Position numbers and translations under genes: made by a program
From: Candidatus Levyibacteriota bacterium
Lineage (GTDB): Bacteria > Patescibacteriota > Microgenomatia > Levybacterales > UBA12049
Direction: 5' to 3'
Length of the DNA: 64,000 bases
Assembly: GCA_041906785.1 (NCBI GenBank)
Contig: JAYRIM010000028.1
Span: 121,661-185,660 of the forward strand
Notes under the pieces: generated by a model
Database searches by the model: none
Seen by the model: only the letters and a program-made list of their open reading frames with translations
What the model was told of the DNA's origin: nothing
In this document: piece after piece, positions 1-64,000 of the stretch
Layout: the number at the start of each line of letters is the position of its first letter
How positions within the stretch are numbered: position 1 is the first letter of the stretch

Positions 1-1526
1 AAAAATGGATTATATTTAAAAATAAGAAATACATTCCCTCAAGATTTAGAATCGTACAAAACCTAGTGTTGTTAAATGGTGAAAAAAGTAATTTTGATAC
101 GGAAATTGAATTATTAGATAAAAATGATGTTATTCTGGAAGATTCTTTTGACAAAGCAAAAATTTCGAAAATTATTATTTTACCTAAAAAAATTCAAACA
201 CCGTCACATGATATTTTCAAAAATGTTCAATTGACGCTCTATCCTGATTCTCTTTTCTATCCTATTAAAAATTTTTTTCATAAGCTTAAAAAACCAAAAG
301 TTCAAAATGTAAAACAATCAGTAGATTACCACATCGGATCTATGTTTACTAAATTAGTGGAACTTAAACATTTAGAAGAATCACATAAATCAGATTATCT
401 TACTAAACAAGTAGATACTATATTATCTATGCTCGATGGTTTAGATAAAATCTTACATAATAACTCGTCATCACTTGAAAATAACATAGAGATTATTCAA
501 GAAACAGTTAGTTATTTAGATAGCTTTGAGCAGTTTATTAATGAATTTAATATGGACTATATTATGTATAATGAGCCGATTTTACAAAAAATATCTTCAA
601 CTAAAAATAATTTAAAGAAAAAATATTCTTTCTTTCTAGGTTGTATCGATAATTGTTTTCTATATAAAGCAGAAATTCCACAAGCACACAAATATATATT
701 TCATATTTCAAGTTCAGAAAGAAAAAACATAGAGAAAATGAACATTTATAACTTTAATATGGATAATCCTCTGGATATTTCCTCAGCTACAGTTATTTCA
801 GGAATAACAGGATCAAATTATATTAAGATCTATCTTCATGCATTACATGTAAGTGATGAAATTAGTCTTACGAATAATCAATCAAAAAAAATATATGTAA
901 AAAATGATTCAAAAAAGTTTATTTTACAATTCAACTACCTCTCCGGTGAGGGCAAGTATCTTGTTAAAAAAAATTACTTTAATTCTATTTCTAAACATCG
1001 ATGGTTTGAAACAATTGCCTTAAAGAATAAATTTCCTGAGCAGTTTAGTGATGCGGTAAACCTGAATGATTACACTATTTTAGAAAGTATTGAGATTAGT
1101 CCGTTATTTAGAGATGGAATTAACAATAAGATTGAATTAGGAAAAATTGTAAAATATGATTTTGCGAATGATTTTTCTCTAGTATGGGAAGATGTCACTA
1201 AAAGTCAAGGATATATACCTAAACAATTACAATATACAGATGAATCTCCCATAAATAAGAAAGTTTTGCAATATCCGAAATTAGAAACCACAGAATATTT
1301 AGTATTCTCTGAGACATATGATGATGGTTGGCAAACTGATAAAAACTTTCAAAAAATTAAAGTTAGTGGTGGTTTAAATGCTTGGGCTATACCTGCTGGA
1401 TTTTATGGTAATATTGATATTTATTTCGAAAATCAAAAAATGTTTTACATAGGTATAACTATTTCTCTCGTAACCTTTGTTCTGTTATTAACAATATTTG
1501 CTAAACAATATAAAAATGGAAAATAA
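1..1526 (+). CDS. 5'-partial CDS: C-terminal extracytoplasmic domain plus final TM helix of a YfhO-like GT-C membrane glycosyltransferase. The frame is open back to the window start.
   Basis: The listed ORF 66..1526 begins with GTG, but the same frame has no stop back to nt 3. No TM helices occur until the C-terminus. The C-terminal motif ETYDDGWQ...NAWAIPAGFYGNIDIYF...ISLVTFVLLL resembles the YfhO C-terminus (xYDxGWKA...VP.G.H.V.F.Y plus terminal TM). Confidence 0.45.
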   Translation, partial: KWIIFKNKKYIPSRFRIVQNLVLLNGEKSNFDTEIELLDKNDVILEDSFDKAKISKIIILPKKIQTPSHDIFKNVQLTLYPDSLFYPIKNFFHKLKKPKVQNVKQSVDYHIGSMFTKLVELKHLEESHKSDYLTKQVDTILSMLDGLDKILHNNSSSLENNIEIIQETVSYLDSFEQFINEFNMDYIMYNEPILQKISSTKNNLKKKYSFFLGCIDNCFLYKAEIPQAHKYIFHISSSERKNIEKMNIYNFNMDNPLDISSATVISGITGSNYIKIYLHALHVSDEISLTNNQSKKIYVKNDSKKFILQFNYLSGEGKYLVKKNYFNSISKHRWFETIALKNKFPEQFSDAVNLNDYTILESIEISPLFRDGINNKIELGKIVKYDFANDFSLVWEDVTKSQGYIPKQLQYTDESPINKKVLQYPKLETTEYLVFSETYDDGWQTDKNFQKIKVSGGLNAWAIPAGFYGNIDIYFENQKMFYIGITISLVTFVLLLTIFAKQYKNGK

Positions 1527-1854
1527 TTTATTTTTGGATAAAAAAAGATTATTAGCTTTCACAATTTTTTTAATATTACTTGTAAATTTGATCAATATAC
1601 CTTATTTAAGTATTTTTTTTGAGCAAATTATTGTTTTTTATGTATTCTTTCTTTTAATACCTTTTGTATTTAGATTTTCTTTACAAGCGACGATATTTTA
1701 TACTTTGTTTTTTTTCATTGTTTGTTGCGCACTATTACTTGTTGGGGCAAATATTATCGCAGAAGAATTTGCTAATATTATTTACTTCTTACTTGTTTAT
1801 ATCTTTATTAAATTTATTATGAAAGTTAGAGAAAGTGATCTTCTTAAGAAATAA
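1498..1854 (+). CDS. small hydrophobic membrane protein (hypothetical)
   Basis: 118-aa ORF with 3-4 predicted TM segments; no recognisable motif. Confidence 0.3.
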   Translation: MLNNIKMENNLFLDKKRLLAFTIFLILLVNLINIPYLSIFFEQIIVFYVFFLLIPFVFRFSLQATIFYTLFFFIVCCALLLVGANIIAEEFANIIYFLLVYIFIKFIMKVRESDLLKK

Positions 1855-2887
1855 ACTTAAGCAATTTTAAAATTCCTAATTTTGGAAGACTTTTATTATC
1901 TGAAACATTGCTCTTTCCAACCTCTTTGAAATGTAGTCGATTTTTAACAAACCAATCGTAATTTTCTATAAACAACTCTGCATTTGTTTTTTTTGGTTTC
2001 CATTTGAGCTTTGTTTTTACTTTATGAGTATCTGAGTATAATGATCGTCCTAACATTGTATACTGATAAACTCCGAGAGGTGACAGATTAAATCTATCAA
2101 GAATTGATAAAAGTAAAATTGTGAATCCTGTAGGCAAAGAGATTACTTTTGACTTACTTTTCGCATGTTCGATAACTTCATTATAAATTTGTTTAATTGT
2201 TAATATCTGATCTGCACCTATATTATAGATTTCGAAATCCTTTCTTTTACTTGCCTTTAGTAATGCAACACATAAGTCCTGAACATTTATAAATTGGTAT
2301 TTATTATCTCCCTTTCCTAAAGTATATATATTTTTCCCGGCATGAATAAACTGAAACAATATTCCTTGTAGGCCTAATCTTCCTACACCAGACACAACAG
2401 GACAGCGAAAAATTTGGATTGGTATCTTTCCTCTGTATTCCTCTAAAACACGTTCTGCCTCTAATTTGCTTTTTCCATATATTTCTAATGGCCTTGTTAT
2501 TGTTTTTTCTGTTACTGGATTTTTAGGTGGTAATCCATATACTGTATTACTTGAAGTAAACATAAAAGACTTAGCTTTTTTTCTTAAAGCTAGTTCTATA
2601 ATATTTCTTGTCCCTTCAATATTTGTTTTCCATAGAGTGTTTTTAGAAACTGTTTTATTAGGTAGAGAAGCAGCGAGATGGAATACATAATCGATTTTCC
2701 CAATTTTTTGTTCTAGCCTTTTTAAATCTTTACTAACAAGAATATTTCCTTTTATAAAGGTAACATCTTTATTTTCTGGAGATAATAGATCAAAGACAGT
2801 TATCTTATATCCTTTTTTAAGCAGATAATTACACAGTTGAGTTCCTATAAATCCAGAACCACCTGTTATAAGTGCTTTTTTTTGCAT
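1844..2887 (-). CDS. NAD-dependent epimerase/dehydratase (SDR, nucleotide-sugar modifying)
   Basis: N-terminal Rossmann motif TGGSGFIG; length and layout typical of the UDP-sugar epimerase/dehydratase family. Confidence 0.75.
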   Translation of the reverse strand: MQKKALITGGSGFIGTQLCNYLLKKGYKITVFDLLSPENKDVTFIKGNILVSKDLKRLEQKIGKIDYVFHLAASLPNKTVSKNTLWKTNIEGTRNIIELALRKKAKSFMFTSSNTVYGLPPKNPVTEKTITRPLEIYGKSKLEAERVLEEYRGKIPIQIFRCPVVSGVGRLGLQGILFQFIHAGKNIYTLGKGDNKYQFINVQDLCVALLKASKRKDFEIYNIGADQILTIKQIYNEVIEHAKSKSKVISLPTGFTILLLSILDRFNLSPLGVYQYTMLGRSLYSDTHKVKTKLKWKPKKTNAELFIENYDWFVKNRLHFKEVGKSNVSDNKSLPKLGILKLLKFIS

Positions 2888-2897
2888 AAAAGAAGAG

Positions 2898-3434
2898 TTA
2901 TTTCTTGTCGGCAGAAGTTATAGCATTTGTTATTTCTTTCATGTTTTGCTCTGAAAAATAAAGAACATTTTTGAAATTTTCCTTGTGTTCTTTCGGAACT
3001 GTAGAGATAAATTTTTTTAAATATCTTTGGTGAACAGAAGATGCAAGTTTCAATCTTTCAAATGTTTCATCCTTGATCTTTGCAGGGTTTTGTTTTACCA
3101 AATTACTTATTAATGTCATATTATTTTCTGCTTTTAATGCAGTATCTAATGCAAGTTTATAATTTTTTTTATCTATTAGAGAATTCGCTGCATTAATTCC
3201 CTTGTCTGTTTGCAAAACATAAAAATCGACTTTTTTAATAGTATCTGTTATCAAGATGGGAGTAATCTTGTCTCTAATTTTTTTAAGTGAATACAATGGA
3301 TTATCTGGTAAAATCCCAGGATATGCGAGGGAGTAATCTGCAGATTTTTCGCCTTTTGCGAATGTTGTAGTTGGTAAAATTACTGTAGATAGTAAAAGAA
3401 CAAAGAAAATAAAAAATGCAATTTTTTGTAACAT
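2898..3434 (-). CDS. secreted/membrane-anchored hypothetical protein
   Basis: N-terminal hydrophobic signal-like segment; no catalytic motif seen. Confidence 0.35.
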   Translation of the reverse strand: MLQKIAFFIFFVLLLSTVILPTTTFAKGEKSADYSLAYPGILPDNPLYSLKKIRDKITPILITDTIKKVDFYVLQTDKGINAANSLIDKKNYKLALDTALKAENNMTLISNLVKQNPAKIKDETFERLKLASSVHQRYLKKFISTVPKEHKENFKNVLYFSEQNMKEITNAITSADKK

Positions 3435-3516
3435 GTTCTTACTATAGCACAGCTATAAAAATAGTCAATATAAATTATTTCAAAACAGATGTGCTTGATG
3501 ATATAATCAAGATATA

Positions 3517-4197
3517 ATGTTATTATCTATTATTATTCCTTCTTATAACAGTGGAGAAAGACTAGTAGAACTTATAAAGCGTCTACAAAAAATAAAAATT
3601 AAAAATATTAAAAGTGAAATCATCATTATTAATGATGCTTCAAAAGATCCAATTTATAATAAGATAAGAACACTCAGAAACATCACATATATTGAACATA
3701 AAGAAAATAAAGGAAAAGGGGGATCAGTACGAACGGGTTTTGAGAATGCTAGAGGTGATATCCTTCTCATTCAAGATGACGACTTAGAATATATACCTGA
3801 AGATATTCCAAAGTTAATAGAGCCAATTATAAAGAAAAAAACAGAAGTTGTATATGGTTCTAGAAGGCTAAATAAAAATAATAAATACTCGTCATGGACA
3901 TATTTTTTTGGTGGTGCTTTTATTAATATGCTTTTTAGAATCTTTTTAAGAACTTCTTTAACAGATGCAATCACAGGCTCTAAGGTAATTACAAGAAATG
4001 TTTACAATCATATAAAGCCAATAGAAGTAAAAGGTTTTGAGATAGAGGCAGAATTGACAGCGAAAATTTTACATAAAGGTTTTACTATTTTAGAAATTCC
4101 TATACGTTACATTCCACGTACACATAAAGAAGGGAAAAATATAAGATGGCACCATGCTTTTAGAATTATTAAAACACTTCTTTCTTATTCTTTTTAA
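3517..4197 (+). CDS. GT2 family glycosyltransferase (DPM1/polyprenol-phosphate sugar synthase-like)
   Basis: SIIIPSYNSGERL ... IIINDASKD ... LIQDDDLEY motifs (GT-A fold, DxD). Confidence 0.8.
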   Translation: MLLSIIIPSYNSGERLVELIKRLQKIKIKNIKSEIIIINDASKDPIYNKIRTLRNITYIEHKENKGKGGSVRTGFENARGDILLIQDDDLEYIPEDIPKLIEPIIKKKTEVVYGSRRLNKNNKYSSWTYFFGGAFINMLFRIFLRTSLTDAITGSKVITRNVYNHIKPIEVKGFEIEAELTAKILHKGFTILEIPIRYIPRTHKEGKNIRWHHAFRIIKTLLSYSF

Positions 4198-4211
4198 ACA
4201 CAACCATTTGT

Positions 4212-5168
4212 TCATAAAGAAACTTTTTTATCTTCTGGAGGTTCCCCATGACAAACGCCTTCACCTTTGTCTGTAAAAGTTTGCCCGTTAATTGGTTTAA
4301 ACTCCCAGCTGTAACTTTTATCATACAATGTTAATACAAGGACACCGTATGAATTGTTCTCTTTTATCTCACTGTTTCTTGCAGGTCTTCCTAAATTATG
4401 AAGCATAGTTCCACCTGTACCAACGACAAATGATCGAATTCCATACTCGTTGTCTATTTGACCTATTGGATTTAATGGTGGAAAGCGTTCATACATGTGA
4501 TCGTGTCCGGCAAGACTAATATCGCTTCCTGCATTGTAAAGTACTTCCCAAAAAGGTAAAACTGCTTGATCATTACTCGATGGTCCTGAGCTGAATCGTG
4601 GATGATGTCTATAGGCAAGTGTGCAAAAGTTTCTATGTTTATCAAGGTCTTCTTTAAGCCATGTAATCTGTTCAGAATGTTCACAATCAGGATCTTCCAC
4701 ACAAAGCTGGCTATTCAATGCAATAATATGCCATTTACCTATATCATAACTATAAAACCCTTTCCCTTCTTCTCCTGCACGTTTACCAAAATACTTAAAG
4801 TAGGCTGATGCATTCTCGGTATGATATTCATGGTTACCCACAGCTGGTCTTATTCTAGATTTCAATTTTCCCCAGGCTGGATCAAAACAATTCATGAAAT
4901 CATCCCAAGATCCATCTGGGTATCCTATATCGCCTAAAAGCGCTATTGTCCCCGGCAATTGGCCAACGAGTTGAGCAACTTTTTCATCATATTCTGAATT
5001 ACAATCTCCAATATCCCCTACTGCTATCAAAAAATGTTTTGCTACCTTATTTTTTTCAGATTCTGAGGGGTTTGTGCCATCAGTAGTAAAAATTTTATCA
5101 CTATTGTTTCTAACAATAATAATCGATATTATTACTACTATACAGATGAGCGCCAAAAACTTTTTCAT
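4212..5168 (-). CDS. calcineurin-like metallophosphoesterase (purple acid phosphatase-like), secreted/anchored
   Basis: GDIGY...GNHEY...GHDHMYER metallophosphatase signature motifs; N-terminal TM/signal. Confidence 0.75.
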   Translation of the reverse strand: MKKFLALICIVVIISIIIVRNNSDKIFTTDGTNPSESEKNKVAKHFLIAVGDIGDCNSEYDEKVAQLVGQLPGTIALLGDIGYPDGSWDDFMNCFDPAWGKLKSRIRPAVGNHEYHTENASAYFKYFGKRAGEEGKGFYSYDIGKWHIIALNSQLCVEDPDCEHSEQITWLKEDLDKHRNFCTLAYRHHPRFSSGPSSNDQAVLPFWEVLYNAGSDISLAGHDHMYERFPPLNPIGQIDNEYGIRSFVVGTGGTMLHNLGRPARNSEIKENNSYGVLVLTLYDKSYSWEFKPINGQTFTDKGEGVCHGEPPEDKKVSL

Positions 5169-5194
5169 ATTTCAGAACTAAAGTATAGTATATC

Positions 5195-6679
5195 TTGGGG
5201 TTAATAGCTATGAGAAAAAGAACACAACATTCTGTTATTGATACTGTAACAGATTTTATAATCAAAAAGAATTTTTTGTATCTAATTCCAGGTATTGTTT
5301 GGATATTTTTTAATCTTTTTTTTCTACCTTTTCAAATTGGAACTGAAGTAATGCATCGACCTTGGCTTGTAATGAGAGGAGAAATTCCTTATAGGGATTT
5401 TGAATGGATAAGAAATCCTCTAGATATCTTTTTACTTGCTAGTTCATTTAAAGTTTTTGGTTTTAATGGTTTAACACTTCGCATTTTTGTTTTTTTGATG
5501 TACACCTCTATTGCAATAACAATTTATTTTTGTGTCAGAAATATATTGAAAAATCAGGCACTTAGAAGTTTCTATATTTATATAATCATGCTTTTTCCTT
5601 TATTTATGAATACACAGATAGGAGAGGCGTTAGTAGGTTTTTTCATTTTTTTGTCGTTCTATATGTTTTGGAAGTTTACAAGTACAAACTATAATAGATT
5701 TCTTTTACTGTCTGGAGTTTTCTCCGGGCTTTCTCTTCTTACGAAACAAACATCAATAGGAATATTAACAGCGATAGGGTTAACATTATTTCTTTTTTAT
5801 TTTAGAAAGTCATTTTTAAAAAAGGTATTTATTTATATATTAGGTGTCTCTTGTATGTATTTAATTTTCATTCTCTATCTTCTCGCGAATAATGCACTGG
5901 ATGATTATTTTTATTACGCTATTTATTTTAACCTTTTCATTTATAGAGAGATTGCTGGGAGATGGGGATTAAATGAAGGAGTAAAAATGTTGATTTTATT
6001 TTTTTCCTTAGTATTTCCTTTTTCCTTTCTAAAATTAAAGAATTTTCCAAGTGTAAATAGATTTTTAATAATCTTGATTATGATCTGTATGATTCCTACT
6101 TTACTACCTTCATTCTGGTCATATAGATTGAATACGGTGCTTCCAATATTTAGCATTATTGCTTCTGTAGTGTTGTCAAAAGTATACGACCTTATCAAAC
6201 AGCGCGATAGATCTATAATTACTACATTCTCTGCTGTGATGATTCTAATCTTTCTCTATATTTTTATTTATTTCTTCAATCAATATAAGTCATTTATTAA
6301 AAACTATGGAGTTAGTTGGTCTCCTTTTATCTATGATTACTCTCAAAAAGAAATAAAAGCTGGCAAGTGGTTAAATCATAACACAGACCCCGGACAAACA
6401 ATATTTAATACAGCAAGTAATATAATTATGGTATTTAGTGAACGAGATCACCATAATAGATATATAGATGGATTACCGTGGGTTTATTATCCATATGACG
6501 AAACTTTTAAAGAAATTACGAAAGTACCTCCGAGGATTGTGATATGGGATAAGAACCTACCTTCTAATTGGCCAGAATTAAAAAATTGGAAGTTTATACC
6601 GTTTCTTAACAAAAACTATATTCTCAAAAAAAGTTTCGGAGAAATAGAAATTTATTTTTTGAAGAAAAATGTTATTTAG
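5195..6679 (+). CDS. polytopic GT-C-type membrane glycosyltransferase (GT39/GT87-like)
   Basis: At least 9 TM helices; WLVMRGEIPYRDFEWIRNPL resembles the GxxPYxDxW loop motif of GT-C mannosyltransferases. Confidence 0.45.
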   Translation: MGLIAMRKRTQHSVIDTVTDFIIKKNFLYLIPGIVWIFFNLFFLPFQIGTEVMHRPWLVMRGEIPYRDFEWIRNPLDIFLLASSFKVFGFNGLTLRIFVFLMYTSIAITIYFCVRNILKNQALRSFYIYIIMLFPLFMNTQIGEALVGFFIFLSFYMFWKFTSTNYNRFLLLSGVFSGLSLLTKQTSIGILTAIGLTLFLFYFRKSFLKKVFIYILGVSCMYLIFILYLLANNALDDYFYYAIYFNLFIYREIAGRWGLNEGVKMLILFFSLVFPFSFLKLKNFPSVNRFLIILIMICMIPTLLPSFWSYRLNTVLPIFSIIASVVLSKVYDLIKQRDRSIITTFSAVMILIFLYIFIYFFNQYKSFIKNYGVSWSPFIYDYSQKEIKAGKWLNHNTDPGQTIFNTASNIIMVFSERDHHNRYIDGLPWVYYPYDETFKEITKVPPRIVIWDKNLPSNWPELKNWKFIPFLNKNYILKKSFGEIEIYFLKKNVI

Positions 6680-8123
6680 CCTTATTACACTTGGTAATTG
6701 CTTCTTTCTCATTTCTCTGCTCAATAGTATCTTCAGTAGCATAAAAATAAAAAGTTTTAGGCTGATTTTTTTTCCAAGTAACCCGCATCTTTTTTAATGA
6801 TTCACAATCAAATACAACCTCAATTTTTTCATAATCTTTGTTATAGTAAACAGCCAAAGACCCGCTGTGCGGTAAAACACCTACATCTGTAACCCTAGAG
6901 ATTCTATTAATTTCCGGTACACCATTTCCATCAAAATATACTATAGAAAAGTTTGGTAAACTTTTAATTTTTCCTCGTATGTAGTCAAAAAGCTCTTTTC
7001 CATATCTTCTGTCTTGAGTAATTTCCTCTTGGTACTTTCGGTGTTGCATGTATTGAGGAATAAATGCCAAGCTAATAACTACAGGAAATAATAAATAAAG
7101 AATTTTATTTTTATATTGCATTAATCTCCAAATAATCCCTGCAGTTAAGATTGCATAAAAAGGTCTAATAGCGAATAAATATCGATCATAAGAAATATAG
7201 TAATCTCCAAAAATAAAAACAAATCCTGCAACCCCTAATAGTAACAATGAATATATTAATAGAAGTTTTTTATTTTTGAGTAAAAGAATAAATGTCGTTA
7301 AACATAAGAAAAATACAGATGGTAATAGAGATAGAGAAGAAAGATCAATATTGTAGATCGATAGTGTAGATGTATGAGGTATAAATACGCTCTGAACTGT
7401 TTTGGTAAAATTTTGCAATGTGTGTAAATTAAGATGTGCAAACAGCTTAGGTAACGTATGTATTTTAGAGTCAAAAAAGAAAAATCGAGGCATAACATAA
7501 TAGATTAAGTAATATATGAAAATAAAAGGTAAAAATGAAATAATTAAATATTTTATTTTTACAGATTTGACTATAAAAAGATATGTAAACAACAAATAAA
7601 GAATAAGCATATGTGCTCTATAAGGAAAGAATAAGACAGTAATGAAAGCGAAAAATATCGATATTACAAAATACTTTTTGTTATGCGTCTGAGAGTAAAA
7701 TGTAAAAGACATAAGGGTAGAAAAAAGGGTTAGTATAAATTCGTTTATTCGTATTCCTTCAGACATTGTATACAATGCATCTGATCCTACAAAAGAAAAA
7801 ATATAAAAGAAGCCAGCCATGAATGAAGAAAAGTTATTTTTAAAAAGCAGATAAGAATAAAAATAAATAACGAGAGAGGTTATTATAAATAATAAGAAAG
7901 AAAAAGCATAATAGTACACAGGTTCAAGACCAAATAGCATAATGAGTGGATTAAATATATATGACATTGCATAATAAGGATAAAAGAGAGTTTGGTTATG
8001 TCGTTGATAGTAAAGAATAGTGAAATCATCAAGTGCAAAGTTAAAAAGGAGAATAGTGCCAAATGAAAAAAATGAAAATAAAGCAAATAGAATTAAGACG
8101 ATTCTAGAGTCTCTTTTATACAT
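6672..8123 (-). CDS. polytopic membrane protein, GT-C or Wzy-like (hypothetical)
   Basis: Many TM helices followed by a C-terminal soluble domain; sits in the glycan locus. Confidence 0.35.
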   Translation of the reverse strand: MYKRDSRIVLILFALFSFFSFGTILLFNFALDDFTILYYQRHNQTLFYPYYAMSYIFNPLIMLFGLEPVYYYAFSFLLFIITSLVIYFYSYLLFKNNFSSFMAGFFYIFSFVGSDALYTMSEGIRINEFILTLFSTLMSFTFYSQTHNKKYFVISIFFAFITVLFFPYRAHMLILYLLFTYLFIVKSVKIKYLIISFLPFIFIYYLIYYVMPRFFFFDSKIHTLPKLFAHLNLHTLQNFTKTVQSVFIPHTSTLSIYNIDLSSLSLLPSVFFLCLTTFILLLKNKKLLLIYSLLLLGVAGFVFIFGDYYISYDRYLFAIRPFYAILTAGIIWRLMQYKNKILYLLFPVVISLAFIPQYMQHRKYQEEITQDRRYGKELFDYIRGKIKSLPNFSIVYFDGNGVPEINRISRVTDVGVLPHSGSLAVYYNKDYEKIEVVFDCESLKKMRVTWKKNQPKTFYFYATEDTIEQRNEKEAITKCNKAK

Positions 8124-8174
8124 GTAGTATGTTAGAATATTTCTTATAGAAATTATAACTCAACTTTTCGATAA

Positions 8175-8873
8175 ATGAAAAAACCAAATGTATCTATTAT
8201 TTTCCCTGTCCACAATGAAGAAGAGGGAATAACAGAGTTTATCAAGTACGTTTTTAAACAATTGAAACAAGTAGATTTTACATATGAAGTTTTCTTTATT
8301 GAAAATGGTTCTCGTGATAATAGTTTTAATATTTTAAAAGAATTGCAGAAGGAATTCGAATTTAAACTTTTAAAATCAAGGAAGGGGTGGGGAAATGCCG
8401 TAAAAGAAGGTTTTAAAAACGCGCAAGGAGAATATATTTGTTATATGGTTTCAGATTGGCAGGTAGATCCGAAATATATTTCGTTTTTAATGGAAAAAAT
8501 TACTAAATCAAATTTTGATATGGTGAAAGTAAGTAGGATGACAAGGGAAAATAAAACTAGATTAGTTAACTCACGATTATATAATTTACTTGCAATAATT
8601 TTATTTGGAACAAAAACATTCGATATTAACGCTACACCCAAGATAATAAAAGCAAAGATTATTAAAAATAAGCAATTTATTTCAGAAAATATAGCGTTTG
8701 ATTTAGAGTTATTATTATTTCTAAAAAAAAATAAATATAAGTGGAAGGATTTTTCAGTACCATCTTCCAAGCGAAAGACTGGAGTTTCCACAACAAATAT
8801 AAAATCTATTATTGAAATGCTCCGCTATATGATGATATTTAGATTTAGTTCACCTGTTAGAAAAGAACTATAG
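8175..8873 (+). CDS. GT2 family glycosyltransferase
   Basis: VSIIFPVHNEEEGI ... FFIENGSRDNS ... GEYICYMVSDWQVDP motifs. Confidence 0.75.
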   Translation: MKKPNVSIIFPVHNEEEGITEFIKYVFKQLKQVDFTYEVFFIENGSRDNSFNILKELQKEFEFKLLKSRKGWGNAVKEGFKNAQGEYICYMVSDWQVDPKYISFLMEKITKSNFDMVKVSRMTRENKTRLVNSRLYNLLAIILFGTKTFDINATPKIIKAKIIKNKQFISENIAFDLELLLFLKKNKYKWKDFSVPSSKRKTGVSTTNIKSIIEMLRYMMIFRFSSPVRKEL

Positions 8874-9875
8874 CACGGATTGATAGTGTTCAGTTTTTCC
8901 TTGTATTATTCCATATGTTCTACAAAGTTCTAAAACCCTTTGAGGTCTTCTCATAAACATCTCAAGTCTCTCTCTTTCGTGCCTTTGTCCAGGAGCCGGA
9001 TCTAATAAACTAGTTATTCGTCTTGCTAAAAAAGTATATGCTGGCGACACAGGTAGAAATTCGTCAGCTACTGGTTCACGATGAAAAACTTCTTTAATTA
9101 AATTATCAGATTGTGTTTTTGCTACTCCATCGGGATCTTCACCATGAATTTGGGTACGTAGCCAGGAATGAAAATCACCAATAGGGAATCCTATATGCGC
9201 TGCAAGGTCATTAATTCTTTGGATACCCCAGTTTCTGTATTCGAGCCAACGTTGCTTTGGCAGATTCTTGGGGCTGTCTAAATTATTTGCGTGTCTGTTG
9301 ATTAAGTCTTCAAATCTTTTTTCTATAGGTATAATAGTCCCCGCTACTGACCAACTTGCAATTTGTGTTATAGCTGGATCCCAATGTATATCTGATGGAG
9401 AAGTTGCAATTACAGGCCCGACGCTTTTTTCCGGAAAACCACGTGCTCGCTGTATCTTCTCCATAGTTGTAATTAAAGATAAAGGCAGACCTTCTTGTAT
9501 GGCGATAAGTGTTGCTAGATCTATATCTGTATGATCTTTCATATATATGTTAATAGCTTCATTTGCATGTCCAGCCGTTCCTTCATTTGCAAGTTTTCGT
9601 GGAGCGTGATAAGCAGCCATAGTTTCCAAAATAGTGTCTGGTTTTATCACTATTTGATCTTCTGGGGATTTTGACGAATTCGCTACAGTTATTTGCTGCA
9701 TTAGAACATCTGCCACAACGCTAGTCGTTACTATATGAAGTGATAGCATCGGTAGATCGAGCGTTTCATATTTCAATAAGTAGTGAAGCATTTCAGATGA
9801 TTGTAAAGGAACATCGTCTACTTTACCAAGACGTTCCCATGGGGCATATCGTAATCGTTCAACTTTTTGTGACAT
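8868..9875 (-). CDS. hypothetical protein (orphan) with composition atypical for the locus (~40% GC)
   Basis: 335-aa intact ORF on the opposite strand within the sugar-modification block. It is poor in K/I/N compared with its neighbours and has no motif I can assign. Confidence 0.45.
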   Translation of the reverse strand: MSQKVERLRYAPWERLGKVDDVPLQSSEMLHYLLKYETLDLPMLSLHIVTTSVVADVLMQQITVANSSKSPEDQIVIKPDTILETMAAYHAPRKLANEGTAGHANEAINIYMKDHTDIDLATLIAIQEGLPLSLITTMEKIQRARGFPEKSVGPVIATSPSDIHWDPAITQIASWSVAGTIIPIEKRFEDLINRHANNLDSPKNLPKQRWLEYRNWGIQRINDLAAHIGFPIGDFHSWLRTQIHGEDPDGVAKTQSDNLIKEVFHREPVADEFLPVSPAYTFLARRITSLLDPAPGQRHERERLEMFMRRPQRVLELCRTYGIIQGKTEHYQSVL

Positions 9876-10010
9876 GTGACTGGAATTATAAAGATTTGTA
9901 AAGAAAAAACAAGTTTAGAAGACGATTATTACTGAAAAACTTTTCTAAAAAAGACTATTGAAATTATATTTCTTGTATGATAGGATCGTAATCGTTGAGT
10001 TAAATTTTTT

Positions 10011-10937
10011 ATGGATAGAAGAAAAAAATTTAAATTAATAATGATTTCCGCAATGTATGAAAATGGCGGAAACACAACTCACCGTTTCCTCGATGGCCAT
10101 CCTCAACTATTCGTTTATCCATTTGAATCGCAACCTGGAACTTTTCTAGTCTCTGATTATTTAACGACATTATTTCCGCAGAAATACCGATGGCCTGAAC
10201 TTTCTATAGCAGGAAATATTTCTGATGATTATGAGTTATTGATTGATGAAGAATTAAAAAGACATGTTAAAACTCCATTCGCAAGTAAGTTTAAAGATGC
10301 GCATATGGATTTAACGGATAAAAACAGAAAAAAAATCTTTTTAGATATTTTAAAAAAGAAACCAAGAACACGTGCAAATATCGTAGAAGCCTACTATGTA
10401 TCTACATTTGAAGCCTGGAAAGACTATCAAAGATCAGGAAAAGAAATTGCTTATGTTGGATATAGTCCTATCATAGGAGTAGATGCAGAAAAAATTTTCA
10501 GTGATTTTCCTGATGCACATGTCATTCATGTAGTGCGTAATCCTTATTCAGCATATGGGGATACGAAGAAACGTCCAGTGCCGTATTCCATATCCCGTTA
10601 TATGCAAACATGGAATATTGTTCAACTTATGGCATTAAACTTCGCAGCAATGTATCCAAGACAATTTCATATAATTAAATTTGAAGATTTAGTAGCAAGC
10701 CCTAAAAAATTATTTCAAGAATTAGCTCCTAAACTAGGTATTAGATATGCAGAAACACTTGAATATCCTTCTTGGAACGGTAAAAAGCTTGAAAAAGTTG
10801 TCCCATGGGGAACAATTATGACTCCAACGACGGATTTTAATAAGCAAGTAAAAGGTGAATTAACAAAAAAAGAATATGATGCAATTAAAGAACAGACAAG
10901 TGTGATTAATAAACTGTTAGGATATGACCGATTATAA
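10011..10937 (+). CDS. sulfotransferase-family protein (putative carbohydrate sulfotransferase)
   Basis: N-terminal SAMYENGGNTT resembles the 5'-PSB loop (PKSGTT). IHVVRNPYSAYGD resembles the 3'-PB region. C-terminal FEDLVASPKKLFQELAPKLGIRY matches the typical sulfotransferase tail (yEDLvadPe..l..ic.FLGl.y). Confidence 0.5.
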   Translation: MDRRKKFKLIMISAMYENGGNTTHRFLDGHPQLFVYPFESQPGTFLVSDYLTTLFPQKYRWPELSIAGNISDDYELLIDEELKRHVKTPFASKFKDAHMDLTDKNRKKIFLDILKKKPRTRANIVEAYYVSTFEAWKDYQRSGKEIAYVGYSPIIGVDAEKIFSDFPDAHVIHVVRNPYSAYGDTKKRPVPYSISRYMQTWNIVQLMALNFAAMYPRQFHIIKFEDLVASPKKLFQELAPKLGIRYAETLEYPSWNGKKLEKVVPWGTIMTPTTDFNKQVKGELTKKEYDAIKEQTSVINKLLGYDRL

Positions 10938-11997
10938 GAAATTCGGTTTTTCAAAAAAAGAACTTCAAAAACATTCTTCACTTCAAAAAAAAACTTTTTT
11001 CTTAAAAACAGAATCGTGTTTTACTCCCAAAATATTTCTAGCAAACAAAAAAAAAGTTATTAAAAACAGAACAGTTAAATCAATAATTGATTTATATTTT
11101 GGCAAACAACAAGCTTCTGTTTTCGCTATTAAGAATGGTACACTTCACGTTCTTTATAGAATTGTTATTAATGATAAAGCATATATACTACGAATTAACA
11201 AGTTTTCAAAAAACTATAAAGAATTCTCGTTCTTTACTGAACAATGGATTTACGAAGTTTTACATGCTAATAAACTTTCTTCTTTAAATGTTATAGCAGT
11301 TGATATCTCTCGCAAAATTTTTCCTTTTGACTTTCAAATTATTGAAGAGGTTCCTGGAGTATCATTATTCGAATTAGGTAGAGAGCGAAAGATTGCATAT
11401 AAACAACACTATAATTTAGGTATTTATATAGCTAGTGTTCATAAAAATAAAACTTCCGGTTTTGGTCCTTTTTCAATAGATGATATTTTTCTAGAAAAAG
11501 GAATAGGTATCCATAACAGCTGGAAAGACTTCGTTTTTTTAAATCTTGAAGCGCACATTGGATACTGTATTAAACATAAGTTATTAGATAATACTAGCGC
11601 TCAAAAAATTGAGACATATTTTTCACATTTAGATAAAAGACTTTTTTACGTTGATCCTGTTCTACTTCATGGTGATATTGCAAATCATAATGTATTTGTC
11701 AAAGGAAATAAAATTTCTGGTGTAATAGATTGGGAAGATAGCATTTCTGGAGACCCAGTATATGATATAGCTTATTTTGGTACTGGTTGTTATAGAAATG
11801 AACAGTGGCTTTCGGCATTTTTAGACGGTTATAAAATAGTAAAATCTTTACCAAAAGACTTTGAAAAAAAATACTGGTTCTATTATCTACGAATTGCGAT
11901 TGCAAAATCTATTATTAGACATGCGACTAATAAAAAAAATAGAAACTTTGGAAAGAGAATAGAATATGGTTTAGAGAAACTCGAATCTCTTGTGTAA
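10924..11997 (+). CDS. APH/choline-kinase-like phosphotransferase (putative sugar or small-molecule kinase)
   Basis: Brenner and activation motifs LLHGDIANHNVFV ... VIDWEDSISGDPVYD, typical of the aminoglycoside phosphotransferase/CotS family. Confidence 0.7.
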   Translation: MTDYKKFGFSKKELQKHSSLQKKTFFLKTESCFTPKIFLANKKKVIKNRTVKSIIDLYFGKQQASVFAIKNGTLHVLYRIVINDKAYILRINKFSKNYKEFSFFTEQWIYEVLHANKLSSLNVIAVDISRKIFPFDFQIIEEVPGVSLFELGRERKIAYKQHYNLGIYIASVHKNKTSGFGPFSIDDIFLEKGIGIHNSWKDFVFLNLEAHIGYCIKHKLLDNTSAQKIETYFSHLDKRLFYVDPVLLHGDIANHNVFVKGNKISGVIDWEDSISGDPVYDIAYFGTGCYRNEQWLSAFLDGYKIVKSLPKDFEKKYWFYYLRIAIAKSIIRHATNKKNRNFGKRIEYGLEKLESLV

Positions 11998-12025
11998 TAA
12001 AAATATTGAAATTATAATACCTTAT

Positions 12026-12997
12026 ATGAAAAAGACAGTTTTAATTACTGGTGGATTAGGATTTATAGGAACAAATTTAATTCATGCACTTCTTAGAGAG
12101 ACAAATTATTCATTTATTATTCTTGATAAAGTAACATATGCAGGAAGGATTGATAATTTACCACAAAAAGTAAAAGATAGAAAAAGGATACAATTCGTTG
12201 AAGGTGACATCATAAATAAAAATATAGTTTTATCAGTTCTCAAAAATACTTCAATGGTAATCCATCTAGCAGCTAATACGCATACTGCACGTTCGTTAAA
12301 AGATCCTCTTTCATTTGTTAAAACAAATGTTTTAGGTACAACGCAACTGCTTGATGTTGCTAGTAAATATCCTATTCAGAAATTTATTTATATATCTAGC
12401 TCAGAAGTATATGGTGATAGAAAAGAAAAAACACCAATGGATGAGAATCATCCGTTAAATCCTGTTACACCTTATGCAGTCACAAAGCTTGCTGCAGATA
12501 GAATGGCTTATTCATATTATTTAACAAAAAAACTACCAATTGTTATACTTCGGCCTTTCAATACATACGGGTCTTATCAACACACCGAAAAAATGATTCC
12601 TCTTTTTATAACTCGACTTCTTAAAAATGAACCAATTACATTACATCATGGTGGACTTCAAAAAAGAGATTGGGTATTTGTCGAAGATCATGTGCGCGCA
12701 ATATTCTTAGCACTTATTACTCCTATAGAAAAGATTAATGGGGAAATTTTTAATATAGGAACAGGGAAAGCTACATCAACGAAAACTGTAGCAGAGTTAA
12801 TAGCAAAAGCATTAAATAAAAATAAGAACCTTGTTCAAGTAGAAAAAACGTCTTTACCTGGAACTATGAGTAATGTAGGGGTTTCTAAAAAAGCTGAAAA
12901 AATATTGGGATGGAAGAATGAAGTTTCGCTAGAAGAAGGTATTGCAAAGACTGCATTATGGTATAAAAAAAATCCTGATTGGTGGAGAAATATATGA
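12026..12997 (+). CDS. NAD-dependent nucleotide-sugar 4,6-dehydratase/epimerase (RfbB-like SDR)
   Basis: MKKTVLITGGLGFIGTN start (internal ATG of ORF 11990..12997); YISSSEVYGD catalytic region. Confidence 0.75.
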   Translation: MKKTVLITGGLGFIGTNLIHALLRETNYSFIILDKVTYAGRIDNLPQKVKDRKRIQFVEGDIINKNIVLSVLKNTSMVIHLAANTHTARSLKDPLSFVKTNVLGTTQLLDVASKYPIQKFIYISSSEVYGDRKEKTPMDENHPLNPVTPYAVTKLAADRMAYSYYLTKKLPIVILRPFNTYGSYQHTEKMIPLFITRLLKNEPITLHHGGLQKRDWVFVEDHVRAIFLALITPIEKINGEIFNIGTGKATSTKTVAELIAKALNKNKNLVQVEKTSLPGTMSNVGVSKKAEKILGWKNEVSLEEGIAKTALWYKKNPDWWRNI

Positions 12998-13917
12998 AAA
13001 AAAATATTGTTTTAACAGGTGGAGGAGGATTTATCGGTGCGACCTTAATTCGGAAAAGTATCAAGAAATATAATGTGCATGTCATAGCAAGGGAAGGCGG
13101 TTCATTATGGAGGTTAGACGATCTACAGAAAGATCTAACTATCCATACAGGATTACTTGAAGATTTACCAAAATTGACAAGGTTAATGCAAGAAATTCAG
13201 CCGAAAGCGATATTTCACCTTGCTACATATGGAGCTTATCCCTCACAAAATATTCCATTAAAAATGATCGATGTAAACGTGAAGGGAACAATGAATCTAT
13301 TAGAGAGCATTAAAAATGTTGAATATGACCAATGTATTGTAACAGGAAGTTCGTCAGAATATGGAAAAAAAGATAAAGAGATGCGGGAAAATGATTTTAT
13401 TGAACCAAATAATTATTATGCTGCTACAAAAGCAGCACAAACGCATTTATGCCAAGTTTTTTCAAAAACTAACAAAAAACCTTTACTCATTTTTCGTCTT
13501 TTTAATGTATATGGACCATTTGAAGAGAAAGGGAGATTGGTGCGAACAGTTATTGAATCTGTACTAAACAAAAAACCTATACCACTAGCTACTGGAAAAG
13601 AAGCAAGAGATTTTATTCATGTAGAAGACGTGGCAGATGCATTTTTACGAGGTATACATAAACGGACATTATATGGTGAAGTATTCAACATAGGTACTGG
13701 CAAGCAAACAACGATAAAGCAACTTGCTGAACATATAATCGACATTACAGGAATCAAGGTGCCTATCCAACTGAATGTTTATCCGGGACGAGAATGGGAT
13801 GCATTTCACTGGAAAGCAGATACAAAGAAAACAGAAAATGTGCTTGGTTGGAAAGCAAAATACTCTCTAGATGAAGGATTAAAGAAGACCATTGCATGGT
13901 ATAGGTTACAAAAATAG
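12994..13917 (+). CDS. NAD-dependent epimerase/dehydratase (SDR)
   Basis: MKKNIVLTGGGGFIGATL Rossmann motif; start overlaps the upstream gene (ATGA). Confidence 0.75.
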   Translation: MKKNIVLTGGGGFIGATLIRKSIKKYNVHVIAREGGSLWRLDDLQKDLTIHTGLLEDLPKLTRLMQEIQPKAIFHLATYGAYPSQNIPLKMIDVNVKGTMNLLESIKNVEYDQCIVTGSSSEYGKKDKEMRENDFIEPNNYYAATKAAQTHLCQVFSKTNKKPLLIFRLFNVYGPFEEKGRLVRTVIESVLNKKPIPLATGKEARDFIHVEDVADAFLRGIHKRTLYGEVFNIGTGKQTTIKQLAEHIIDITGIKVPIQLNVYPGREWDAFHWKADTKKTENVLGWKAKYSLDEGLKKTIAWYRLQK

Positions 13918-13918
13918 T

Positions 13919-14731
13919 ATGTCTAATTCAGAATTACATAAAGTTTCTAAAGAGATCGCATTATTAACACTTGAAATTTCTTATTTAGCAAAAACCGGAC
14001 ATGTTGGCTCTGCATTATCAATAGTAGATATTTTAACAGTGTTGTATTTCACGCAGTTAAACGTTACGCTTGAAAATTTATCCTCGGAAAAAAGAGATCG
14101 ATTTATTCTCAGTAAGGGCCACGCCGCTGCTGCGCTGTATGCGACTTTATATAAAAAAGGGATTTTATCAAAAAAGAAATTGTATAGCTTCGGTTCTGAT
14201 GAAGGAGGGTTATGTGAACATACAGAGATTGAAGATACAGGCATAGAGATGACAAGTGGTTCTTTAGGGCATGGGTTAGGTTTTGGTGTGGGCATTGCAT
14301 TAGGAATGAAGCTTGCAACTGTAAAAAGCCAGGTATATGTATTGATTAGTGACGGAGAGTGTGGAGAAGGCTCTGTATGGGAGTCGGCATATTTAGCCAG
14401 TAAATTAAGATTAGATAATTTGACAGTTATTATTGATAATAATAAATGGCAATGTTTTGGAAAGGTTTCAGACATTACAAATATTACTCCTTTTAGGCCT
14501 AAATGGGAATCATTCGGATGGCATGTAGAAGAGATAGAGGGGCACGATACGTCAGCAATTCGCAATTCATTTCAAAGAATCAAATTAGTAAAAGAAAAAC
14601 CTCATGTCATTATTGCTAATACTGTAAGTGGTAAGGGAATATCTATGATCGAAGACAAACTGATCGGTCATTATAAAGTCTTTACAGATGAGGAATATGT
14701 ATTAGCCAGAAAGGAAATTGAACAGCTATGA
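13919..14731 (+). CDS. transketolase, N-terminal (TPP-binding) subunit of a split transketolase
   Basis: GHVGSALSIVDILTVLYF ... SKGHAAAALYATL ... ISDGECGEGSVWE are hallmark transketolase N-domain motifs; ~270 aa. Confidence 0.85.
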   Translation: MSNSELHKVSKEIALLTLEISYLAKTGHVGSALSIVDILTVLYFTQLNVTLENLSSEKRDRFILSKGHAAAALYATLYKKGILSKKKLYSFGSDEGGLCEHTEIEDTGIEMTSGSLGHGLGFGVGIALGMKLATVKSQVYVLISDGECGEGSVWESAYLASKLRLDNLTVIIDNNKWQCFGKVSDITNITPFRPKWESFGWHVEEIEGHDTSAIRNSFQRIKLVKEKPHVIIANTVSGKGISMIEDKLIGHYKVFTDEEYVLARKEIEQL

Positions 14732-15681
14732 GGAAAGCCTTTATAAAAGCTTTATGCGAAATAGCAAAAAAAGACGAAAGAGTTGTACTCCTTACTGGTG
14801 ATTTAGGGTTTAACGTTTTAGAACCTTTTAAAGAACATTTCCCAGATAGATTTTTTAATATAGGTGTAGCCGAAGCAAATCTCGTAACTGTAGCCGCAGG
14901 TTTAGCTACTGCCGGTTATATTCCCTTAACGTACTCTATAGCTACATTTATGAGTATGAGACCTTTCGAACAGATACGAAACATGGTAAGTCTGCAGAAT
15001 CTAAACGTAAAAATAATAGCTGTTGGGGCAGGAATTTCCTACACAAAAGCTGGACCTACACATCATGCAATTGAAGATATTTCGCTTATGCGTTCTTTAC
15101 CGAACATGACTATTATCGCTCCTTCAGACCAAAAAGAAACATATCAAGCAACAAAAGCGATGCTAGCGTATTCAGGCCCTGTGTATTTCAGAATAGGAAG
15201 AAATCCTGCCGATAGTATTGTTATCCCAGAATCAACATTTATCATAGGTAGAGCGAGATTATTACAAAAAGGTGAGAAAATCGCATTATTGGCTACTGGT
15301 AATCAAGTAGAGATTGCATTTCAAGTTGCAAAAATACTAAAGCAATTAAATATTCAAGCGTCTATATATAGTTTTCCCACAGTTAAACCACTAGATAAAC
15401 AAACACTCAGCGAAATTTATTCTAGCCATGTAGTAATTGCTACTCTTGAGGATCATAGTATTACTGGGGGATTTGGTTCAGCGATTTGTGAAGATGTTTA
15501 TGAAGAACCGCTTGCTGTGTATCCTTCAATTGTACGCTTCGGATTTAAGCCTGGATATAGCAAATTGTCAGCATCATATAGCAAAATGATCGAAGAATAC
15601 AGTTTTTCTCCTTATCAAATTGCTGAGAGAATTCTACAAATTATGATGAAACAATTTTCTCTGCAGAACAATTCTCTTTAA
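14728..15681 (+). CDS. transketolase, C-terminal (pyrimidine-binding) subunit of a split transketolase
   Basis: FNIGVAEANLVTVAAGLA ... and C-terminal domain features; ATGA overlap with the N-subunit gene. Confidence 0.85.
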   Translation: MRKAFIKALCEIAKKDERVVLLTGDLGFNVLEPFKEHFPDRFFNIGVAEANLVTVAAGLATAGYIPLTYSIATFMSMRPFEQIRNMVSLQNLNVKIIAVGAGISYTKAGPTHHAIEDISLMRSLPNMTIIAPSDQKETYQATKAMLAYSGPVYFRIGRNPADSIVIPESTFIIGRARLLQKGEKIALLATGNQVEIAFQVAKILKQLNIQASIYSFPTVKPLDKQTLSEIYSSHVVIATLEDHSITGGFGSAICEDVYEEPLAVYPSIVRFGFKPGYSKLSASYSKMIEEYSFSPYQIAERILQIMMKQFSLQNNSL

Positions 15682-15691
15682 TTAAAATCAT

Positions 15692-16630
15692 ATGATGCCT
15701 TTCATTAGTATTGTTATACCAACATACAATGCCCAAAAATATTTAAAACAGTGTTTGAAAAGTATTTTTAAGCAGTCATATCCTCGATCATCATATGAAG
15801 TATTAATAGTTGATGGGGGTAGCAGTGATCGGACTCTCAATATTGCAAAACAATTTAAAACACGAATACTTAAAAATAAATATAAAGATGCAGAAAGTGG
15901 TAAAGCGATCGGAATTTCTAAAGCAAAAGGTCAGATAATCGCACTGATAGATGCAGATAATGAGTTAGTAAATGATAATTGGTTAGAGGAAATGGTGTAT
16001 CCATTTGTAAAACATAAACAAATTTTTGGTGTTGAATCACGTTGGTTAGTAAATAAAAAACATTCTTTGTTAAACCAGTATTTTGCTATGTTAGAGATCG
16101 CCGATCCTCTTGCAAGACGTTTTCATCCTAAAGTTCAGGTTACAGAATATAAACGATATTTTCTGCATAAAGTTAAAGTCGGTGAAACCCCCATAATAGG
16201 TGCCAATGGTTTCCTCTATAGAAAAAAATTTATAGATATCATTGGATATGGATCGAAATTTGAAGAGGTAAATTTTGTGGCCAAATTAGTTAATAAAGGA
16301 TATGTGTATTATGCAGTTCCGAAAAGTGTAGGAATTTACCATCATTATGTATCTTCACTTTCAGGCTATATTAAAAAAAGAATAAAAATCGGTAATAAAT
16401 TTATGAATAGAAAAATGCAAGGACAAGCAACATGGGTTGATCAATCAAACAATAAACACTTCTTTTCAGCTGTTTTTTATAATATAACTCTCATTGGACC
16501 GGTTATTGAGTCTATATCACAAATGAAAAAAACAAAAAATATTGCATGGTTATGGCATCCAATTATTTCTTTTGTAACTGTAGTAGTTTATGGAATAATC
16601 TTTTTAAAATATAAATTAAAGAAATTATGA
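15692..16630 (+). CDS. GT2 family glycosyltransferase with C-terminal TM helix
   Basis: ISIVIPTYNAQKYL ... LIVDGGSSDRT ... IALIDADNE motifs. Confidence 0.75.
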   Translation: MMPFISIVIPTYNAQKYLKQCLKSIFKQSYPRSSYEVLIVDGGSSDRTLNIAKQFKTRILKNKYKDAESGKAIGISKAKGQIIALIDADNELVNDNWLEEMVYPFVKHKQIFGVESRWLVNKKHSLLNQYFAMLEIADPLARRFHPKVQVTEYKRYFLHKVKVGETPIIGANGFLYRKKFIDIIGYGSKFEEVNFVAKLVNKGYVYYAVPKSVGIYHHYVSSLSGYIKKRIKIGNKFMNRKMQGQATWVDQSNNKHFFSAVFYNITLIGPVIESISQMKKTKNIAWLWHPIISFVTVVVYGIIFLKYKLKKL

Positions 16631-17391
16631 ATATTGATCATTATTACGAGAAACTAAGATACACAAATAAATCTAAAGAAGAACGTTTAGATATTTATAA
16701 AAAAAGAGTAAATGTTTACCTTGAGATTTTGAAAAAAAACTCTCTTTTTAATAAAAGAAATAAAATGAAAATATTGGATATTGGGTGTGGGGATGGTGGA
16801 TTGGGATTTGAATTGAAAAAGCATATTGCATCTGAAGTATATGGTGTGGATATTTCTAAGGCTGGTGTATCGTTGGCAAATAAATTAGGAATTAAAAGTA
16901 AAGTTGCAGACGTGCAAAAAAAGATCCCTTTTAAATCTTCATCCTTTGATGCTCTAATTGCAAACGAAATAATAGAACATTTATACGATACTGATACCTT
17001 TATTAATGAATCTAAAAGGATATTGAAAAAAAAAGGTTTATTTATTATTGGAACACCAAACCTTTCTTTTTGGTTTAATAGAGTTATTTTTTTGTTAGGA
17101 ATATATCCAATGTATCAGGAAGTGAGTATACGTCATAGAAATTTTGGGATGGGGTTTCTTCGTCGATTCGTAGATACGCAACCCGTGGGGCATGTTCGCG
17201 TTTACAATACACAAGCACTAAAAGATATGCTTTCTTTTTATGGATTTGAAATTATTTCATTACATGGAGGAAGTGTTAATTTCGAATCACAAAACTCTTT
17301 TTTAACTTCTATTTATAGACTTTTTGATACATTTTTCAGTCATTTTTCCTCTTTGTCGTCAGATATTATTATCATTGCAAGAAAAAAATAA
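16627..17391 (+). CDS. class I SAM-dependent methyltransferase
   Basis: ILDIGCGDGGLGFEL (motif I) ... FDALIANEIIEHL. Confidence 0.75.
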   Translation: MNIDHYYEKLRYTNKSKEERLDIYKKRVNVYLEILKKNSLFNKRNKMKILDIGCGDGGLGFELKKHIASEVYGVDISKAGVSLANKLGIKSKVADVQKKIPFKSSSFDALIANEIIEHLYDTDTFINESKRILKKKGLFIIGTPNLSFWFNRVIFLLGIYPMYQEVSIRHRNFGMGFLRRFVDTQPVGHVRVYNTQALKDMLSFYGFEIISLHGGSVNFESQNSFLTSIYRLFDTFFSHFSSLSSDIIIIARKK

Positions 17392-17439
17392 ACTACTGCT
17401 TTCATAATAGATTTAAATTTTTTACAATATAGATGGGTT

Positions 17440-19131
17440 ATGAAGTTTCCAGGAAAAATATTTAAACATGATAGTAAATATTTCTTTTTTCTTCTCTTAG
17501 TGTGTCTAGTAGTTTTCTATAAATTATTTTTTACCTTTTATCAGCAAGATGAATGGCATGCTTTAGGCTTTATCATATCAAAGGGTTTCAGCTATATTTT
17601 TTCTCAAGCATCTTTGCTAGATATTCTTTTTCTTGAAAATAGACCTCTTGCTCGATTCTTAAATATTTTGTTTTTTGGTTTCCTTCCGTTTAATATAATA
17701 CCTTTATCATTATTTGCTATTACTGTTCACTCAATAAATGCATTCTTGATATTTAAAATTGCAAAGAAGTTAACAAATACGATATATTTCTCGCTATTAG
17801 GCTCGTTAATTTTCCTCATAAATGATACAAGTAAACAGGCTATTATTTGGTTCGGAGCTGTTACAGGGACGTTACTTTCTACGACAGGAATATTGTTGTC
17901 TGTTTATTTCTTTCTTTTATATCTTATAGAACATAAAAAAACAAAGGCATATGCAGCAGTTATTTTTATGATTTTATCATTAGGTTTTAAAGAAAGTGGG
18001 CTTTTTCTCGTTCTTTTTCTTCCTTGTATTGAACTTTTATACCGAATATATAAAGAACACTCGTGGAGGTTAAGTAAGATATCCATCGGTATTTTTTTAA
18101 TTGGATTGTTTTTTTTAGGAGTAAAATTTTTAAAATTATTCTTTCTGACACAGAACTATTCTGGATATGTAAGCAGTAATTCAGGGGGAGGGTTATATAA
18201 AATTGTTTGGGGATTTATTACATATCCGCTAGAAACTTTTTCTCAATTACTTATCCCCGATGAATATTTTTATCCTTATTCGCATAAACTAACAAATATT
18301 ATTTTTCCCTATTTTGATACAGTTGGTTATTCCGTACAAGTATCTGAAAAAGTAATGCTTGAATTACTATCGCTTTTACTGGCATTTTTAATACTTTTTC
18401 CTATGTTTCTTTTCTTATTAAGACAAAGAAATAAATTTCCTATACTGTTCAGCACAGTACTTTATATGTTATGTTTTATACCTTTTATAGTTATAAACAA
18501 AAGCTCTGCGTATTTTGAATCAAGATATTATTACACTTTTTTGATTGCCTTCTCATTAATAATTGCTTTATTTTTTTATCAGCTATCAATTGTTTTTCAT
18601 AAAACAGTAAAATCGAAAAGAAAGTTTAATGTTCTTAAAAGACTTGGTTTTATTATGTTTGTAACTTACTTTCTAATCCAAATTTCTTCAATATCCACTA
18701 AGCTCGATTATCAAGTAGAAAGAGCATCTACTCAAAGACCTATTCTTGAACAAATGATCTCGTCAGTTCCAAAATTATCTCTAAAACATATTTTCTACAT
18801 AACGAGTGATAGAGATTTTATAACTGAAAATAATCCATTACCATTCCAAAACGGGATAGGATATACCATTTTGACTTATTATGTCGCACGTACAAATGAT
18901 TTTGGGCATAAAAAATTGCTTAATAATAATTTTTTTTGGGAATTAGGTAATCAAGGGTATAGGGAATTGTATAATGGTTATGGGTTTGGTTTCTACACCG
19001 AATTACAAAAACTTTTATTAGATAAAAAAAAATATAATTTTCAAGAAAACGACATTACTTCTTTTTACTATGATTCTAAGAAAAATTCTCTTATAAACAA
19101 TACTAATACTATAAGAAAAAAATTGCATTAA
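17440..19131 (+). CDS. polytopic GT-C-type membrane glycosyltransferase (hypothetical)
   Basis: ~12 TM helices plus a C-terminal soluble domain; context. Confidence 0.4.
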   Translation: MKFPGKIFKHDSKYFFFLLLVCLVVFYKLFFTFYQQDEWHALGFIISKGFSYIFSQASLLDILFLENRPLARFLNILFFGFLPFNIIPLSLFAITVHSINAFLIFKIAKKLTNTIYFSLLGSLIFLINDTSKQAIIWFGAVTGTLLSTTGILLSVYFFLLYLIEHKKTKAYAAVIFMILSLGFKESGLFLVLFLPCIELLYRIYKEHSWRLSKISIGIFLIGLFFLGVKFLKLFFLTQNYSGYVSSNSGGGLYKIVWGFITYPLETFSQLLIPDEYFYPYSHKLTNIIFPYFDTVGYSVQVSEKVMLELLSLLLAFLILFPMFLFLLRQRNKFPILFSTVLYMLCFIPFIVINKSSAYFESRYYYTFLIAFSLIIALFFYQLSIVFHKTVKSKRKFNVLKRLGFIMFVTYFLIQISSISTKLDYQVERASTQRPILEQMISSVPKLSLKHIFYITSDRDFITENNPLPFQNGIGYTILTYYVARTNDFGHKKLLNNNFFWELGNQGYRELYNGYGFGFYTELQKLLLDKKKYNFQENDITSFYYDSKKNSLINNTNTIRKKLH

Positions 19132-19134
19132 TAT

Positions 19135-21048
19135 ATGTTTACTTTTAGCGCAAAAGACTTACCATTTTTCTTCACAGAACAACTAGATAAATTTTCAATT
19201 ATACCTTTCGTTTGGGATTCTACCAGAGCAAATGGTTTTGGTGAAAATATTTCTTCTCTTTTATGGTTAAGAAGCTTTATATATATACCTTCTAGTTTTC
19301 TGCATAATCTTTTCAACTTTGATTGGTTCCAGATAACAATATTTTATTATTTTCTTTTTATTTTTTTTGCTCTGATTTCAATACGGACTTTTACATCTTT
19401 TTTTGAAATAAAAAATATCTTTATAAAGATATTTTTTGGAATAATTTTTATCACCAATACATATACTGCTATGCTTTTAGATGGTGGCCAATTGGGAGTT
19501 TTGTTGGCATACAGTTTAGTACCTCTCGTTTTTACACTTTTTTCAAATGTAGTTACGAAGAAAACACATAGATTTATTGATGTGATTGATGCCGGGATAA
19601 TACTAGCATTACAACTGCTTATAGATATCCGAATTGCATTACTTACAGTTTTCTGCATTTTTCTTTACTGGATTATCCATATTTTTCTATTTCCCGATAA
19701 AATAAATTTTTTAAAATTAATACTTAAATATAGAACTTCATCATTTATTATTGTATTTCTACTTCATCTGTTTTGGATAATTCCTTCATTAATAAGCTTT
19801 ATGACTTCTAGCCAATTCAATGTCCCATCGGATAGTAGACAAACCGGTCAATATTTTAGTTTTGCCAAATTTGAAAATGCTATCGCATTATTACATCCAA
19901 ATTGGCCAGAAAATATTTTTGGAAAAGTATATTTTATGAAACCTGAATTTCTCATTATTCCCCTTGCTGTTTTTTCAGTACTATTATTGATTGACTTAAG
20001 AAATAAGGAGAAAACTAAGAACATATTATTTTTTTGTCTTCTTAGTATCATTGGAATCTTTTTAGCGAAAGGGACAAATGAACCTTTTGGGTTTATATAC
20101 ACCTATATGCTTCACTATATTCCTGGATTTGTGTTCTTTCGAGATCCTACAAAATGGTATATATTGATCGCATTTTCATACTCTTTTTTATTATCGTTCG
20201 TAGTATCTACATTTGTTGGTTATATAAAAAGTAAACTGATTAAACAATGTATACTTCTGATAATCTTTTTAGTTTTTTTAAGTCCTTCGATTTCTGTAAT
20301 ACCGCCGGACAGAAATAGCGCACTTCGCATAAAAGAAGTTCCCTCGTCATATGTACAACTTAAAGATTTTTTAATTAATAAAGATTTTTCTCGAACATTC
20401 TGGATACCTGAACGCCAGACATTTGGTTATTATGATGCTATGCATCCAGCAATAAATGGCAATGAATACATGAAAGAATTTGTACCTGAGACTATCGCAA
20501 AGAAATTAATAAGTAAGAAATATGAATATATGTTTAAGGAACAATCTATTCGGTATGTTATTGTTCCTGAAGATACAAACGGTGAATTATTTCTTTCAGA
20601 TCGAAAGTTTGATCAAAGAAAATATAGAAAGGTAATTACGGCTCTGGATTCTATAGACTGGCTTAAGAAAATTGAAACATTTGGTTCAATACAAGTATAT
20701 GAGATTTATGAACCAATGACTCTTTTTTGGGATGCAAATACAAAAATGAATTTTCCGGGAAGCATGGTTAATCAGACTACTTACACAGTAAATGTAGCTA
20801 AACAAAACCGAACGAAACTTATCTTTTCAACTGGTTTTGATCCTCATTGGGAAGCAAGAATGAATGATAAAATAATCCATCCAAAATCTTATAAAACTTT
20901 AACAGCATTTAATCTGCCAACTGAAGCTAACGAGGTTTTTATCACTTATAATATTCAGCCTATAGTTAGATTTTGGTTTTTTAGTTCCTGTATGCTTTTC
21001 TTGCTGATCATTGTTGCAAGATATATAATGTGGAGGAGAAATATATGA
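19135..21048 (+). CDS. YfhO-like GT-C membrane glycosyltransferase
   Basis: N-terminal polytopic domain; C-terminal DPHWEARMNDK ... final TM resembles the YfhO C-terminus (DPGWKAxVDGK). Immediately followed by a GtrB/CsbB-like gene. Confidence 0.55.
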   Translation: MFTFSAKDLPFFFTEQLDKFSIIPFVWDSTRANGFGENISSLLWLRSFIYIPSSFLHNLFNFDWFQITIFYYFLFIFFALISIRTFTSFFEIKNIFIKIFFGIIFITNTYTAMLLDGGQLGVLLAYSLVPLVFTLFSNVVTKKTHRFIDVIDAGIILALQLLIDIRIALLTVFCIFLYWIIHIFLFPDKINFLKLILKYRTSSFIIVFLLHLFWIIPSLISFMTSSQFNVPSDSRQTGQYFSFAKFENAIALLHPNWPENIFGKVYFMKPEFLIIPLAVFSVLLLIDLRNKEKTKNILFFCLLSIIGIFLAKGTNEPFGFIYTYMLHYIPGFVFFRDPTKWYILIAFSYSFLLSFVVSTFVGYIKSKLIKQCILLIIFLVFLSPSISVIPPDRNSALRIKEVPSSYVQLKDFLINKDFSRTFWIPERQTFGYYDAMHPAINGNEYMKEFVPETIAKKLISKKYEYMFKEQSIRYVIVPEDTNGELFLSDRKFDQRKYRKVITALDSIDWLKKIETFGSIQVYEIYEPMTLFWDANTKMNFPGSMVNQTTYTVNVAKQNRTKLIFSTGFDPHWEARMNDKIIHPKSYKTLTAFNLPTEANEVFITYNIQPIVRFWFFSSCMLFLLIIVARYIMWRRNI

Positions 21049-21971
21049 TAAGTGTTGTAGTTCCAGTTTTTAATGAAGATGATGGCTTAGAAGCGTTTTA
21101 TACGAAGCTAAAATCTGTTCTTGGGCATTTTAAGGATGAACATGAAATTATCTTTATTGACGATGGATCTACTGACCAGACATTATTTAGATTAAAAGAA
21201 TTGAAAAAAAGGGACAAAACTCTTCGGATTTTTTCCTTCAGGAAAAATAAGGGTAAGTCTGAAGCATTAACATTAGCTTTTCAAAAAGCGCGAGGTGAAT
21301 ATATATTTACGCTCGATGCAGATTTAGAAGAAAATCCGGAAGAGCTTCAGAATTTACTGAAGAAAGCTCAAGAAGGGTGGGATATAGTTTCTGGTTGGAG
21401 AAAACATAGAAAACACTCTTTCGCTAGAGTTTATTCTTCTCGATTAGCGAACTATGTTCTCTCAAAATTATGGGGAATTCATTTACATGATATTAACTGC
21501 GGATTGAAAATATATTCAAAAGATGCTGCAAAGTCTCTGGAATTATATGGTGGTTTGTATCGTTTTATACCTATCATGGCGCATTTAAAAGGATTTAAAG
21601 TGACTGAAATTGTCGTAGAACATGAGAATAGAAAATTTGGAAAAGCAAAATTTGGTTTTCTAAAATTATGGAAAGATCTCCCAGATGCGTTCACAATTAT
21701 TTTTTTAACAAAATATGCTGAGCGACCGCTTCATTTTTTTGGGATGATTGGAGGTTTGCTTTTCACTTTTGGCTTTGCAATATTTTGTTATCTTAGTTTT
21801 ATTTGGTTTCAAGGAGAATCTATCGGTAGAAGACCTCTTTTCTTCGTTTGCATAGTGCTAATGTTAGCAGGTTTGCAAGTGTTTCTAACAGGTTTTTTAG
21901 CAGAACTTATTATTAATGTAACGCGAAAAGAAAAGTCTTTTTCAATAAAATATTCTTCAGATACTACATGA
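21045..21971 (+). CDS. polyprenol-phosphate sugar synthase (GtrB/CsbB/DPM1-like GT2 with two C-terminal TM helices)
   Basis: MISVVVPVFNEDDGL ... IFIDDGSTDQT ... TLDADLEENP plus two C-terminal TM helices. Confidence 0.8.
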   Translation: MISVVVPVFNEDDGLEAFYTKLKSVLGHFKDEHEIIFIDDGSTDQTLFRLKELKKRDKTLRIFSFRKNKGKSEALTLAFQKARGEYIFTLDADLEENPEELQNLLKKAQEGWDIVSGWRKHRKHSFARVYSSRLANYVLSKLWGIHLHDINCGLKIYSKDAAKSLELYGGLYRFIPIMAHLKGFKVTEIVVEHENRKFGKAKFGFLKLWKDLPDAFTIIFLTKYAERPLHFFGMIGGLLFTFGFAIFCYLSFIWFQGESIGRRPLFFVCIVLMLAGLQVFLTGFLAELIINVTRKEKSFSIKYSSDTT

Positions 21972-22186
21972 AAATACAAGATATATTTTTTTTAGGAATC
22001 TTTCTTTTTCTTATTATAAAATCTAACCCTAAACTTTCTGCTTCTTTTGGTCTTATTTGTATTGTACTGTCGATTCCCCTTTTTAGCTTATGGATATTTT
22101 TTACTGCTCAAAGACTTATCCGGTATGCTACTGCTTTTTTTCTTCTTTCAATTCTGCTTCATTTATATTACGCTAGAAACAAGTGA
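21968..22186 (+). CDS. small 2-TM membrane protein (possible GtrA-like flippase remnant)
   Basis: 72 aa, two hydrophobic helices, start overlaps the upstream gene's stop (ATGA). Confidence 0.3.
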   Translation: MKIQDIFFLGIFLFLIIKSNPKLSASFGLICIVLSIPLFSLWIFFTAQRLIRYATAFFLLSILLHLYYARNK

Positions 22187-22189
22187 TTT

Positions 22190-22729
22190 ATGAAAATTGG
22201 AATAGATATTTCACAAACTGCTTATGAAGGAACCGGAGTTGCAAATTTCCTTGAAAGATTGGTAGAAACTCTACTAAAAATTGATGAAACGAATGAATAC
22301 ATTTTATTTTATTCATCGCTTCGGAAAAAATTTCCAATTTCCAATTTCCAATTTCAAATTTCAAATAAAAACTTCACAATAAAACAGTTTAAATTACCTC
22401 CAAGCTTACTTGATATATTGTGGAATAAGTTGCATATTGTTCCCATTGAAACATTGATTGGAGATGTAGATGTATTTATATCTTCAGACTGGACTCAACC
22501 ACCTACAAGTAAAGCAAAGCAGGTGACAATTCTCTATGACTTAATTGTGTATACATATCCTGAAGAAACAGACAAAAAAATTGTTGAAGTGCAAAAAAGA
22601 AGACTACAGTGGGTAAAAAAAGAATGTGATCAGATACTATGCATTTCAGAATCCACAAAAAATGATGCAATGAGAATTCTAGGCATAGAAAAGGAGAGGT
22701 TACAGGTTATTTATCCTGGTGTACAATAA
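22190..22729 (+). CDS. GT4 glycosyltransferase, N-terminal (acceptor) domain only. Either a truncated tandem paralog or a pseudogene remnant. Contains a 35-nt heptamer repeat tract.
   Basis: MKIGIDISQTAYEGTGVANF ... ends at YPGVQ*, exactly where the GT4 C-terminal domain would begin. The next gene is a full-length paralog that has its own N-terminal domain. Confidence 0.55.
   Translation: MKIGIDISQTAYEGTGVANFLERLVETLLKIDETNEYILFYSSLRKKFPISNFQFQISNKNFTIKQFKLPPSLLDILWNKLHIVPIETLIGDVDVFISSDWTQPPTSKAKQVTILYDLIVYTYPEETDKKIVEVQKRRLQWVKKECDQILCISESTKNDAMRILGIEKERLQVIYPGVQ
22331..22365 (+). repeat. heptanucleotide tandem repeat tract (3x TTTCCAA + 2x TTTCAAA = 35 nt) inside the GT4 N-domain ORF
   Basis: Read directly from the sequence; encodes FPISNFQFQISN. 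The 7-nt unit is not a multiple of 3. Confidence 0.85.
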
Positions 22730-22733
22730 GAAT

Positions 22734-23885
22734 ATGATTATCGGAATTGATGGAAATGAAGCAAATGTTGCACATAAAGTTGGCATCAGCGAGTATGCTT
22801 TTGAACTGTTGTCACAGTTCAAAAATATCAAATATCAAATATCAAATATCAAATATCAAATTTATCTTAAAGATAAACCACGAATTGATTTACCAGCTGA
22901 ATCTGAATATTGGAAGTATCGGGTATTTGGACCGAAAAAACTATGGACGCAATGGAGATTACCGCTTGAGTTATTCGCTCATAGACCCCGACCAAATGTT
23001 TTTTTTACACCTTCTCATTATGCCCCGCGTTTCTCGCCAATTCCACGTGTGGTTTCGGTCATGGATCTTTCTTATATCCATTTTCCAGAAATGTTTAAAA
23101 AAGACGATTTATATCAACTTGTTAACTGGACAAAGTACTCAATCCAAAAATCAAAAGCTATCATTACAATCAGTGAATCAAGCCGAAATGATATAATTGA
23201 AGAGTATGGTGTTTCGAAAGAAAAAGTTCACGTTGTGTATCCAGGAATTAAAGAAATAGTAGATTTACAACCGCATATTTACGCTATGAGTGAATTACAT
23301 ACGAAATACAATATAAATAAAAATTACATTCTTTTTGTTGGAACACTCCAGCCTCGAAAGAATATTGCTCGCCTTATTGAAGCTTTTGCAAAAACGCTGA
23401 AAAATGCGGATCTAGACGCTGAAAAACGCGGAAATTTAGAATTGGTAGTGGTAGGAAGAAAGGGATGGTTATATGAAGAAATTTTAACTGCGCCTGAAAA
23501 ATATAGTATAAAAGAGCATGTTCGATTCCTCGATTATGTACCCGATGAAGATTTACCTTTACTGTATAAACAAGCTTTGTTTTATATACTTCCCAGTCTC
23601 TATGAAGGATTTGGCCTGCCTGTGCTTGAAGCGATGCAATATGAGTGTCCAGTAATAACAAGCAACATTTCGAGTCTTCCAGAGGCTGCAGGGGAGGCGG
23701 CGCTATATATTGACCCTCATAATGTTGATGATATAGCTGAGAAAATGGAAAAACTATTAAAGAGTCCTTCATTACGTAAAGAATTAATTGAGAAAGGGAA
23801 AAAGCAAGTAAAAAAATTTAGTTGGGAAAAAGCTGCAAAAGAAACACTTGCTATTTTAGGAGAAGTAGCTAAAAACAAAGTGTGA
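22734..23885 (+). CDS. GT4 glycosyltransferase (full length; contains a 35-nt heptamer repeat tract)
   Basis: MIIGIDGNEANVAHKVGISEY ... EGFGLPVLEAMQYECPVITSNISSLPE (the EX7E region). The internal ATG at 22734 is preferred over the GTG at 22719. Confidence 0.8.
   Translation: MIIGIDGNEANVAHKVGISEYAFELLSQFKNIKYQISNIKYQIYLKDKPRIDLPAESEYWKYRVFGPKKLWTQWRLPLELFAHRPRPNVFFTPSHYAPRFSPIPRVVSVMDLSYIHFPEMFKKDDLYQLVNWTKYSIQKSKAIITISESSRNDIIEEYGVSKEKVHVVYPGIKEIVDLQPHIYAMSELHTKYNINKNYILFVGTLQPRKNIARLIEAFAKTLKNADLDAEKRGNLELVVVGRKGWLYEEILTAPEKYSIKEHVRFLDYVPDEDLPLLYKQALFYILPSLYEGFGLPVLEAMQYECPVITSNISSLPEAAGEAALYIDPHNVDDIAEKMEKLLKSPSLRKELIEKGKKQVKKFSWEKAAKETLAILGEVAKNKV
22825..22859 (+). repeat. heptanucleotide tandem repeat tract (5x ATATCAA = 35 nt) inside the full-length GT4
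   Basis: Read directly; encodes NIKYQISNIKYQI; non-triplet unit. Confidence 0.85.
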
Positions 23886-23908
23886 TCTAATTTTAAGATC
23901 CTACCCAT

Positions 23909-23965
23909 GTTGTATTGTTGAATTGTTATATTGTTAGGAACAATAAAGCAATATAACAATAGCAA
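23909..23965. repeat. intergenic TTGTTATATTG inverted-repeat element, copy A
   Basis: GTTGTATTGTTGAATTGTTATATTGTTAGGAACAATAAAGCAATATAACAATAGCAA: direct TTGT(T)ATATTG units followed by their reverse complement CAATATAACAA. Confidence 0.6.
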
Positions 23966-24569
23966 TTTTAAACATATGAAGGATAAAAACGGAAACCAAC
24001 TCACTCAAAAAGAGTTGCAGCGAAAATTGAGAAATCGATTAGCCACAGTAAGTTTAGAATTTACTGTGTACTTTCTACATCTTGTCGGATGTATCCCCAG
24101 TCATACTATTCGTCGTTTTTTCTATTCATTAGCTGGTTTACAGATTGGAGAAGGTTCTACGATTCATATGCATGCCACATTGTACAATCCAATGAATATT
24201 ACTATTGGCCAGGATACTTTAATAGGTGAGGGAGTTGTTCTAGATGGGAGAGATAAACTTTCTATCGGAGATCATGTCGATATGGCTTCTGAAGTTATGA
24301 TTTACAATGCTGAACATGATGTTCAAAGTGAAGATTTTCATGCAGTCACAGCAGCTGTCCGTGTTGAAGATTATGTATTTATAGGACCTCGTGCAATCAT
24401 ATTACCCGGAGTAACTATTGGAAAAGGTGCTGTAGTAGGGGCAGGTGCTGTAGTCACAAAAACAGTAAATCCTTTTGAAATAGTAGGTGGTGTTCCTGCA
24501 AAAGTTATAGGTGAAAGGAAACAAAAAGATCTTCATTATAAACTCGGTAGAGCAGCATGGTTCAGGTAA
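23931..24569 (+). CDS. hexapeptide-repeat sugar O-acetyltransferase (left-handed beta-helix)
   Basis: Repeated [LIV]G-x4 hexapeptides: IGPRAIILPGVTIGKGAVVGAGAVV. ORF starts at a TTG; the true start may lie downstream. Confidence 0.7.
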   Translation: MLGTIKQYNNSNFKHMKDKNGNQLTQKELQRKLRNRLATVSLEFTVYFLHLVGCIPSHTIRRFFYSLAGLQIGEGSTIHMHATLYNPMNITIGQDTLIGEGVVLDGRDKLSIGDHVDMASEVMIYNAEHDVQSEDFHAVTAAVRVEDYVFIGPRAIILPGVTIGKGAVVGAGAVVTKTVNPFEIVGGVPAKVIGERKQKDLHYKLGRAAWFR

Positions 24570-24605
24570 AAGTATTTAGTATAAAGTATTATGTATTAAG
24601 TATTT

Positions 24606-25451
24606 ATGCAATTAATTTCTATTTTAATTTTGAGCTACAATACTAAAGATTTGCTCAGAATTTGTTTGCAATCTATCTATAAAAATCTATCAAACGTTTC
24701 GTTTGAAGTGATTGTACTAGACAACGCATCTAAAGACGGTAGTCCTGAAATGATTAGAAAAGAATTTCCTGATACGAAAATAATAGTTTCTGAAAAAAAT
24801 TTGGGATTTGCCAAGGGAATGAATGAAGCTGTCAAAAAAGCAAAAGGAGACTATTTGTTATTCCTTAATTCAGATGCTATCTTAACAGACTCTACAGTAT
24901 TTAATATGCTTACATTTTCAGAGTCATCGGCAGATGTTGCTATAGTTGGTGGACAGTTACTCGATGCTGATGGTACTCTACAGCGATCCTTTGGAAATTT
25001 TTATACTCTTCCCATGGCGTTTATTCTGTTATTCGCTGGAGAGAAGGTGGAATTAGCATTACAAAATACCAAAACAATAAAGCAGGTTGATTGGGTAAAT
25101 GGAGGTTTTATGCTTATTAAAAAAGATATTTTTGAGAGAGTAAAAGGGTTTGATGAACGGTATTTTATGTATGTAGAGGATATGGATTTATGTTATAGAG
25201 TAAAACAAGCAGGATATAAAACCTTTTTTTACCCCACAGCAACTGCTATTCATACAAATCAAGGCAGCTCAAACCGTTCATTTGCTATTCAACACATTCA
25301 TAAAGGATTACTCCTTTTTTATAAAAATCATAAATCTTATCTAGAATATCTGATTCTTAAAGCACTTATTCTTTTAAAAGAAACAATATTAACGTTTATA
25401 GGAATGATAACTGGTAACTCATATTTGAAAACGACATATAAACATACATAA
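24606..25451 (+). CDS. GT2 family glycosyltransferase
   Basis: ISILILSYNTKDLL ... VIVLDNASKDGS ... FLNSDA ... YVEDMDLCYR. Confidence 0.8.
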   Translation: MQLISILILSYNTKDLLRICLQSIYKNLSNVSFEVIVLDNASKDGSPEMIRKEFPDTKIIVSEKNLGFAKGMNEAVKKAKGDYLLFLNSDAILTDSTVFNMLTFSESSADVAIVGGQLLDADGTLQRSFGNFYTLPMAFILLFAGEKVELALQNTKTIKQVDWVNGGFMLIKKDIFERVKGFDERYFMYVEDMDLCYRVKQAGYKTFFYPTATAIHTNQGSSNRSFAIQHIHKGLLLFYKNHKSYLEYLILKALILLKETILTFIGMITGNSYLKTTYKHT

Positions 25452-25454
25452 AAA

Positions 25455-28400
25455 ATGAAATATTTTAAATGGTTAAAAGATAATATTCTTTTTGTTATTA
25501 CGCTTTTCTTGTTAGCTTTTATCCCGCTCTATCCAAAGAAGCCATTGTTAGACATTAAAAACACTTGGGTTTATATAAGAGCTGAAGATTTTATCGTAGT
25601 TTTAGTTATGGCTTTTTGGATATTTCTGCTTATACGGAAAAAAATTACTCTGAGAACACCGTTAACACTGCCTATCTTATTTTTTTGGCTCGCAGGGGCT
25701 ATAGCTACTATCCATGGTGTAATCCTTATTTTTCCTACAATTGCAAATGTTTTTCCCAATGTTTCATTTCTCAGTTTTCTAAGACATATAGAATACATGA
25801 GTTTATTTTTCATAGCGTATAGCGGAATGAAACATAAGCGTTTTTTACCCATTGTTATTACAACATTAACCATTACTCTTCTACTCGTCATCGGTTATGG
25901 TTTCGGACAAAAATATTTAGGATTTCCTGCATATCTAACAATGAACGAGGAGTTTGCGAAAGGAATTCCAATACGATTATCAGCTTTATCAAGAGTTCCT
26001 TCAACATTTGCTGGACATTATGATTTAGCTGCGTATCTGGTTTTAATTATTCCTATACTTGCAAGTTTAATTTTCGGCTTTCGAAATTGGTTGATAAAAA
26101 TAAGTCTCCTAATAACAATCGTGTTGGGTTTTGGATTACTTTTTATGACAGTATCACGTGTTTCATTTTTTGTTCTCTTTCTTGCACTTTTTATCGTACT
26201 CTTCTTTCATAAAAAACGATTTGTTATTTTCTCAATTCCTATTATTGCAGTATTAACGTTTATTTTTATTTCTCTTCAACCATCTCTCTTTGATAGGTTT
26301 ACAAGCACTGTTAAAGATGTAGATGTTCTTATAGACGCAAAAACCGGAGAAGCCTTAGGTCATGTAAAGTACCTATCAGCAGAACAATTTAAAAATAAAA
26401 CTATTTGGCAGCAAGATGTTCGTAGTAAGAATGAAATAGCAGCGATCATAGGTGATGAAAAAGATGAAGTACTAGAAGCATCTCCCTCAGCTTTATTTCC
26501 CTATGAAAATCTCACTCCGGAAGTTCCTGTTTTTATTGCAACTAACATATCAACTGGCGAGAATTTACCACAGGGAACAGGGTATATAAACCTTTCACTT
26601 TCTCCAGTAACAAAAAAACTCGGGTGGTTCATTTATGAACGACAATCAAATCCAGAAAAGTCTATATCTGAAAAAGTCTATGCATTAAATGGAACGTTTT
26701 TAATTAAAAGAGCAGCTGCATATGATCTATCATTTACAACACGATTTCAAGGGGAATGGCCAAACACAATAAAAGCATTTAAGAGAAATATTTTCTTCGG
26801 AAGCGGGTACGGCTCTGTGAGCCTCGCTGTTGATAATAATTATCTTCGGATGTTAGGGGAAATTGGATTATTAGGTCTACTGTCTTTTATAGGTATTTTT
26901 GTGATTATCGGAATTTATATCCGTAAAATCCTCCCTGACGTTGATTCGAATTTGGCAAAAAGTTTTGTTATTGGATTCGTAGCCGGAGTTGTCGGATTAT
27001 TTTTTAATGCATTTTTGATTGATGTTTTCGAAGCATCCAAAATTGCGTTTAGCTTATGGCTTTTGGCAGGAATAACAGTCGGACTTCTAGATTTATATAA
27101 GAAAAAGGATATAAATCTCAGCCAGGAGTTTTTACATGCAATTACTTCTCCTTTAGCAATTATTGTTTATTTAATTACTGCAGTTATAGTTCTTTATACA
27201 CCAATGATCAGTAACTATTTTATAGGTGATGATTTCACATGGTTTAGATGGGCTGATATGGGAGGAAACATTCTTACTTATTTTACACAAGCAGATGGTT
27301 TTTTTTATCGACCTGGAACAAAAATTTATTTTTATCTTATGTATTCAGTTTTTTGGCTAAACCAATCCGTATATCACGCCGTTTCTTTAGTGCTACATTG
27401 TATGATTATTATAGAGTTCTTTTTACTTGCAAAAAAAATCTTTGGGAGAACGCTTTCAGCGTCTCTCGCGGCGTTTCTTTTTCTTATTATTAGCGGATAT
27501 TTTGAAAGTATTTTTTGGATCTCATCTACAGGACATCTTTTCTCTTCCGTTTTTATTTTAGGAAGTCTTCTTTTTTATATTGTTTGGGAAGATAATAAAA
27601 AAACACTTTATTTTATTGCCTCAATTCTATCATTTATATGTAGTCTTCTCTTTTATGAATTAGGTATCGTTACGCCTCTTCTTATTTTATTGTACGCAGC
27701 ATATAAAAGAGAGACATATAATATTTCTTTTATACTTAAGAGAATAGAGTATGTATTCTATATAATTCCATTGATTTTCTATTGGCTTATTCGATATGCT
27801 GCTCAAAGCCATTGGCTAAACGGGGATTATAACTATAATATTATAAAACTACCTTTTAACGCGATTGGTAATAGTATTGGTTATTTCTCTTTAACATTAT
27901 TTGGTCCTATCGTCTTACCTTTTTATGAAAAATTAAGAGATTTCTCAAAGCTTCATGTCGGTTTGACAATGATCGTTGTTTTTTCTGCTTCTGTCCTAGT
28001 GTTCTTTTTATATAAAACACAAAGAAAAAAGATTAATAAAAGAGATAATAGTATTTTTCTTTTTGGTTTTTTCTTTTTTGTTATATCCTTAATACCATTC
28101 TTAGGATTAGGAAATATCACTTCTCGCTATAGCTATTTAGCTTCATTGGGATTAATTATAATTCTTGTTCTTGTCTTAGAGAAAATATATAACCTTTTAT
28201 CAACGAGTGGAAAAAACATCGCTTTTGGAAGTATGGTAGTTGTTCTTATGGTATTCAGTCTTTTCCATATCATGCAAATCCAGCAGATTCACAGTGATTG
28301 GTATGAAGCTGGGCAAAAGGTAAAGAGATTTTTTATAGTAATTGATGAACTATATATTGATGAATGGTCACGGGAACCACTTTCATTGTATTTTGTAAAT

Positions 28401-28628
28401 GTTCCTATACGGCATGGAGACGCATGGGTATTTCCGGTTGGTTTAAAAGATGCTTTATGGTTCTCATTTAAGAATCCTCAATTATCTGTCAACACCACAA
28501 CATCAGCGAACGATGCATTGAATGCAGCTGCGCATTCTGTAAATCCGAAAGTCTTCGAATTTAATGAAGATGGAACACTTGTAGAGCTAACAAGAGTTAA
28601 AGGAAAAATTATAAAAATTAACCGCTAA
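25455..28628 (+). CDS. 1057-aa giant membrane protein: an O-antigen ligase/polymerase-like (Wzy_C) domain fused to a second polytopic GT-C-like domain and a C-terminal soluble domain
   Basis: FGSGYGSVSLAVDNNYLRMLGEIGLLGL is Wzy_C/WaaL-like; at least 20 TM helices in total; C-terminal ~130 aa hydrophilic. Confidence 0.5.
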   Translation: MKYFKWLKDNILFVITLFLLAFIPLYPKKPLLDIKNTWVYIRAEDFIVVLVMAFWIFLLIRKKITLRTPLTLPILFFWLAGAIATIHGVILIFPTIANVFPNVSFLSFLRHIEYMSLFFIAYSGMKHKRFLPIVITTLTITLLLVIGYGFGQKYLGFPAYLTMNEEFAKGIPIRLSALSRVPSTFAGHYDLAAYLVLIIPILASLIFGFRNWLIKISLLITIVLGFGLLFMTVSRVSFFVLFLALFIVLFFHKKRFVIFSIPIIAVLTFIFISLQPSLFDRFTSTVKDVDVLIDAKTGEALGHVKYLSAEQFKNKTIWQQDVRSKNEIAAIIGDEKDEVLEASPSALFPYENLTPEVPVFIATNISTGENLPQGTGYINLSLSPVTKKLGWFIYERQSNPEKSISEKVYALNGTFLIKRAAAYDLSFTTRFQGEWPNTIKAFKRNIFFGSGYGSVSLAVDNNYLRMLGEIGLLGLLSFIGIFVIIGIYIRKILPDVDSNLAKSFVIGFVAGVVGLFFNAFLIDVFEASKIAFSLWLLAGITVGLLDLYKKKDINLSQEFLHAITSPLAIIVYLITAVIVLYTPMISNYFIGDDFTWFRWADMGGNILTYFTQADGFFYRPGTKIYFYLMYSVFWLNQSVYHAVSLVLHCMIIIEFFLLAKKIFGRTLSASLAAFLFLIISGYFESIFWISSTGHLFSSVFILGSLLFYIVWEDNKKTLYFIASILSFICSLLFYELGIVTPLLILLYAAYKRETYNISFILKRIEYVFYIIPLIFYWLIRYAAQSHWLNGDYNYNIIKLPFNAIGNSIGYFSLTLFGPIVLPFYEKLRDFSKLHVGLTMIVVFSASVLVFFLYKTQRKKINKRDNSIFLFGFFFFVISLIPFLGLGNITSRYSYLASLGLIIILVLVLEKIYNLLSTSGKNIAFGSMVVVLMVFSLFHIMQIQQIHSDWYEAGQKVKRFFIVIDELYIDEWSREPLSLYFVNVPIRHGDAWVFPVGLKDALWFSFKNPQLSVNTTTSANDALNAAAHSVNPKVFEFNEDGTLVELTRVKGKIIKINR

Positions 28629-28630
28629 TT

Positions 28631-30091
28631 ATGGCAAAACTCTTCTCAAAAAATACATTGTTGCTATTATTTGTAGTTATAGTAGGTTTTCTCTTGAGGC
28701 TTTATAAAATTGAAAATCCGATTGCTGATTGGCATAGTTGGAGACAGGTCGATACGTCAGCTGTATCAAGAACTTTCGTAACAAACGGTTTTGATATTTT
28801 ACATCCTCGTTTTGAAGATATTTCGAACGTTCCTTCGGGAAAAGATAATCCTGAAGGATATAGATTTGTAGAATTTCCTCTCTATAATATTTTTCAAGCA
28901 GGTTTTTATACTATATTTGATACATTTTCACTGGAAGTTTGGGGAAGATTAGTAACAATATGTTCCTCACTACTAGCAGGAATATTCTTATATGTATTAG
29001 TAAAGAGGCATTCAGATGAACTTACTGCATTATGTGTGTCAATCGTGTACCTTACATTACCTTTTAATGTCTATTTCGGTAGAACTGTTCTTCCGGATCC
29101 TTCTATGATTATGACAATTCTTGCTGGGATTTATTTTTTTGACAATTATGTAGAAAAAACAAATAAGAAAAAAGCACTTTACTACATGCTTGCAGTTGTT
29201 TTTACCGCTTCTTCATTTCTGCTGAAACCGTACGCATTATTTTTTACACTCCCTATGTTTTATTTGGTGATTAAAAAATATCCTCGGAGTTTTTTTAAAC
29301 AATGGCAACTTTGGCTTTTTATTTTTTTAACAGTTTTTCCTCTCCTAGGCTGGCGTCAATGGATATCGCAATTCCCTGAAGGAATTCCGGCGAGTGATTG
29401 GTTATTTAATGCAGGTAACATCCGTTTTACTGGAGCATATTTTTACTGGATTTTTGCTGATAGAATTGCACGATTAATCTTAGGATATTGGGGAATAACA
29501 TTTTTCATTTTTGGAATACTGTTTGGAAAAACAGTATTAAAAGAGAAGAAAGACTTTGGTTTTTTTATCAGTTTTATTTTTTCATCACTTTTATATCTCA
29601 TTATTATTGCTAGAGGAAATGTCCAACATGACTATTATCAAATTGCGATTGTTCCTTCTCTATCTATTTTTACAGGATTAGGATTACGTTTTTTGATTAA
29701 CAATTCTCTACACGAATTAGATAAAAAAATCACAATCACTGCAGTAACTATATTACTTTTATTTATGTATATGTTTAGTTGGTATTTTGTTAGAGATTAT
29801 TACAATATAAATAATAAATCGATAATAATAGCTGGTGCTGCTGTGGATGAGAAAACACCTAAAAATGCGAAAGTAGTTGCTCCTTATGATGGAGATACCA
29901 CGTTGCTTTATTATACATATCGACAAGGATGGGCAAGTTTTCAAAATCCTCTTCCTGAATTAATTCAAAAAGGCGCAACACATCTTGTTCTCATTAACCC
30001 TTCAGAAAAAGATCGTGAGATTGGGAAAACATATAAAATTATTGCAGATACGAAAGAATATATTTTATTTGATTTAAGAAAATCACCATGA
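28631..30091 (+). CDS. ArnT/PMT-like GT-C glycosyltransferase (GT39/GT83-like)
   Basis: N-terminal LLRLYKIENPIADWHSWRQVDTSAVSRTF is typical of the ArnT/PMT family; ~11 TM helices. Confidence 0.6.
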   Translation: MAKLFSKNTLLLLFVVIVGFLLRLYKIENPIADWHSWRQVDTSAVSRTFVTNGFDILHPRFEDISNVPSGKDNPEGYRFVEFPLYNIFQAGFYTIFDTFSLEVWGRLVTICSSLLAGIFLYVLVKRHSDELTALCVSIVYLTLPFNVYFGRTVLPDPSMIMTILAGIYFFDNYVEKTNKKKALYYMLAVVFTASSFLLKPYALFFTLPMFYLVIKKYPRSFFKQWQLWLFIFLTVFPLLGWRQWISQFPEGIPASDWLFNAGNIRFTGAYFYWIFADRIARLILGYWGITFFIFGILFGKTVLKEKKDFGFFISFIFSSLLYLIIIARGNVQHDYYQIAIVPSLSIFTGLGLRFLINNSLHELDKKITITAVTILLLFMYMFSWYFVRDYYNINNKSIIIAGAAVDEKTPKNAKVVAPYDGDTTLLYYTYRQGWASFQNPLPELIQKGATHLVLINPSEKDREIGKTYKIIADTKEYILFDLRKSP

Positions 30092-31296
30092 ATATTTTAT
30101 TAATTTCTTCATATTTGCCTTATCCGCTTTATTCTGGTGGACATATCCGACTATTTAATTTAATTAAAGAACTATCGAAAAAGCACAGAATAACATTGGT
30201 TTGCGAGAAACGTGCGTACCAAACTGAAAAGGATATTATGGAAGTCGCCAGGTACTGTGACACTGTTCATACAGTTCACAGGAATAAGCAGTGGAGTCTA
30301 AAAAACATTATAAAAACAGGTTTCTCATTTAAGCCTTTTTTATTAGTCGGTCATGACCATAATGATATGAAGAAAAAGATTAAGGAGTTACTTGAGAAAA
30401 AAAAATTTGATGTCATACATGTTGAAACATTCTACGTACTGCAAAACGTTCCGGAGACTGAAATTCCGATAATACTTGTAGAACATAATATTGAATATTC
30501 AGTATATAAACGGTACGCAGATCAGGCAAAAATTTTTCTTCGTCCATTCTTTTATATTGATGTTAAAAAACTAGAAATCGCTGAAAAAAAATCATGGAAT
30601 AGAGTACATAAAGTAATCGCAGTTTCAGAAATTGAAAAGAAAAAAATAGGAATAGATGGCGTAGAAGTAGTGCCAAATGGTGTAGATCTAGGTCTTTTTA
30701 CTTTTAGAAAACCACTAGAAAAATCATATCATTCTGTTGCTAAACAAGCGCATATGCCAGAGAAAGAGTTGTTATTCATAGGTGATTTTTCTTGGATTCA
30801 AAATCGTGATGCAGTAAAATGGATTATTAATGATATTTGGCCATATTTGTTACGCGCAGTTGAAGGAGAAATTAAAATTAAGTTCCACATCGCAGGAAGA
30901 CAGATTCCTTCGGAAATTAGATCTTTAAGCACATATGACAGCATTATATATACAGAAAATTCACCAAATACTGTAGAACTTTTTAAGAATGCAGATGTAC
31001 TATTAGCGCCGATACGAGTAGGGGGTGGAACGAGCTATAAAATATTGGAAGCAATGGCTACAGGCGTCCCCGTAGTAACAACATCGTTAGGTATTGAAGG
31101 TTTACAGGCCAAACCTGATGTTCATGCTATATGTGCAGACGAAACACAAGCTCTGGTTGAAAAAACAGCTCGGCTTTTGAGAGATACAACTCTCTATGAG
31201 AATGTAGGAAAAAATGCACGGAAACTCATAGAAGAAAAATATAATTGGAAAGTAATTGCAAAGAAATTAGAAGAAGTGTATGAAGCTATAAAATAA
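30088..31296 (+). CDS. GT4 family glycosyltransferase
   Basis: C-terminal GGGTSYKILEAMATGVPVVTTSLGIEG donor-binding region. Confidence 0.8.
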   Translation: MNILLISSYLPYPLYSGGHIRLFNLIKELSKKHRITLVCEKRAYQTEKDIMEVARYCDTVHTVHRNKQWSLKNIIKTGFSFKPFLLVGHDHNDMKKKIKELLEKKKFDVIHVETFYVLQNVPETEIPIILVEHNIEYSVYKRYADQAKIFLRPFFYIDVKKLEIAEKKSWNRVHKVIAVSEIEKKKIGIDGVEVVPNGVDLGLFTFRKPLEKSYHSVAKQAHMPEKELLFIGDFSWIQNRDAVKWIINDIWPYLLRAVEGEIKIKFHIAGRQIPSEIRSLSTYDSIIYTENSPNTVELFKNADVLLAPIRVGGGTSYKILEAMATGVPVVTTSLGIEGLQAKPDVHAICADETQALVEKTARLLRDTTLYENVGKNARKLIEEKYNWKVIAKKLEEVYEAIK

Positions 31297-31360
31297 TTGT
31301 TATATTGCTAAATTGTTATATTGTTTTAGGATTAGAGCGATGTAACAATACAACAATCCT
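31294..31360. repeat. intergenic TTGTTATATTG inverted-repeat element, copy B
   Basis: AATTGTTATATTGCTAAATTGTTATATTGTTTTAGG...GTAACAATACAACAATCC between the GT4 stop and the GT2 start. Confidence 0.6.
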
Positions 31361-32266
31361 ATGTTTGATCTCTCGATAATTATCATTTCTTTTAATACAA
31401 AAGAATTTTTAAAAAAATGTTTACTTTCGATTAGAGAAAATACCTCGAAACCATTAAATTATGAAATTATCGTTGTTGATAATAACTCTTCAGATGGAAC
31501 AAAGGATGAGATTTCCAATTTTTCTTCTCAAATTTCCAATTTCAAATTGATTGAGAATGAAGAGAATGTTGGGTTCGCAAAAGCTTGCAATATTGGTGTA
31601 AAACAAGCAAAAGGCAGATATATATTATTTCTTAATCCTGACACGCATATTTTTAAACATACTTTAAATGAAATGGTTTCCTTTATGGATTTTCATAAAG
31701 AAGCTGGAGCCGCAACATGTTTTGTAGAATGGCCAAATCGAAAACTAGATGATGGTGCTCATAGAGGATTTCCAACTCCCTGGAATGCTTTTTGTTATTT
31801 TTCTGGTTTAGCGAAATTATTTCCGAAATCTTTATTGTTTAATGGGTATAATTTAGGGTTTAAGCATCTTGATACTGTGCATGAAATTGATGCACTAACT
31901 GGAGCTTTTATGATAGTAAGAAGAGAGGCTGGAGAAGAAATTGGATGGTGGGATGAAGATTATTTCTTTAATGGTGAAGATCTGGATTTTTGTTTTAAAT
32001 TAAAAGAAAAAGGTTGGAAAATATATTTTATTCCGACTGTAAAAGTCTTACATTATAAAGGAGTCTCGAGTGGCATTAAATCTATATCACGTGATATTAC
32101 TACTGCCGATAAAGCATTACGAATAAAAATAACAAAGGCGAGGTTTGATGCAATGCGATTATTCTACAAAAAGCATTATAAGAATACATATCCAGGAATT
32201 CTTACTTGGTTAGTAATGCTCGGGGTATCCTTAAAAGAAAAATTAGCGCTTCGAACAATATCCTAG
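31361..32266 (+). CDS. GT2 family glycosyltransferase (carries an in-frame insert of ATTTCCAATTT repeats)
   Basis: LSIIIISFNTKEFL ... IIVVDNNSSDGT ... FLNPDT ... FFNGEDLDFCFK. Confidence 0.8.
   Translation: MFDLSIIIISFNTKEFLKKCLLSIRENTSKPLNYEIIVVDNNSSDGTKDEISNFSSQISNFKLIENEENVGFAKACNIGVKQAKGRYILFLNPDTHIFKHTLNEMVSFMDFHKEAGAATCFVEWPNRKLDDGAHRGFPTPWNAFCYFSGLAKLFPKSLLFNGYNLGFKHLDTVHEIDALTGAFMIVRREAGEEIGWWDEDYFFNGEDLDFCFKLKEKGWKIYFIPTVKVLHYKGVSSGIKSISRDITTADKALRIKITKARFDAMRLFYKKHYKNTYPGILTWLVMLGVSLKEKLALRTIS
31510..31541 (+). repeat. two ATTTCCAATTT copies separated by 10 nt inside the GT2 gene. Shares the 18-mer AATTTCCAATTTCAAATT with the tract at 22331-22365.
   Basis: GAGATTTCCAATTTTTCTTCTCAAATTTCCAATTTCAAATTG encoding EISNFSSQISNFKL in the loop after the DGT motif. 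Confidence 0.7.
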
Positions 32267-32359
32267 ATATATATTTCGATCTTCTTAGTCATGAAAGCTA
32301 TGTTATACTTGAGGTATGACCCTTCGGTAAACTCAGGGTCATAGTGAGTTTATGGAACT

Positions 32360-33499
32360 ATGAAAATCGGGATTGATGTTCGACTCTGGAATGAGACTGG
32401 AGTAGGTCGGTATATTCGGAATTTGGTTAAAAACTTGCATGAGATTGATAAAGTTAATGACTATATTTTATTTGCAAGAGCAACTGATGTAGAAAGTATT
32501 AAGTATTATGTATCAAGTATTAAGTGGAAAATAGTTGTTGTAAATATTCGATGGCACTCTTTTAAAGAACAGTTGAAGTTTCCCCAAATTCTCTATAGAG
32601 AGAATCTAGATCTTATGCATTTTCCTTATTTCTCCGTTCCATTTAACTATAGAAAACCTTTTATTGTAACCATACATGATCTTATCATTTATCATTATTC
32701 GACAGGAAAAGCATCGACGCTTCCTTTACCTTTTTATCAGTTGAAACGTTTAGGATATAAATTTGCTATAAAGCAAGCTATTCATAACGCTAAAAAAGTA
32801 ATTGTCCCTCTGCAATCGGTTAAAGAGGACGTTATAGAAACCTTACAAGCTGATCCAAAAAAGATTATAGTAACTCAAGAAAGTGTTGATGAAGAAATTA
32901 ACAATGCTAATAGACAAATGATCAATCCACAATTAAAATCAGAGAATTATTTTCTTTATGTTGGTAATGCTTATCCACATAAAAATATTCAAACGTTACT
33001 GCAGGCGTTCGAATCATTTAAAAAACAAATTGTCCATCATAACGTTAAGCTATTTTTAGTTGGAAAAAAAGATTATTTTTATTCTCAGTTAGAAAACAAT
33101 TTAAAAGAAAAACAGGGAAATGCAGTACATATTTTTCATACCATTGATGATTCTATGTTACATGAATTGTATGATAATGCGATTGCTCTCATAGCACCAT
33201 CTTTTATAGAAGGTTTTGGTTTAGTACCCTTAGAGGCAATGGCGAACAATTGTCTGGTAATAGCGTCTGATATTCATGCGCATCGAGAAGTTTGTCAAGA
33301 CGCTGCGGTTTACTTTCCTGCTCATGATCAATCAGAATTAACAAATAGAATGATTGAAGTTTTTACACAGACTAATAATTCAATATTTGAAAATTTGAGA
33401 CAAAAAGGATTGAAAAGAGTAAAAAACTTTTCCTGGAAGCGTATGACTCAGGAAACATTGAAAATCTATGAAAGTTGCATTAGTGTACGACAGAGTTAA
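32360..33499 (+). CDS. GT4 family glycosyltransferase (carries an in-frame AGTATTAAGT repeat insert)
   Basis: MKIGIDVRLWNETGVGRYIRNL ... EGFGLVPLEAMANNCLVIASD. Confidence 0.8.
   Translation: MKIGIDVRLWNETGVGRYIRNLVKNLHEIDKVNDYILFARATDVESIKYYVSSIKWKIVVVNIRWHSFKEQLKFPQILYRENLDLMHFPYFSVPFNYRKPFIVTIHDLIIYHYSTGKASTLPLPFYQLKRLGYKFAIKQAIHNAKKVIVPLQSVKEDVIETLQADPKKIIVTQESVDEEINNANRQMINPQLKSENYFLYVGNAYPHKNIQTLLQAFESFKKQIVHHNVKLFLVGKKDYFYSQLENNLKEKQGNAVHIFHTIDDSMLHELYDNAIALIAPSFIEGFGLVPLEAMANNCLVIASDIHAHREVCQDAAVYFPAHDQSELTNRMIEVFTQTNNSIFENLRQKGLKRVKNFSWKRMTQETLKIYESCISVRQS
32494..32526 (+). repeat. AGTATTA(A/T) repeat insert inside the GT4, near-identical to intergenic 24583-24607
   Basis: AAGTATTAAGTATTATGTATCAAGTATTAAG (in-gene) versus AAAGTATTATGTATTAAGTATTT (intergenic upstream of the GT2 at 24606). 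Confidence 0.65.
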
Positions 33500-34553
33500 T
33501 AAATGGGGCGGGGCAGAAAGAGTACTTTTAGCCTTTCACGAATTATTTCCAGATGCTCCTCTATATACATCGGTTTATAATCCTGAGACTGCTCCATGGG
33601 CAAGTGCGTTTACAATAAAGACTTCGTTCCTACAAAATCTGTCATATTTTCGTAATAAACATGAACTGCTTCCTCTCCTTATGCCAATCGCTTTCGAAAG
33701 CTTTATTTTTGATGAATACGATCTTGTTATTTCTATAACAAGTGAATTTGCGAAAGCAATAATTACGAAACCTGGGACAAAGCATATTTGCTATTGTTTA
33801 ACACCTACCCGCTATTTATGGAGTGGATATGATGAATATTTTAAAAACAAAGTTTTACGGACTTCTACGAAATTCTTAATACGAAATCTACGAAAATGGG
33901 ATCGAATTGCAGCACAAAGACCAGATGCATATATCGCTATATCGAAAGAAGTACAGGGGAGAATTAAAAAATATTATGGAAGAGAATCAGAAGTTGTGTA
34001 TCCACCAGTAAGTTTACAAAATTCAAGATTTAAGATTCAAGATTTAAGAATAAATAAAAAAGAACAATATTTTTTAATTGTGTCACGGCTTGTAAGATAT
34101 AAAAGAATCGATCTTGCGATACGAGCATGCAATGAACTGCAATTTCCACTTAAAATTATTGGTATTGGAAGTGAGGAAAAAAGATTAAGGACAATTGCTG
34201 GTCCTACAATTGAATTTGTGGGCTCTGTAGATGAGGAAACACTTGCGCGATACTATTCTCAATGTCAAGCACTTCTTTTCCCTGGATACGAAGATTTTGG
34301 ATTAGCAATGGTTGAAGCACAGCTTTTCGGAAAGCCAGTGATCGCATTCCATAAAGGTGGTGCAGAGGAGATAGTTCTTCATGGAAAAACAGGTTTACTC
34401 TTCGATTCACAAACAGTTGCATCTTTGTCCTCTGTTTTAGGAGCATTTGAAAAAAATGACTTTGATAAGGAAGTTATTATGAAACACGCAGCTCAATTTA
34501 ATAAAGAACATTTTAAGAAAGCTTTCTTATCTGAATTAAAGAAATTATTATGA
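33468..34553 (+). CDS. GT4 family glycosyltransferase
   Basis: MKVALVYDRVNKWGGAERVL ... EDFGLAMVEAQLFGKPVIAFHKGGAEE. Confidence 0.8.
   Translation: MKVALVYDRVNKWGGAERVLLAFHELFPDAPLYTSVYNPETAPWASAFTIKTSFLQNLSYFRNKHELLPLLMPIAFESFIFDEYDLVISITSEFAKAIITKPGTKHICYCLTPTRYLWSGYDEYFKNKVLRTSTKFLIRNLRKWDRIAAQRPDAYIAISKEVQGRIKKYYGRESEVVYPPVSLQNSRFKIQDLRINKKEQYFLIVSRLVRYKRIDLAIRACNELQFPLKIIGIGSEEKRLRTIAGPTIEFVGSVDEETLARYYSQCQALLFPGYEDFGLAMVEAQLFGKPVIAFHKGGAEEIVLHGKTGLLFDSQTVASLSSVLGAFEKNDFDKEVIMKHAAQFNKEHFKKAFLSELKKLL
34021..34052 (+). repeat. 2x 14-nt direct repeat (ATTCAAGATTTAAG) inside GT4 33468..34553
   Basis: AAATTCAAGATTTAAGATTCAAGATTTAAGAATAAA encoding SRFKIQDLRINKK in the inter-domain linker. 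Confidence 0.6.
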
Positions 34554-34618
34554 GAGAATTATAGGATCTTTTAGGTGCCAAATTTGAATTCCTACTCATC
34601 ATTTAGTAGAATAAGTAT

Positions 34619-35704
34619 ATGAAGATCGTTCTCTTCGCAGGTGGTGTCGGTTCGAGATTGTGGCCGTTATCTAGGAAAAACTCTCCTAAACAGTTTGAGA
34701 AAATCATAGCAGATCGTTCAATGCTTCAGATAGCAGTTCATAAACTTTTTCCTGAATTTAAATGGGAAGATATTTATATTTCGACGGGGAAAACATATAA
34801 AAACATTATTATAGAACAGCTCCCTCAGCTTCCGAAAAACAATATCATTATTGAACCTGAAATGCGTGATGTTGGTCCGGCTGTGGGGTTAATCATCGCT
34901 CAGTTTGCGAAAACTAATCCAGACGAACCCATTGTTCTCCTTTGGGGAAGTGATCATTTAGTAAAGCGAGAAGATTATTTTAGAAAAATTCTTAGAACTG
35001 CTGAAAAACTCGTGTTAGAAAAACCAGAAAGCATTGTTTTTATAGGTCAAAAACCTCGATATGGAAATCAAAATGTTGGTTATATAGAGTTCGGTCGTGA
35101 GCAAACAAAAAGAGATGATTTGTCAGTATATGAATTTAAGAGTTTTCAATATGCTCCTCCTCTTGAAATTGCACAAAGATACGCGAATGACGGAAAACAT
35201 GCCTGGAATTTGGGATATTTTGTCACAACAGCTGGATTTTTATGGAAATTATTTGAGAAATTTTCTCCAGAATTATTTAAACAGTTGAAGCAAATTCAGG
35301 ACGCCTTCGGCACACCAGCATATGAGAAAGTATTACAAAGGATTTATCCTACTATTGAAAAAATCTCTTTTGACCATGCGGTCCTTGAAAGAATGGATCC
35401 AGAATCCGGTATGGTAATTTCAGCAGATATTGGCTGGAGTGACATAGGTGCGTGGGAAGCTATGAAAGAGGCATTAAGCGATACTGTAGAATCAAATGTT
35501 ACGAAAGGTAAAATTATTCTCGAAGATTGTACAGATTCAATAGTTCATAATTCTACAGAACAATTAGTAGTAGGAATAGATTTAAATGGATTAGTTGTTG
35601 TCAGTACTGATGATGTAATACTTATTTGCCCGAAAGATTCAGTACCCAAAATTAAAAAATTTGTTACAAGTCTTAAGGGCACTGAGCATGAACATCTAAC
35701 TTAG
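34619..35704 (+). CDS. manC: mannose-1-phosphate guanylyltransferase-like sugar nucleotidyltransferase
   Basis: MKIVLFAGGVGSRLWPLSRKNSPKQF nucleotidyltransferase motif; ~360 aa and lacks an isomerase domain. Confidence 0.7.
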   Translation: MKIVLFAGGVGSRLWPLSRKNSPKQFEKIIADRSMLQIAVHKLFPEFKWEDIYISTGKTYKNIIIEQLPQLPKNNIIIEPEMRDVGPAVGLIIAQFAKTNPDEPIVLLWGSDHLVKREDYFRKILRTAEKLVLEKPESIVFIGQKPRYGNQNVGYIEFGREQTKRDDLSVYEFKSFQYAPPLEIAQRYANDGKHAWNLGYFVTTAGFLWKLFEKFSPELFKQLKQIQDAFGTPAYEKVLQRIYPTIEKISFDHAVLERMDPESGMVISADIGWSDIGAWEAMKEALSDTVESNVTKGKIILEDCTDSIVHNSTEQLVVGIDLNGLVVVSTDDVILICPKDSVPKIKKFVTSLKGTEHEHLT

Positions 35705-35705
35705 C

Positions 35706-36371
35706 ATGCACTACATAGAAGTTAAAAAGAGTCGCAGATACGAAGTAACAAAACGATTCATAGACATAGTTTTTTCTTTCATTTTACTCATATTATTTCT
35801 TCCTATTATTATTGTCGTTGCAATAGCAATAAGGTTGGAAACGGAAGGGCCTATTTTTGCTGACACTCCTCCTCGAGTAGGAAAAAAAGGTAAATTATTT
35901 AAAATGTATAAGTTCAGATCAATGGTCCAGAATGCATACGAATTACTTAAATCTGATCCAGAATTTGCGAAGCTCTATCAAGAATATAAGCTTGGAAGTT
36001 ATAAATTAAAAAATGATCCACGAGTTACGAAAGTAGGTAAATTTATTCGAAAGCATTCTTTAGATGAAGTGCCTCAACTAATGAATAGTTTAAAAGGAGA
36101 TATGAGCGTCGTTGGGCCACGTGCATATTATCCTGATGAACTGAAAGAACAACAGCAACGATACCCTCAAACGAAAGAAGCAGTTAAGATTGTGCTTTCT
36201 GTAAAACCAGGAATTACAGGTTATTGGCAGGTATCGGGAAGAAGTGAAATAAATTTTGATAAACGTATCCATATGGATGCTGAGTATGTGAAAAAACGTT
36301 CGATACTTTTTGATTTACACATCATTGCTAAATCACCTTGGGCTATGATTTCAGGAAAAGGAGCACACTGA
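35706..36371 (+). CDS. polyprenyl-phosphate hexose-1-phosphate transferase (bacterial sugar transferase; WbaP/WcaJ C-terminal-domain type), initiating enzyme
   Basis: One N-terminal TM, then DEVPQLMNSLKGDMSVVGPRAY, the signature of the Bac_transf family. Confidence 0.8.
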   Translation: MHYIEVKKSRRYEVTKRFIDIVFSFILLILFLPIIIVVAIAIRLETEGPIFADTPPRVGKKGKLFKMYKFRSMVQNAYELLKSDPEFAKLYQEYKLGSYKLKNDPRVTKVGKFIRKHSLDEVPQLMNSLKGDMSVVGPRAYYPDELKEQQQRYPQTKEAVKIVLSVKPGITGYWQVSGRSEINFDKRIHMDAEYVKKRSILFDLHIIAKSPWAMISGKGAH

Positions 36372-36375
36372 AAGT

Positions 36376-36425
36376 TATGAGTTATGAGTTATGAGTTATG
36401 AGTTGTAGGTTGTAAGTTGTAGGTT
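36376..36425. repeat. heptamer tandem repeats (4x AGTTATG, then 3x RGTTGTA) with a GC-rich imperfect hairpin downstream (to ~36470)
   Basis: AAGTTATGAGTTATGAGTTATGAGTTATGAGTTGTAGGTTGTAAGTTGTAGGTTG followed by CCCGCCTGCAACG...GCGGGCAGG. Confidence 0.8.
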
Positions 36426-36504
36426 GCCCGCCTGCAACGTTTTGCGTAGCAATGCGGGCAGGTGGGTTGGGAATTAAAAAATAAAGTGTAGTTACATTTG
36501 ACAT

Positions 36505-38517
36505 TTGAAATTGGTAGTATTTGACATTCTTATTATTGGTTGGGTATCATGTATTAGCTATATGGCTGGATTCAATAAAATAGATCTGAATACTGATGTA
36601 AAAGCTGGGAATCAGCCTAAAAATGATTCACTTTTTATGACTGTAAAAAAGAAACGTTCTTTACGATTTAAAAATAAAAAACTGGTTCTTGTAGCTGGCG
36701 GAATTATAGTTTTCTTCCTCCTATTGGCAGCTATAACAGCGGTGCCTGCATTTAATACTTATACAGCTGGAATGGCTACGTATCGTCAAGCGAAAATGAT
36801 CGCAACAGCTATGAAACAGCAGAACGTCACTTTGGCTTCAGAAGAATTAGAAAAAACAAAACAGAGTTTACAAACGACTAGGAAACATTTCGATCAAATG
36901 TTTTATCTTAAGTTTGTTCCTATTGTGAATTTCTATTATGGCGATGCCGATCATGCACTGAGAGCAGGTGAGTATGGTTTAAAAAGCGCTACCATCGTAA
37001 TCGATTCGCTGAAACCATATGCTGATGTTTTAGGTTTAAAAGGCCAGGGAAGTTTTAGTGCAGGTTCTGCTGAAGATCGAATTAAAACAGCTGTCATGAC
37101 AATGGGTAGAATTACTCCAAAGGTTGATGAGATTGCAGATTCCTTACTGCTCATTCAAAAGGAAATTGATCAAATAAATCCTGGACATTATCCAGAGTTA
37201 CTCTTCGGTAAAAAACCGAAAACAGAACTTACCCAGATTCGTGACCTAACGGATCAAAGTGTTGAATTGGTAAATGAAGCTCGTCCATTGATAAAAGTTC
37301 TTCCTTCATTACTTGGAGAATCAGAAGAAAAAAAATACTTGGTTCTTTTCCAAAATGATAAAGAACTACGTGCTACAGGTGGATTTATTACTGCATATAC
37401 AATTATGAAAATAGATAAGGGACGAATATCGATCGAACGGTCTGACGATATTTATCCTTTAGATGATTCAATTCCAAATAAACCAGAGGCTCCCGATCCA
37501 ATTGTTAACTATCTTCCAAAAGTTCCACGACTCAATTTACGTGATTCGAATCTCTCTCCAGATTTTGTTACATCCATGAAAACATTCAAGTCGCTTTATG
37601 ATAAGGCAGGACAGGGTGTAGATGTAGATGGAATTATCGCAATTGATACACATGTACTTGTTTCTACTATTAAAGTACTTGATGATCAAGTACAGGCAGC
37701 AGGAATGACATTTACGACACAAGTAGATAAACGATGTGATTGTCCCCAAGTTATTTATGAACTCGAAAATGATATCTCTCGCCCTGTAAATTATGTAAAG
37801 ACAGACCGTAAATACCTTATTCGAGAATTGATGAATACCATTATGGTGAAAGCATTGTCTTCTTCACCAAAGGCATACTGGGGGAAACTATTCCAAACAA
37901 TGCTTATGCTTACGAATCAGAAACACATCCTCTTTTATCTCTACGATAAAGACGCACAATCAGGTATAGAAGCTCTTGAAGCATCAGGAAAAATAGTTGA
38001 TTTTGAGGGCGATTATTTACATATTAACGACACAAATTTCGGGGGACAAAAGTCAAATCTTTTCACAAAGCATACTGTAGAAGTTGCTTATGATAAAAAG
38101 AATGATGGAAAAATAGAAAAAACCATAACTATTAATTATAAGAACACATTTCCACCTTCTAATTGTGATTTAGAAGCAGGGCAGCTCTGTCTAAACGCTC
38201 CATTACGTAACTGGCTTAGAGTTTACGTGCCGAAAGGAAGTAAGCTCGTCTCTAGTAAAGGTTCCCAAGTAAAACTACAAACATATGATGAATTAGGAAA
38301 AACTGTATTTGATGGATTCTTAACAGTAAGACCGTTAGGGTCTGCGAAATTTACGATCACCTATACCTTACCATTTAAAGTAGATTCAAACTCATTACCT
38401 ATTCTTATCCAAAAACAAGCGGGAACAGAAGGTCATGAGTATATAATTACTGCCAATGGTAGACCTGTCCAAAAATTCCAACTTTTTGCAGATAAAGAAA
38501 TGGAAATAAAGTTATAA
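36505..38517 (+). CDS. membrane-anchored extracytoplasmic protein (DUF4012-like), hypothetical envelope protein
   Basis: Single N-terminal TM then a ~600-aa hydrophilic domain. This family is commonly linked to cell-wall glycopolymer loci. The start codon is uncertain. Confidence 0.4.
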   Translation: MKLVVFDILIIGWVSCISYMAGFNKIDLNTDVKAGNQPKNDSLFMTVKKKRSLRFKNKKLVLVAGGIIVFFLLLAAITAVPAFNTYTAGMATYRQAKMIATAMKQQNVTLASEELEKTKQSLQTTRKHFDQMFYLKFVPIVNFYYGDADHALRAGEYGLKSATIVIDSLKPYADVLGLKGQGSFSAGSAEDRIKTAVMTMGRITPKVDEIADSLLLIQKEIDQINPGHYPELLFGKKPKTELTQIRDLTDQSVELVNEARPLIKVLPSLLGESEEKKYLVLFQNDKELRATGGFITAYTIMKIDKGRISIERSDDIYPLDDSIPNKPEAPDPIVNYLPKVPRLNLRDSNLSPDFVTSMKTFKSLYDKAGQGVDVDGIIAIDTHVLVSTIKVLDDQVQAAGMTFTTQVDKRCDCPQVIYELENDISRPVNYVKTDRKYLIRELMNTIMVKALSSSPKAYWGKLFQTMLMLTNQKHILFYLYDKDAQSGIEALEASGKIVDFEGDYLHINDTNFGGQKSNLFTKHTVEVAYDKKNDGKIEKTITINYKNTFPPSNCDLEAGQLCLNAPLRNWLRVYVPKGSKLVSSKGSQVKLQTYDELGKTVFDGFLTVRPLGSAKFTITYTLPFKVDSNSLPILIQKQAGTEGHEYIITANGRPVQKFQLFADKEMEIKL

Positions 38518-38518
38518 C

Positions 38519-38556
38519 TCACGAATCACACGAATTTCTTTACGAATGATGCGAAT
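38519..38556. repeat. array of ACGAAT/GCGAAT hexamers upstream of the GxxExxY gene; the inverted counterpart (ATTCGC x3, with the palindrome AATTCGCGAATT) lies at ~38925-38960
   Basis: CACGAATCACACGAATTTCTTTACGAATGATGCGAATTTG upstream; AATTCGCGAATTTCGCAAAAAGATTCGCATAA at the 3' end of the gene. Confidence 0.65.
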
Positions 38557-38964
38557 TTGTGTATGAGCCATGTCCTCTATAAAGAGCTCAGCTATGAAAT
38601 TGTTGGTGCATTATTTGAAGCCTATAATTCACTTGGTGCTAATTATCATGAAAGGTACTGCCAACGCGCTGTTGAGAAATTCTTAATTAAAAGGAATTTA
38701 AGGTATAAAAAAGAATATCCTGTTGATATTCTTCTTGAAGAAGATGTCATCGGTAAACACTATCTAGATTTTCTTATAAATGAAGTTGTTGTCTTAGAAA
38801 TTAAGAAAGGTAATAGATATAATATGTCAGATATAAAACAAGTTTTAATGTATTTAAAAACAACAGGGTTAAAACTTGGAATCTTGGCTTATTTTGGTAC
38901 TGATGGTGTATTCTATAAAAGAATAATCAATTCGCGAATTTCGCAAAAAGATTCGCATAATTAG
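38557..38964 (+). CDS. GxxExxY family protein (PD-(D/E)xK nuclease fold)
   Basis: IVGALFEAYNSLG (GxxExxY) ... VVLEIKKG ... TTGLKLGILAYFG are diagnostic of this family. Flanked by inverted CGAAT repeat arrays. Confidence 0.7.
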   Translation: MCMSHVLYKELSYEIVGALFEAYNSLGANYHERYCQRAVEKFLIKRNLRYKKEYPVDILLEEDVIGKHYLDFLINEVVVLEIKKGNRYNMSDIKQVLMYLKTTGLKLGILAYFGTDGVFYKRIINSRISQKDSHN

Positions 38965-39590
38965 TGAATATGAGAACATTTAAGACAGAAGGGATTGTTA
39001 TAAAGAGAAGGAATGTTGGCGAAGCAGATCGGATAATTACTATTTTTTCTAAAGATCATGGTAAATTACAAATAAAAGCTTCAGGTGTTAGAAAAATCAC
39101 AAGCCGCCGATCTCCTCATATCGAATTATTAAACTACGTTAATCTTACATTGTATACAGGTAAGACGTATCCTATATTAGTAGAAGCACAATCGAAAGAA
39201 AATTTTTCTACACTCAAAGAAGATTTACATAAAGTAGGACTCGCGTATCATATTTGTGAATTAATTGATGGTCTCTGCCCTGAAGGTCAGGAACACGAAT
39301 CAGTCTTTGAATTATTAAAAAGAACACTTGTCATCCTGAGTCCCGATGGATATCTGGGCGAAGGATCCCCAATGTACAATGATGCCGGAGATTCTTCGTC
39401 CTTCGACAAACTCACGACTCAGAATGACTTAGTTTTTATAATTCATGAATTTGAAGTAGAGCTTTTAGCATTGTTAGGTTATTGGAGAGGTTCACAAGAA
39501 GTAGCAAAAACGCTTGACACTCAACATATGATAGAGAATATTCTTGAAAGAAAATTAAAAAGCCGTAACATCTTCGCAAAACTTAGTTAA
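38964..39590 (+). CDS. recO: DNA repair protein RecO, carrying a 33-codon in-frame palindromic-element insertion
   Basis: MRTFKTEGIVIKRRNVGEADRIITIFSKDHGKLQIKASGVRK is the RecO N-terminal OB fold. Confidence 0.7.
   Translation: MNMRTFKTEGIVIKRRNVGEADRIITIFSKDHGKLQIKASGVRKITSRRSPHIELLNYVNLTLYTGKTYPILVEAQSKENFSTLKEDLHKVGLAYHICELIDGLCPEGQEHESVFELLKRTLVILSPDGYLGEGSPMYNDAGDSSSFDKLTTQNDLVFIIHEFEVELLALLGYWRGSQEVAKTLDTQHMIENILERKLKSRNIFAKLS
39330..39428. mobile_element. MITE-like palindromic element copy (99 nt, 33 codons), in frame inside recO
   Basis: Left arm GTCATCCTGAGTCCCGATGG; right arm ...GACTCAGAATGAC; GGATCC near the centre. Encodes VILSPDGYLGEGSPMYNDAGDSSSFDKLTTQND. Confidence 0.6.
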
Positions 39591-39628
39591 TACCTTCTAA
39601 CTCGACAATAGAATGGTATAATCATGAG

Positions 39629-40504
39629 ATGCATAATTGGAAAGGTTTTTCTGCGTTATTAATCACTGGTTTTCTCTCTGGGACAGTAGGTATTTTTATC
39701 CGCTATCTTAATAAGTATATCAGCGGTCCTCAACAGATAATTTATTTAAATGTATTTGTTTTTTGTTTGTTATTGTTATTAGTATTAGTGCTAAGAAAAA
39801 AGATTTCATTTGATAAAAAAATGATCAAGTTTATTTTTCTGTATGGAATTTTTTATGGTTTTGGAGGGACACTTTATACACTATCAATATTGACCACAAA
39901 AATTTCGACAACGGTATTTGGTATATATGCAAGTATACTCTGCTTCTCATTACTTTTCGGTTTTTTTCTTTTTAAAGAAAAAATTACTACTAAAAAAGTA
40001 TTAGCTCTTATTCTCGCATGTATCGGCTTCTTTTTATTTACCTATCCATTATCTTTTCAAAGGTTTGATATAGGCTTAGGATTTAGTTTAGTTTCTGGCT
40101 TTATGGCAATTGCTGCAAACTCTATTGGAAAATATTTAGGAAATAAAGTGGATAACATACTGTTAGTTTTAGCGCGAACTATTGGAATAGGATTAGGGGG
40201 CGTGATATTCGCACTTTATCAGAAAGAATCACTTATTCCTGCTTTTACTTCAGAGTCATTTATTCTCTTGTTTATACTTGCAGGGATAATCTTAACAGCA
40301 TCATTTACAATCCTTATCGGTTTTAACAATTTCGATTTAAATTTAGGTGCGATACTTGTTTCCTCGGAGTTACTTTTCGCTACAACATTTGCCGCTGTAT
40401 TTTTTAAAGAATATCCAAAAAACTTGGAATATATCGGTGGTTTTTTTATTTTATGTGCGATTTGTATAGCTAACCTTTCATTTAGGAAAAAAAAGCAGAA
40501 CTAA
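39629..40504 (+). CDS. EamA/DMT-family transporter
   Basis: 10 TM helices arranged as two 5-TM repeats. Confidence 0.55.
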   Translation: MHNWKGFSALLITGFLSGTVGIFIRYLNKYISGPQQIIYLNVFVFCLLLLLVLVLRKKISFDKKMIKFIFLYGIFYGFGGTLYTLSILTTKISTTVFGIYASILCFSLLFGFFLFKEKITTKKVLALILACIGFFLFTYPLSFQRFDIGLGFSLVSGFMAIAANSIGKYLGNKVDNILLVLARTIGIGLGGVIFALYQKESLIPAFTSESFILLFILAGIILTASFTILIGFNNFDLNLGAILVSSELLFATTFAAVFFKEYPKNLEYIGGFFILCAICIANLSFRKKKQN

Positions 40505-40549
40505 TCGAACTCTTTCCGTAAAGAAATTTATCTGCTATCATACCCACAT

Positions 40550-42055
40550 ATGGCTGAGAACATTATGGATAAAATTGTCGCACTTGCAAAACGCCGTGGG
40601 TTTATCTATCCAGGTTCAGATATATATGGTGGTCTGGCTAATACATATGACTATGGACCAATGGGTACTGAGTTACTCCGTAATATAAAAAATCTTTGGT
40701 GGAAAACATTTGTTCATAATAGAGAAGATATAGTAGGTCTTGATGCAAGTGTGATTTCTCATCATCGTATATGGGAAGCGTCTGGACATGCGACAGGGTT
40801 TTCCGATGCACTTGTTGATTGTAAAAAATGTAAAAACAGAAAACGAGCTGATCATCTAATAGAAGAGTGGTTAGAGGAACACAGTAAAGATGTCGATATT
40901 GATGTCATCTTGAGTGGAACGAAGGATCTTATGCAAGATTCTTCGCCAAGGGCTCAGAATGACAAGGCAGTCAAAATAACAAAAGAAGAGTTAGAAAAAG
41001 CTCTTGAACTTAAAAAAGTTGAAGGTTGGTCTGAAGAAAAGATGGATGAGTTTATTAAAAATACTCGTATTCCATGTCCTCAATGTAAAGCAGTTGATTG
41101 GACACCTGTGCGTAGATTTAACCTTCTTTTTCCGGTAAAGCTCGGAATTGTCGAAGGAGAACAAAGTCTGGCTTATCTTCGTGGAGAGACAGCCCAAGGA
41201 ATGTTTGTTGATTTTCGACACGTAGTCGATTCCACTCGTGTTCGTTTACCATTTGGTATCGCACAGTTAGGAAAAAGTTTTAGAAATGAAATAACGTTAG
41301 GTAATTCCGTCTTTAGAACAATAGAGTTTGAACAAGGAGAAATAGAATATTTCTTCGATCCGGAAAAAACACTTTGGGAGAAATTATTTGAAGAATGGAA
41401 GGAACAGATGTGGAATTTCGTTTTGTGGGAACTTGGAATTAATGAGAAAAATGTCAGATGGCGAGTACATACAGATGAAGAACGATCTTTTTATAGTAAA
41501 CGGACAGAAGATCTCGAGTATAATTTTCCTTTCGGATATAAAGAATTATGGGGATTAGCATATCGAACTGATTATGATTTAAAACAGCACATGCAGTTTT
41601 CAGGAAAAGATCTTTCTATCACTGATCCTTATACCCAAAAGAAAGTTATTCCTCATGTTATCGAGCCTGCTGTTGGTATTAACCGTTTGCTTTTGATGGT
41701 GTTATGTGAAGCATATTCTGAGATAGATGACCGGGTAGTGCTAAGTTTGAAACCAAAACTTGCTCCATATAAAGTCGCAGTATTTCCATTACTTGCGAAT
41801 AAAGAAGAATTAGTGAAAAAAGCGAGAGAAATCTACGGTTCTTTAAAGCCTCATATGAATATCGCATGGGATGATAGAGGAAATATTGGTAAAAGGTATT
41901 TATACCAAGATGAGATTGGTACACCATGGTGTGTTACAGTAGATTTTCAAACACTTGAAGATGGAACAGTAACTGTTCGCGATCGCGATACGGCAGAGCA
42001 AGAAAGAGTGAAAGTTGAAGAGCTTACAACACACTTTAATAGCAGGTTAGCATAA
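40550..42055 (+). CDS. glyQS: glycine--tRNA ligase (dimeric alpha2 class II type)
   Basis: GLANTYDYGPMGTELLRNIKNLWW, class II motifs, C-terminal anticodon-binding domain. Confidence 0.9.
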   Translation: MAENIMDKIVALAKRRGFIYPGSDIYGGLANTYDYGPMGTELLRNIKNLWWKTFVHNREDIVGLDASVISHHRIWEASGHATGFSDALVDCKKCKNRKRADHLIEEWLEEHSKDVDIDVILSGTKDLMQDSSPRAQNDKAVKITKEELEKALELKKVEGWSEEKMDEFIKNTRIPCPQCKAVDWTPVRRFNLLFPVKLGIVEGEQSLAYLRGETAQGMFVDFRHVVDSTRVRLPFGIAQLGKSFRNEITLGNSVFRTIEFEQGEIEYFFDPEKTLWEKLFEEWKEQMWNFVLWELGINEKNVRWRVHTDEERSFYSKRTEDLEYNFPFGYKELWGLAYRTDYDLKQHMQFSGKDLSITDPYTQKKVIPHVIEPAVGINRLLLMVLCEAYSEIDDRVVLSLKPKLAPYKVAVFPLLANKEELVKKAREIYGSLKPHMNIAWDDRGNIGKRYLYQDEIGTPWCVTVDFQTLEDGTVTVRDRDTAEQERVKVEELTTHFNSRLA

Positions 42056-42228
42056 TGAAAAGTAATTATTTTTTTGAACTTGCAACAGCATTTTGGATTA
42101 ATTTAGCTGCTGGTTATTTTCTAGCAATTGCAATAAGTCCTTCAGTTATAGAAAAAATAAATTCTACTATTTACTGTTTTCTTTGTTTTGGTATAGCATA
42201 TTATTCAAGAGAGCAACAAAAATAATTT
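42055..42228 (+). CDS. possible 57-aa small membrane protein (start overlaps the glyQS stop, taATG)
   Basis: Short ORF with a hydrophobic core (LAAGYFLAIAISPSVI) and taATG overlap coupling. Below the 60-aa ORF-track cutoff. Confidence 0.2.
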
Positions 42229-42407
42229 TCGAGTTTGTAGTCTAGATATAATATGGTATAATTTATGTAATTAAAGTTTGTTTATGCAAAATATTTCGGA
42301 AATAATTACTAGTGCACAGATTGCAACAGGTCTTGCAATAATTGCGTTTATACTATTGGTTCTTGCTTTTAAGAAGCATTCGCATCGTAAGTAGAGATAA
42401 GTTTCTT

Positions 42408-43202
42408 CTAGGCAACTTTTCTGTAAAACTGAGATAAAGGAATAGGAGATTGATCTTGGGGAACAACAATTGTTCCAGGTATTATGACACGCATACGTAA
42501 ATCTTCACCTCGAAATTCACCATCTGTATCCAATCCACATCCTTCAAGCCATCCATTCGGGGTATAGTATCCAGGAAATCTAATCGGTTTTTTCAAGAAT
42601 TGTTCCTGTTCCTCATGTTCTGCTCCCCTTTTTATAAATAACACACTTTCTTCTAAATTCGGATACAGTTCAGCAAGTCTCTCTCTAACTGCAAGTATAC
42701 TAAAACCTGTATCAAGTACATCATCTAACGTGATAACTGGCCCTGTTGAAGGTCTTAGTCTTTCTAATTCCTGTTGTATAAAACGAGGTTGTCTGTTCGA
42801 TGTCATTTTATCGTCATAACTTGAGACATGGAGTGAATGATAACTAAAATCTTTAATATCTCTTCGTTGAAGCGCAGAGAATAACCAACCTGCGAAAGGT
42901 AAGCCTCCTTCTAACATAATTAAAAATTTTGCTTTCTGCTTTCGAATCTCAGGAGCCATTTTATCTGCAATTTTGTCTACTTCTTCAAGAACTTGTTCAT
43001 GGGTTAATAAAAGTTCATATTCCACACCATTTTCTACATAGTACATACTTTTTTCAGAATGAGGGTTGGGTTGTGTTCCGGCTCCTTCAGGAATATGCAC
43101 CTTTGGTAATCCATTTGGTGTTAATATGCTGCTTTCGCCATTGGGTCGTAAAACAGTTCGATATCTTTCCGGTGTATAGATTATTCCTTCTTTTATTGCC
43201 AT
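42408..43202 (-). CDS. phosphoribosyltransferase-domain protein (HGPRT-like)
   Basis: VITLDDVLDTGFSI matches the PRPP-binding motif (hydrophobic4-DD-x-x-DTG); intermediate GC. Confidence 0.55.
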   Translation of the reverse strand: MAIKEGIIYTPERYRTVLRPNGESSILTPNGLPKVHIPEGAGTQPNPHSEKSMYYVENGVEYELLLTHEQVLEEVDKIADKMAPEIRKQKAKFLIMLEGGLPFAGWLFSALQRRDIKDFSYHSLHVSSYDDKMTSNRQPRFIQQELERLRPSTGPVITLDDVLDTGFSILAVRERLAELYPNLEESVLFIKRGAEHEEQEQFLKKPIRFPGYYTPNGWLEGCGLDTDGEFRGEDLRMRVIIPGTIVVPQDQSPIPLSQFYRKVA

Positions 43203-43228
43203 ATTTTATGTATAAAATTTTGGTGATT

Positions 43229-43258
43229 GGGGGGCCCCGATGTGAAATCGGGACCCCC
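43229..43258 (-). terminator. GC-rich hairpin at the left boundary of the high-GC island (candidate terminator of the minus-strand phosphorylase gene)
   Basis: GGGGGCCCCGAT-gtgaa-ATCGGGACCCCC (11-bp stem with one mismatch); an A/T-rich run follows on the minus strand. Confidence 0.4.
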
Positions 43259-43304
43259 TCCGCACCAGTTGACTCGAGTTGAAGGCGTCAGTGAGTGTAG
43301 CTTC

Positions 43305-44351
43305 TTACTGCTGGGACAGCGCTTCCTGGTAGACCTCAGGCCGGTGGATGAGCAACTCCCGGCACGTACAGTTCGTGGGGATAGGAGCTGTCTCAAGCAG
43401 GAGAGCCTCGAATTCCAGAATCCGCCGCGGGAGCTGCTTGACGTAGAGGCTGTCGAGCGTCGTGTTCAGGCCGAACTTGGGGTCGGTTACATCCTGCCCT
43501 TCGCAGTCGTTCGCGACGATGCAATAGTAACCTTCGTCCATACCAAGATGCCTGCACAGGATTGGCGTAACGCTATCACCGTGGAGCATGGCGAAGGGGG
43601 ATCCTTCGCGCTCGGAGATGGTCTGCATCATGTGTCGCCAGACCATAGTTTCGCCTTCGCTCTCGAACGTGCCGCCTGTTGGACTCCGCAAGATTACGCG
43701 GACGTCGCTGGGGCGGTGAACCTTCGGGAAGAACTCGAGGTCCTCTGCCAGGTCTGCCATCCACCCGCTCAGGCTGACGCAGAAGGGATCCTTCATGCGT
43801 GCCAAGTTCGGGAGGACCCCGCCTATCCCAGTGCCGGGGAGATGCCCGGCCATGTTATCGTTCCGATAAAAGGACCATGGGAAGACGATGTCGCCGGGAC
43901 GAATCGCGTCCTGAAGGTTGGCTGGTGAGCGGGGGTCGTTGACCCCATGGGTACCACCGACGAAGAGAACACGAACGCCAGCCTTCCACAGAATCCAGAA
44001 GAGACGCCATTGTCCTTCATGGGGATGCGTGAATCGTTCACCCCGTACCCCGCCGTAGGACGGAATCCAGATGACGTCACGTCCGGATGAGGTGGTGAAC
44101 TGAGTAACCAGCGGGCCGAGGCCGTAAGGCGTGCGCACACGGGCGTTGAAGTTGAGTACCCAGCCCCTCGCCTGGCGGTCGGCGATGACCTGCTCAGGCG
44201 TGACGCCCCAGAGCGGCGAGCCAGTGATGCTCGCCACGGATGCTGACGGTCCATCATAGGCGAAGTTCAGAACAGCGGGATCTTTATATCCTCCCAACAT
44301 CGGTGCCTCCATAGATATGTTGCATGATGCGTGCCTCCACTGTGGAAACAA
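43305..44351 (-). CDS. MTAP/PNP-family nucleoside phosphorylase (high-GC island). True start probably an internal Met (~44312).
   Basis: LFWILWKAGVRVLFVGGTHGVNDP ... IRPGDIVFPWSFY ... CIVANDCEG parallels MTAP ([23 protein letters not shown] ... PGDIVIIDQFIDRT ... ATDYDCW). Confidence 0.45.
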   Translation of the reverse strand: MFPQWRHASCNISMEAPMLGGYKDPAVLNFAYDGPSASVASITGSPLWGVTPEQVIADRQARGWVLNFNARVRTPYGLGPLVTQFTTSSGRDVIWIPSYGGVRGERFTHPHEGQWRLFWILWKAGVRVLFVGGTHGVNDPRSPANLQDAIRPGDIVFPWSFYRNDNMAGHLPGTGIGGVLPNLARMKDPFCVSLSGWMADLAEDLEFFPKVHRPSDVRVILRSPTGGTFESEGETMVWRHMMQTISEREGSPFAMLHGDSVTPILCRHLGMDEGYYCIVANDCEGQDVTDPKFGLNTTLDSLYVKQLPRRILEFEALLLETAPIPTNCTCRELLIHRPEVYQEALSQQ

Positions 44352-45147
44352 CGCGCATGAAACCGAGTGACAGGACTGCGCTGGCGATTGCCAGGTCGAC
44401 GAGCAAGTCCATCCGATACCGTGTAGTGAAGGTGTACAACAACCACCCGAGGCCGCCGCCGGCTGTCAGCCATTCCACGACCACTGCTGAGAGGATTACC
44501 ACACTCGCCGACGTCTTCAAAGCTGCGAAGAGCATCGGCAGCGAATAGTAGATCCGTACATGGCGGAACGTGGCCCATGGCGTGATGCCTGGCAAGGTCT
44601 GGGTATAGTCCATCACGTCCGACTCCACTTGATGCAACCCTGTGAAGAAGTTGATCAAGGTGGGGAAGAACGTTGCCAACGACACGAGCGCGACTCTCAT
44701 CTTCCAGTTAGGGCCGAGGACGAGCATCAGCATCGGGATCAGAACGATAAACGGCACGCTCTTCACCCAGACTGATGTTCGGAGTACGACCGGTTTTAGC
44801 CATGGCACGAATACCATGACGATCGACAGCATGATCGCGATGCTGTTGCCGACCACGAACCCGGATAGAGCATCTAGCAGCGTTAGGCCGATGTTCTGGA
44901 TGATCCAGATACCGTTCGGAATCCGTAATGCCAGATCCTGTTCCCACAGGGCAACGATGACCTTATGGGGAGCAGGGAGTATGAACTGCACATAGTCGGG
45001 GGCGAAGTGAAGGTAGATGTAGACGAGTAGTATCAGCCCCCCGATGTGCAGGATTAGCCCAAGACGTTCGACGAACTGAGTAGCTCCGCGCTTGAGTAAC
45101 GAGAGCCAACCAGTTGGCTGAGGATGATGTTTCAATGCTACTCTCAT
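44284..45147 (-). CDS. ABC transporter permease (NitT/TauT / binding-protein-dependent family)
   Basis: 6 TM helices; conserved EAA-like region ...ALKTSASVVILSAVVVEWL; high GC. Confidence 0.7.
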   Translation of the reverse strand: MRVALKHHPQPTGWLSLLKRGATQFVERLGLILHIGGLILLVYIYLHFAPDYVQFILPAPHKVIVALWEQDLALRIPNGIWIIQNIGLTLLDALSGFVVGNSIAIMLSIVMVFVPWLKPVVLRTSVWVKSVPFIVLIPMLMLVLGPNWKMRVALVSLATFFPTLINFFTGLHQVESDVMDYTQTLPGITPWATFRHVRIYYSLPMLFAALKTSASVVILSAVVVEWLTAGGGLGWLLYTFTTRYRMDLLVDLAIASAVLSLGFMRVVSTVEARIMQHIYGGTDVGRI

Positions 45148-45159
45148 ACGTAGCCCTCC

Positions 45160-46239
45160 TTACTTCAGGTAGTCGAGTGTCATCAGCTCCTGGAGTGTGG
45201 GACGGCGGCGAATCACGTTGTTTGTCATGTAGAAGTCGAGTGCTTCCTCGATCCGCTTGCCGTCCATCCAGAGAAGACCGTTAGACTTGGTAGACTCGCT
45301 AGTCATCATCGGCGCCTGGAGTTGAATACGGCGCCTCAAGATTTGCTCGGTTTCCGAACCACCGAACGCGAGGGCGGTCTTGACGGTGAAGTCCTGGTCG
45401 TTGATCATGCGCTGCATGCCGTTGCGCAGGCCGCGCAAGAAGGCACGCATGACCTGCTTGCCTTCAGGGGTTTCGAGAAACGACCGCTTGGTGAACACGA
45501 TGTCCGCGTAGAACGGTACACCCCACTGGTTATAGCGGAGCGCCTTCCAGGGCAGGCCCTGCTGCTCGAGTGCGAGGGGTTGATTGACAACCCAGTATGA
45601 AGCGAAATCCACCGACTGCGTGAGCAAATCGGCGGGATTTTCGCCTCCGATGCGGACGATGGTGACGTCACGATCATTTACGCCGTTCTTGTGGAGAAGG
45701 GCGATGAGCTGCGCCTCGCTTTGGACACCGACACGCTTGCCGATCAGGTCCTTGGGCGTGAGCTCGCGCGCCCGCTGCTCTGGCGTCAGGTTTTTCTCCA
45801 GAATGACATATCCGAGAGGATGCTCCTGGAGAATCGCACCCGTCATTACGATGGGTACGTTTTCCGCGACCTGCGGCACGATGCCGTCCAGGCTGGCGGT
45901 AACACCGATCTCAGCCTCGCCGGACAGAACGTTGTTAAGAGCGGGAACTTGAGGCCCACCCTCCTTGAACGTGACGGCGAGTCCTTCTTGTTCGAAGTAT
46001 CCGCCTTTGACAGCATTGTACAGGGCGCAGGACTCGCAGTTATGTCGCCAGGGAAGCTGGACGACGAGCGGGCGAAGGGGTTTGGGAGTAGCGGTAGCAG
46101 CAACGGCGACAGTCGGTGCGGCTTTCGGAGCCGCCGTAGTGACGGCCTTAGGTGCGGCCGCCTGAGGAGCGGGCTGCTGGCAGCTGATGAGCAGGCCAGC
46201 AAGGACAAGCAGAACCAAGAGACGTGGAACACGCTGCAT
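45160..46239 (-). CDS. ABC transporter substrate-binding lipoprotein (NMT1/THI5-SsuA-like)
   Basis: MQRVPRLLVLLVLAGLLISC lipobox, then an Ala/Pro-rich linker and an SBP domain. The ORF track extends 25 codons upstream to 46314. Confidence 0.7.
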   Translation of the reverse strand: MQRVPRLLVLLVLAGLLISCQQPAPQAAAPKAVTTAAPKAAPTVAVAATATPKPLRPLVVQLPWRHNCESCALYNAVKGGYFEQEGLAVTFKEGGPQVPALNNVLSGEAEIGVTASLDGIVPQVAENVPIVMTGAILQEHPLGYVILEKNLTPEQRARELTPKDLIGKRVGVQSEAQLIALLHKNGVNDRDVTIVRIGGENPADLLTQSVDFASYWVVNQPLALEQQGLPWKALRYNQWGVPFYADIVFTKRSFLETPEGKQVMRAFLRGLRNGMQRMINDQDFTVKTALAFGGSETEQILRRRIQLQAPMMTSESTKSNGLLWMDGKRIEEALDFYMTNNVIRRRPTLQELMTLDYLK

Positions 46240-46397
46240 GGTAATCCTCCAGTGAACTGATGCTTTGAGTTGGTTGAGACATGGTAGACCACATTCAAAT
46301 AATGTGATCTCCACTGTTCCATACTTGTCTTTCCTAAGGACAAGTGAGAAATCTAAGGAACAGCAGAATGAAAAATGCCAAACATTTTAAAGGTTCC

Positions 46398-46470
46398 AGG
46401 AGAGACAAAAGAGCCAAATGGGCCAAAGGTTTAGTACCCTTCTGTCTCTTTTGGCTCCTCGGTCCCATTT
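46398..46470. repeat. hairpin repeat family 2 (AATGGGCCAAAGG core), copy 1
   Basis: GAGACAAAAGAGCCAAATGGGCCAAAGGTTTAGTACCCTTCTGTCTCTTTTGGCTCC: an inverted repeat forming a long stem. Confidence 0.55.
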
Positions 46471-46647
46471 TTCCCTTATTATCCCTTGACATTCTTTATA
46501 CTGCTGCTCCTTGATAAGTTGAAAAAATAAATAGCCTTCAACTTGTCAAGGTGCGAAAAATAGTTATTTCTGCAAGCGACGTCTTTTCGCGATTGAAAAT
46601 ATGTTGCTTGGAAAAAGAAAAAAAATATTTCTGTCTCTAAACGAAAA

Positions 46648-46672
46648 AACTCCTCGCGTGTGAGGAGTTTTC
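46648..46672. terminator. bidirectional intrinsic-terminator-like hairpin in the gene-free spacer
   Basis: AACTCCTC-gcgtgt-GAGGAGTT, followed by TTTTC on the + strand and preceded by the complement of TTTTTTCG on the - strand. Confidence 0.45.
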
Positions 46673-46859
46673 AGAATATTGACAGCAAGTAATTATTAAT
46701 AGAAGACAGGGCTCGATGAGATTATTAAAAAGTAAATAAAGCGGTTTAGTAATGACGTTTCTCAACAGCATCACTACTATAGTATTATGTGATTTTTATC
46801 ACATGTCAATAGGGAATTGTCTAGTTTTTGTCTAGTTTTTGTTTGAAAATTTGAAGCAT

Positions 46860-46887
46860 TTGACAAACAAGTGTAAGTTGTTACAAT
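46860..46887 (+). promoter_or_regulatory. near-consensus sigma70 promoter (TTGACA-16-TACAAT) abutting the start of the 46899 gene, giving a leaderless or near-leaderless mRNA
   Basis: TTGACAaacaagtgtaagttgtTACAAT; the predicted TSS is ~5 nt before the ATG at 46899, leaving no room for an SD. Confidence 0.45.
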
Positions 46888-46898
46888 GTAACTAATTG

Positions 46899-47411
46899 AT
46901 GAATAATCAAAAGTTATTTATTGGTTTTGGCATATTGTTAGTTGTACTCCTCCTTGGTGGTGGTTTATTTATTATGTCGTCCGGTAAAAAATCTAGCCAA
47001 TCTCCTACACCTTCTGCTGAGCAATTCATGATAGAAAAACTTTCTCCAGAAGATATTGGTCTAGAATTAATTCCAAAAACGCTTCCAAATGATGGAAAAC
47101 AGATAAAAGTTATAGTGAGTAAAGTTGCTGATATAAAACATTTAGCATATGAAATTACATACGAAGCAGATATTCCGAAAAGTGAATTGCCTCCAGGTGA
47201 GACAGAAGGACGTGTTGAGCGTGGTGTAGGAAATGATGATGTATCGATCAATTCATCTGATAAAAAATACGAATCGAAGTTTTTAGATTTCGGATCTGAG
47301 TCAAAAGGTGTGGTTCGATATGACACAGGAGTAACTGAAGCGAAGATCGTGATGAAAGTCACGAAACGGGACGGAAAAGTCTATCAGGTTGAAGATTCAG
47401 TGAAATTCTAA
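46899..47411 (+). CDS. secreted/membrane-anchored hypothetical protein
   Basis: N-terminal TM/signal (LFIGFGILLVVLLLGGGLFI); ATG at 46899 preferred over TTG at 46896. Confidence 0.4.
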   Translation: MNNQKLFIGFGILLVVLLLGGGLFIMSSGKKSSQSPTPSAEQFMIEKLSPEDIGLELIPKTLPNDGKQIKVIVSKVADIKHLAYEITYEADIPKSELPPGETEGRVERGVGNDDVSINSSDKKYESKFLDFGSESKGVVRYDTGVTEAKIVMKVTKRDGKVYQVEDSVKF

Positions 47412-47503
47412 TTGTTATATTGCTCTATTGTTATATTGTTAACTTCGCACAAGCGAAGTTTTTTATTTGTTTAGCAATAAAACAATACAACAATATAACA
47501 ATT
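47410..47503. repeat. intergenic TTGTTATATTG inverted-repeat element, copy C (longest, with a central stem-loop)
   Basis: AATTGTTATATTGCTCTATTGTTATATTGTTAACTTCGCACAAGCGAAGTT...AGCAATAAAACAATACAACAATATAACAATT. The central AACTTCGC-ACAA-GCGAAGTT hairpin is followed by TTTTTTATTTG. Confidence 0.6.
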
Positions 47504-47566
47504 TCTTCTTTGTCTCTACATATAGTGTTTTATAGTTTCATGAACTCAATTTTTTGAGAATTCTTC

Positions 47567-47595
47567 TTGACACGACCATTAATTTGTATTGTAAT
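47567..47595 (+). promoter_or_regulatory. sigma70-type promoter of mraZ/dcw operon (TTGACA-17-TGTAAT)
   Basis: TTGACA cgaccattaatttgtat TGTAAT, about 55 nt upstream of the mraZ ATG. Confidence 0.55.
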
Positions 47596-47604
47596 AGAAA
47601 GTAC

Positions 47605-47634
47605 TGGCGATTTCTGGTGATTACTGGTGATTTT
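47605..47634 (+). promoter_or_regulatory. putative MraZ operator: three direct 10-bp repeats TGGCGATTTC / TGGTGATTAC / TGGTGATTTT
   Basis: 10-bp periodic direct repeats with a TGGnG core between the -10 box and the mraZ start. This matches the published architecture of MraZ boxes (direct TGGGN-type repeats at 10-bp spacing in PmraZ). Confidence 0.55.
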
Positions 47635-47649
47635 TAAAATTGAAAATAT

Positions 47650-48093
47650 ATGTTTCAGGGACAATACCGTGTTAAAATAGGAGAATTTTTTCGAGTTGCG
47701 TTTCCGAGAACATACAGAGATCGACTGGGTGAGAAGATTATTATCACGTACGGGTTTGAGAGTTCACTAATAATCACATCTGAGAGCCAGTGGGATGCGC
47801 TTTACAAAAAGGAAATTGAAGGTAAATCGTTCCTATTCCCAAATGTTCGGGATATAAGAAGATTTTTTCTCGGTGGAATAGCGACAATTGAATTTGATAA
47901 ACAAGGAAGATTTATTATTCCTGAATATTTACGCACATACGGAGAACTAGTAGATCAAAAAGAAGTGACATTCGTATGGCAGAAAGAATACGTGGAACTT
48001 TGGAATTCGAAGAGATGGGCTGAGAAAGAAAAAGAATTATTACGAAATATTAGCGTTATCGCAGAAAAATTATCGGAAACTGATAAGGTTTAA
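47650..48093 (+). CDS. mraZ: transcriptional regulator MraZ
   Basis: MFQGQYRVKIGEFFRVAFPRTYRDRL ... a duplicated MraZ-domain protein of 147 aa; first gene of the dcw cluster. Confidence 0.9.
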   Translation: MFQGQYRVKIGEFFRVAFPRTYRDRLGEKIIITYGFESSLIITSESQWDALYKKEIEGKSFLFPNVRDIRRFFLGGIATIEFDKQGRFIIPEYLRTYGELVDQKEVTFVWQKEYVELWNSKRWAEKEKELLRNISVIAEKLSETDKV

Positions 48094-48184
48094 TTTCCAG
48101 TTTCGAATTTCCAGTTGCCAATTAATTTGAAATTAATGAATTAATCAATTTACCGGAAATTGGAAAATCGAAATTCGAAACTAA
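48094..48184. repeat. ~90-bp imperfect palindrome filling the mraZ-rsmH spacer
   Basis: TTTCCAGTTTCGAATTTCCAGTTGCCAATTAATTTGAAATTAATGAATTAATCAATTTACCGGAAATTGGAAAATCGAAATTCGAAACT, centred on TTAATGAATTAA. Contains the TTTCCA(A/G) motif and its complement. Confidence 0.55.
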
Positions 48185-49057
48185 ATGGATACTTATCATA
48201 CACCTGTCCTTTTACAAGAAACAATTGAATTTTTAGATGTTCAGTCAGGAAAACGATACATTGATGCAACATTAGGTGGTGGTGGACATACTGAAGCTAT
48301 ACTGAAGCTTGGTGGTACTGTGTTGGGAATAGATACGGATGAAGAGGCTGTTACACACGTTCAAGAGAAACTAAAAATTAAAAACGAAAAAATAAAAATT
48401 ACTAAGGGGAATTTTAGGAATATTGACGAAATAGCAAGAGTGAATGGGTTTGAAAATGTAGATGGCATACTGTTTGACCTGGGTGTTTCAAGTCATCAAT
48501 TCGATAGCGCTGAACGGGGTTTTAGCTTTTTAAAAAAAGGACCATTAGATATGCGTATGGATCGAAGGCTTGGTGTAACTGCGAAAGATTTACTTGCGGT
48601 GCTATCTAAAACAGATCTGGCGAAATTATTTATAGAATACGGAGAAGAGCGATTCGCACATAAAATAGCTGATGCTATCGTAAAACGAAGAGAAATTAAG
48701 CCTATTGAAAGCACAGAAGAGTTAGAAGCATTAATTCGAATGGTAGTTCCTAAGAAGGAAGTCATCCATCCAGGAACACGGGTATTTCAGGCCTTACGAA
48801 TAGCAGTAAACACAGAACTTGAAAATATAGAAGAGGCATTGCCCAAAGCGATCGAATTAGTACACGTAAAAGGCAGAATTGCGGTTATCAGCTTTCATTC
48901 ATTGGAAGATAGAATTGTAAAACGTACATTTGCGGATTGGGAAGAAAATAACATTGGAAATATACTTACGAAGAAACCTGTGATACCAAGCGAAAAGGAG
49001 ATTGCAGAAAATCCTAGAAGCAGAAGCGCAAAATTAAGAGTTTTTGAAAAAATATGA
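48185..49057 (+). CDS. rsmH: 16S rRNA (cytosine1402-N4)-methyltransferase RsmH
   Basis: YIDATLGGGGHTEAIL ... FDLGVSSHQFD motifs. Confidence 0.9.
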   Translation: MDTYHTPVLLQETIEFLDVQSGKRYIDATLGGGGHTEAILKLGGTVLGIDTDEEAVTHVQEKLKIKNEKIKITKGNFRNIDEIARVNGFENVDGILFDLGVSSHQFDSAERGFSFLKKGPLDMRMDRRLGVTAKDLLAVLSKTDLAKLFIEYGEERFAHKIADAIVKRREIKPIESTEELEALIRMVVPKKEVIHPGTRVFQALRIAVNTELENIEEALPKAIELVHVKGRIAVISFHSLEDRIVKRTFADWEENNIGNILTKKPVIPSEKEIAENPRSRSAKLRVFEKI

Positions 49058-49329
49058 AAAAAAGATTTGTCGTCATTTTATTATCTATCACAATACTCCT
49101 TTCCTGTATCCATGTTGTGATATCTAATATGCTTTCGACTGCTGGGGTAGAACTCGATGAAATACAAGAAAAATTAACCCAATATAAAAAAGAAAATTTA
49201 TTACTTCATGAAGATATTTTAGAACATTCTTCTCTGTATTCTATTGCCTCTGCATCAGCGACAATGGGATTTGTCAGTGAAAAATCGCATGTTTATATTT
49301 CCGCGCCTTTACCACTCGCTAAAAGATAA
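49054..49329 (+). CDS. ftsL: FtsL-like small bitopic cell-division protein
   Basis: 91 aa with one TM plus a coiled region, located between rsmH and ftsI. Confidence 0.45.
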   Translation: MKKRFVVILLSITILLSCIHVVISNMLSTAGVELDEIQEKLTQYKKENLLLHEDILEHSSLYSIASASATMGFVSEKSHVYISAPLPLAKR

Positions 49330-49337
49330 TTTTTGAT

Positions 49338-49422
49338 AAGGAGTCAAAAGAGACAAAGGAGACAAATGGGCCAAAGGAATCTAACTTCTGTCCCTTCTGG
49401 TTCTTTGGTCTCTTTTGGTACC
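49338..49422. repeat. hairpin repeat family 2, copy 2 (between the ftsL-like gene and ftsI, overlapping the annotated ftsI 5' end)
   Basis: AGTCAAAAGAGACAAAGGAGACAAATGGGCCAAAGGAATCTAACTTCTGTCCCTTCTGGTTCTTTGGTCTCTTTTGG. Confidence 0.55.
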
Positions 49423-51115
49423 TTTTATTATGACTTTTCGTTATAGAAGCTTATTGGGATTTTTCGCTTGTATTTTCTTCATTATATTTGCGCGGTTATT
49501 CTATTGGCAGGTTGTTCGTGCACAAGAATTAGCAGAACTTGGAGAGATGCAATATGGCCAATTTATAAAACAGATTCCTAAACGAGGAGAAATACGCACG
49601 AGTGATAACTTTCCTATTGCCGCGAATAAAATAAATTACCTTGTTTTTCTTAATCCGAAAACAGTCCCAGATGATGAGAAAGAAAAAATTTCTCCATTAC
49701 TCGCGCCTCTACTCGAAGTAGATCCAGCAAGTATTAGTGCGAAACTTATGATGAACAGGTATTGGGTAGCCTTAAAACCAAATGTGGAACATTCGGTAAA
49801 AGAACAGATTGAAAAGCTCAAGTTACAAGGAATAGGATTCGAAGAACAAACAGTTCGGTTTTATCCAGAGGCTTCATTAGCAGCCAAATTAATAGGATTT
49901 GTCGGGAAAGATGATGAAGGAAATAATAAAGGGTATTTCGGATTAGAAGGATATTATGATCTACAGCTTTCAGGAAAACCTGGTTTGGCTATGCAGATAA
50001 AGGACGCGTTGGGAAGACCGATATTGGCCAAAATGAATAACAGTTCTGCAAAAGTGGACGGTAGAAATATTATTCTCTATGTAGACCGGAGTGTGCAGTT
50101 TATCCTTGAAGAGGAATTACGGAAAGGCCTAGAAAAATATGGCGCTCAAGGTGCTATGGGTGTCATTATGGACCCGAAAACCGGTGGCATTTTAGGAATG
50201 AGTGCTTTTCCGTCTTTCGACCAGCGAAATTTCCAAGAATATTCAAGTGATTTATATTTAAATCCTATCATTTCCAACGCTTATGAGCCCGGATCGACCT
50301 TTAAGCCACTTGTCATGGCTGCAGGAATAGATAGTGGCGTTGTAAAACCTGAAACCCAATGTCCTATTTGTGATAAGCCTGTTGAAATAGGGGGGTACAC
50401 TATAAAAACCTGGAATAATGAATACCAACCCGGTATTACAATGGCAAACGTCATCCGAGATTCTGATAATACAGGAATGGTTTATGTCTCACAAAAACTG
50501 GGATTAAAGAAAATGTATTCTTATTTAGAAAAATATGGTATAGGGTCTTTAACAGGAGTAGATCTTCAAGGCGAGATGTCCCCTGATTTACGTTCCATAG
50601 ATTCTTGGTACCCTATAGATGTTGCGACTGCAAGTTTCGGACAGGGAATATCTGTTACAGCGATTGAATTAGTAAGTGCTTTTGCAAGCTTAGCAAATGA
50701 TGGAAAACGTATGCAGCCGCATGTAGTCTCTAGTGTCGAGACCCCGGAAGGGGAAATTATTCCAATAGCACCGAAAGAAGTGAATCAAACAGTTTCGCCT
50801 ACGACGACGAAAATAATGCGGGAAATTTTAGTTAATGCTGTGAAAAAAGGCGAGGCTAAATGGGCTGCTCCGAAGGGATACAGAATCGCGGGGAAAACTG
50901 GTACTGCACAGATTCCTATTGAAGGTCATTATGATTCAGAAAAAACCATTGCGTCTTTCATAGGATATGCTCCAGCAGATGATCCGAAGTTTGTAATGTT
51001 GATAGTCTATGATCGTCCGACAAGTTCTATTTATGGATCGGAGACTGCAGCGCCGACGTTTTTTACTATTGCCACGAAATTATTAGCTTACTATAAAATT
51101 CCGCCATCAGAATAA
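49415..51115 (+). CDS. ftsI: peptidoglycan D,D-transpeptidase FtsI (class B PBP)
   Basis: STFKPLVMAAG (SxxK), SDN, KTGTAQ motifs; N-terminal TM. True start possibly ATG ~49430. Confidence 0.85.
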   Translation: MVPFIMTFRYRSLLGFFACIFFIIFARLFYWQVVRAQELAELGEMQYGQFIKQIPKRGEIRTSDNFPIAANKINYLVFLNPKTVPDDEKEKISPLLAPLLEVDPASISAKLMMNRYWVALKPNVEHSVKEQIEKLKLQGIGFEEQTVRFYPEASLAAKLIGFVGKDDEGNNKGYFGLEGYYDLQLSGKPGLAMQIKDALGRPILAKMNNSSAKVDGRNIILYVDRSVQFILEEELRKGLEKYGAQGAMGVIMDPKTGGILGMSAFPSFDQRNFQEYSSDLYLNPIISNAYEPGSTFKPLVMAAGIDSGVVKPETQCPICDKPVEIGGYTIKTWNNEYQPGITMANVIRDSDNTGMVYVSQKLGLKKMYSYLEKYGIGSLTGVDLQGEMSPDLRSIDSWYPIDVATASFGQGISVTAIELVSAFASLANDGKRMQPHVVSSVETPEGEIIPIAPKEVNQTVSPTTTKIMREILVNAVKKGEAKWAAPKGYRIAGKTGTAQIPIEGHYDSEKTIASFIGYAPADDPKFVMLIVYDRPTSSIYGSETAAPTFFTIATKLLAYYKIPPSE

Positions 51116-51117
51116 GT

Positions 51118-51184
51118 GTCATTCTGAGCGTAGCGAAGAATCCAAGAGGTCGTTTAAAAGATGTTTCGCTTCACTCAACATGAC
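51118..51184. mobile_element. short copy of the same palindromic element, immediately 5' of the GIY-YIG gene
   Basis: GTCATTCTGAGCGTAGCGAAGAATCC ... GATGTTTCGCTTCACTCAACATGAC. The GIY-YIG ATG (51180) lies in the right arm; the ftsI stop is 2 nt upstream of the left arm. Confidence 0.55.
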
Positions 51185-51467
51185 AAATATATATTGGGTT
51201 TATATTCTAACGAACTGGAACAATAAAGTACTCTATGTTGGTGTAACCAATAATTTAATTAAAAGAATATATGGACATAAAAATAAATTAGTTGAAGGAT
51301 TTAGCAGTAAATATAACCTTACTAAGTTAGTATATTTTGAAGAGTTCAATTATATAAATGATGCGATTGCAGCTGAGAAAAAAATTAAAGGATGGGTGAG
51401 GATTAAGAAGAATAAACTAATTGAATCAGTGAATCCAGAGTGGGAAGATTTGACTTTGTCATTCTGA
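51180..51467 (+). CDS. GIY-YIG nuclease-domain protein (stand-alone, 95 aa)
   Basis: IYWVYILTNWNNKVLYVGVTNNLIKRIYGHK matches the GIY-x10-YIG core. Its start and stop codons lie inside palindromic element arms. Confidence 0.8.
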   Translation: MTNIYWVYILTNWNNKVLYVGVTNNLIKRIYGHKNKLVEGFSSKYNLTKLVYFEEFNYINDAIAAEKKIKGWVRIKKNKLIESVNPEWEDLTLSF

Positions 51468-51554
51468 GTGAAACGAAGAATCTTTCGTAATTGATAAGAT
51501 CCTTGCGCCACCGCTAAAGCTTTAGCGACACGCGGTCACTTCGTTCAGGATGAC
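51458..51554. mobile_element. palindromic element copy immediately 3' of the GIY-YIG gene
   Basis: GTCATTCTGAGTGAAACGAAGAATCT ... GTCACTTCGTTCAGGATGAC with an internal perfect palindrome CGCTAAAGCTTTAGCG. The GIY-YIG stop TGA is the TCTGA of the left arm. Confidence 0.6.
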
Positions 51555-51556
51555 AT

Positions 51557-51886
51557 TTATTTGATTGATGTTCCTGGGGGGACTTGGTCGTCTATTTTTA
51601 AGGGTAATGGTTTTTCGCCATCTGCTGCGAGGATCATTCCTTGGGATTCTTCACCCATAAGCTTTCGTGGTTCTAGATTGATAACGAAAATAAATTGTTT
51701 ACCAACTAATTCTTCAGGTTGGTACCAAGGAGCAATACCGCTTAAAATATTTCGAATACCTTCTTCACCAAAATCCACAGTTAGTCTAAGCAATTTTTCA
51801 GATCCTTCTTTACGAACACATTCGTTAATAGTCCCAACGCGAAGGTCAAGTTTTGCGAAATCATCAAATGTTATAGTAGGTTTCAT
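51557..51886 (-). CDS. tRNA-binding domain protein (CsaA/Trbp111-like EMAP-II fold)
   Basis: DLRVGTINECVRKEGSEKLLRLTVDFGEE ... is typical of the tRNA_bind OB fold. Confidence 0.7.
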   Translation of the reverse strand: MKPTITFDDFAKLDLRVGTINECVRKEGSEKLLRLTVDFGEEGIRNILSGIAPWYQPEELVGKQFIFVINLEPRKLMGEESQGMILAADGEKPLPLKIDDQVPPGTSIK

Positions 51887-52176
51887 GTTTTCCTCTTTCT
51901 TTTTTTTGGCAGAGCATGCGTCATCCGTTCTAATGAAGCTCCGATATTATACGCGATCCACATATAAAAAAGAAGCGTGGTTGGGAAAACAAACAGAAGG
52001 AAAGGATAGGTAATAATATGAAACATTTGGCCGAGCATGAAAAAGGGAAAGTTGAAAATTATCAAGCTATAACCACATGAAATCTTACATGACATTTCGC
52101 TGATAAGAATGATGATACTAACTATAAGAACACTAAAACCAAACACTTTACCTATTAAAGAAGGAAACCTACTCAT
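51883..52176 (-). CDS. small membrane protein (hypothetical)
   Basis: 97 aa, 3 TM helices. Confidence 0.3.
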   Translation of the reverse strand: MSRFPSLIGKVFGFSVLIVSIIILISEMSCKISCGYSLIIFNFPFFMLGQMFHIITYPFLLFVFPTTLLFYMWIAYNIGASLERMTHALPKKRKRKT

Positions 52177-52234
52177 GTATATTGATTGTAATTCAAATTA
52201 AATCTCTTGAAAAGATATTTGTTATACTAAATTC

Positions 52235-52813
52235 ATGACAGGTCGGACACATGATTTAGCAGCATTTACAGCATTGACTTATGTTATCGCTACACAACCT
52301 CTTTCGAAAATGTCGCTTGCCACTGCGATGGTTGCGTTTAGTGCGAACATGATTGGTGGTTTAGCACCTGATATCGACCAACCTACCGCTGCTCTTTGGC
52401 AGCGAATCCGTGCCGGTTCACTGCTCGGTAAAATCATCCAACCTCTTCTCGGTGGACATCGCTATATCTCACATTCGCTTATTGGAATAATAATTTTCGG
52501 CATAGCCTTAGATATTATTTTAGATTCATTAAGAACAATACTTTTAGTGGATATGACTGTGGTATGGTGGTCGTTTATGATTGGTTTTCTTTCACACCTT
52601 CTTATGGATATGTTTACACGTCAAGGTGTGCCATGGCTGTTTCCCATTCCTATCCGTTTCGGGTTTCCCCCATTTTCATTTATGCGCATGAAGACCTCAG
52701 GGTTAGTTGAAAAATCATTTGTTTTTCCAATGCTTCTTTTGACAAACGTGTATCTTATTTATAGCAATTATCATAAATTTGTCGATTTCTTTAAGCATTA
52801 TATTATTAAATAG
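52235..52813 (+). CDS. membrane-bound metal-dependent hydrolase (YdjM/DUF457-like)
   Basis: MTGRTHDLAAFTALTYV start and ~5 TM helices with conserved His residues. Confidence 0.5.
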   Translation: MTGRTHDLAAFTALTYVIATQPLSKMSLATAMVAFSANMIGGLAPDIDQPTAALWQRIRAGSLLGKIIQPLLGGHRYISHSLIGIIIFGIALDIILDSLRTILLVDMTVVWWSFMIGFLSHLLMDMFTRQGVPWLFPIPIRFGFPPFSFMRMKTSGLVEKSFVFPMLLLTNVYLIYSNYHKFVDFFKHYIIK

Positions 52814-52864
52814 TATTGTTAAGCGATTAGACATTAGAAAACAGAAATCTTATAATACTTTTCC

Positions 52865-54172
52865 ATGTGGCAATCACTGAAGAACACCTACCATCTTGCC
52901 CAGTCTTTTTTGGCGAACGTCTATTATGGATTTCCGGCAAAAAAACTGACTATTATCGGTGTGACCGGTACGAGTGGTAAAACGACAACTGCTTTAATGA
53001 TCTATTCGATGCTGCAAGCCGCAGGGTATAAAGTCTCTGTGTTAACGACTATTAAAGCTATAATCGCTGGAAAAGAGTATGATACAGGTTTTCATGTGAC
53101 GACACCTGATCCTCACGTTCTTCCTAAATATCTAAAACAAGCTGTAGATAATGGTGACACACATTTCGTCCTTGAAGTTTCTTCTCACGCTCTCGATCAG
53201 AACCGTGCTGCTTTTGTGCCTTTTAAGATTGGAGTTCTTACAACATTGGCACATGAGCATTTAGATTATCATAAAACTTTCATAAATTATGCTCGAGCGA
53301 AATTTAAGCTATTATTCGCATCAGAATGCTCCGTTTTGCCTAAGGGTTTATTTAATAATGCAGAAATTAGAGATTTACTGGATGATCTTACAAAAAAGAA
53401 AAAAATAAAAACATTTGGTCTGAATTCTGGAGAAGAAACACAAAAAAAATGGCATTTTAAACTGACAATGCCAGGTGAATATAGTTTACGTAATGCATTG
53501 GCTGCTGCAACTGTAGGAGATTACCTTGGGATAGATAAAAAAACGATCACTGAAGCGCTTGAGAATTTTTCAGCAATACCTGGAAGATTTGAAGAAATTC
53601 CAAACAGACGAGGTTTACGTATTATTATTGATTTCGCGCATAAACCAGACGCACTTGAGGCTGTTTTACATGTTGCACGATCTCTTGTGAAAGAGAAAGA
53701 AAAGGTGATTGTTTTATACGGATGTGCAAGTGAACGCGATGTATTAAAGCGGCCAATTATGGGGAAAATAAGCGGCCTCTTATCAGATGTGACCGTATTG
53801 ACAGATGAAGATCCACGAAGAGAAGATCCAATGAAAATAATTGATGAAATAGCACAGGGGTGTCTTGAAAGTGGTGCTAAGGAAGGTGTCATTCTGAGCG
53901 ATAGCGAAGAATCTAATGGCGATTTGTACAAAGTTGCAGGGGATCCTTCGTCCGATGGGAATCGGACTCAGGATGACAAACAACATATATTTTTTAAAAT
54001 TCCAAATAGAGAGGAAGCGATTGACTTTGCAATTAATACAATTGCAAGAAAAGGAGATATCATTCTACTTTGTGGAAAAGGACATGAGCAGTCGATGAAC
54101 TATAATGGCGTTGAGAAACCTTGGAGTGAACACAAAGCAGTAGAAAAAGCATTGAATAAAAAAGATTTATGA
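52865..54172 (+). CDS. murE: UDP-N-acetylmuramoyl-tripeptide synthetase MurE-like Mur ligase, with a ~30-aa in-frame palindromic-element insertion near the C-terminus
   Basis: GVTGTSGKTTT P-loop; C-terminal CGKGHEQ; sits within the dcw cluster. Confidence 0.8.
   Translation: MWQSLKNTYHLAQSFLANVYYGFPAKKLTIIGVTGTSGKTTTALMIYSMLQAAGYKVSVLTTIKAIIAGKEYDTGFHVTTPDPHVLPKYLKQAVDNGDTHFVLEVSSHALDQNRAAFVPFKIGVLTTLAHEHLDYHKTFINYARAKFKLLFASECSVLPKGLFNNAEIRDLLDDLTKKKKIKTFGLNSGEETQKKWHFKLTMPGEYSLRNALAAATVGDYLGIDKKTITEALENFSAIPGRFEEIPNRRGLRIIIDFAHKPDALEAVLHVARSLVKEKEKVIVLYGCASERDVLKRPIMGKISGLLSDVTVLTDEDPRREDPMKIIDEIAQGCLESGAKEGVILSDSEESNGDLYKVAGDPSSDGNRTQDDKQHIFFKIPNREEAIDFAINTIARKGDIILLCGKGHEQSMNYNGVEKPWSEHKAVEKALNKKDL
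53888..53976. mobile_element. palindromic element copy inserted in frame inside murE
   Basis: GTCATTCTGAGCGATAGCGAAGAATCT ... GGATCCTTCGTCCGATGGGAATCGGACTCAGGATGAC. Encodes the extra loop VILSDSEESNGDLYKVAGDPSSDGNRTQDD, which is absent from canonical MurE. Confidence 0.6.
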
Positions 54173-55596
54173 ATAAAGATTTAAGACTGAAAAAGATTCA
54201 TTTCGTAGGAATTAAAGGCGTAGGAATGACTCCCCTCGCTATTATCGCAAAAGAAGCAGGAATAAACGTAACAGGTTCCGACGTGAATGAAGTTTTTATT
54301 ACGGACGAGCCTTTAAAAAATGCGGGAATAAAATCATTCACTGAATTTTCTCCTGATCATATAACAGATGATATCAATCTCGTTATCACTACTGGTGCTC
54401 ATGGAGGATTTCAAAATCCAGAAGTCTTGAAGGCTAAAGAAATGAATATTCCTGTACTAACACAAGGGGAAGCTGTCGGCGTTTTTATGGATGGAACAAT
54501 TCTTGGACGGAAAACACTGGGGATCTCTGTAGCTGGAACACATGGTAAGACAACAACAACAGCCATGATCGCTACTGTTTTAAAAAAATCAAAACAGGAT
54601 CCTTCTTATGTTATCGGGACAAGTACTATACCTTCTTTAGGTAATGCAGGTCATTATGGAAAAGGAAACTATTTTGTGGCTGAAGCAGATGAATATGCTA
54701 CCGAGCCGATGTCTGATAGAAGAGCGAAATTTTTTTGGCAACATCCGAATATTGCTGTTATCACTAATATCGAGCTTGATCATCCTGATATCTATGAGAA
54801 TGTTAGCGTTATGCGGAATACTTTTTTACAGTTTGCACAACAAATTCCAACTGAAGGAGTACTCGTCGCGTGTGGGGATGATCATGAAGTCCGCACATTA
54901 TTAAAAGAATATACTGGTCGTGTTATTACCTATGGCTTTTCCCCTGCGAATGATTTTATTATAGAACATACTTCTTTTTCAGCTCAGTCGACTTTTTTTA
55001 GAGTAAAAGCGTATGGGACCAGTCTAGGAGAGTTCTTTCTTCATGTATCGGGAGAACATAATTGTTTGAATGCGCTTGCATCAATTATCGTGGGATTTGA
55101 AGTTGGGTTGTCGTTGGATGTAATCTCAAAATCATTAGCTGAGTTTAAAGGTACTAAAAGAAGGCTAGAGTTTATCCGAACCCTAGAAACCGGAGCCTTG
55201 CTTTATGATGACTATGGGCATCATCCAACTGAAATTCAGAAAACGCTTGCAGGGCTTCGATCAGTGTACCCAAAAAAGAAAATTACTTGTATTTTCCAGC
55301 CTCATACATATTCACGCACAAAAGTCCTTTTTGAGGAGTTTTCTCGGGCCTTTCAAGAAGCAGACGAGGTCATAATAATTGATATTTACCCTTCTATGCG
55401 GGAACAGCCAGATTCGAGTGTCTCTTCAAAATTACTAGTTGAATCCATTAAAAAACATCATCGGTCAGCTCTATTCCTCCCAAAACTTCATGATGTGGTA
55501 AAATATATCGATGAAAAACGACCGGGGGAAGGTACGGTTGTCGTCACAATGGGTGCAGGCGATATTTATAAGCTAAATGAGTTGATGACAATCTGA
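54169..55596 (+). CDS. murC: UDP-N-acetylmuramate--L-alanine ligase
   Basis: IHFVGIKGVGMTPLAIIAKEAGINVTGSD N-terminus and GTHGKTTTT P-loop. Confidence 0.85.
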   Translation: MNKDLRLKKIHFVGIKGVGMTPLAIIAKEAGINVTGSDVNEVFITDEPLKNAGIKSFTEFSPDHITDDINLVITTGAHGGFQNPEVLKAKEMNIPVLTQGEAVGVFMDGTILGRKTLGISVAGTHGKTTTTAMIATVLKKSKQDPSYVIGTSTIPSLGNAGHYGKGNYFVAEADEYATEPMSDRRAKFFWQHPNIAVITNIELDHPDIYENVSVMRNTFLQFAQQIPTEGVLVACGDDHEVRTLLKEYTGRVITYGFSPANDFIIEHTSFSAQSTFFRVKAYGTSLGEFFLHVSGEHNCLNALASIIVGFEVGLSLDVISKSLAEFKGTKRRLEFIRTLETGALLYDDYGHHPTEIQKTLAGLRSVYPKKKITCIFQPHTYSRTKVLFEEFSRAFQEADEVIIIDIYPSMREQPDSSVSSKLLVESIKKHHRSALFLPKLHDVVKYIDEKRPGEGTVVVTMGAGDIYKLNELMTI

Positions 55597-55620
55597 CCAT
55601 TTTTCCGGCTTTATAGTATT

Positions 55621-56952
55621 ATGGAGAAATTTGTTATCAAAGGTGGTAATACATTACAGGGTACTGTAAAAATTTCAGGAGCTAAAAACGCTGCATTAAA
55701 AGCTCTCGTTGCTGCATGTTTAACAGACGAGACTGTCACACTTCATAATGTTCCTCATATTGCTGATATTTTCGTCATGATCGATATTATGAAAAACCTA
55801 GGTGCTGAGGTTGTGCTTCATGATCATAGTTTATCGATTACCATGAAAAAGTTTAACCATTTTTCTATCCCGCTGGATAAAGCGGCACTTGCGCGTACAT
55901 CAGCCATGTTTATCGCGCCATTGCTTGCACGCACAAAGGAAGCAATTATTCCAAATCCAGGTGGCTGCCGTCTTGGAGCACGACCAATTGACCGAACAGT
56001 AGAAGGAATAGAGAAAATGAATACAGAAATTACGTATCACAGCGAAGATGGATATTTTCATGCTAAAACTACGGGTTTAAAAGGTATTACATACCGATTT
56101 GCAAAAAGTACACATACAGGTACAGAGACAATGATTCTTGCTGCAGTGTTGGCTAAAGGAAAAACAGTTTTAGAGAATGCAGCAGAAGAGCCTGAAATAG
56201 ATGATGTGATCAATTTACTAAATGCAATGGGAGGAAAGGTGAAACGAAATGGAAAAAGACAAATAACTATTGAAGGCGTTGAGAAACTTCATGGAGCTGA
56301 CTTTACCATAAGTCCTGATAGGATAGAAGCTGTAACATTTGCTATCTGTGCCTACATTACTGGTGGAGATATCTTCGTGAAAGATGCACATAAAACACAC
56401 ATAAAAGCGTTTCTTGAGAGATTAGATCAGATCGGAGCACGTTATGAAATAAAAGAAGATGGTATTAGATTCTTTACAAACGGTATATTAAAAGCTGTTG
56501 ACGTGACAACTGATATTCACCCAGGTTTTTTAAATGATTGGCAAGCACCATGGGCGGTATTAATGACGCAAGCTGAAGGAGTGTCAACAATTCATGAGAC
56601 AGTATTCGAAAATAAACTTGGCTATGTGAAAGATTTAAAAAAAATGGGTGCAAAAGTACAACTATTTAATCCTCCAGTATCTAATAAAGAGGAGGTTTAT
56701 AATTTTAATTTGGAAGATGATCGGCCTGAATATTTTCATGCAGTAAAAATTACCGGTCCGGCGAAATTACATAACGCGGTTATGACGACACTGGATATTC
56801 GTGCGGGCGCAGCAATAGTTTTGGCTGCTTTAGCAGCAAAAGGTACAAGCATTATTTATGGTGTCGAAAAACTGGATCGTGGATATGAACGTTTTGAAGA
56901 ACGTTTAACATCACTCGGTGCAAATATAAAAAGGGTAAAGGAGGTAATATGA
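55621..56952 (+). CDS. murA: UDP-N-acetylglucosamine 1-carboxyvinyltransferase
   Basis: FVIKGGNTLQGTVKISGAKNAALKALVAA ... EPSP-synthase-like fold. Confidence 0.9.
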   Translation: MEKFVIKGGNTLQGTVKISGAKNAALKALVAACLTDETVTLHNVPHIADIFVMIDIMKNLGAEVVLHDHSLSITMKKFNHFSIPLDKAALARTSAMFIAPLLARTKEAIIPNPGGCRLGARPIDRTVEGIEKMNTEITYHSEDGYFHAKTTGLKGITYRFAKSTHTGTETMILAAVLAKGKTVLENAAEEPEIDDVINLLNAMGGKVKRNGKRQITIEGVEKLHGADFTISPDRIEAVTFAICAYITGGDIFVKDAHKTHIKAFLERLDQIGARYEIKEDGIRFFTNGILKAVDVTTDIHPGFLNDWQAPWAVLMTQAEGVSTIHETVFENKLGYVKDLKKMGAKVQLFNPPVSNKEEVYNFNLEDDRPEYFHAVKITGPAKLHNAVMTTLDIRAGAAIVLAALAAKGTSIIYGVEKLDRGYERFEERLTSLGANIKRVKEVI

Positions 56953-57704
56953 AAAAGATAGGCGCAATTATTTTAGCGGGTGGCAAAGGCACACGAATGA
57001 AAATGAAAACGACAAATAAAGTTACGATGAAACTTGGGGAAAAACCTATGGTGAAACATATCGTTGAGTTTATGCAAGGATTAGGAATAGATACGATTGT
57101 CGTTGTTGTCGGCTTCGCGAAAGAGTCAGTCATGGATGCATTAAAAGGTAAGGACGTCATCTTTGCAGAACAAAAAAAGCGTCTAGGTACTGGACATGCT
57201 ATCGTTTGTGCATTACGCACATTACCTAAAGATATTACCGATGTATTAGTTGTCTATGGAGATGATGCAGTATTATATGCAGAAAAAAATATTCCTACAA
57301 TTAAAAAATTATTTGAAGTGCATGACGAAAGAAATGACGCTGTGACTTTTTTAACTATAGAACAACCGAATCCATTTGGTTTAGGCAGGATTATTCGAGA
57401 TAAAGAAGGAAAAGTACAGGCCATTATTGAAGAAAAGGATGCTACAGAAGAGCAACGAAAAATTACTGAAATAAATCCGGGATGTTTTCTTTTCTCAGTT
57501 TCTTTTCTTAATAAATATCTTTCAAAAATAAAGAAAAGTCCAATAACAGGGGAGTATTACATTAATAGTTTTATAGATCTTGCGATTGCGCATGGAGAGC
57601 TAGTGAAGACAGTTCAAGGAGGATATATGGCTTGGCGAGGAGTAAACACGCATGACGAACTGCACCAAGCAGAGCAGTTGTTTACCAATGTTCGTTCTGC
57701 TTAA
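56949..57704 (+). CDS. sugar-phosphate nucleotidyltransferase (GlmU N-terminal-domain-like, stand-alone)
   Basis: GAIILAGGKGTRM ... YGDDAVL motifs. Confidence 0.75.
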   Translation: MKKIGAIILAGGKGTRMKMKTTNKVTMKLGEKPMVKHIVEFMQGLGIDTIVVVVGFAKESVMDALKGKDVIFAEQKKRLGTGHAIVCALRTLPKDITDVLVVYGDDAVLYAEKNIPTIKKLFEVHDERNDAVTFLTIEQPNPFGLGRIIRDKEGKVQAIIEEKDATEEQRKITEINPGCFLFSVSFLNKYLSKIKKSPITGEYYINSFIDLAIAHGELVKTVQGGYMAWRGVNTHDELHQAEQLFTNVRSA

Positions 57705-57709
57705 CATCT

Positions 57710-58348
57710 ATGGAGCAATATTCTCATAATACTTTTTTCGATATTTCAGAATTTCCTTATAAAGGCGTTTTTGAAAATGTCTACTCTGTCTGGGAAGCGA
57801 TAGGAAGATTAAAATTTTATATAGATGAACTCTTCAGTAGTAAGATAATTCAGGCTAATTATCAGAAAGCTCCTTTAGTATTTCTAGGGAAGAATGTCGT
57901 GATAGACGAAGGAATAAAGATAGAAGGTCCGGCTATCATAGGAGATAACAGTGTCATTAGGCATGGAGCATTGCTGCGAGCGTATTGTTTACTAGGCAAT
58001 AATGTCATCATCGGACATGGATGTGAAATAAAACATAGCATTTTTTTAAATAATGCTTCTGCTGCACACCTGAATTATGTTGGTGATAGTATTATCGGAA
58101 ATAACGTAAATATTGCAGGTGGTGCTATTACTGCAAACTTTCGACTTGATAAACAGAAAGTTAGAATCAAACATGGTACTAAAATCCTTGATACTCAGTT
58201 AGAAAAGTTAGGTGCTGTTATAGGAGATGGTTCAAATATAGGCGTAAATGCTGTTTTGAATCCAGGAACACTACTTGGAAAAAATACCATCGTATATCCA
58301 TTAACTTCAGTAAGAGGTGTACACGACAATAACGCAATTATAAAATGA
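57710..58348 (+). CDS. left-handed beta-helix acetyltransferase (GlmU C-terminal-domain-like, stand-alone)
   Basis: Hexapeptide repeats (IGDNSVIRHGA ... IGHGCEI ... IGNNVNIAGGAI). Confidence 0.6.
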   Translation: MEQYSHNTFFDISEFPYKGVFENVYSVWEAIGRLKFYIDELFSSKIIQANYQKAPLVFLGKNVVIDEGIKIEGPAIIGDNSVIRHGALLRAYCLLGNNVIIGHGCEIKHSIFLNNASAAHLNYVGDSIIGNNVNIAGGAITANFRLDKQKVRIKHGTKILDTQLEKLGAVIGDGSNIGVNAVLNPGTLLGKNTIVYPLTSVRGVHDNNAIIK

Positions 58349-58827
58349 AAAAAGATACGATCGTTCTTTTCGATATCGATGATGTTTTATTTGATACACA
58401 GCATTTTATAGAGACAAATCTCGAAGAATTTAGATTATATGAAGATGCTGAAGCAGTTTTGAAAAAAATAGCGCCCTTTGCTGAGATAGGAATATTATCT
58501 CAAGGTGAATATGATTTTCAATTAAAAAAGCTTATCCAGACAGGCATTAGACATGAAATCGTTTCGGAACATATGCATATAGTACCTGCGAAAGATCAAA
58601 CAATGGTAAAAGTATTAGAAAAATATAGAATTAATAGCAAGAGAGTTTTTTTTATAGATGACCGTTTAAATGGTTTATATCACACGAAAATGATCCTACC
58701 TCAAATAACAACAATTTTATTAAAACGAGGACGATATATTGATAACCAAGAGGAAATTAATGATTTTAAACCCGATAGAATCATACACAAACTCGAAGAG
58801 ATTATTGATATAATCAAAGGCGAATAA
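58345..58827 (+). CDS. HAD-superfamily hydrolase/phosphatase
   Basis: LFDIDDVLFDT (DxDx[TV] motif I). Confidence 0.55.
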   Translation: MKKDTIVLFDIDDVLFDTQHFIETNLEEFRLYEDAEAVLKKIAPFAEIGILSQGEYDFQLKKLIQTGIRHEIVSEHMHIVPAKDQTMVKVLEKYRINSKRVFFIDDRLNGLYHTKMILPQITTILLKRGRYIDNQEEINDFKPDRIIHKLEEIIDIIKGE

Positions 58828-58832
58828 CGACT

Positions 58833-60611
58833 ATGTGCGGAATATTTGGATATATCGGTACTAAAAAAGATGCACCTATGATGGTATTTGAAGGTTTAAA
58901 ACTTCTTGAATATCGTGGCTATGATTCCTGGGGGATTGCTACGAAAAATAGCAGTGGTGAATTAAAAGTTGAGAAATACACGGGTAAAATTGCTGAAAAT
59001 GAGAAAAACATTCAGATTGTAAAGCTTCCATCAAACATGGCGATTGGTCATACTCGTTGGGCAACCCATGGTGGAGTAACAGTGACAAACGCTCATCCTC
59101 ATTTCGACTGCAATAAACAATTAGCTCTTATCCATAATGGTATTATCGAAAATTATGTTGAGCTTCGCGATGAATTACTCGAAAAAGGACACAAATTTAT
59201 TTCAGAAACAGATACTGAAGTTGCGGTCCATTTGATTGAAGAAAATATAAAAAATGAAGGTTTCGCATCCGCGGTTCGAGATAGTTTTAACAGAATGAAA
59301 GGGTTAAATGCAATCGTAGTAATGAACGCTGCATCCCAAGAAATTATTACAGCGAAAAATGGTTCACCAATCGTCATTGGGAAGGACAGCACTGGATTAT
59401 ATATAGCATCTGACGCATCAGGAATTATAAAACACACACGAGATGTACTTTTTCTCGAGGATAATCAAATGGCGATTTTAGGAAAAACATTAAAAGTAAT
59501 TAAACTTCCGGAAGGTGAACCTATTACTCCTGAATTCCGAACTATAGAGTGGAAATTTGAAGAAAGTACTTTAGGAGACTATCCACATTATTTGTTAAAA
59601 GAAATACATGAACAACCACGTGTTTTGCGAAATATAGCGCTTTCATATGCTGATGAAACGAAACGGTTTGCCAATTTAATAGAAAAAGCGTTCGGTACAT
59701 TTATGTTAGGTTGTGGTACAGCTTCATACGCAGCGTTAAGTGGTACGTATCTTTTTTCGAAAATTGCTAAAAAACATGTTAATTTTGCTGTCGCGTCAGA
59801 ATTTAATTATTTGGAAGATTATCTAACCTCTGAAAGTCTCCTTATTCCAATATCTCAGAGTGGTGAAACAATTGATGTTGTGGAATGTGTAGGTAATGCA
59901 AAAAAACATGGTGCTAGAATTGCAGCGATAGTTAACGTTCTCGGTTCCACATTATATCGTCAGGCAGATAGTAGTGTTTTACTTGGTGCAGGTCCTGAGC
60001 GAGCCGTAATAGCTACAAAAAGCTTTATTGCAATGATTTCCGTGCTTCTTCTTACAGCCTATACATTAGCTGATAAACAAAAAGAAGGCATGAAACTTCT
60101 CGAACAAACAGCAGATGACATAGATGCAATATTAAAACCTTCGTATGTCGAGCAGGTTGTAAAACTTGCTGAAAATTTGAAAAATAAAGATCATGTTTTT
60201 ATCATAGGCCGAGGACTTTCATATGCAACATCACTTGAGGGTGCTTTAAAACTGAAGGAGACATGTTATATCCATGCTGAAGGTTTCGCTGGTGGGGAAT
60301 TAAAACATGGTGTTATAGCATTAATTGAACCTGGAACACCATGTATAGTTTTCGCACCCGATGATGAAACGTATGATGCAATAATTTCAAATGCTCAAGA
60401 AGTGAAAGCCCGTGGTGGATATATTATTGGTATTGGTCCTAAAAAGCATATCGTTTTTGATACATTCTTGCAGACAGCAGATGCTAAAGAAGCGACAATG
60501 ATTCCCCAAGTAGTTATCGCACAGCTATTAGCATATCACTTAGCATTAAAAAAAGGAATTAAAGATCCTGATAAACCGCGTAACCTTGCTAAGAGTGTTA
60601 CTGTGAAATAA
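58833..60611 (+). CDS. glmS: glutamine--fructose-6-phosphate aminotransferase
   Basis: MCGIFGYIG N-terminal nucleophile; two SIS domains; C-terminal ...KSVTVK. Confidence 0.9.
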   Translation: MCGIFGYIGTKKDAPMMVFEGLKLLEYRGYDSWGIATKNSSGELKVEKYTGKIAENEKNIQIVKLPSNMAIGHTRWATHGGVTVTNAHPHFDCNKQLALIHNGIIENYVELRDELLEKGHKFISETDTEVAVHLIEENIKNEGFASAVRDSFNRMKGLNAIVVMNAASQEIITAKNGSPIVIGKDSTGLYIASDASGIIKHTRDVLFLEDNQMAILGKTLKVIKLPEGEPITPEFRTIEWKFEESTLGDYPHYLLKEIHEQPRVLRNIALSYADETKRFANLIEKAFGTFMLGCGTASYAALSGTYLFSKIAKKHVNFAVASEFNYLEDYLTSESLLIPISQSGETIDVVECVGNAKKHGARIAAIVNVLGSTLYRQADSSVLLGAGPERAVIATKSFIAMISVLLLTAYTLADKQKEGMKLLEQTADDIDAILKPSYVEQVVKLAENLKNKDHVFIIGRGLSYATSLEGALKLKETCYIHAEGFAGGELKHGVIALIEPGTPCIVFAPDDETYDAIISNAQEVKARGGYIIGIGPKKHIVFDTFLQTADAKEATMIPQVVIAQLLAYHLALKKGIKDPDKPRNLAKSVTVK

Positions 60612-60645
60612 AGTATTTTTTATTATTGAAAATCCGTTAGAAATC

Positions 60646-62307
60646 TTGCTAACATTATTCGATAATCCTGCCACTACGTCCCTGCCTTTTTCTATGAATA
60701 TTCTTTTCGTGTTAACAACATGCTTTTTTTATATTTGGATCATTCGTAATATATCTTTTTGGTTGTTTCACCTGCAAGAAAACGAATATCGCGGATATGC
60801 TTTATTTCAAAAAAAGTATTTCTTTAATAAAAACCTCGTTATATTATTATTATTGCAAGCTCTAGGAATAGCTGGATATATACTGTCTATCTTTATTGAC
60901 TCAGTTTCCCAAATAAGTCATATAATCATTTTCTCGGTATATCTATTTCAAGGCACAATTCTCTTTAGAGAAATCGTTTCACATCAATTTTTGATACCTA
61001 AAATAACGAAAAAATTTTTATTCCTTTTTTTACCTACTTTTTGCATTCTATACATTTTATTTTCTATACCACTTTTAGATAAATTTGTCTGGCTAATTGT
61101 TCTAGATCGGTTAACACTGCCTATTATCTTGTTTTTTGTTTTCAGCTATTCCTTTCCCATGGAAGTTTATAACGATATTATTTTGGAACGTGTGAGTAAA
61201 AAAAGAAAAACATTTAAACAAACGAAAATTATATGCATAGCTGGTGATGAATTAAAAAATCTTATTGCTTATTTTTTAGGTGAAATAGTTGCTAAATCCT
61301 ATGAAGTCATCCTGACGAAAGGCTCTCCTTATCTTCTTGAAGGTATATCAGAAGTTATAAACAAAGAAATTACAGATAATAAAACCGCTGTAATAATCCC
61401 CATTGAAGGGAATAACCGTGAAGATCTCAGCATTATTGTACAGACTTTAGGACCTGATATCGGAATCTATACTGATGTAGTGGGATTTCCGCTAAAAGGA
61501 ATAGAAGAAAAAGCCTATGTGCAGAAAATTAGTGAATTTTTTTTGCAAAATACATACTCCATACAGTTTCTTTCGTTAACTGGTAAGTACGCAGAAAAAT
61601 GTATAGATCTTATCATTAAAAAAAATGTAGATAAAAATATTCATACTCTTCGTTTAAAAAGTTCGGAGCCAAACTTAGCCATCGAAGATACTTCGAATAT
61701 GTATTTATATGTGAACGAAATGAATAAGCAGGGTGCAAGTTTTACTCTTAGATACAAGCAGAAAATATATACGTTAAAAACATCTATGAAAGGGGAACAA
61801 ACAATCTGGGCTTTATCGACAGCTGTATATATAGCTGATTACCTTGGCATTCCCTCTATAGATATCGAAGAAAAAGTTTCTGAGATAAAAGTTCCTGAAG
61901 GGTATATGTCCCATCATGCTTTTCTAAAAAGTCAGATTATTGATGCATCTGCATTTTCTAGTACATATATATTGGCAATTCTTCGGTATCTACATTTTTT
62001 TACAGGGAAAAAACTTATTATTCTGTCAGACGAAGGATTAAATAACAAAATAGTTCGTGAGGTTTTATTCGAGTTAAAAAATAGTGCTCCTGGAGAGTAC
62101 ACTTTTTTAGCGAATGATGAGATATATAAAAAATTGATTCGTCATTTTTCACCATTATCACCTATACGTTTAATACTATACTCCAGAAACGAACAGGTAA
62201 TTCGTCTGCTGAAACATTATCTAAAAGGAAAAGAAGATATTGCTGCATTTTTGGGTAATGCATCTAAATCTTTAATAGAAAATATTCTCAGAGAGCTGGA
62301 AAGTTAG
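60646..62307 (+). CDS. MurF-like Mur-ligase homolog with a degenerate P-loop, fused to a ~170-aa N-terminal 5-TM domain
   Basis: By eye it aligns block by block to MurF: KIICIAGDELKNLI vs KVVAITGSSGKTSV; AVIIPIEGNNREDL vs AVIELGANHQGEI; GFPLKGIEEKAYVQKISEFF vs AAHLEGFGSLAGVAKAKGEIF. It lies between the glmS end and mraY, where murF is expected. Confidence 0.45.
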   Translation: MLTLFDNPATTSLPFSMNILFVLTTCFFYIWIIRNISFWLFHLQENEYRGYALFQKKYFFNKNLVILLLLQALGIAGYILSIFIDSVSQISHIIIFSVYLFQGTILFREIVSHQFLIPKITKKFLFLFLPTFCILYILFSIPLLDKFVWLIVLDRLTLPIILFFVFSYSFPMEVYNDIILERVSKKRKTFKQTKIICIAGDELKNLIAYFLGEIVAKSYEVILTKGSPYLLEGISEVINKEITDNKTAVIIPIEGNNREDLSIIVQTLGPDIGIYTDVVGFPLKGIEEKAYVQKISEFFLQNTYSIQFLSLTGKYAEKCIDLIIKKNVDKNIHTLRLKSSEPNLAIEDTSNMYLYVNEMNKQGASFTLRYKQKIYTLKTSMKGEQTIWALSTAVYIADYLGIPSIDIEEKVSEIKVPEGYMSHHAFLKSQIIDASAFSSTYILAILRYLHFFTGKKLIILSDEGLNNKIVREVLFELKNSAPGEYTFLANDEIYKKLIRHFSPLSPIRLILYSRNEQVIRLLKHYLKGKEDIAAFLGNASKSLIENILRELES

Positions 62308-62355
62308 GATATCAATTGTTGAATAGATATGCTAATACCAGTATAATTAACAGAT

Positions 62356-63360
62356 ATGGCATCTTTATTAGGTTTGACCATAATGGCCTTTTTTATTACT
62401 ATAATACTTTTGGTTCCTTTCATAGACTTTCTCTACGCTGTAAAGCTGAAAAGACGAACACAGAAAACTCGTGATCCTTTTGATAATAGAACTCCCTTAT
62501 TTGATAAATTCAATGAATGGAAAGTAGGTACTCCTTTCGGAGGAGGCTTGTTAATAATCATTATTGTACTTGTTCTATCGTTATGGGCATATGGGATGCT
62601 GGATATAAATGTAAATCCATGGGAACTTTTCGTGCTCATTTTTTCACTTGTTGGCTTTGGTTCTTTAGGATTATATGATGATTTTAAGAAGCTGGTGAGT
62701 GGATCGAACGAGTTTTTTGGTTTGCGATTACGGTATAAATTTATTATTCAATGGATTTTAGCATTCATAATCGCAAGCGTCTTCTATTTAAAACTCGGTT
62801 ATGATTTTATTTATCTTTATGGGAGTGTTATGAATATCGGAGCATTTTTTATACCTATAGCGGCTTTCGTTATCGTAGCTTTTGTAAATGCGTTTAATAT
62901 TACTGATGGCTTAGATGGGCTCGCTTCAGGATTATTATTAATCTGTTTGTTAGCTCTTTTGGCTATAACAGCACAGATTCTGGATCAGACGCTCGGTATT
63001 TTTATCGCTGTGCTTGTAGGCAGTGTAGGAGCATTCTTGTACTTTAATACATATAAAGCGAGGTTATGGCTGGGAGATGTGGGATCACTTTCTTTAGGTG
63101 CAGCACTTGCTGTTATGGGACTACTTACAGGAAAAACACTTGCGCTTGGAATTATCGGCGGTGTATTTGTCGCTGAAGTAGCTTCTTCTTTTTTACAATT
63201 AACGAGTAAAAAATTCTTCAACAGGAAAGTACTACCAGCAGCTCCTTTACATCTATGGCTTTTAAAACGAGGATGGGAAGAACCAAAAATCGTAATGCGT
63301 GCATGGATTGTTGGGTTTTTCCTCGCTATTTTGGGATTGTATTTAGCTTTGGTACGTTAA
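62356..63360 (+). CDS. mraY: phospho-N-acetylmuramoyl-pentapeptide transferase
   Basis: NAFNITDGLDGLASG and a ~10-TM topology. Confidence 0.9.
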   Translation: MASLLGLTIMAFFITIILLVPFIDFLYAVKLKRRTQKTRDPFDNRTPLFDKFNEWKVGTPFGGGLLIIIIVLVLSLWAYGMLDINVNPWELFVLIFSLVGFGSLGLYDDFKKLVSGSNEFFGLRLRYKFIIQWILAFIIASVFYLKLGYDFIYLYGSVMNIGAFFIPIAAFVIVAFVNAFNITDGLDGLASGLLLICLLALLAITAQILDQTLGIFIAVLVGSVGAFLYFNTYKARLWLGDVGSLSLGAALAVMGLLTGKTLALGIIGGVFVAEVASSFLQLTSKKFFNRKVLPAAPLHLWLLKRGWEEPKIVMRAWIVGFFLAILGLYLALVR

Positions 63361-63406
63361 TCTCCTTTTTTTCGACTTCGTTATCCATGGTATGATAATA
63401 CTAGAC

Positions 63407-64000
63407 TATGAAACGTTATGATTTTATACTTTTTTCATCTATTATTTTCCTCACATTATTCGGAATATTAATGATTTATAATGCTTCGTCTGTTATTGCA
63501 TTCAGAGATTTCGGAAATAAATATCATTATTTCACTGAACAGCTGACATGGATCATTCTAGGCTATTCAGCAATGATTTTTATGTCATATATAGATTATC
63601 ATTTGTATTATAAACTTGCTGTTCCTTTACTTATGATTGCCATTATTTTTCTGCTAGCTGTCTTTATACCTGGAATTGGCATATATGCTCTTGGAGCGCA
63701 TCGATGGATAAATTTACATTTTTTCGTTCTTCAACCAGCAGAATTTATTAAACTTACACTTGCTATCTATCTTTCTGCTTGGTTTTCGCATAAAGAACGT
63801 GAACGGTTTTTAGCTTTCTGTTTACTAATAGGCACAGTATTACTTCTTGTTATGTTACAGCCAGATATGGGAACCGCTTCAGTTATACTTTTCGAGGCAT
63901 TAGTTGTTTATTACTTGTCCGGTGGAAATATTATGCAGTTTGTATTTTTAATCCCTGTCTTGGCTATCGCTGGCTTTTTACTCATTAAAATCGCTCCATA
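63407..64000 (+). CDS. ftsW: 3'-partial SEDS-family FtsW/RodA (runs off the window end)
   Basis: ATG ~63407; IFLTLFGILMIYNASS ... LQPDMGTA motifs; no stop before nt 64000. Confidence 0.75.

Follow-up and report, generated by a model that had tools for sequence, protein, structure and literature searches.

A putative control region of a purine-salvage uptake operon and an inverted motif pair around its GC-rich genes in a Candidatus Levyibacteriota bacterium

CPR/Patescibacteria are generally considered to rely on nucleobases and nucleosides scavenged from outside, and to our knowledge almost nothing has been described of how they regulate uptake. The described systems closest to the locus analysed here are the attenuation- or riboswitch-type leaders of salvage operons (purine riboswitch transporters, PyrR pyr leaders), the processing stems for RNase III that bracket 16S and 23S rRNA, mobile insertion cassettes and integron cassettes, and the bidirectional intrinsic terminators of divergent or convergent genes. 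Integron attC sites are compact (57-141 bp), lie at the 3′ end of the cassette, carry R″(RYYYAAC)...R′(GTTRRRY) boxes, and have intI at the array. Base pairing between the 5′-UTR and 3′-UTR of a bacterial mRNA has been described for icaR of Staphylococcus aureus (PMC3868564). Our analysis of a 64-kb window, the whole stretch of 64,000 nucleotides under study, suggests that one intergenic spacer combines elements of several of these systems. We propose, with a probability of about 0.5, that this conserved spacer acts as the control region for a minus-strand purine (nucleobase/nucleoside) salvage uptake operon, in the order substrate-binding protein (SBP), permease, MTAP/PNP-like protein and HGPRT-like phosphoribosyltransferase (PRTase), and that it would stand back to back with a leaderless-type promoter of a plus-strand 170-aa gene. 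From gene content and low GC, the host bacteria appear to be CPR/Patescibacteria.

The spacer had been described in a sequence-only reading as a gene-free stretch of 580 bp (46315-46898). Its gene-free character is borne out, as no ORF of at least 60 aa lies within 46315-46898 (the biggest are 56, 52 and 45 aa), but its bounds are here amended to 46240-46898, or 659 bp, because the SBP gene most likely begins at ATG 46239, with GGAGG at 46250-46246. All features listed in that reading were found, including its four hairpins (the CTTGTC/GACAAG stem, an element called family-2, a third hairpin and a terminator stem). A fifth hairpin lies at 46573-46610, and that reading had also passed over the minus-strand polarity, the connection with a transporter operon and, at the opposite end of the GC-rich block, the inverted copy of a motif (Table 1). 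No small ORF of the spacer retains its length or frame in L002, the locus of a close relative, save a 27-aa plus-strand ORF at 46752-46835; across the 12 codons of its conserved part, window and L002 differ by 2 non-synonymous and 0 third-position changes, and constraint therefore acts on nucleotides rather than on a protein. A tRNA/tmRNA search returned none. Thermodynamic folding offers no choice of strand, both strands folding equally well and far better than shuffles: over the entire 46240-46780 region z = -5.6 (minus) and -7.2 (plus), equalled by 0 shuffles, and over 46480-46690 (plus) z = -7.15.

Table 1. Positions of the predicted elements and neighbouring genes within the window.
Feature	Position	Strand	Description
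HGPRT-like PRTase gene, low-GC	42408-43202	-	last gene of the strand; conserved backbone
G5/C5-based hairpin GGGGGUCCCGA-uuucaca-UCGGGGCCCCC	43229-43258	-	right after 3′ motif, 27 nt before PRTase ATG 43202
3′ motif GCCTTCAACTCGAGTCAACTGGTGCG	43261-43286	-	inverted partner of 5′ motif, just past last GC-rich gene
Three-gene cassette, GC-rich (55-65%)	43305-46239	-	NMT1-type SBP, ABC permease, distant MTAP/PNP-like 348-aa protein
SD GGAGG (46250->46246) and ATG 46239	46237-46250	-	start of NMT1-type substrate-binding lipoprotein gene
Small hairpin ACUUGUC-CUUAGGAAA-GACAAGU	46323-46345	-	~80 nt ahead of start codon
Long hairpin	46355-46512	-	12-bp base helix, AAGGAGCAGCAG (46512->46501) with CUGCUGUUCCUU (46366->46355); apex variable
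Family-2 imperfect palindrome	46385-46485	.	repeated ~85-nt element, apex of long hairpin
Local 15-bp hairpin	46509-46551	.	most of 5′ motif paired with a partial inverted copy close by; loop of 13 nt
5′ motif CGCACCTTGACAAGTTGAAGGC, 22 nt	46534-46555	-	left arm of cassette-bracketing inverted repeat
Fifth hairpin	46573-46610	.	window/L002 lineage only; base CAAGC/GCUUG kept, apex not
Intrinsic terminator CUCCUC-ACACGC-GAGGAG + U6	46640-46671	-	plus strand only U4
Stem-loop at 5′ end of predicted minus-strand transcript	46743-46773	-	in 90%-identical block 46741-46786
Promoter-like site TTGACA-N17-AATACT	46781-46809	-	10/12 matches
Tandem direct repeat TTGTCTAGTTT x2	46817-46838	.	period 11 bp, between two divergent -35 boxes
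Promoter of 170-aa gene	46860-46887	+	TTGACA-N16-TACAAT, TG extension, 11/12 matches

Comparison with relatives, which had been suggested as a check, revealed spacer blocks 85-93% identical to L002, against 71-80% for the flanking genes. In finer division, the blocks 46780-46741, 46642-46507 and 46366-46328 show 90%, 80-93% and 93% nucleotide identity, two further spacer stretches just 33-45%, and the 3′ junction 87% across aligned positions, compared with 71% for the 170-aa gene, 74% for mraZ and 80% for the PRTase gene. At the protein level, the PRTase and the 170-aa protein are 83% and 69% identical to their L002 counterparts and the cassette proteins 29-38%; the latter are 49-67% identical to those of L035/L036. 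As judged from these comparisons, the framed genes are exchanged between close relatives, while leader and trailer/PRTase stayed. The 5′ breakpoint of the window/L002 swap falls at 46322-46240, ~210-290 nt inside the inverted repeat, on whose outer side the conserved terminator is found; RNA or regulatory modules therefore fit better than transposon ends. The like-for-like replacement of transporters between conserved flanks is clear, and bears on how reduced genomes gain uptake functions.

Strand-informative evidence points to the minus strand for the predicted leader, and consists of the promoter-like site, the 5′ stem-loop, the U6-U8 terminator and the G.U pairs of a long-range helix. The promoter-like site corresponds in L002 to TTGACA-N18-AATACT, its hexamers kept and the spacer between them not. 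The 5′ stem-loop folds in both window and L002; in the window, two of its pairs deviate from Watson-Crick, as G.U when read on the minus strand and as A.C on the plus. The terminator arms, AAAACTCCTC (46646-46655) and GAGGAGTTTT (46662-46671), are 100% complementary, and on the minus strand they form a G+C-rich stem with a loop within the 3-8 nt range, followed by a U-tract of six to eight residues in window and relatives. Homologous terminators in L002, L035 and L039 are 100% paired, with 2 compensatory pairs and a conserved hexaloop; the loop pattern, A-N-N-Y-G-C, recurs ahead of homologous cassettes in other genomes, and in L039 the terminator lies after a co-directional upstream PRTase gene. 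A terminator scanner calls the L002 and L035 homologues and misses the window copy, probably because greedy stem extension swallows the U-run. Like the bidirectional terminators of divergent or convergent genes, this element has a GC-rich 6-bp stem between an A-run and a U-run. It had been read as bidirectional, and partly is so, but the minus strand clearly has the better U-tract (UUUUUU vs UUUU), and, unlike those terminators, its hexaloop and position are kept as a leader module in unrelated contexts.

It had been argued that divergent genes need no terminator between them, and hence that the spacer encodes a separate gene. That argument is incomplete: a homologous terminator precedes homologous cassettes in other genomes, and therefore belongs to the operon's leader module. 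The promoter-like site lies ~110 nt upstream of the terminator and would yield an RNA of ~130 nt, so that the terminator may be either an attenuator or the end of that RNA. An independent transcript is plausible as a prediction, since promoter-like site (10/12) and terminator are kept in two species, with the transcript collinear with the operon leader. Downstream of the terminator no -10 or second promoter was found, and the operon would therefore depend on read-through. With its extended 5′ leader, which is conserved and structured and contains an intrinsic terminator, its adjacent PRTase-family genes and its anti-Shine-Dalgarno-like UCCUUAG elements near the ribosome-binding site, the region resembles the attenuation- and riboswitch-type leaders. 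It differs from them in that its terminator stands ~400 nt before the start codon and upstream of most of the conserved structure, which is atypical for riboswitches, in the predicted pairing of the 22-nt motif with the opposite end of the operon, in having neither a ligand nor a binding protein assigned, and in matching no Rfam family. The Rfam scan that had been suggested was run with version 15 and gave 0 matches at the gathering threshold in the window, L002, L005, L013, L016 and L019. No usable match came from searches at gathering and E-value thresholds that covered the window and nine loci; families including purine, NMT1/xanthine, PRPP, preQ1, TPP and PyrR site stayed below the gathering threshold, and at E<=10 the region 46150-47000 returned sub-threshold eukaryotic miRNA/snoRNA-type matches only. 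The sole related hint was a PyrR site in L037 (33 bits vs a threshold of 54, E = 0.3).

The long hairpin provides the covariation evidence. Across six leaders its base helix is 90.3% paired with 3 compensatory pairs, and its covariation score of 0.339, against 0.221 in shuffles, beats 498/500; these helix alignments are hand-registered and hold only 4-6 sequences. The helix contains 8 G.U cells, in the sense (minus) orientation only, and on the G.U pattern this helix and the 5′ stem-loop are therefore assigned to a minus-strand RNA. Covarying 5′ UTR structure thus accompanies related downstream genes, as is typical of cis-regulatory leaders, again in 4-6 hand-aligned sequences; in all leader cases compared the downstream genes are salvage transporters. 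The small hairpin nearer the start codon (arms CTTGTC 46324-46329 and GACAAG 46339-46344, loop tttcctaag) is preceded by UCCUUAG. In L002 its stem reads CUCGUC/GACGAG, altered in a compensatory way around the same loop, and analogous hairpins occupy the same position in L005, L035, L036 and L039. Family-2 has arms at 46402-46422 and 46437-46457 that are 81% complementary, recurs in a second copy at 49335-49425, and is unconserved in L002 (28-45% identity). The third hairpin of the earlier list has arms at 46506-46523 and 46537-46554 (89% complementary), and the loop of the local hairpin grows from 13 nt in the window to 17 nt in L002. This local hairpin and the fifth hairpin, which was not found in L035, L036 or L039, are specific to window and L002, and their G.U pairs fall on the plus strand.

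Promoter prediction on both strands gave an 11/12 site on the plus strand and the 10/12 site on the minus strand. The former is the near-consensus TTGACA-16-TACAAT promoter noted earlier, which is present and ends 11 nt ahead of ATG 46899; the mRNA of the 170-aa gene would therefore be leaderless or nearly so, and its promoter is predicted to be of the leaderless type. It has the -35 and -10 boxes and a spacing within the 16-18 nt of sigma-70-type promoters, and the same hexamers at the same distance recur in L002 (TTGACA-16-TAAAAT), L004 and L005. The direct repeats reported earlier were confirmed as TTGTCTAGTTT x2 with a period of 11; their L002 counterpart, TTGTCTGCTTT/TTGTCAGCTTC, has the same place and period. 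They are a candidate binding site for a regulator, and a response-regulator-type binder can only be inferred. With the 170-aa protein as query, no related loci were found in genome contigs. The idea of a regulatory hub is supported by two divergent conserved promoter-like sites, an 11-bp-period repeat between them, a terminator and compensated helices.

A 22-nt motif in the leader has an inverted partner 3.2 kb away. The 5′ motif is identical in L002 and unique in the window at <=3 mismatches, with no other copies of the motif found in the 64 kb; salvage-transporter genes are preceded by variants of it in L005, L013/L016/L019 (two sites), L035, L036 and L039, and PRTase genes always adjoin these loci. 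The predicted duplex between 5′ and 3′ motif has -34.7 kcal/mol in the window (z = -7.8, 0/500 shuffles), and -26.6 to -34.7 kcal/mol across cases (z = -4.3 to -7.8, 0/500 shuffles), the same arrangement occurring in L002, L019 (twice), L035 and L036; for the 5′ motif of L005 no 3′ partner was found. Two subfamilies, GAAGGC/GCCTTC and GAAGAC/GTCTTC, mostly favour partners of their own subfamily. The adjacent G5/C5 hairpin (-34.7 kcal/mol, z = -4.5) keeps its GGGGG...CCCCC base, with a variable apex, in L002, L019 (twice), L035 and L036. Together the motifs frame six transporter cassettes (that of the window and five others) in four lineages with low-GC genomes, probably all Patescibacteria/CPR, and their ends co-vary. 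We tentatively consider that this represents a portable frame of low-GC, CPR-like genomes for exchanged GC-rich salvage-transporter genes of different types, a reading that is possible but far from favoured; in this frame the terminator, the 22-nt motif and the long hairpin would make up the leader, and the inverted motif and the G5/C5 hairpin the trailer, and its motifs would either pair in mRNA, so closing the cassette transcript for processing in the manner of rRNA stems, or be recombination sites of an undescribed gene-cassette system without a linked integrase. Complementarity of this kind is equally expected of DNA inverted repeats, and the mismatches, one A.C and one G.U, are uninformative on RNA versus DNA.

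As in icaR and the rRNA stems, ~20 bp of complementarity joins transcript ends kilobases apart, with a G/C-rich element at the 3′ end. Here, unlike in those systems, the helix, with its putative RNA pairing and cleavage, encloses an operon of several genes whose content can be exchanged, leaves the Shine-Dalgarno sequence uncovered, and belongs to a family found across lineages. The recurrent motif pair would thus be either a rare case of end-to-end RNA pairing over a whole operon or a new kind of cassette boundary. The motif was also considered as a sigma-70 promoter, with TTGACA/TTAACA or TTGAAG as -35 and a TATTTA-like hexamer as -10, and was rejected, the eight instances showing no consistent partner. 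Scans of metagenome and genome contigs with the CGCACNTTNACAAGTTGAAG pattern gave mostly chance matches in coding regions, the relevant ones being only L013/L016/L019 and L029 (on the same contig as L002); viral contigs gave two chance matches only.

Under the proposed control-region model, transcription would start at ~46774, from the minus-strand TTGACA-N17-AATACT site. Most transcripts may end at the terminator (46671->46640) as a ~130-nt RNA, and those that read through would bring a structured leader of ~400 nt into the operon, the signal for attenuation being possibly purine-related. Once transcribed, the 3′ motif could pair with the 5′ motif in a helix of ~20 bp interrupted by an internal loop and a bulge, closing the cassette mRNA beside the G5/C5 hairpin in the manner of rRNA processing stems or of the icaR 5′-3′ UTR pairing. 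Such closure would govern processing or stability of the mRNA and uncouple the downstream PRTase message, while the UCCUUAG elements and the hairpin ahead of the ribosome-binding site may adjust translation initiation. Because they are conserved across lineages, leader and trailer may also serve as portable homology arms for cassette replacement. No RNase III signature was found in the 64-kb window, a result that is uninformative.

Several other readings of the same features were weighed. The ~130-nt minus-strand RNA (~46774 to ~46640) could be a product in its own right, an independent trans-acting sRNA with a 5′ stem-loop, a variable middle and a terminator; this idea is close to that of the sequence-only reading and compatible with the operon control region, and a 5′ hairpin followed by a terminator is a typical sRNA layout, here with a promoter-like site and terminator kept in window and L002 and a stem-loop block that is 90% identical. 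We regard it as unlikely nonetheless: this stretch is present in only two species, L035 and L039 having a different domain before the homologous terminator, its fold z-scores are only -2.2 and -1.8, it has no Rfam match and no assigned target, and for an RNA collinear with the operon the leader reading is simpler. Slightly less likely still is a hub of protein operators, in which one or more transcription factors of a purine-salvage regulon would bind the DNA of the 22-nt motif, of its inverted copies and of the 11-bp repeats, the hairpins being by-products of palindromic operators. Such sites would suit a motif that contains a TTGACA/TTAACA-like hexamer, is found ahead of three unrelated transporter types (NMT1-ABC, ECF, BMP-ABC) at ~46 to 300 nt from the start codon and always has PRTase genes adjacent, as well as repeats that retain an 11-bp period. 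They would not be expected to have a second site past the last gene with co-varying flanks (GGCTTTA/TAAAGCC, GACTAT/ATAGTC), nor a loop between the local arms that differs in length (13 and 17 nt); a -10 box at a constant distance is lacking, no regulator was identified, and the G.U-only exceptions of the long helix indicate RNA. A plus-strand non-coding transcript that spans the hairpins 46509-46551 and 46573-46610 and has its 3′ end at the terminator (46646-46675) is improbable. The strongest fold z-score (-7.15) and the G.U pairs of both hairpins do fall on the plus strand, and the terminator is partly bidirectional, but no plus-strand promoter is conserved (the TTGACA at 46486 is missing from L002), the U-tract has no more than 4 U in the window and reads AUUUCGUAUU in L002, and both hairpins are absent from L035, L036 and L039. 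We also reject the suggestion that the spacer is a decayed scar of an island insertion, here extended to a non-functional remnant with selfish palindromic repeats. The apex at 46385-46485 is indeed a repeated, unconserved palindromic element and two other stretches are just 33-45% identical to L002, yet the conserved blocks exceed coding-gene identity, the terminator and two helices, among them the long-hairpin base helix, show compensatory changes, and the same architecture recurs in distant genomes, which leaves a remnant very improbable.

An element acting at the level of DNA is a serious competitor as regards the motif pair, and we rate its probability about as low as that of an sRNA. On this reading a non-autonomous cassette would have the motifs as its terminal inverted repeats or recombination sites and the GC-rich genes as cargo, with its left end in the spacer; it would either resemble a mobile insertion cassette, with mobilisation in trans, or belong to a new cassette-capture system. 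Several features recall mobile insertion cassettes and integron cassettes: imperfect inverted repeats of ~22-26 bp with co-varying ends surround six GC-rich cassettes of foreign composition at different loci, close relatives differ in cassette content at the same locus, an 80-nt indel between L013/L019 and L016 abuts the outer edge of the motif, and CTTCAAC and GTTGAAG match the integron R″ and R′ boxes at 6/7 positions each. These boxes lie at opposite ends of the cassette, however, with the cognate partner across the genes rather than across a junction, so that the pairing brackets the cassette and no compact attC is found at its 3′ end. Although terminal inverted repeats are present, there is no target-site duplication (the outer flanks read ...CTATTTTT before CGCACC and GAGGGG after GGTGCG), the boundaries do not fall at the repeat ends, and no cognate transposase or nearby integrase was found; the tyrosine recombinase (XerC/D-like) encoded next to the L019 cassette has no homologue in the window or at the other loci. 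Also unlike mobile cassettes, the conserved parts reach beyond the repeat, different loci having a homologous terminator on the outer side of the 5′ repeat, and the swap breakpoint lies away from the end of the 5′ repeat. L019A pairs only its inner 13 bp and leaves the outer ends unpaired, the opposite of transposon ends, and independent assemblies contained neither an inversion nor an empty-site variant.

A full-text literature query with the motif sequence, together with queries on CPR cassettes and riboswitches, returned nothing relevant. The control-region reading would offer a conserved and experimentally tractable regulatory module that stands before salvage transporters and has no Rfam match. 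In related contigs, the same genomic position is occupied by salvage cassettes or by de novo purine genes.

Between the minus-strand transporter operon and the gene for a 170-aa protein lies a genuine regulatory region, conserved and made up of several parts. This spacer comprises 46240-46898, since the gene for the substrate-binding protein (SBP) most likely begins at the ATG at 46239, with GGAGG ahead of it. The sequence-only reading had described 46315-46898 as free of ORFs of at least 60 aa and as holding four hairpins, a twofold direct repeat and a TTGACA-16-TACAAT promoter, and each of these is borne out. The four hairpins are joined by a fifth at 46573-46610, the repeat is an 11-bp tandem (TTGTCTAGTTT x2, 46817-46838), and the promoter (46860-46887; 11/12 matches, with a TG extension) stops 11 nt short of the ATG at 46899. 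The segment 46480-46690(+) folds far better than shuffled sequence (z = -7.15).

Related contigs were reached through homologs of the 170-aa protein, and in a close relative, L002, the order is unchanged, with PRTase and GC-rich transporter genes followed by a 638-bp spacer, a 172-aa gene (protein identity 69%) and mraZ. Spacer blocks at 46780-46741 (90% identical to L002), 46642-46507 (80-93%) and 46366-46328 (93%) are more conserved than the flanking genes (71-80% nucleotide identity); selection therefore acts on the spacer, which excludes the decayed scar that had been offered as a refuting option. Three further stretches are just 28-45% identical, among them the 'family-2' hairpin, which is a small repeated palindromic element of this genome, an imperfect palindrome of ~85 nt found where the conserved long hairpin has its variable apex. 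It recurs, ~75% identical, at 49335-49425, between a 91-aa ORF (49054-49329) and a PBP/ftsI-type gene. The record that holds L002 and L029 (CAZEJU010000013.1) bears the title 'uncultured Gammaproteobacteria bacterium', but in gene order and in its backbone of ~35% GC it agrees with the CPR-like lineage of the window, so that a wrong label or wrong binning is probable.

GC content, ~33% in the window, rises sharply to 55-65% in the block 43250-46260, whose three genes form, with the low-GC PRTase gene, a purine salvage and uptake operon with its 5' end towards the spacer. The opposite flank holds the gene for the 170-aa membrane-anchored protein, then mraZ, rsmH and ftsI, and the junctions are reproduced exactly in an independent Logan assembly. 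We read the spacer as carrying, on the minus strand, the promoter and leader of the salvage operon and, on the plus strand, a promoter of leaderless type, and give this reading a probability of about one half. Two points weigh against it: the terminator has an atypical position, and no second promoter for the operon was found.

Features of the salvage operon, its proposed minus-strand leader and the divergent promoter (window coordinates unless a locus is named)
Feature	Position	Strand	Remarks
NMT1/THI5-type lipoprotein SBP gene	in GC-rich block	minus	
ABC permease gene	in GC-rich block	minus	
348-aa protein gene	in GC-rich block	minus	distantly related to MTAP/PNP phosphorylases
HGPRT-like PRTase gene	after the three GC-rich genes		low GC
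Promoter-like TTGACA-N17-AATACT	46809-46781	minus	L002: N18, spacer sequence differs
5' stem-loop	46773-46743	minus	folds in window and L002
Variable stretch	between 5' stem-loop and terminator	minus	
Terminator CUCCUC-ACACGC-GAGGAG + U6	after variable stretch	minus	
Conserved U-rich stretch, then lineage-specific hairpin	between terminator and 5' motif	minus	
22-nt 5' motif CGCACCUUGACAAGUUGAAGGC	46555->46534	minus	
Long hairpin, 12-bp base AAGGAGCAGCAG / CUGCUGUUCCUU	46512-46501 with 46366-46355	minus	
UCCUUAG, then small hairpin ACUUGUC-CUUAGGAAA-GACAAGU	after long hairpin	minus	
GGAGG and AUG	~70 nt beyond small hairpin	minus	
Promoter of 170-aa gene family	46860-46899; L002 5963-6001; L004 ~5965-6001; L005 ~5967-6001		

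Compensatory changes support three helices of the predicted leader. The L002 version of the small hairpin (hairpin 1) keeps the loop unchanged on a CUCGUC/GACGAG stem, and the terminator stem becomes CUUCUC/GAGAAG in L002 and CCUCUC/GAGAGG in the related loci L035 and L039. Terminator homologs are 100% paired, with two pairs altered on both sides and a conserved A-N-N-Y-G-C hexaloop, and the base helix of the long hairpin is 90.3% paired across six leaders, with three compensatory pairs and covariation exceeding 498/500 shuffles; the alignments were registered by hand from few sequences, so that these figures are indicative only. A simple scanner missed the window terminator, probably by extending the stem into the U-run.

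Plus-strand RNA may also cross the spacer hairpins, and two of them, 46509-46551 and 46573-46610 (window and L002 only), have their G.U pairs on that strand; the folding of 46240-46780 against shuffles gives z = -5.6 on the minus strand and -7.2 on the plus strand. The minus strand is indicated by the U-tract of the terminator (U6, with only U4 on the plus strand), by two wobble pairs of the 5' stem-loop in the window, which read as G.U on the minus strand but as A.C on the plus strand, and by the base helix, where all eight still-pairing non-Watson-Crick exceptions are G.U in the gene-sense orientation.

The 5' motif has an inverted partner. Just past the last GC-rich gene, a 3' motif, GCCTTCAACTCGAGTCAACTGGTGCG (43286->43261), forms its imperfect reverse complement, followed by a G5/C5 hairpin, GGGGGUCCCGA...UCGGGGCCCCC, and the PRTase start; cassettes in L002, L035, L036 and both blocks of L019 finish with the same trailer. 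Predicted duplexes of the two motifs reach -26.6 to -34.7 kcal/mol (z = -4.3 to -7.8; 0/500 shuffles as good), and the two motifs co-vary, flanking bases included (GAAGGC/GCCTTC, GGCTTTA/TAAAGCC, GGTT/AACC, GAAGACTAT/ATAGTCTTC). Scanning public contigs with the 5' motif gave mostly chance matches and also recovered another low-GC genome (L013/L016/L019), where it precedes a nucleoside-type ABC ATPase-permease-permease block and, with one mismatch to the search pattern, a GC-rich BMP-family SBP gene. Two of these three near-identical metagenomic contigs (L013 1240-1317 and L019 13713-13642, versus L016) have an 80-nt insertion, with termini CCGCC...GGCGG, placed precisely against the outer edge of the 5' motif. 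In L005, an ECF-type transporter locus in which the S-component gene alone is GC-rich, the 5' motif, long hairpin and GC hairpin are present and the 3' partner was not found.

Between the motifs, the proteins of the window and L002 are 32% (SBP), 29% (permease) and 38% (348-aa protein) identical, whereas the PRTase next to them reaches 83%. The three window proteins come closer to their counterparts in L035 and L036 (49-67% identity), which lie in other low-GC genomes at other loci, adjoining signal peptidase/parB/ftsW or mreB. Together with the 69% identity of the 170-aa protein, this indicates that the block between leader and trailer was exchanged in one lineage, with a 5' breakpoint that falls within 46322-46240, internal to the inverted repeat, and a 3' breakpoint at the 3' motif. 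No outside donor for the GC-rich composition is visible among the closest SBP homologs found (49-52% identity), because all come from contigs of low GC that also carry the leader motif and have PRTase genes alongside. The cassettes of the window (43305-46239), L035 (425-3274) and L036 (296-3100) encode SBP and permease without an ABC ATPase, which the L002 cassette includes. The locus carries either purine synthesis or purine salvage genes: de novo purine genes (purK/E/C/M in both, also purB in L042) lie upstream of the 170-aa homolog in L004 (1-5910) and L042 (1-5979), which have no salvage cassette, and in L006, also without one, glyS is directly upstream.

Inverted repeats by themselves would suit a DNA role as well as an RNA role, and the motif pair could be regarded as transposon ends. 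Several observations speak against transposon ends: at different loci the homologous terminator is placed beyond the repeat, the exchange breakpoint is away from the 5' repeat, just the inner 13 bp pair in L019A, target duplication is absent at the motif pair, and no transposase or integrase was found. We favor RNA or regulatory modules, and take the region for a structured operon leader, marked by an unusual pair of motifs that bracket the operon and by a pattern of cassette exchange linked to it. Transcription of the minus strand would begin near 46774, and most transcripts would end at the terminator as a ~130-nt RNA, with regulated read-through. In full-length RNA the two motifs could pair beside the G5/C5 hairpin, setting processing or stability and uncoupling the PRTase message, while UCCUUAG and the hairpin elements may affect translation initiation. 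Leader and trailer could also act as homology arms in cassette exchange.

In function, the leader is like the attenuation or riboswitch-type leaders found ahead of salvage operons, and the motif pair is reminiscent of rRNA processing stems. Pairing between 5' and 3' UTRs of the icaR type (PMC3868564) offers another likeness to the pair. Two DNA systems do not fit on their defining tests: the TIR transposon, on target duplication and boundaries, and the integron attC, as the frame has neither a compact site nor an integrase. Rfam gave no family membership for the window and related loci at gathering and E-value thresholds.

On the divergent side, promoters of the 170-aa gene family (TTGACA-N16-TAnAAT) end 8-11 nt ahead of the start codon and lack a Shine-Dalgarno sequence after them, which implies a leaderless or near-leaderless mRNA. 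Direct repeats of 11-bp period with a TTGTC core are conserved between the divergent promoters (L002 ~5919-5940); they are spaced as response-regulator sites of the OmpR/PhoB type typically are, and may be such sites. In L035 (~125-250) and L039 (~1235-1335) the homologous terminator is preceded by another conserved domain, AAUACCUCAA...CCGGAGGAAA...AAGAAMCAGGGYU; a stem in it varies from AGCC/GGCU to AACC/GGUU, and it could represent a candidate aptamer or attenuator domain in its own right. In L037 the PyrR binding-site model scores below threshold at 1444-1540 (33 bits versus a threshold of 54, E = 0.3), in the interval that separates an APRT-like PRTase gene from the SBP gene; the 5' motif there has the shorter form CGCACGTTGAAAAG, ~10 nt ahead of the start codon.

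Follow-up and report, generated by a model that had tools for sequence, protein, structure and literature searches.

Two copies of a small imperfect-palindrome repeat, in the leader of an NMT1-type cassette and between ftsL and ftsI, in a Levyibacteriota genome

The window analysed here, a 64,000-nt stretch from a Candidatus Levyibacteriota bacterium, carries two copies of a non-coding imperfect palindrome, which lie in the same orientation with 2.9 kb between them (Table 1). The first is found upstream of a gene for an NMT1/THI5-like ABC substrate-binding protein, the first gene of a GC-rich cassette read from the minus strand and bounded by inverted repeats, while the second lies on the plus strand between an ftsL-like gene and ftsI of the division/cell-wall (dcw) operon. 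An earlier note, drawn up from the DNA letters, had placed the copies at 46398-46470 and 49338-49422; both are real, and comparison of the copies with each other and with the related locus L007 widened their limits slightly. The NMT1 gene probably starts at ATG 46239 and not at the listed GTG 46314; the alignment of its protein with that of L007 starts at residue 26.

Table 1. Features at and around the two copies of the repeat
Feature	Position	Strand	Description	Basis
Repeat copy 1	46385..46483	+	99 nt, 43% GC	similarity, fold, slot differing from L007
Repeat copy 2	49331..49429	+	99 nt, 38% GC	similarity, fold, spacer comparison
Long 5′-leader hairpin of NMT1 cassette	46356..46512	-	157 nt; apex formed by copy 1	
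Second, smaller leader hairpin	46306..46354	-	CUGUUCC...GGAACAG, inner stem ACUUGUC/GACAAGU	
NMT1/THI5-like ABC substrate-binding protein gene	45160..46239	-	first gene of GC-rich cassette	
Left inverted repeat of cassette	46534..46555	-	CGCACCTTGACAAGTTGAAGGC on minus strand; context of copy 1, outside the repeat	
Right inverted repeat of cassette	43261..43286	-	GCCTTCAACTCGAGTCAACTGGTGCG on minus strand	
GC-rich hairpin	43229-43260		after right inverted repeat of cassette	
ftsL-like gene	49054..49329	+	91 aa, no Pfam match; C-terminus conserved in relatives	
ftsI	49430..51115	+	PBP dimerisation and transpeptidase domains; start corrected to ATG 49430	

Similarity and folding of the two copies

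The two copies are homologous. A global alignment has 77 of 93 ungapped columns identical (83%), and MAFFT gives a mean column identity of 81%. The best local score of copy 1 in the rest of the window was 64, the match being copy 2, which is far above the 28.5 +/- 2.6 (maximum 40) obtained with 200 dinucleotide-shuffled queries. Within the window, the exact 13-mer AATGGGCCAAAGG occurs at these two copies only; when scanned for at the two-mismatch setting, a pair of matches is common among shuffles, too (40 of 100), and it is the long alignment that makes the similarity significant. The 15-nt perfect run that it contains is likewise unremarkable, being expected by chance at 81-83% identity. The apical segments CAAATGGGCCAAAGG and CTTCTGTC show no differences between the copies, and the apex CAAAUGGGCCAAAGG is conserved at both sites. 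In composition, the element stands at 38-43% GC as compared with 27-31% in four other intergenic stretches of the window.

The boundaries of the copies match the ends of the palindrome. Copy 1 is preceded by ...GCCAAAC and followed by CCCTTGAC, copy 2 by ...AAGATAA and ATGACT, respectively, and these flanks are unrelated to one another. No direct repeat indicative of a target-site duplication is visible at either copy, the AT-rich ends leaving duplications of 1-2 nt undecidable. The ends of the element, (A/T)TTTT(G)A(T)AAGG...CCTT(T)TATTAT, are complementary (AAGG...CCTT plus AT-rich tails), a trivial consequence of the whole element being a palindrome.

When transcribed, both copies are predicted to fold as a long imperfect hairpin on either strand, which agrees with the palindrome described in the earlier note. 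The minimum free energies of copies 1 and 2 as RNA are -27.5 and -31.5 kcal/mol on the plus strand and -31.1 and -29.3 kcal/mol on the minus strand; the z-scores lie between -2.1 and -3.5 over both copies and strands. DNA parameters, in contrast, yield weak folds, with energies of -11 to -14 kcal/mol and z-scores of -1.0 to -2.5, so that the long, imperfect and G-U-rich stem of ~35 bp relies on its G-U pairs. In the consensus fold, 21 of 21 pairs are kept in both copies; two pairs are altered on both sides (G-C to A-U and A-U to G-C) and several one-sided changes produce G-U pairs, although two sequences are too few to give the compensatory changes any statistical weight (equalled in 127 of 500 shuffles). 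AATGGGCCAAAGG, which had been taken for a simple loop, is partly paired in this fold, GGGC with GUCY and AAG with CUU. Short repeated units make up the arms, and each copy favours its own pairing register. An attempt to read the strand of function from G-U pairs or energies was dropped as undecidable because each strand, too, has a pairing register of its own.

The two sites in related genomes

On the transcribed minus strand, copy 1 provides the apex (~100 nt) of the long leader hairpin, whose predicted fold reaches -78.9 kcal/mol (z -5.5) for the 221-nt stretch folded. The hairpin here and that of L007 have in common the base AAGGAGCAGCAG/CUGCUGUUCCUU and the basal stem AAGAAUGUCAA/UUGGCAUUUUU, from which only ~2 and 3 bases outside the element separate copy 1. 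The sequences flanking this site upstream of NMT1 are 85-100% identical to L007 around a slot of ~100 nt that is unrelated. Five lineages have a long leader hairpin (z -4.8 to -6.9); its apices are unrelated and measure about 30 to 115 nt, so this position tolerates an apex of arbitrary sequence. That copy 1 occupies the apex of a conserved leader hairpin instead of a free spacer had gone unnoticed earlier. The inner stem of the smaller leader hairpin reads ACUCGUC/GACGAGU in L007, a compensatory change with respect to the window.

Several other readings of the leader were considered and set aside. Recent horizontal transfer as an explanation of the conserved non-coding flanks was rejected: the cassette proteins of the window and L007 are 29-38% identical, and the flanks of the cassette have host-like GC. 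Homologous cassettes comprise NMT1, a permease and a PNP-like protein of 320-350 aa with at least 60 homologues, and their inverted repeats read TTRACAAsTTGAAGRCTA. An integron attC site was rejected because the base AAGGAGCAGCAG/CTGCTGTTCCTT, as read from its letters, has no RYYYAAC or GTTRRRY core and an integrase domain is absent from the scanned ORFs. Copy 1 also contains UUCCAGGAGAGAC, which resembles the PyrR loop motif; a PyrR-binding site was dismissed since UUCCAGGAGAGAC lies on the strand opposite the cassette, is absent from copy 2 and comes with no Rfam PyrR match. A conserved 22-mer of the leader region gave 0 matches in metagenome and viral contigs.

Copy 2 takes up the whole ftsL-ftsI spacer: it begins just after the ftsL stop codon (TAA 49327-49329), and its last base directly adjoins the ftsI ATG. 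It overlaps the mechanically listed TTG start of ftsI at 49415, as the earlier note had pointed out, and the downstream start proposed there, ATG 49430, is borne out by the N-terminus MTFRYRSLL, which is the same in L007 and appears as MTWRYR in L009 and L011; correcting the start is of use for annotation. The C-terminus of FtsL and the N-terminus of FtsI are conserved in 4/4 loci (window, L007, L009 and L011), and the spacer between them is longest in the window (100 nt), followed by L007 (87 nt), L011 (37 nt) and L009 (19 nt). Copy 2 accounts for the unusual length of the spacer in the window, and the spacer of L007 carries an unrelated palindrome (GTCATCCTG, GTCATCCTGG...CATGAC). At each of the two sites, the slot of the element hence holds a different sequence or almost nothing in relatives. 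The presence/absence difference that the earlier note had suggested looking for is therefore seen, between species and not between strains.

Further copies and known repeat families

The earlier note spoke of a dispersed family, which the searches do not bear out: all data searched gave the same two copies, 2.9 kb apart. Neither nhmmer nor a covariance model found a third copy in the 64-kb window plus ~113 kb from seven related loci. Across GTDB species genomes, the pattern AATGGGCCAAAGGN{4,14}TTCTGTC returned six matches, all by chance and with unrelated flanks; the same looser pattern had 0 matches in viral contigs, and the stricter CAAATGGGCCAAAGGN{4,14}CTTCTGTC had 0 in JGI metagenomes. 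Such exact-pattern scans of genome, metagenome and viral collections would overlook diverged copies. The note had also named a finding that would speak against a repeat family, namely only two copies that are parts of one duplicated segment. Two copies are indeed all that were seen, but, their flanks being unrelated, they are not pieces of one larger duplicated segment.

A 52-aa ORF across copy 1 (46334-46492, minus strand, one frame) had no match in protein collections of 5.8 billion and 1.84 billion entries. No Rfam family reached its gathering threshold, either in the window itself or in the loci L007, L013, L014 and L015; in E-value mode, there were generic hairpin (miRNA-type) matches only, far under threshold. 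Among the 39 window ORFs scanned with Pfam, none encodes a transposase or a REP-associated tyrosine transposase (RAYT). Profile, covariance-model and blastn comparisons revealed no similarity to the GTCATYCTGA, TTGTTATATTG or AATTTCC elements, in keeping with the earlier view of a distinct repeat, and the window does hold three or more further families of small palindromes or repeats. Other palindromic intergenic families of the same genome occupy neighbouring spacers, which indicates that such elements do spread in this lineage. A literature search turned up no paper on palindromic repeat families of this sort in CPR bacteria.

Of the families known from elsewhere, ERIC (or IRU) sequences are intergenic imperfect palindromes of enterobacteria, about 127 nt long and present in tens to hundreds of copies. 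They lie in transcribed stretches between genes, inside operons or beside them, and are non-coding, with no known transposase. The element resembles them in its size class of ~100 nt, its long imperfect palindrome, its transcribed intergenic sites, its lack of coding capacity and its varying presence at orthologous sites between related species. It differs in the host phylum and in the two copies seen as opposed to tens to hundreds, and a sequence relationship is not expected. Bacterial MITEs such as Correia/NEMIS of Neisseria and RUP of Streptococcus pneumoniae are similarly short and non-autonomous with complementary ends, insert near genes with a possible change in transcript structure and show insertion polymorphism between relatives. 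Here, however, a target-site duplication cannot be recognised, the scanned window ORFs brought up no parent IS with matching ends, and the element, with two copies seen, is all palindrome rather than terminal repeats around a core.

REP/BIME sequences (RAYT-associated) are likewise palindromes outside genes, which behave as hairpins and gather between the genes of operons, and their loops are known targets of IS elements and other repeats, which recalls the position of copy 1 in a hairpin apex. Yet REPs measure 20-40 nt, have a conserved GTAG-type head and usually form clustered inverted pairs, whereas the element is 99 nt long, has no GTAG head and is accompanied by no RAYT among the scanned window ORFs. 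Rickettsia palindromic elements, ~100-150 nt in length, also persist in a small, compact genome, but are many-copy and often lie in frame inside protein genes, unlike the two non-coding copies described here. Closest to hand are the GTCATYCTGA-ended palindromes of the window and L007: they belong to the same genome, are about 90-100 nt long and use the same type of site, and in L007 one sits in the ftsL-ftsI spacer, where copy 2 sits here. These are nevertheless unrelated in sequence, with clear terminal inverted repeats and at least five copies in the window, and are common to both genomes, whereas the present element is not shared.

Origin of the two copies

A low-copy palindromic insertion is the best reading of the element. 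Since relatives have another sequence or almost nothing at both spots, an ordinary small hairpin-forming repeat is most likely, and we consider it on balance probable that the two copies represent one small (~99 bp) non-coding imperfect-palindrome repeat element of the REP/ERIC/MITE-like kind, specific to its lineage (CPR/Patescibacteria-type). It would have inserted at both sites after the split from L007, either with the help of a trans-acting enzyme whose gene lies elsewhere or by copying through hairpin-dependent recombination or a template switch, and may persist because a hairpin is tolerated at both. At the first site, it would merely lengthen the existing leader stem. At the second, ftsL and ftsI come to lie 100 nt apart, with a stable stem 5 nt before the ftsI ATG, an arrangement that may damp or uncouple ftsI translation; the genes themselves are intact. 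Most likely the element has no function and is selfish or neutral, its effects on RNA structure being incidental, and no evidence for an adaptive role was seen at either copy.

The main rival, possible if somewhat unlikely, is a one-off local duplication and no mobile family: a single native copy would have been copied once to the other site, most plausibly from the NMT1 leader apex to the ftsL-ftsI spacer or in reverse, through template switching, ectopic repair or gene conversion. This would fit a pair of equally oriented copies 2.9 kb apart with none elsewhere in the searched data, no target-site duplication and no transposase nearby, as well as a leader that in every lineage has a hairpin apex as an intrinsic part. 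L007, however, shares the basal stem of the leader, yet has an unrelated apex, suggesting that the apex itself turns over, and its ftsL-ftsI site independently gained a different palindrome, which shows recurrent insertion to be the norm. Moreover, the copy boundaries coincide with the palindrome ends instead of being arbitrary.

Much more doubtful is a shared cis-acting RNA element, that is, a binding or processing site, for an RNase III-type enzyme or an RNA-binding regulator, through which expression of ftsI and of the nucleoside/base-uptake cassette would be coupled. Both copies do lie in transcribed non-coding RNA directly upstream of the start codon region, fold far better as RNA than as DNA, agree fully at their apical segments and preserve pairs by changes on both sides. 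They would be transcribed in opposite senses, though, copy 1 on the minus strand with NMT1 and copy 2 on the plus strand with the dcw operon, so that the conserved apex would be presented as complementary and not as identical RNA; the element is also missing from both sites in relatives, the apices of other lineages are unrelated, the perfect run is no longer than chance would give, and Rfam offers no match. It is very improbable indeed that the copies are intrinsic terminators or attenuators whose hairpins just happen to share sequence. T-rich tracts do follow both plus-strand stems (CCCATTTTTCCCTTATTAT and CCTTTTATTATG), but a consensus scan flags neither copy while flagging a canonical terminator at 47441-47460. 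Copy 1 has no upstream plus-strand gene that it could terminate, termination after ftsL and ahead of the essential ftsI would be odd, and the 19- and 37-nt spacers of two relatives are too short for such a hairpin. The stem is also long, imperfect and G-U-rich as against a compact GC-rich stem with a short loop and an immediate U tract.

Taken alone, the palindromic insertion is a routine small repeat, of mostly descriptive and annotation value. It adds a documented case of very small CPR-type genomes that keep several turnover-prone palindromic repeat families in operon spacers. Should further copies exist, the element might serve as a strain marker and as a handle on the enzyme that mobilises hairpin repeats in these uncultivated bacteria.

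In a wider reading, which we regard as distinctly unlikely, the element would be one of a set of palindromes in this CPR lineage that home specifically to hairpin apices and operon spacers, and the host NMT1-type nucleoside/base-salvage cassette would represent an undescribed type flanked by inverted repeats, either mobile or exchanged by recombination; its non-coding ends may then be conserved while the coding interior is swapped. The context of the cassette, which is GC-rich and flanked by inverted repeats and combines a conserved long leader hairpin with strongly diverged genes, could matter more than the repeat with regard to how CPR bacteria acquire salvage functions. Of the repeat and the cassette around copy 1, it is the cassette, a by-product of the analysis, that is the more unusual.

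Two homologous palindromes

The two similar palindromes to which the earlier note had drawn attention are present and homologous. Copies 1 and 2 (together, the element) lie on the same strand with 2.9 kb between them and agree in 77 of 93 ungapped columns (83%; 81% by MAFFT). In local alignment of copy 1 to the remainder of the window, the top partner is copy 2, with a score of 64 against 28.5 +/- 2.6 (maximum 40) for 200 dinucleotide-shuffled queries, and the 13-mer AATGGGCCAAAGG occurs at only two sites in the window, both inside the copies. A 15-nt perfect run shared by the two appears to carry no special meaning, being roughly expected in an 81-83% alignment. The flanks of the two copies are unrelated, and the copies are therefore not part of a larger duplicated segment.

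Folded as RNA, either strand of both copies yields a long imperfect hairpin (-27.5 to -31.5 kcal/mol, z -2.1 to -3.5). DNA parameters give weak folds (-11 to -14 kcal/mol) because many of the pairs are G-U. The consensus fold retains 21 pairs in both copies. Two pairs are altered on both sides, which has no statistical force with n=2 sequences (127 of 500 shuffles do equally well). Short repeated units make up the arms, with GAGACAAA in one arm and YTTYTGG in its partner; the favoured pairing registers differ between copies. The motif previously placed in a central loop is partly paired and is not a simple loop.

Searches with nhmmer and a covariance model recover no more than copies 1 and 2 from the window and nothing from ~113 kb of related loci. 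Exact-pattern scans of JGI metagenomes and viral contigs, a comparison with Rfam and a search of one translated frame against two very large protein collections gave no match; six exact-pattern matches in GTDB species genomes were judged to be due to chance.

Coordinates of the element, the transporter cassette and other repeats (window positions unless a comparison locus, L007 to L020, is named)
Feature	Position	Strand	Remarks
Hairpin-repeat copy 1	46385-46483	+	99 nt; alignment to copy 2, ends set against related genome
Hairpin-repeat copy 2	49331-49429	+	99 nt; alignment to copy 1, ends set against related genome
Long leader hairpin	46356-46512	-	157 nt; -78.9 kcal/mol for the 221-nt stretch folded, z -5.5
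Leader hairpin elsewhere	L007 8170-8372; L013 320-427; L014 7100-7215; L020 3270-3389		Upstream of NMT1
Second small hairpin	46306-46354	-	After long leader hairpin; one compensatory change vs L007
NMT1-type ABC transporter cassette	43261-46555	-	GC-rich; bracketed by inverted repeats
Homologous cassettes	L007 3330-8425; L013 ~290-3300; L014 ~7075-11010
PNP-like cassette protein	43305-44351	-	348 aa (320-350 aa across homologues); no Pfam domain
GTCATYCTGA...TCAGRATGAC-ended palindromes	39330-39428, 40903-40963, 51118-51185, 51458-51554, 53888-53977, 61306		60-100 nt
GTCATYCTGA-ended palindromes in L007	9926-9990, 11179-11249		Fill mraZ-rsmH and ftsL-ftsI spacers
Inverted arrays of short tandem units	47410-47503, 31294-31356, 23904-23959, 48099-48182, 22329-22374, 36372-36425		TTGTTATATTG, AATTTCC, GTTATGA/GTTGTAG

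Copy 1 and the leader of the transporter cassette

RsmH of the next relatives is at most 70% identical, and the few matches with a source label are mostly Patescibacteria. L007 is the best usable relative (RsmH 67% identical, full synteny with the window); L009 and L011 (61-64%) have the division/cell-wall (dcw) region in common with the window.

Copy 1 lies in the 5' leader of the cassette. Its non-coding flanks on both sides are 85-100% identical in blocks to L007, and the ~100-nt slot between them is unrelated. Only ~2 and 3 bases separate the copy from the basal stem of a long leader hairpin, at whose apex it sits. This stem and its base (AAGGAGCAGCAG/CUGCUGUUCCUU) are common to the window and L007 (counterpart, 146 nt), with a compensatory G-C to A-U change; the apices are unrelated. 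A very stable hairpin directly 5' of the NMT1 gene also occurs in L013, L014/L015 and L020 (a Woesebacteria genome), with unrelated apices of ~30-40 nt, and z ranges from -4.8 to -6.9 across the five lineages. Copy 1 thus forms the apex of a conserved leader hairpin that leaves its apical sequence free to vary. The leader hairpins, which match nothing in Rfam, could act in the processing, stability or regulation of the cassette mRNA. The NMT1 protein alignment with L007 begins at residue 26 of the listed ORF (GTG 46314), which points to ATG 46239, after GGAGG, as the probable start.

Upstream of the cassette lies a conserved low-GC non-coding stretch (46560-46810, minus strand; L007 8430-8700) with a promoter-like TTGACA-17-AATACT (46809-46781, minus strand), a conserved hairpin (UAGUAGUGAUG...CAUUACUA) and, at 46647-46672, a terminator-like hairpin, which has a T run on the minus strand and shows compensatory changes in L007. 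The stretch could act as an attenuating leader or a small RNA, and is missing, as is the cassette, from L008, L009 and L011.

The cassette has 50-60% GC against 32% for the window's genome (48-55% in other lineages, with hosts at 35-43%), and its genomic location differs among CPR lineages. In four lineages, inverted repeats of 14-27 nt flank it (TTRACAAsTTGAAGRCTA upstream, the complement downstream); 2, 1, 13 and 3 of 500 shuffles, respectively, scored as highly as the repeats. The non-coding ends of the window's cassette match those of L007 at ~85-90% identity, the three shared proteins at only 29-38%; an L013 cassette protein shares 67% identity with its counterpart in the window. The cassette may be recombinationally exchanged or mobile, with conserved ends. 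Its PNP-like protein belongs to an uncharacterised salvage-linked family with 60 homologues (E <= 1e-10) in CPR, Chloroflexi, SAR324 and Verrucomicrobia, some labelled purine nucleoside phosphorylase by JGI. The gene follows the NMT1/permease genes in all five examined lineages that have transporter genes, and the family is present without them in L017/L018.

Copy 2 and the nature of the element

The ftsL C-terminus and FtsI N-terminus are kept in all four genomes compared (window, L007, L009, L011); together with the spacer between them, this sets the ftsI start at ATG 49430, as the earlier note had guessed. The spacer measures 100 nt in the window, where it is wholly copy 2; 87 nt in L007, with an unrelated GTCATCCTGG...CATGAC palindrome from the window's other family; and 19 and 37 nt in L009 and L011. 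These lengths indicate that copy 2 is an insertion into a spacer that was probably short ancestrally; in L007 a different palindrome colonised this spacer independently. Both sites of the element are polymorphic between related genomes.

On balance, we lean towards a non-coding palindromic repeat of REP/ERIC/MITE type, low in copy number and specific to the lineage, that landed in two hairpin-tolerant, transcribed non-coding sites; we infer its mobility, a mechanism for it, and its neutrality. The element cannot be assigned to MITEs or REPs in the strict sense because, unlike MITEs, the copies have no visible target-site duplication, unlike REPs, they have no REP head sequence, and no cognate enzyme is seen (no transposase domain among 39 scanned window ORFs). 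Literature searches turned up no account of CPR repeat families resembling MITEs or REPs.

The main rival, in which one local duplication event linked the leader apex with the ftsL-ftsI spacer close by, is in our view rather improbable. As this would have it, no third copy was found in the data searched. A shared regulatory RNA is unlikely, since copies 1 and 2 would be read in opposite directions and the element is missing from relatives. A terminator role is unsupported.

Other repeats and surroundings

The window is compact and 32% GC, combining cell-envelope glycosylation genes with the dcw cluster mraZ-rsmH-ftsL-ftsI-mur. Positions 1-32000 hold a large glycosylation cluster with many GT2/GT4 glycosyltransferases, epimerases/dehydratases, PMT_2 proteins, a split transketolase, a sulfotransferase and several large ORFs without a Pfam match (e.g. 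25455-28628, 1057 aa). With 10 exact end motifs observed against 0.29 expected, the GTCATYCTGA palindromes seem to form a true MITE-like family with many copies. The short-unit inverted arrays flank terminator-like hairpins, as around the terminator at 47441-47460, or make palindromes in spacers, as between mraZ and rsmH.

Follow-up and report, generated by a model that had tools for sequence, protein, structure and literature searches.

The window analyzed here, a stretch of 64,000 nucleotides from a Candidatus Levyibacteriota bacterium, contains a short standalone GIY-YIG nuclease gene placed between two copies of a repeat that consists of two inverted hairpin arms (a doublet). The copies in the window are designated A to E, and the features of the nuclease locus are the following.

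49415-51115, + strand: left neighbor, PBP/FtsI-type transpeptidase gene (ORF; domains recorded on the identical gene in contig L001)
51117-51185, no strand: copy C, gene-less hairpin doublet directly 5' of the GIY-YIG ORF (sequence and alignment)
51118-51142: copy C left arm, GTCATTCTGAG-CGTAG-CGAAGAATC
51143-51159: copy C spacer, CAAGAGGTCGTTTAAAA, which includes AAGAGGT
51160-51184: copy C right arm, GATGTTTCG..CAACATGAC, which holds the ATG of the GIY-YIG ORF
51180-51467, + strand: gene for a 95-aa standalone GIY-YIG nuclease, Slx1-like/UPF0213 type (ORF and PF01541)
51457-51555, no strand: copy D, hairpin doublet directly 3' of the GIY-YIG ORF (sequence, alignment, folding and hairpin pattern)
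51458-51482: copy D left arm, GTCATTCTGAG-TGAAA-CGAAGAATC, which includes the TGA of the ORF
51498-51554: copy D right arm, with a long apical stem and the terminus TTCAGGATGAC at 51554
51557-51886, - strand: right neighbor, convergent tRNA-binding domain gene (PF01588, E = 9e-27)

Copy C has a core of 67 bp (51118-51184), in which GTCATTCTGAG starts at 51118 and is preceded by a T at 51117, and begins two bases after the stop codon (51113-51115) of the transpeptidase gene, whose identical counterpart in L001 bears recorded PBP_dimer and Transpeptidase domains. The 97-bp core of copy D (51458-51554) ends two bases from the stop codon of the tRNA-binding gene. Since the stop codons of both neighbors lie two bases from the copies, the unit occupies the entire intergenic space. 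The 95-aa ORF adjoins both copies, as a preliminary description of this DNA had stated: its ATG (51180-51182) is in the right-arm terminus of copy C (CAACATGAC, 51176-51184), and its TGA (51465-51467) falls within the second GTCATTCTGAG (51458-51468), in the left arm of copy D. Both arms of copy C match the hairpin pattern described below, the right arm with a compensated triplet (ATGTT/AACAT, versus ATGCT/AGCAT in the homologous right arm of locus L082). The unit contains no ORF besides the GIY-YIG gene, and a promoter and terminator scan of 50900-51900 returned nothing exceeding shuffles.

The 95-aa protein matches PF01541 over residues 5-75 (E = 6.7e-15) and has more than 1685 homologs at E <= 0.001, with identities of 64-82% among the 120 matches listed. 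In 27 homologs Y19, G21, R29, H33, E66 and N85 are invariant and Y8 is nearly so; those among them that coincide with positions usually catalytic in GIY-YIG proteins (the Tyr of GIY, the Tyr/Gly of YIG, Arg and Glu) we take to be catalytic here. Among solved structures, profile matches were obtained only with 1zg2 (1.1e-6) and 1ywl (2.5e-4), both UPF0213, and a Foldseek search with the AF2 model (pLDDT 92) ranks 1zg2 first, then Slx1 entries and then UvrC, the Slx1 matches including complexes with flap and branched DNA. Slx1 is an enzyme that cleaves branched and stem-loop DNA by structure. Judged from its sequence and predicted fold, the protein is a standalone member of the Slx1-like (UPF0213) branch of the GIY-YIG superfamily, not of the homing endonuclease/UvrC branch, and a predicted structure-specific nuclease. 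Neither profile searches nor the AF2 model revealed a second domain, whether for additional DNA binding or for strand transfer. The nuclease has no match in PADLOC or PHROGs, and thus there is no pointer to a known defense system or phage family. A phage-borne element as the main vehicle was rejected, only about nine close relatives having been found among 2.9 million viral contigs.

The hairpin module and its covariation

The repeat had been described as an imperfect palindrome of ~90-100 bp with at least four copies. It is real and occurs five times in the window (39330-39428, 40904-40963, 51118-51184, 51458-51554 and 53888-53977), as short units with inverted ends; their sizes are 60-99 bp, and each is an inverted pair of hairpin modules. 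The core motif GTCATYCTGAR, with at most one mismatch, has 15 matches in the window versus 3.7 +/- 2.1 in shuffled sequences, none of which (0/100) reaches 15, and the structural pattern of an arm has 522 matches in ~1.2 Mb (the window and related loci) versus 6 in reversed-sequence controls. The loci contain 109 short units.

Each arm follows the consensus TGTCAT-NNN-GA-[2-bp stem + GNA triloop]-GA-N'N'N'-ATC, in fuller form (Y)TGTCAT-NNN-GA-[apical stem + GNA-type triloop]-GA-N'N'N'-ATC-TT, and the repeat comprises two such hairpins, inverted, with the sharp ends TGTCAT...ATGACA. The triplets are complementary at 471 of 564 TCAT-N3-GA..GA-N3-ATC sites, against an expected 1.6%; they are of at least nine types, and the apical 2-bp stems covary as well. 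In 81 distinct 28-nt arms, 96.5% of the cells are paired and 130 double-sided changes were counted, versus 38.6 +/- 10.3 in shuffles (0/500 as high) and at most 19 in slid controls. Left and right triplets differ in 78 of the 109 units and every arm is still self-complementary, which indicates that selection maintains the hairpin of each arm and not pairing between left and right. With each arm a covarying hairpin of its own, the repeat resembles a REPIN in its build: two hairpins, one inverted relative to the other.

Whole elements fold into long hairpins (z -0.9 to -4.0). The energies of isolated arms (-1 to -10 kcal/mol with nearest-neighbor values) are weak and mostly no different from those of shuffles, so that the hairpin structure rests on the covariation and energy is not used as evidence. 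Mismatches in the arms, counted as T.G versus C.A with respect to the folding strand and to RNA versus DNA, number 10 versus 6, a split that points to neither strand and to neither molecule. At the element boundary, directly before TCAT, T is present in 94% and G in 99% of cases and nothing is conserved further out; no target-site duplication or target motif was found beyond the palindromic TG...CA, position -3 being merely Y-rich. Rfam searches of the window and five related loci returned tRNAs only; none of the families covers the hairpins. Hairpin apices such as GCGAAGC, GCGTAGC and GCGATAGC agree with the GCGNAGC/GCGNNAGC mini-hairpin, a DNA described as extraordinarily stable (PMC13037366).

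Coupling of the hairpins to the nuclease gene

In a comparison set of 80 genomes from many phyla with 86 homologous genes, an arm lies within 150 nt of 78 of the 86 genes; the other eight have none at that distance, and two loci are without any arm. Arm density is 12 times higher near the gene than elsewhere (4.46 versus 0.36 per kb). The view that palindromic element and GIY-YIG gene belong together is thus borne out, and the motif is not simply a common one with no link to the gene. Of 85 genes, 52 have a left arm as their nearest 5' arm and 47 a right arm as their nearest 3' arm, the gene usually starting about 15-20 nt past the left arm and ending 10-25 nt ahead of the right arm. Bracketing by two complete copies, which the preliminary description had proposed, holds only for the sub-lineage of the window, with the same arrangement in L082; in the usual layout a single left arm precedes the gene and a single right arm follows it. 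The ribosome-binding motif AAGAGGT, which precedes the gene in gene-carrying copies elsewhere, is kept in copy C, and the sequence of copy C fits a derivation from a gene-carrying copy by ORF loss.

Proteins from units with the same arm triplet are 69.2% identical, versus 65.2% otherwise (permutation, 0/500). Homologs share 56-78% identity across Gammaproteobacteria, Bacillota, Ignavibacteria, Chloroflexi, Planctomycetota, Actinomycetota and Patescibacteria, and taken over phyla the figure is 60-82%; the system is found in many phyla and is not particular to CPR or to low-GC genomes. The closest relatives occupy different neighborhoods, between carA and carB in L082 and between a cupin gene and tsaC in L084. 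Several loci have two gene copies, and one genome is represented three times among the top 80 loci. Gene-less doublets are far more numerous than genes, and also occur distant from genes and within coding sequences; in one Syntrophomonadaceae genome (JBMNGL01) over 15 doublets are nearly identical and share a conserved spacer of 29 nt, and minimal doublets have spacers of 3-4 nt (TAA, TTAG, TAAA).

L001, a near-identical contig from another assembly, diverges completely directly past ATGACAT, at the end of copy D, a junction that could stem from recombination or from an assembly path through a second copy; contig L127 stops 12 nt into the right arm of copy D. Two Zixibacteria species have the whole cluster at the same place, 97% identical versus 87-91% in the flanks, and the unit can therefore persist vertically. 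REPIN-RAYT systems likewise persist vertically. Synteny runs through the unit in the pairs L078/L079 and L040/L053, with no clean indel, and no clean pair of filled and empty sites was found between near-identical genomes.

Copies inside essential genes

The preliminary description had placed in-frame copies in recO and murE. Both are present, and a third, copy B in the gene for GlyRS, had been overlooked.

38964-39590, + strand: RecO, host of copy A (TIGR00613, E = 1.6e-27)
39330-39428, no strand: copy A, 99-bp doublet in frame in RecO, residues 123-155 (VILSPDG...TTQND)
40550-42055, + strand: glycine--tRNA ligase (GlyRS), host of copy B (NF003211, E = 3.5e-183)
40904-40963, no strand: copy B, 60-bp doublet in frame in GlyRS, residues 119-138 (VILSGTKDLMQDSSPRAQND)
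52865-54172, + strand: MurE-type Mur ligase, host of copy E (TIGR01085, E = 2.2e-101)
53888-53977, no strand: copy E, 90-bp doublet in frame in MurE, residues 342-371 (VILSDSEES...RTQDD)

As had been proposed for RecO and MurE, the inserted segments lack counterparts in homologs. The RecO HMM matches and the alignment with 1u5k end at residue 122-126. MurE residues 333-370 have no counterpart in 4bub, the copy E segment is missing from the closest MurE orthologs (P0122 and P0123), and the AF2 model, elsewhere confident, is least so over this segment; the orthologs are without the element, but the loop is variable, and the site is therefore not a clean empty one. Copy B, with a DNA folding z of -4.0, lies within GlyRS residues 107-172, to which only 14 residues in 8u2q correspond. 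These alignments support the reading of the RecO, GlyRS and MurE insertions as additions relative to homologs.

Further gene-internal copies are located in TopA (L073) and in an Eco57I-like gene (L074). The five gene-internal copies that have a recognizable host gene all have lengths divisible by three (99, 60, 90, 54 and 99 bp), whereas the lengths of all units, modulo 3, are distributed 43:31:35 with no such bias. Because the gene-internal copies differ from the units overall in this respect, splicing-out was rejected.

Proposed explanation and comparison with known systems

We consider it probable that a widespread, selfish family of hairpin-pair repeats has one of its gene-carrying copies at 51117-51555, and that the family is mobilized by, or co-propagates with, a structure-specific GIY-YIG nuclease. 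The mechanism that we propose starts from what the comparison shows, namely joint inheritance and joint spread of the hairpins and the nuclease gene. The nuclease, being Slx1-like, would recognize DNA structure, not sequence, and would cut the base of the hairpin when it is extruded or single-stranded; host replication or repair at the breaks would then copy or move gene-carrying units and gene-less doublets. Gene-less doublets are observed to build up in intergenic DNA and, in compact CPR genomes, are present in essential proteins (RecO, GlyRS, MurE) at tolerant surface regions, presumably translated as loops of 20-33 residues. Both the mobility and the part of the nuclease as a "transposase" are what we infer; we know of no GIY-YIG enzyme that acts as one. 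The earlier idea of an autonomous GIY-YIG element spawning MITEs fits in that gene-less copies are multi-copy, MITE-like and share their ends with gene-carrying copies, and departs from the data in that no target-site duplication is seen and the protein is not of a known transposase type.

A broader proposal, which we put forward only tentatively and hold to be clearly less than an even chance, is that these units form a mobile-element class new to prokaryotes, with a minimal, structure-specific Slx1-like GIY-YIG nuclease as sole protein and self-folding DNA hairpins as ends; it would spread across bacterial phyla, make many gene-less doublets and add loops to essential CPR proteins. Such a class may also account for the non-intron insertions encoding GIY-YIG that have been reported in CPR rRNA genes (PMC11270868).

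Several other explanations were weighed against the mobilized or co-propagating hairpin-pair family. The gene could be that of a free-standing homing endonuclease, which would cut an empty doublet at its center; repair of the double-strand break would then copy the gene in, and the doublets would spread by a separate route, host-encoded or unknown. In agreement with this, the gene normally sits precisely in the interval from a left to a right arm, minimal doublets with spacers of 3-4 nt could be the uninterrupted target, and GIY-YIG homing endonucleases are well known (PMC1564403). We nevertheless regard homing as unlikely, as the protein is of the Slx1-like branch and without the sequence-specific DNA-binding domain typical of GIY-YIG homing enzymes, the gene in the window and in L082 lies between two complete doublets and not inside one, and the spread of the doublets is left unexplained.

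Less likely again, with a probability that we place clearly below that of homing, is a domesticated host system in which REP-like repeats serve structural or regulatory ends (mRNA ends, supercoiling, replication) and the Slx1-like nuclease is a host maintenance enzyme that processes or controls the repeats and is inherited mainly vertically, as proposed for RAYTs. The very high identity across phyla, the different contexts of close relatives, the loci with two gene copies and the genome found three times among the top 80 loci speak against it, and insertions in essential coding sequences resemble a cost, not a service; moreover, GIY-YIG genes are among those transferred from Patescibacteria to other bacteria (PMC12455944). 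It is in keeping, however, with the conserved position of the Zixibacteria cluster and its higher identity than the flanks, with the single gene copy beside five doublets in the window, and with the reading of prokaryotic Slx1-like proteins as repair proteins of mostly vertical descent (PMC1564403).

That the left and right hairpins are the 5' leader and the 3' stabilizer or terminator of the GIY-YIG mRNA, with gene-less copies as incidental relics, has in our view a very small probability. An RBS-like TTAAGAGGT follows the left arm, the right arm follows the stop codon, and covariation cannot separate RNA from single-stranded DNA, yet the right arms, read on the other strand, repeat the left-arm hairpin, which is the symmetry that DNA ends would show, and gene-less doublets greatly outnumber genes and lie far from them and also in coding sequences; a terminator-like T-run was not found, and Rfam was without a match. 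Chance or composition, the motif being a frequent word of a low-GC genome, could appeal only to the shortness of the core motif and is refuted by the shuffled (15 versus 3.7 matches) and reversed (522 versus 6) controls, the covariation and the recurrence beside the same gene in 80 genomes.

If the nuclease does mobilize the hairpins, GIY-YIG would join DDE, HUH, tyrosine/serine recombinases, Cas1 and reverse transcriptase as a prokaryotic mobility route, and a biological function would be at hand for the very common uncharacterized "GIY-YIG nuclease family protein" (UPF0213, bacterial Slx1-like). Recurrent peptide tails in annotations, such as VILS...QNDK and ...DPSLRSG, would be accounted for, and protein evolution would have, in addition to Rickettsia, a second and independent instance in which palindromic repeats are translated inside essential proteins. 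The proposal is directly testable with a 95-aa protein and a putative 25-nt hairpin substrate. A full-text literature search returned no paper that connects GIY-YIG genes of bacteria with REP-like or MITE-like hairpin repeats and, in agreement with the novelty that had been suggested, no prior description of such a GIY-YIG-associated MITE system was found in the literature searched, Rfam, PADLOC or PHROGs.

Among known systems, bacterial MITEs derived from insertion sequences are similarly short, multi-copy and non-coding, with inverted ends and a related gene-carrying version; here, in contrast, no target-site duplication is seen, the ends are self-folding hairpins instead of plain transposase-binding terminal inverted repeats, and the partner protein is not a known type of transposase. 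IS200/IS605 elements are also small, with terminal hairpins, no target-site duplication and no requirement for true terminal inverted repeats, and their end hairpins are recognized as folded single-stranded DNA. They employ a Y1 HUH enzyme in place of the GIY-YIG nuclease, whereas both ends here are the same hairpin, inverted; inspection of ORFs and domains in the unit detected no TnpA Y1 transposase, TnpB-like partner or RAYT. Free-standing GIY-YIG homing endonucleases and Slx1 have the same catalytic fold, and homing endonuclease genes are selfish and seated in their own target. The present nuclease, by contrast, lacks a DNA-binding domain of the NUMOD or any other type, as well as a RING domain and an Slx4 partner; its gene is not set in an intron or intein, and its "target" is itself a dispersed repeat.

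The likeness to Rickettsia palindromic elements drawn in the preliminary description is upheld by the in-frame insertions in RecO, GlyRS and MurE that are missing from homologs: those elements, too, are palindromes of ~60-100 bp in frame in essential genes, presumably translated as loops and missing from orthologs. To our knowledge they occur only in Rickettsia and are not accompanied by a gene for a nuclease or transposase, whereas here the repeat is tied to a conserved nuclease gene and the family extends to many phyla; as host lineage and motif differ, we claim an analogy only. Since each arm is a covarying hairpin, the closest analogue is the REP/REPIN-RAYT system (REPtron), not a classical MITE with terminal inverted repeats. 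The two have in common a short hairpin unit, an inverted pair with a spacer, a nuclease gene flanked by hairpins, the lack of target-site duplication, a large excess of gene-less units and a cluster that can be conserved between species. They differ in the enzyme, Slx1-like GIY-YIG here versus the HUH/Y1 (IS200-like) RAYT, and the present family is set apart by hairpins without the GTAG/CGTC tetranucleotide tag, by its occurrence in many phyla at 60-80% protein identity and by copies that lie in frame in genes.

Element copies and the GIY-YIG gene in the window

The preliminary description placed the start and stop codons of a GIY-YIG gene in the arms of a palindromic element, and inspection of the sequence confirmed this. 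The upstream copy begins with GTCATTCTGAG at 51118, two bases past the stop of a PBP/FtsI-type gene. Its left arm, GTCATTCTGAGCGTAGCGAAGAATC, is joined through 17 nt of spacer to the right arm GATGTTTCGCTTCACTCAACATGAC, and the copy ends at 51184. The ATG of the terminal ATGAC in this right arm (51180) is the start codon of the ORF, whose TGA stop (51465-51467) lies inside the next GTCATTCTGAG, at 51458, in a copy that ends with ...TTCAGGATGAC at 51554, two bases short of the stop of a convergent gene. Motif searching revealed 15 arm motifs in the window (3.7 +/- 2.1 expected) and five left-right arm pairs (doublets), so that the element is indeed multi-copy, with five paired copies rather than the four first described, the one in the glycyl-tRNA synthetase (GlyRS) gene having been overlooked. 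A chance origin of the repeats is excluded.

Element copies (A-E, from the motif search) and genes around the GIY-YIG ORF
39330-39428: copy A, 99 bp, in frame in RecO
40904-40963: copy B, 60 bp, in frame in GlyRS
49415-51115: PBP/FtsI-type gene, left neighbour of copy C
51118-51184: copy C, 67 bp, upstream of the GIY-YIG ORF
51180-51467: GIY-YIG ORF, 95 aa (PF01541, E = 6.7e-15)
51458-51554: copy D, 97 bp, downstream of the GIY-YIG ORF
51557-51886: tRNA-binding-domain gene, convergent to the ORF, right neighbour of copy D
53888-53977: copy E, 90 bp, in frame in MurE

Other repeats in the window include an unrelated palindromic repeat (GAGACAAAAGAGCCAAATGGG / CCCTTCTGTCTCTTTTGGCTC-like) present twice (46402-46464 and 49338-49424), one copy directly upstream of the PBP gene start, and two AT-rich structures: an 84-nt palindrome without spacer (48099-48182, 74% complementary) and a 33-nt inverted repeat with a 28-nt loop (47410-47503, 88% complementary).

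Alignment of 27 homologs of the GIY-YIG protein revealed that Y19, G21, R29, H33, E66 and N85 are invariant and Y8 nearly so. The only sequence matches among solved structures are the UPF0213 proteins BH0048 (1zg2) and EF2693 (1ywl), and a confident AF2 model (pLDDT 92) ranks 1zg2 first by fold, followed by Slx1, with entries bound to 5'-flap and branched DNA among the matches, and then by the UvrC N-terminal domain. Domain searches of the 95-aa protein found no second domain, and PADLOC and PHROGs returned no match to it. Standalone bacterial GIY-YIG proteins have been assigned to the Slx1 branch as minimal domains and treated as repair proteins, with no mention of repeats (Dunin-Horkawicz et al., PMC1564403).

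Arm hairpins and their coupling to the gene across bacteria

Close homologs of the protein number more than 1685; for the top 120, identity is 64-82% and the named sources include Patescibacteria, Smithella and Bacillota. Several longer homologs carry C-termini ...DPSLRSG or ...SFASAQDD, or the N-terminus ...VILSGTKDL, all of which are translated arms. A search of one genome per GTDB species yielded more than 573 confirmed relatives, and the best 80 loci, 56-78% identical to the window protein, span Gammaproteobacteria, Bacillota, Ignavibacteria, Chloroflexi, Planctomycetota, Actinomycetota, Zixibacteria, Desulfobacterota-type lineages, Bdellovibrionota and Patescibacteria. Viral contigs seldom carry members of the family. 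In the flanks of these 80 loci, TGTCATTCTGAG-CGAAG-CGAAGAATC followed by TTAA(A/G)GAGGT recurs 5' of the ORF and GATTCTTCG-CTTCG-CTCAGAATGACA 3' of it, the gene usually having a left arm on one side and a right arm on the other. With a strict pattern the closest upstream arm is a left arm in 52/85 genes and the closest downstream arm a right arm in 47/85; with a relaxed pattern an arm lies within 150 nt of 78/86 genes, and arms number 4.46 per kb near the gene vs 0.36 per kb in the remainder of these loci. The association of gene and arms proposed for the window extends well beyond it.

Arm variants differ by lineage (GTCATTCTGAG/GAAGAATC, GTCATTTCGAC/GAGAAATC, GTCATCCTGAG/GAAGGATC, GTCATTCCGAG/GAGGAATC and others), and in every variant the triplet following TCAT complements the triplet preceding ATC in the same arm. 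Complementary triplets, of at least nine types, occur in 471 of 564 TCAT-N3-GA...GA-N3-ATC sites (1.6% expected). The central 7-mers, mostly a 2-bp stem with a GNA triloop (GCGAAGC, GCGCAGC, GCGTAGC, CCGAAGG, GTGAAAC, ACGAAGT), covary in their apical stems as well, which are longer and compensated in longer arms. Among 81 distinct 28-nt arms, 96.5% of cells are paired for ....(((((..((...))..)))))... and compensatory changes are seen at each of the five variable pairs; double-sided changes number 130 vs 38.6 +/- 10.3 in shuffles (0/500 reach 130) and at most 19 in slid controls. The test is not circular, because the pattern used to select arms did not require complementarity.

Triplets differ between left and right arm in 78 of 109 short units (56 mixed TCT/CCT pairs vs nine same-type pairs), and each arm nevertheless keeps its self-complementarity, as do the arms of all five window copies; the degenerate-looking right arm of copy C, with ATGTT/AACAT, is compensated, and the closest relative has ATGCT/AGCAT in the corresponding arm. 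Selection therefore acts on the hairpin within each arm, not on left-right pairing, and the single palindrome of the preliminary description is an inverted pair of hairpin modules. Isolated arms are weak by a nearest-neighbour energy model, and the case for their structure is covariation, not energy, a signal that would be compatible with folding as RNA or as single-stranded DNA and cannot tell the two apart. The asymmetry of mismatches (10 T.G vs 6 C.A) did not separate them either. GCGNAGC and GCGNNAGC have been described as extraordinarily stable DNA mini-hairpins (PMC13037366).

Copies inside host proteins

In-frame insertions had been described in RecO and MurE, and both are in frame. In the alignment of MurE with 4bub (query residues 14-332 and 371-431), 38 intervening residues correspond to one structure residue; copy E encodes residues 342-371, and its VILS...QDDK is absent from the closest MurE orthologs (71% and 67% identical). 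This surface loop is variable among orthologs, two others of which carry element-like inserts of their own there (P0128, 'VILSDSEES...DQDD'; P0140, 'SHPELVSGS...VRHDK'), and it looks more like an insertion hotspot than a clean empty site. Modelling of MurE, also proposed initially, gave pLDDT 44 at residues 361-370 and ~70 at 341-360, vs 84-93 in adjoining blocks. The inserts of other Levybacteria-type orthologs in this loop (window 53860-53990) are independent, and many further orthologs have a low-complexity segment 'Q(M/I)SN(I/L)K(Y/F)(Q/P)(I/M)S', perhaps translated from another repeat.

In GlyRS the element lies within a stretch, residues 107-172, that is matched by 14 residues in 8u2q, and in RecO copy A begins at residue 123, HMM matches and the alignment with D. 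radiodurans RecO ending at residue 122-126. Elsewhere, a topoisomerase I of another Patescibacteria genome contains an in-frame 54-bp copy ('VILSKAKDLDSSAAPQNDNK') and an Eco57I-like methylase of a Bacteriovoracaceae genome a 99-bp copy. Where the host gene is recognisable, as it is for five copies, the length of the element is always a multiple of 3 bp, a bias not seen in doublets overall (43:31:35), and all five gene-internal copies use the frame VIL/VIS...NDK; one of the two remaining frames has a TGA in TCATTCTGA. Length and shared frame therefore point to translation through the element, not removal. In an Anaerolineales locus (L067, 8464-8867), five tandem doublets (four of 75 bp, one of 68 bp) lie in a long open frame that follows an N6_N4 DNA methylase domain; they may form a genuine extension of the protein's C-terminus, or the ORF may be spurious.

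Signs of movement and comparison with known systems

The outer edge of the arms is sharp, with TG directly before TCAT (the T in 94% of arms, the G in 99%), only a Y bias one base beyond, and TT following ATC (88% and 72%); no target-site duplication was seen at the outer boundaries. The closest relatives of the window gene lie in neighbourhoods unlike the window's: P0002 (82% identical) between carA and carB, with the same layout of doublet, ORF and doublet, and P0007 (74%) between a cupin gene and tsaC. In a Syntrophomonadaceae genome, more than 15 doublets fall within ~60 kb; they are near-identical, their 29-nt spacer is conserved, and partial termini are duplicated as well. A contig from another assembly (L001) matches window 48925-51556 at 99.96% identity, with one G>A in the last arm, and diverges fully into unrelated DNA directly past ATGACAT of copy D, while a contig of the same sample with the tRNA-binding gene (L127) ends 12 nt into the copy D right arm (junctions L001 2620-3024 and L127 1960-1985; Logan sample SRR26835457); this reflects either a strain rearranged where the element ends or the presence of that arm in a second copy. 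Two Zixibacteria species share a cluster [L-R][L-ORF-R][L-R][L-R] in the same position (L040 2700-3420; L053 4546-5270), 97% identical between flanks of 87-91%, which indicates purifying selection, gene conversion or recent cluster exchange; since it is shared in place, long vertical persistence is possible too. Protein identity is slightly but significantly higher for units sharing an arm triplet (69.2% vs 65.2%).

Three contigs of the Syntrophomonadaceae genome JBMNGL01 (L016, L018, L020), each including a GIY-YIG gene together with numerous doublets that have the 29-nt spacer, are at least 85% identical over 12-14 kb and form a large segmental repeat with a high density of elements. Solo right-arm termini form tandem arrays in the carA/carB locus (L082 10440-10545, five (G)CTCAGGATGACA plus ~11 nt, period 23, directly before carB) and in a Varibaculum genome (L003 10030-10200, at least five AAAAGATTCTTCGCTGTACTCAGAATGACAAGTG), and partial left termini are likewise repeated in L058, L065 and L016/L020.

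With arm structure, gene coupling, breadth of distribution and protein inserts observed directly, the best-supported reading, by analogy with REPIN/RAYT, is a selfish repeat family in which the nuclease would recognise and cut folded arm hairpins, and this cutting would drive copying or movement of units. Copy C keeps AAGAGGT, the ribosome-binding motif of gene-carrying copies, which fits an origin of doublets in gene-carrying units that lost the ORF. The weightiest rival is a homing endonuclease gene invading hairpin doublets. A domesticated host system ranks second, and RNA-level leader and terminator hairpins third.

Predicted transfers from Patescibacteria to other bacteria include GIY-YIG genes (PMC12455944), and non-intron insertions encoding GIY-YIG proteins in CPR rRNA genes (PMC11270868) might be members of this element family. 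A connection between bacterial GIY-YIG genes and hairpin repeats of the REP or MITE kind was not found in the full-text literature searched, which covers few subscription journals. We rate the system as repeats of the REPIN/MITE kind whose partner enzyme is of a new type, with a real chance of its being a new class of transposable element. It resembles REPIN/RAYT in its hairpin modules, inverted doublets and nuclease gene flanked by hairpins, and differs in the partner, an HUH enzyme there and an Slx1-like GIY-YIG nuclease here.
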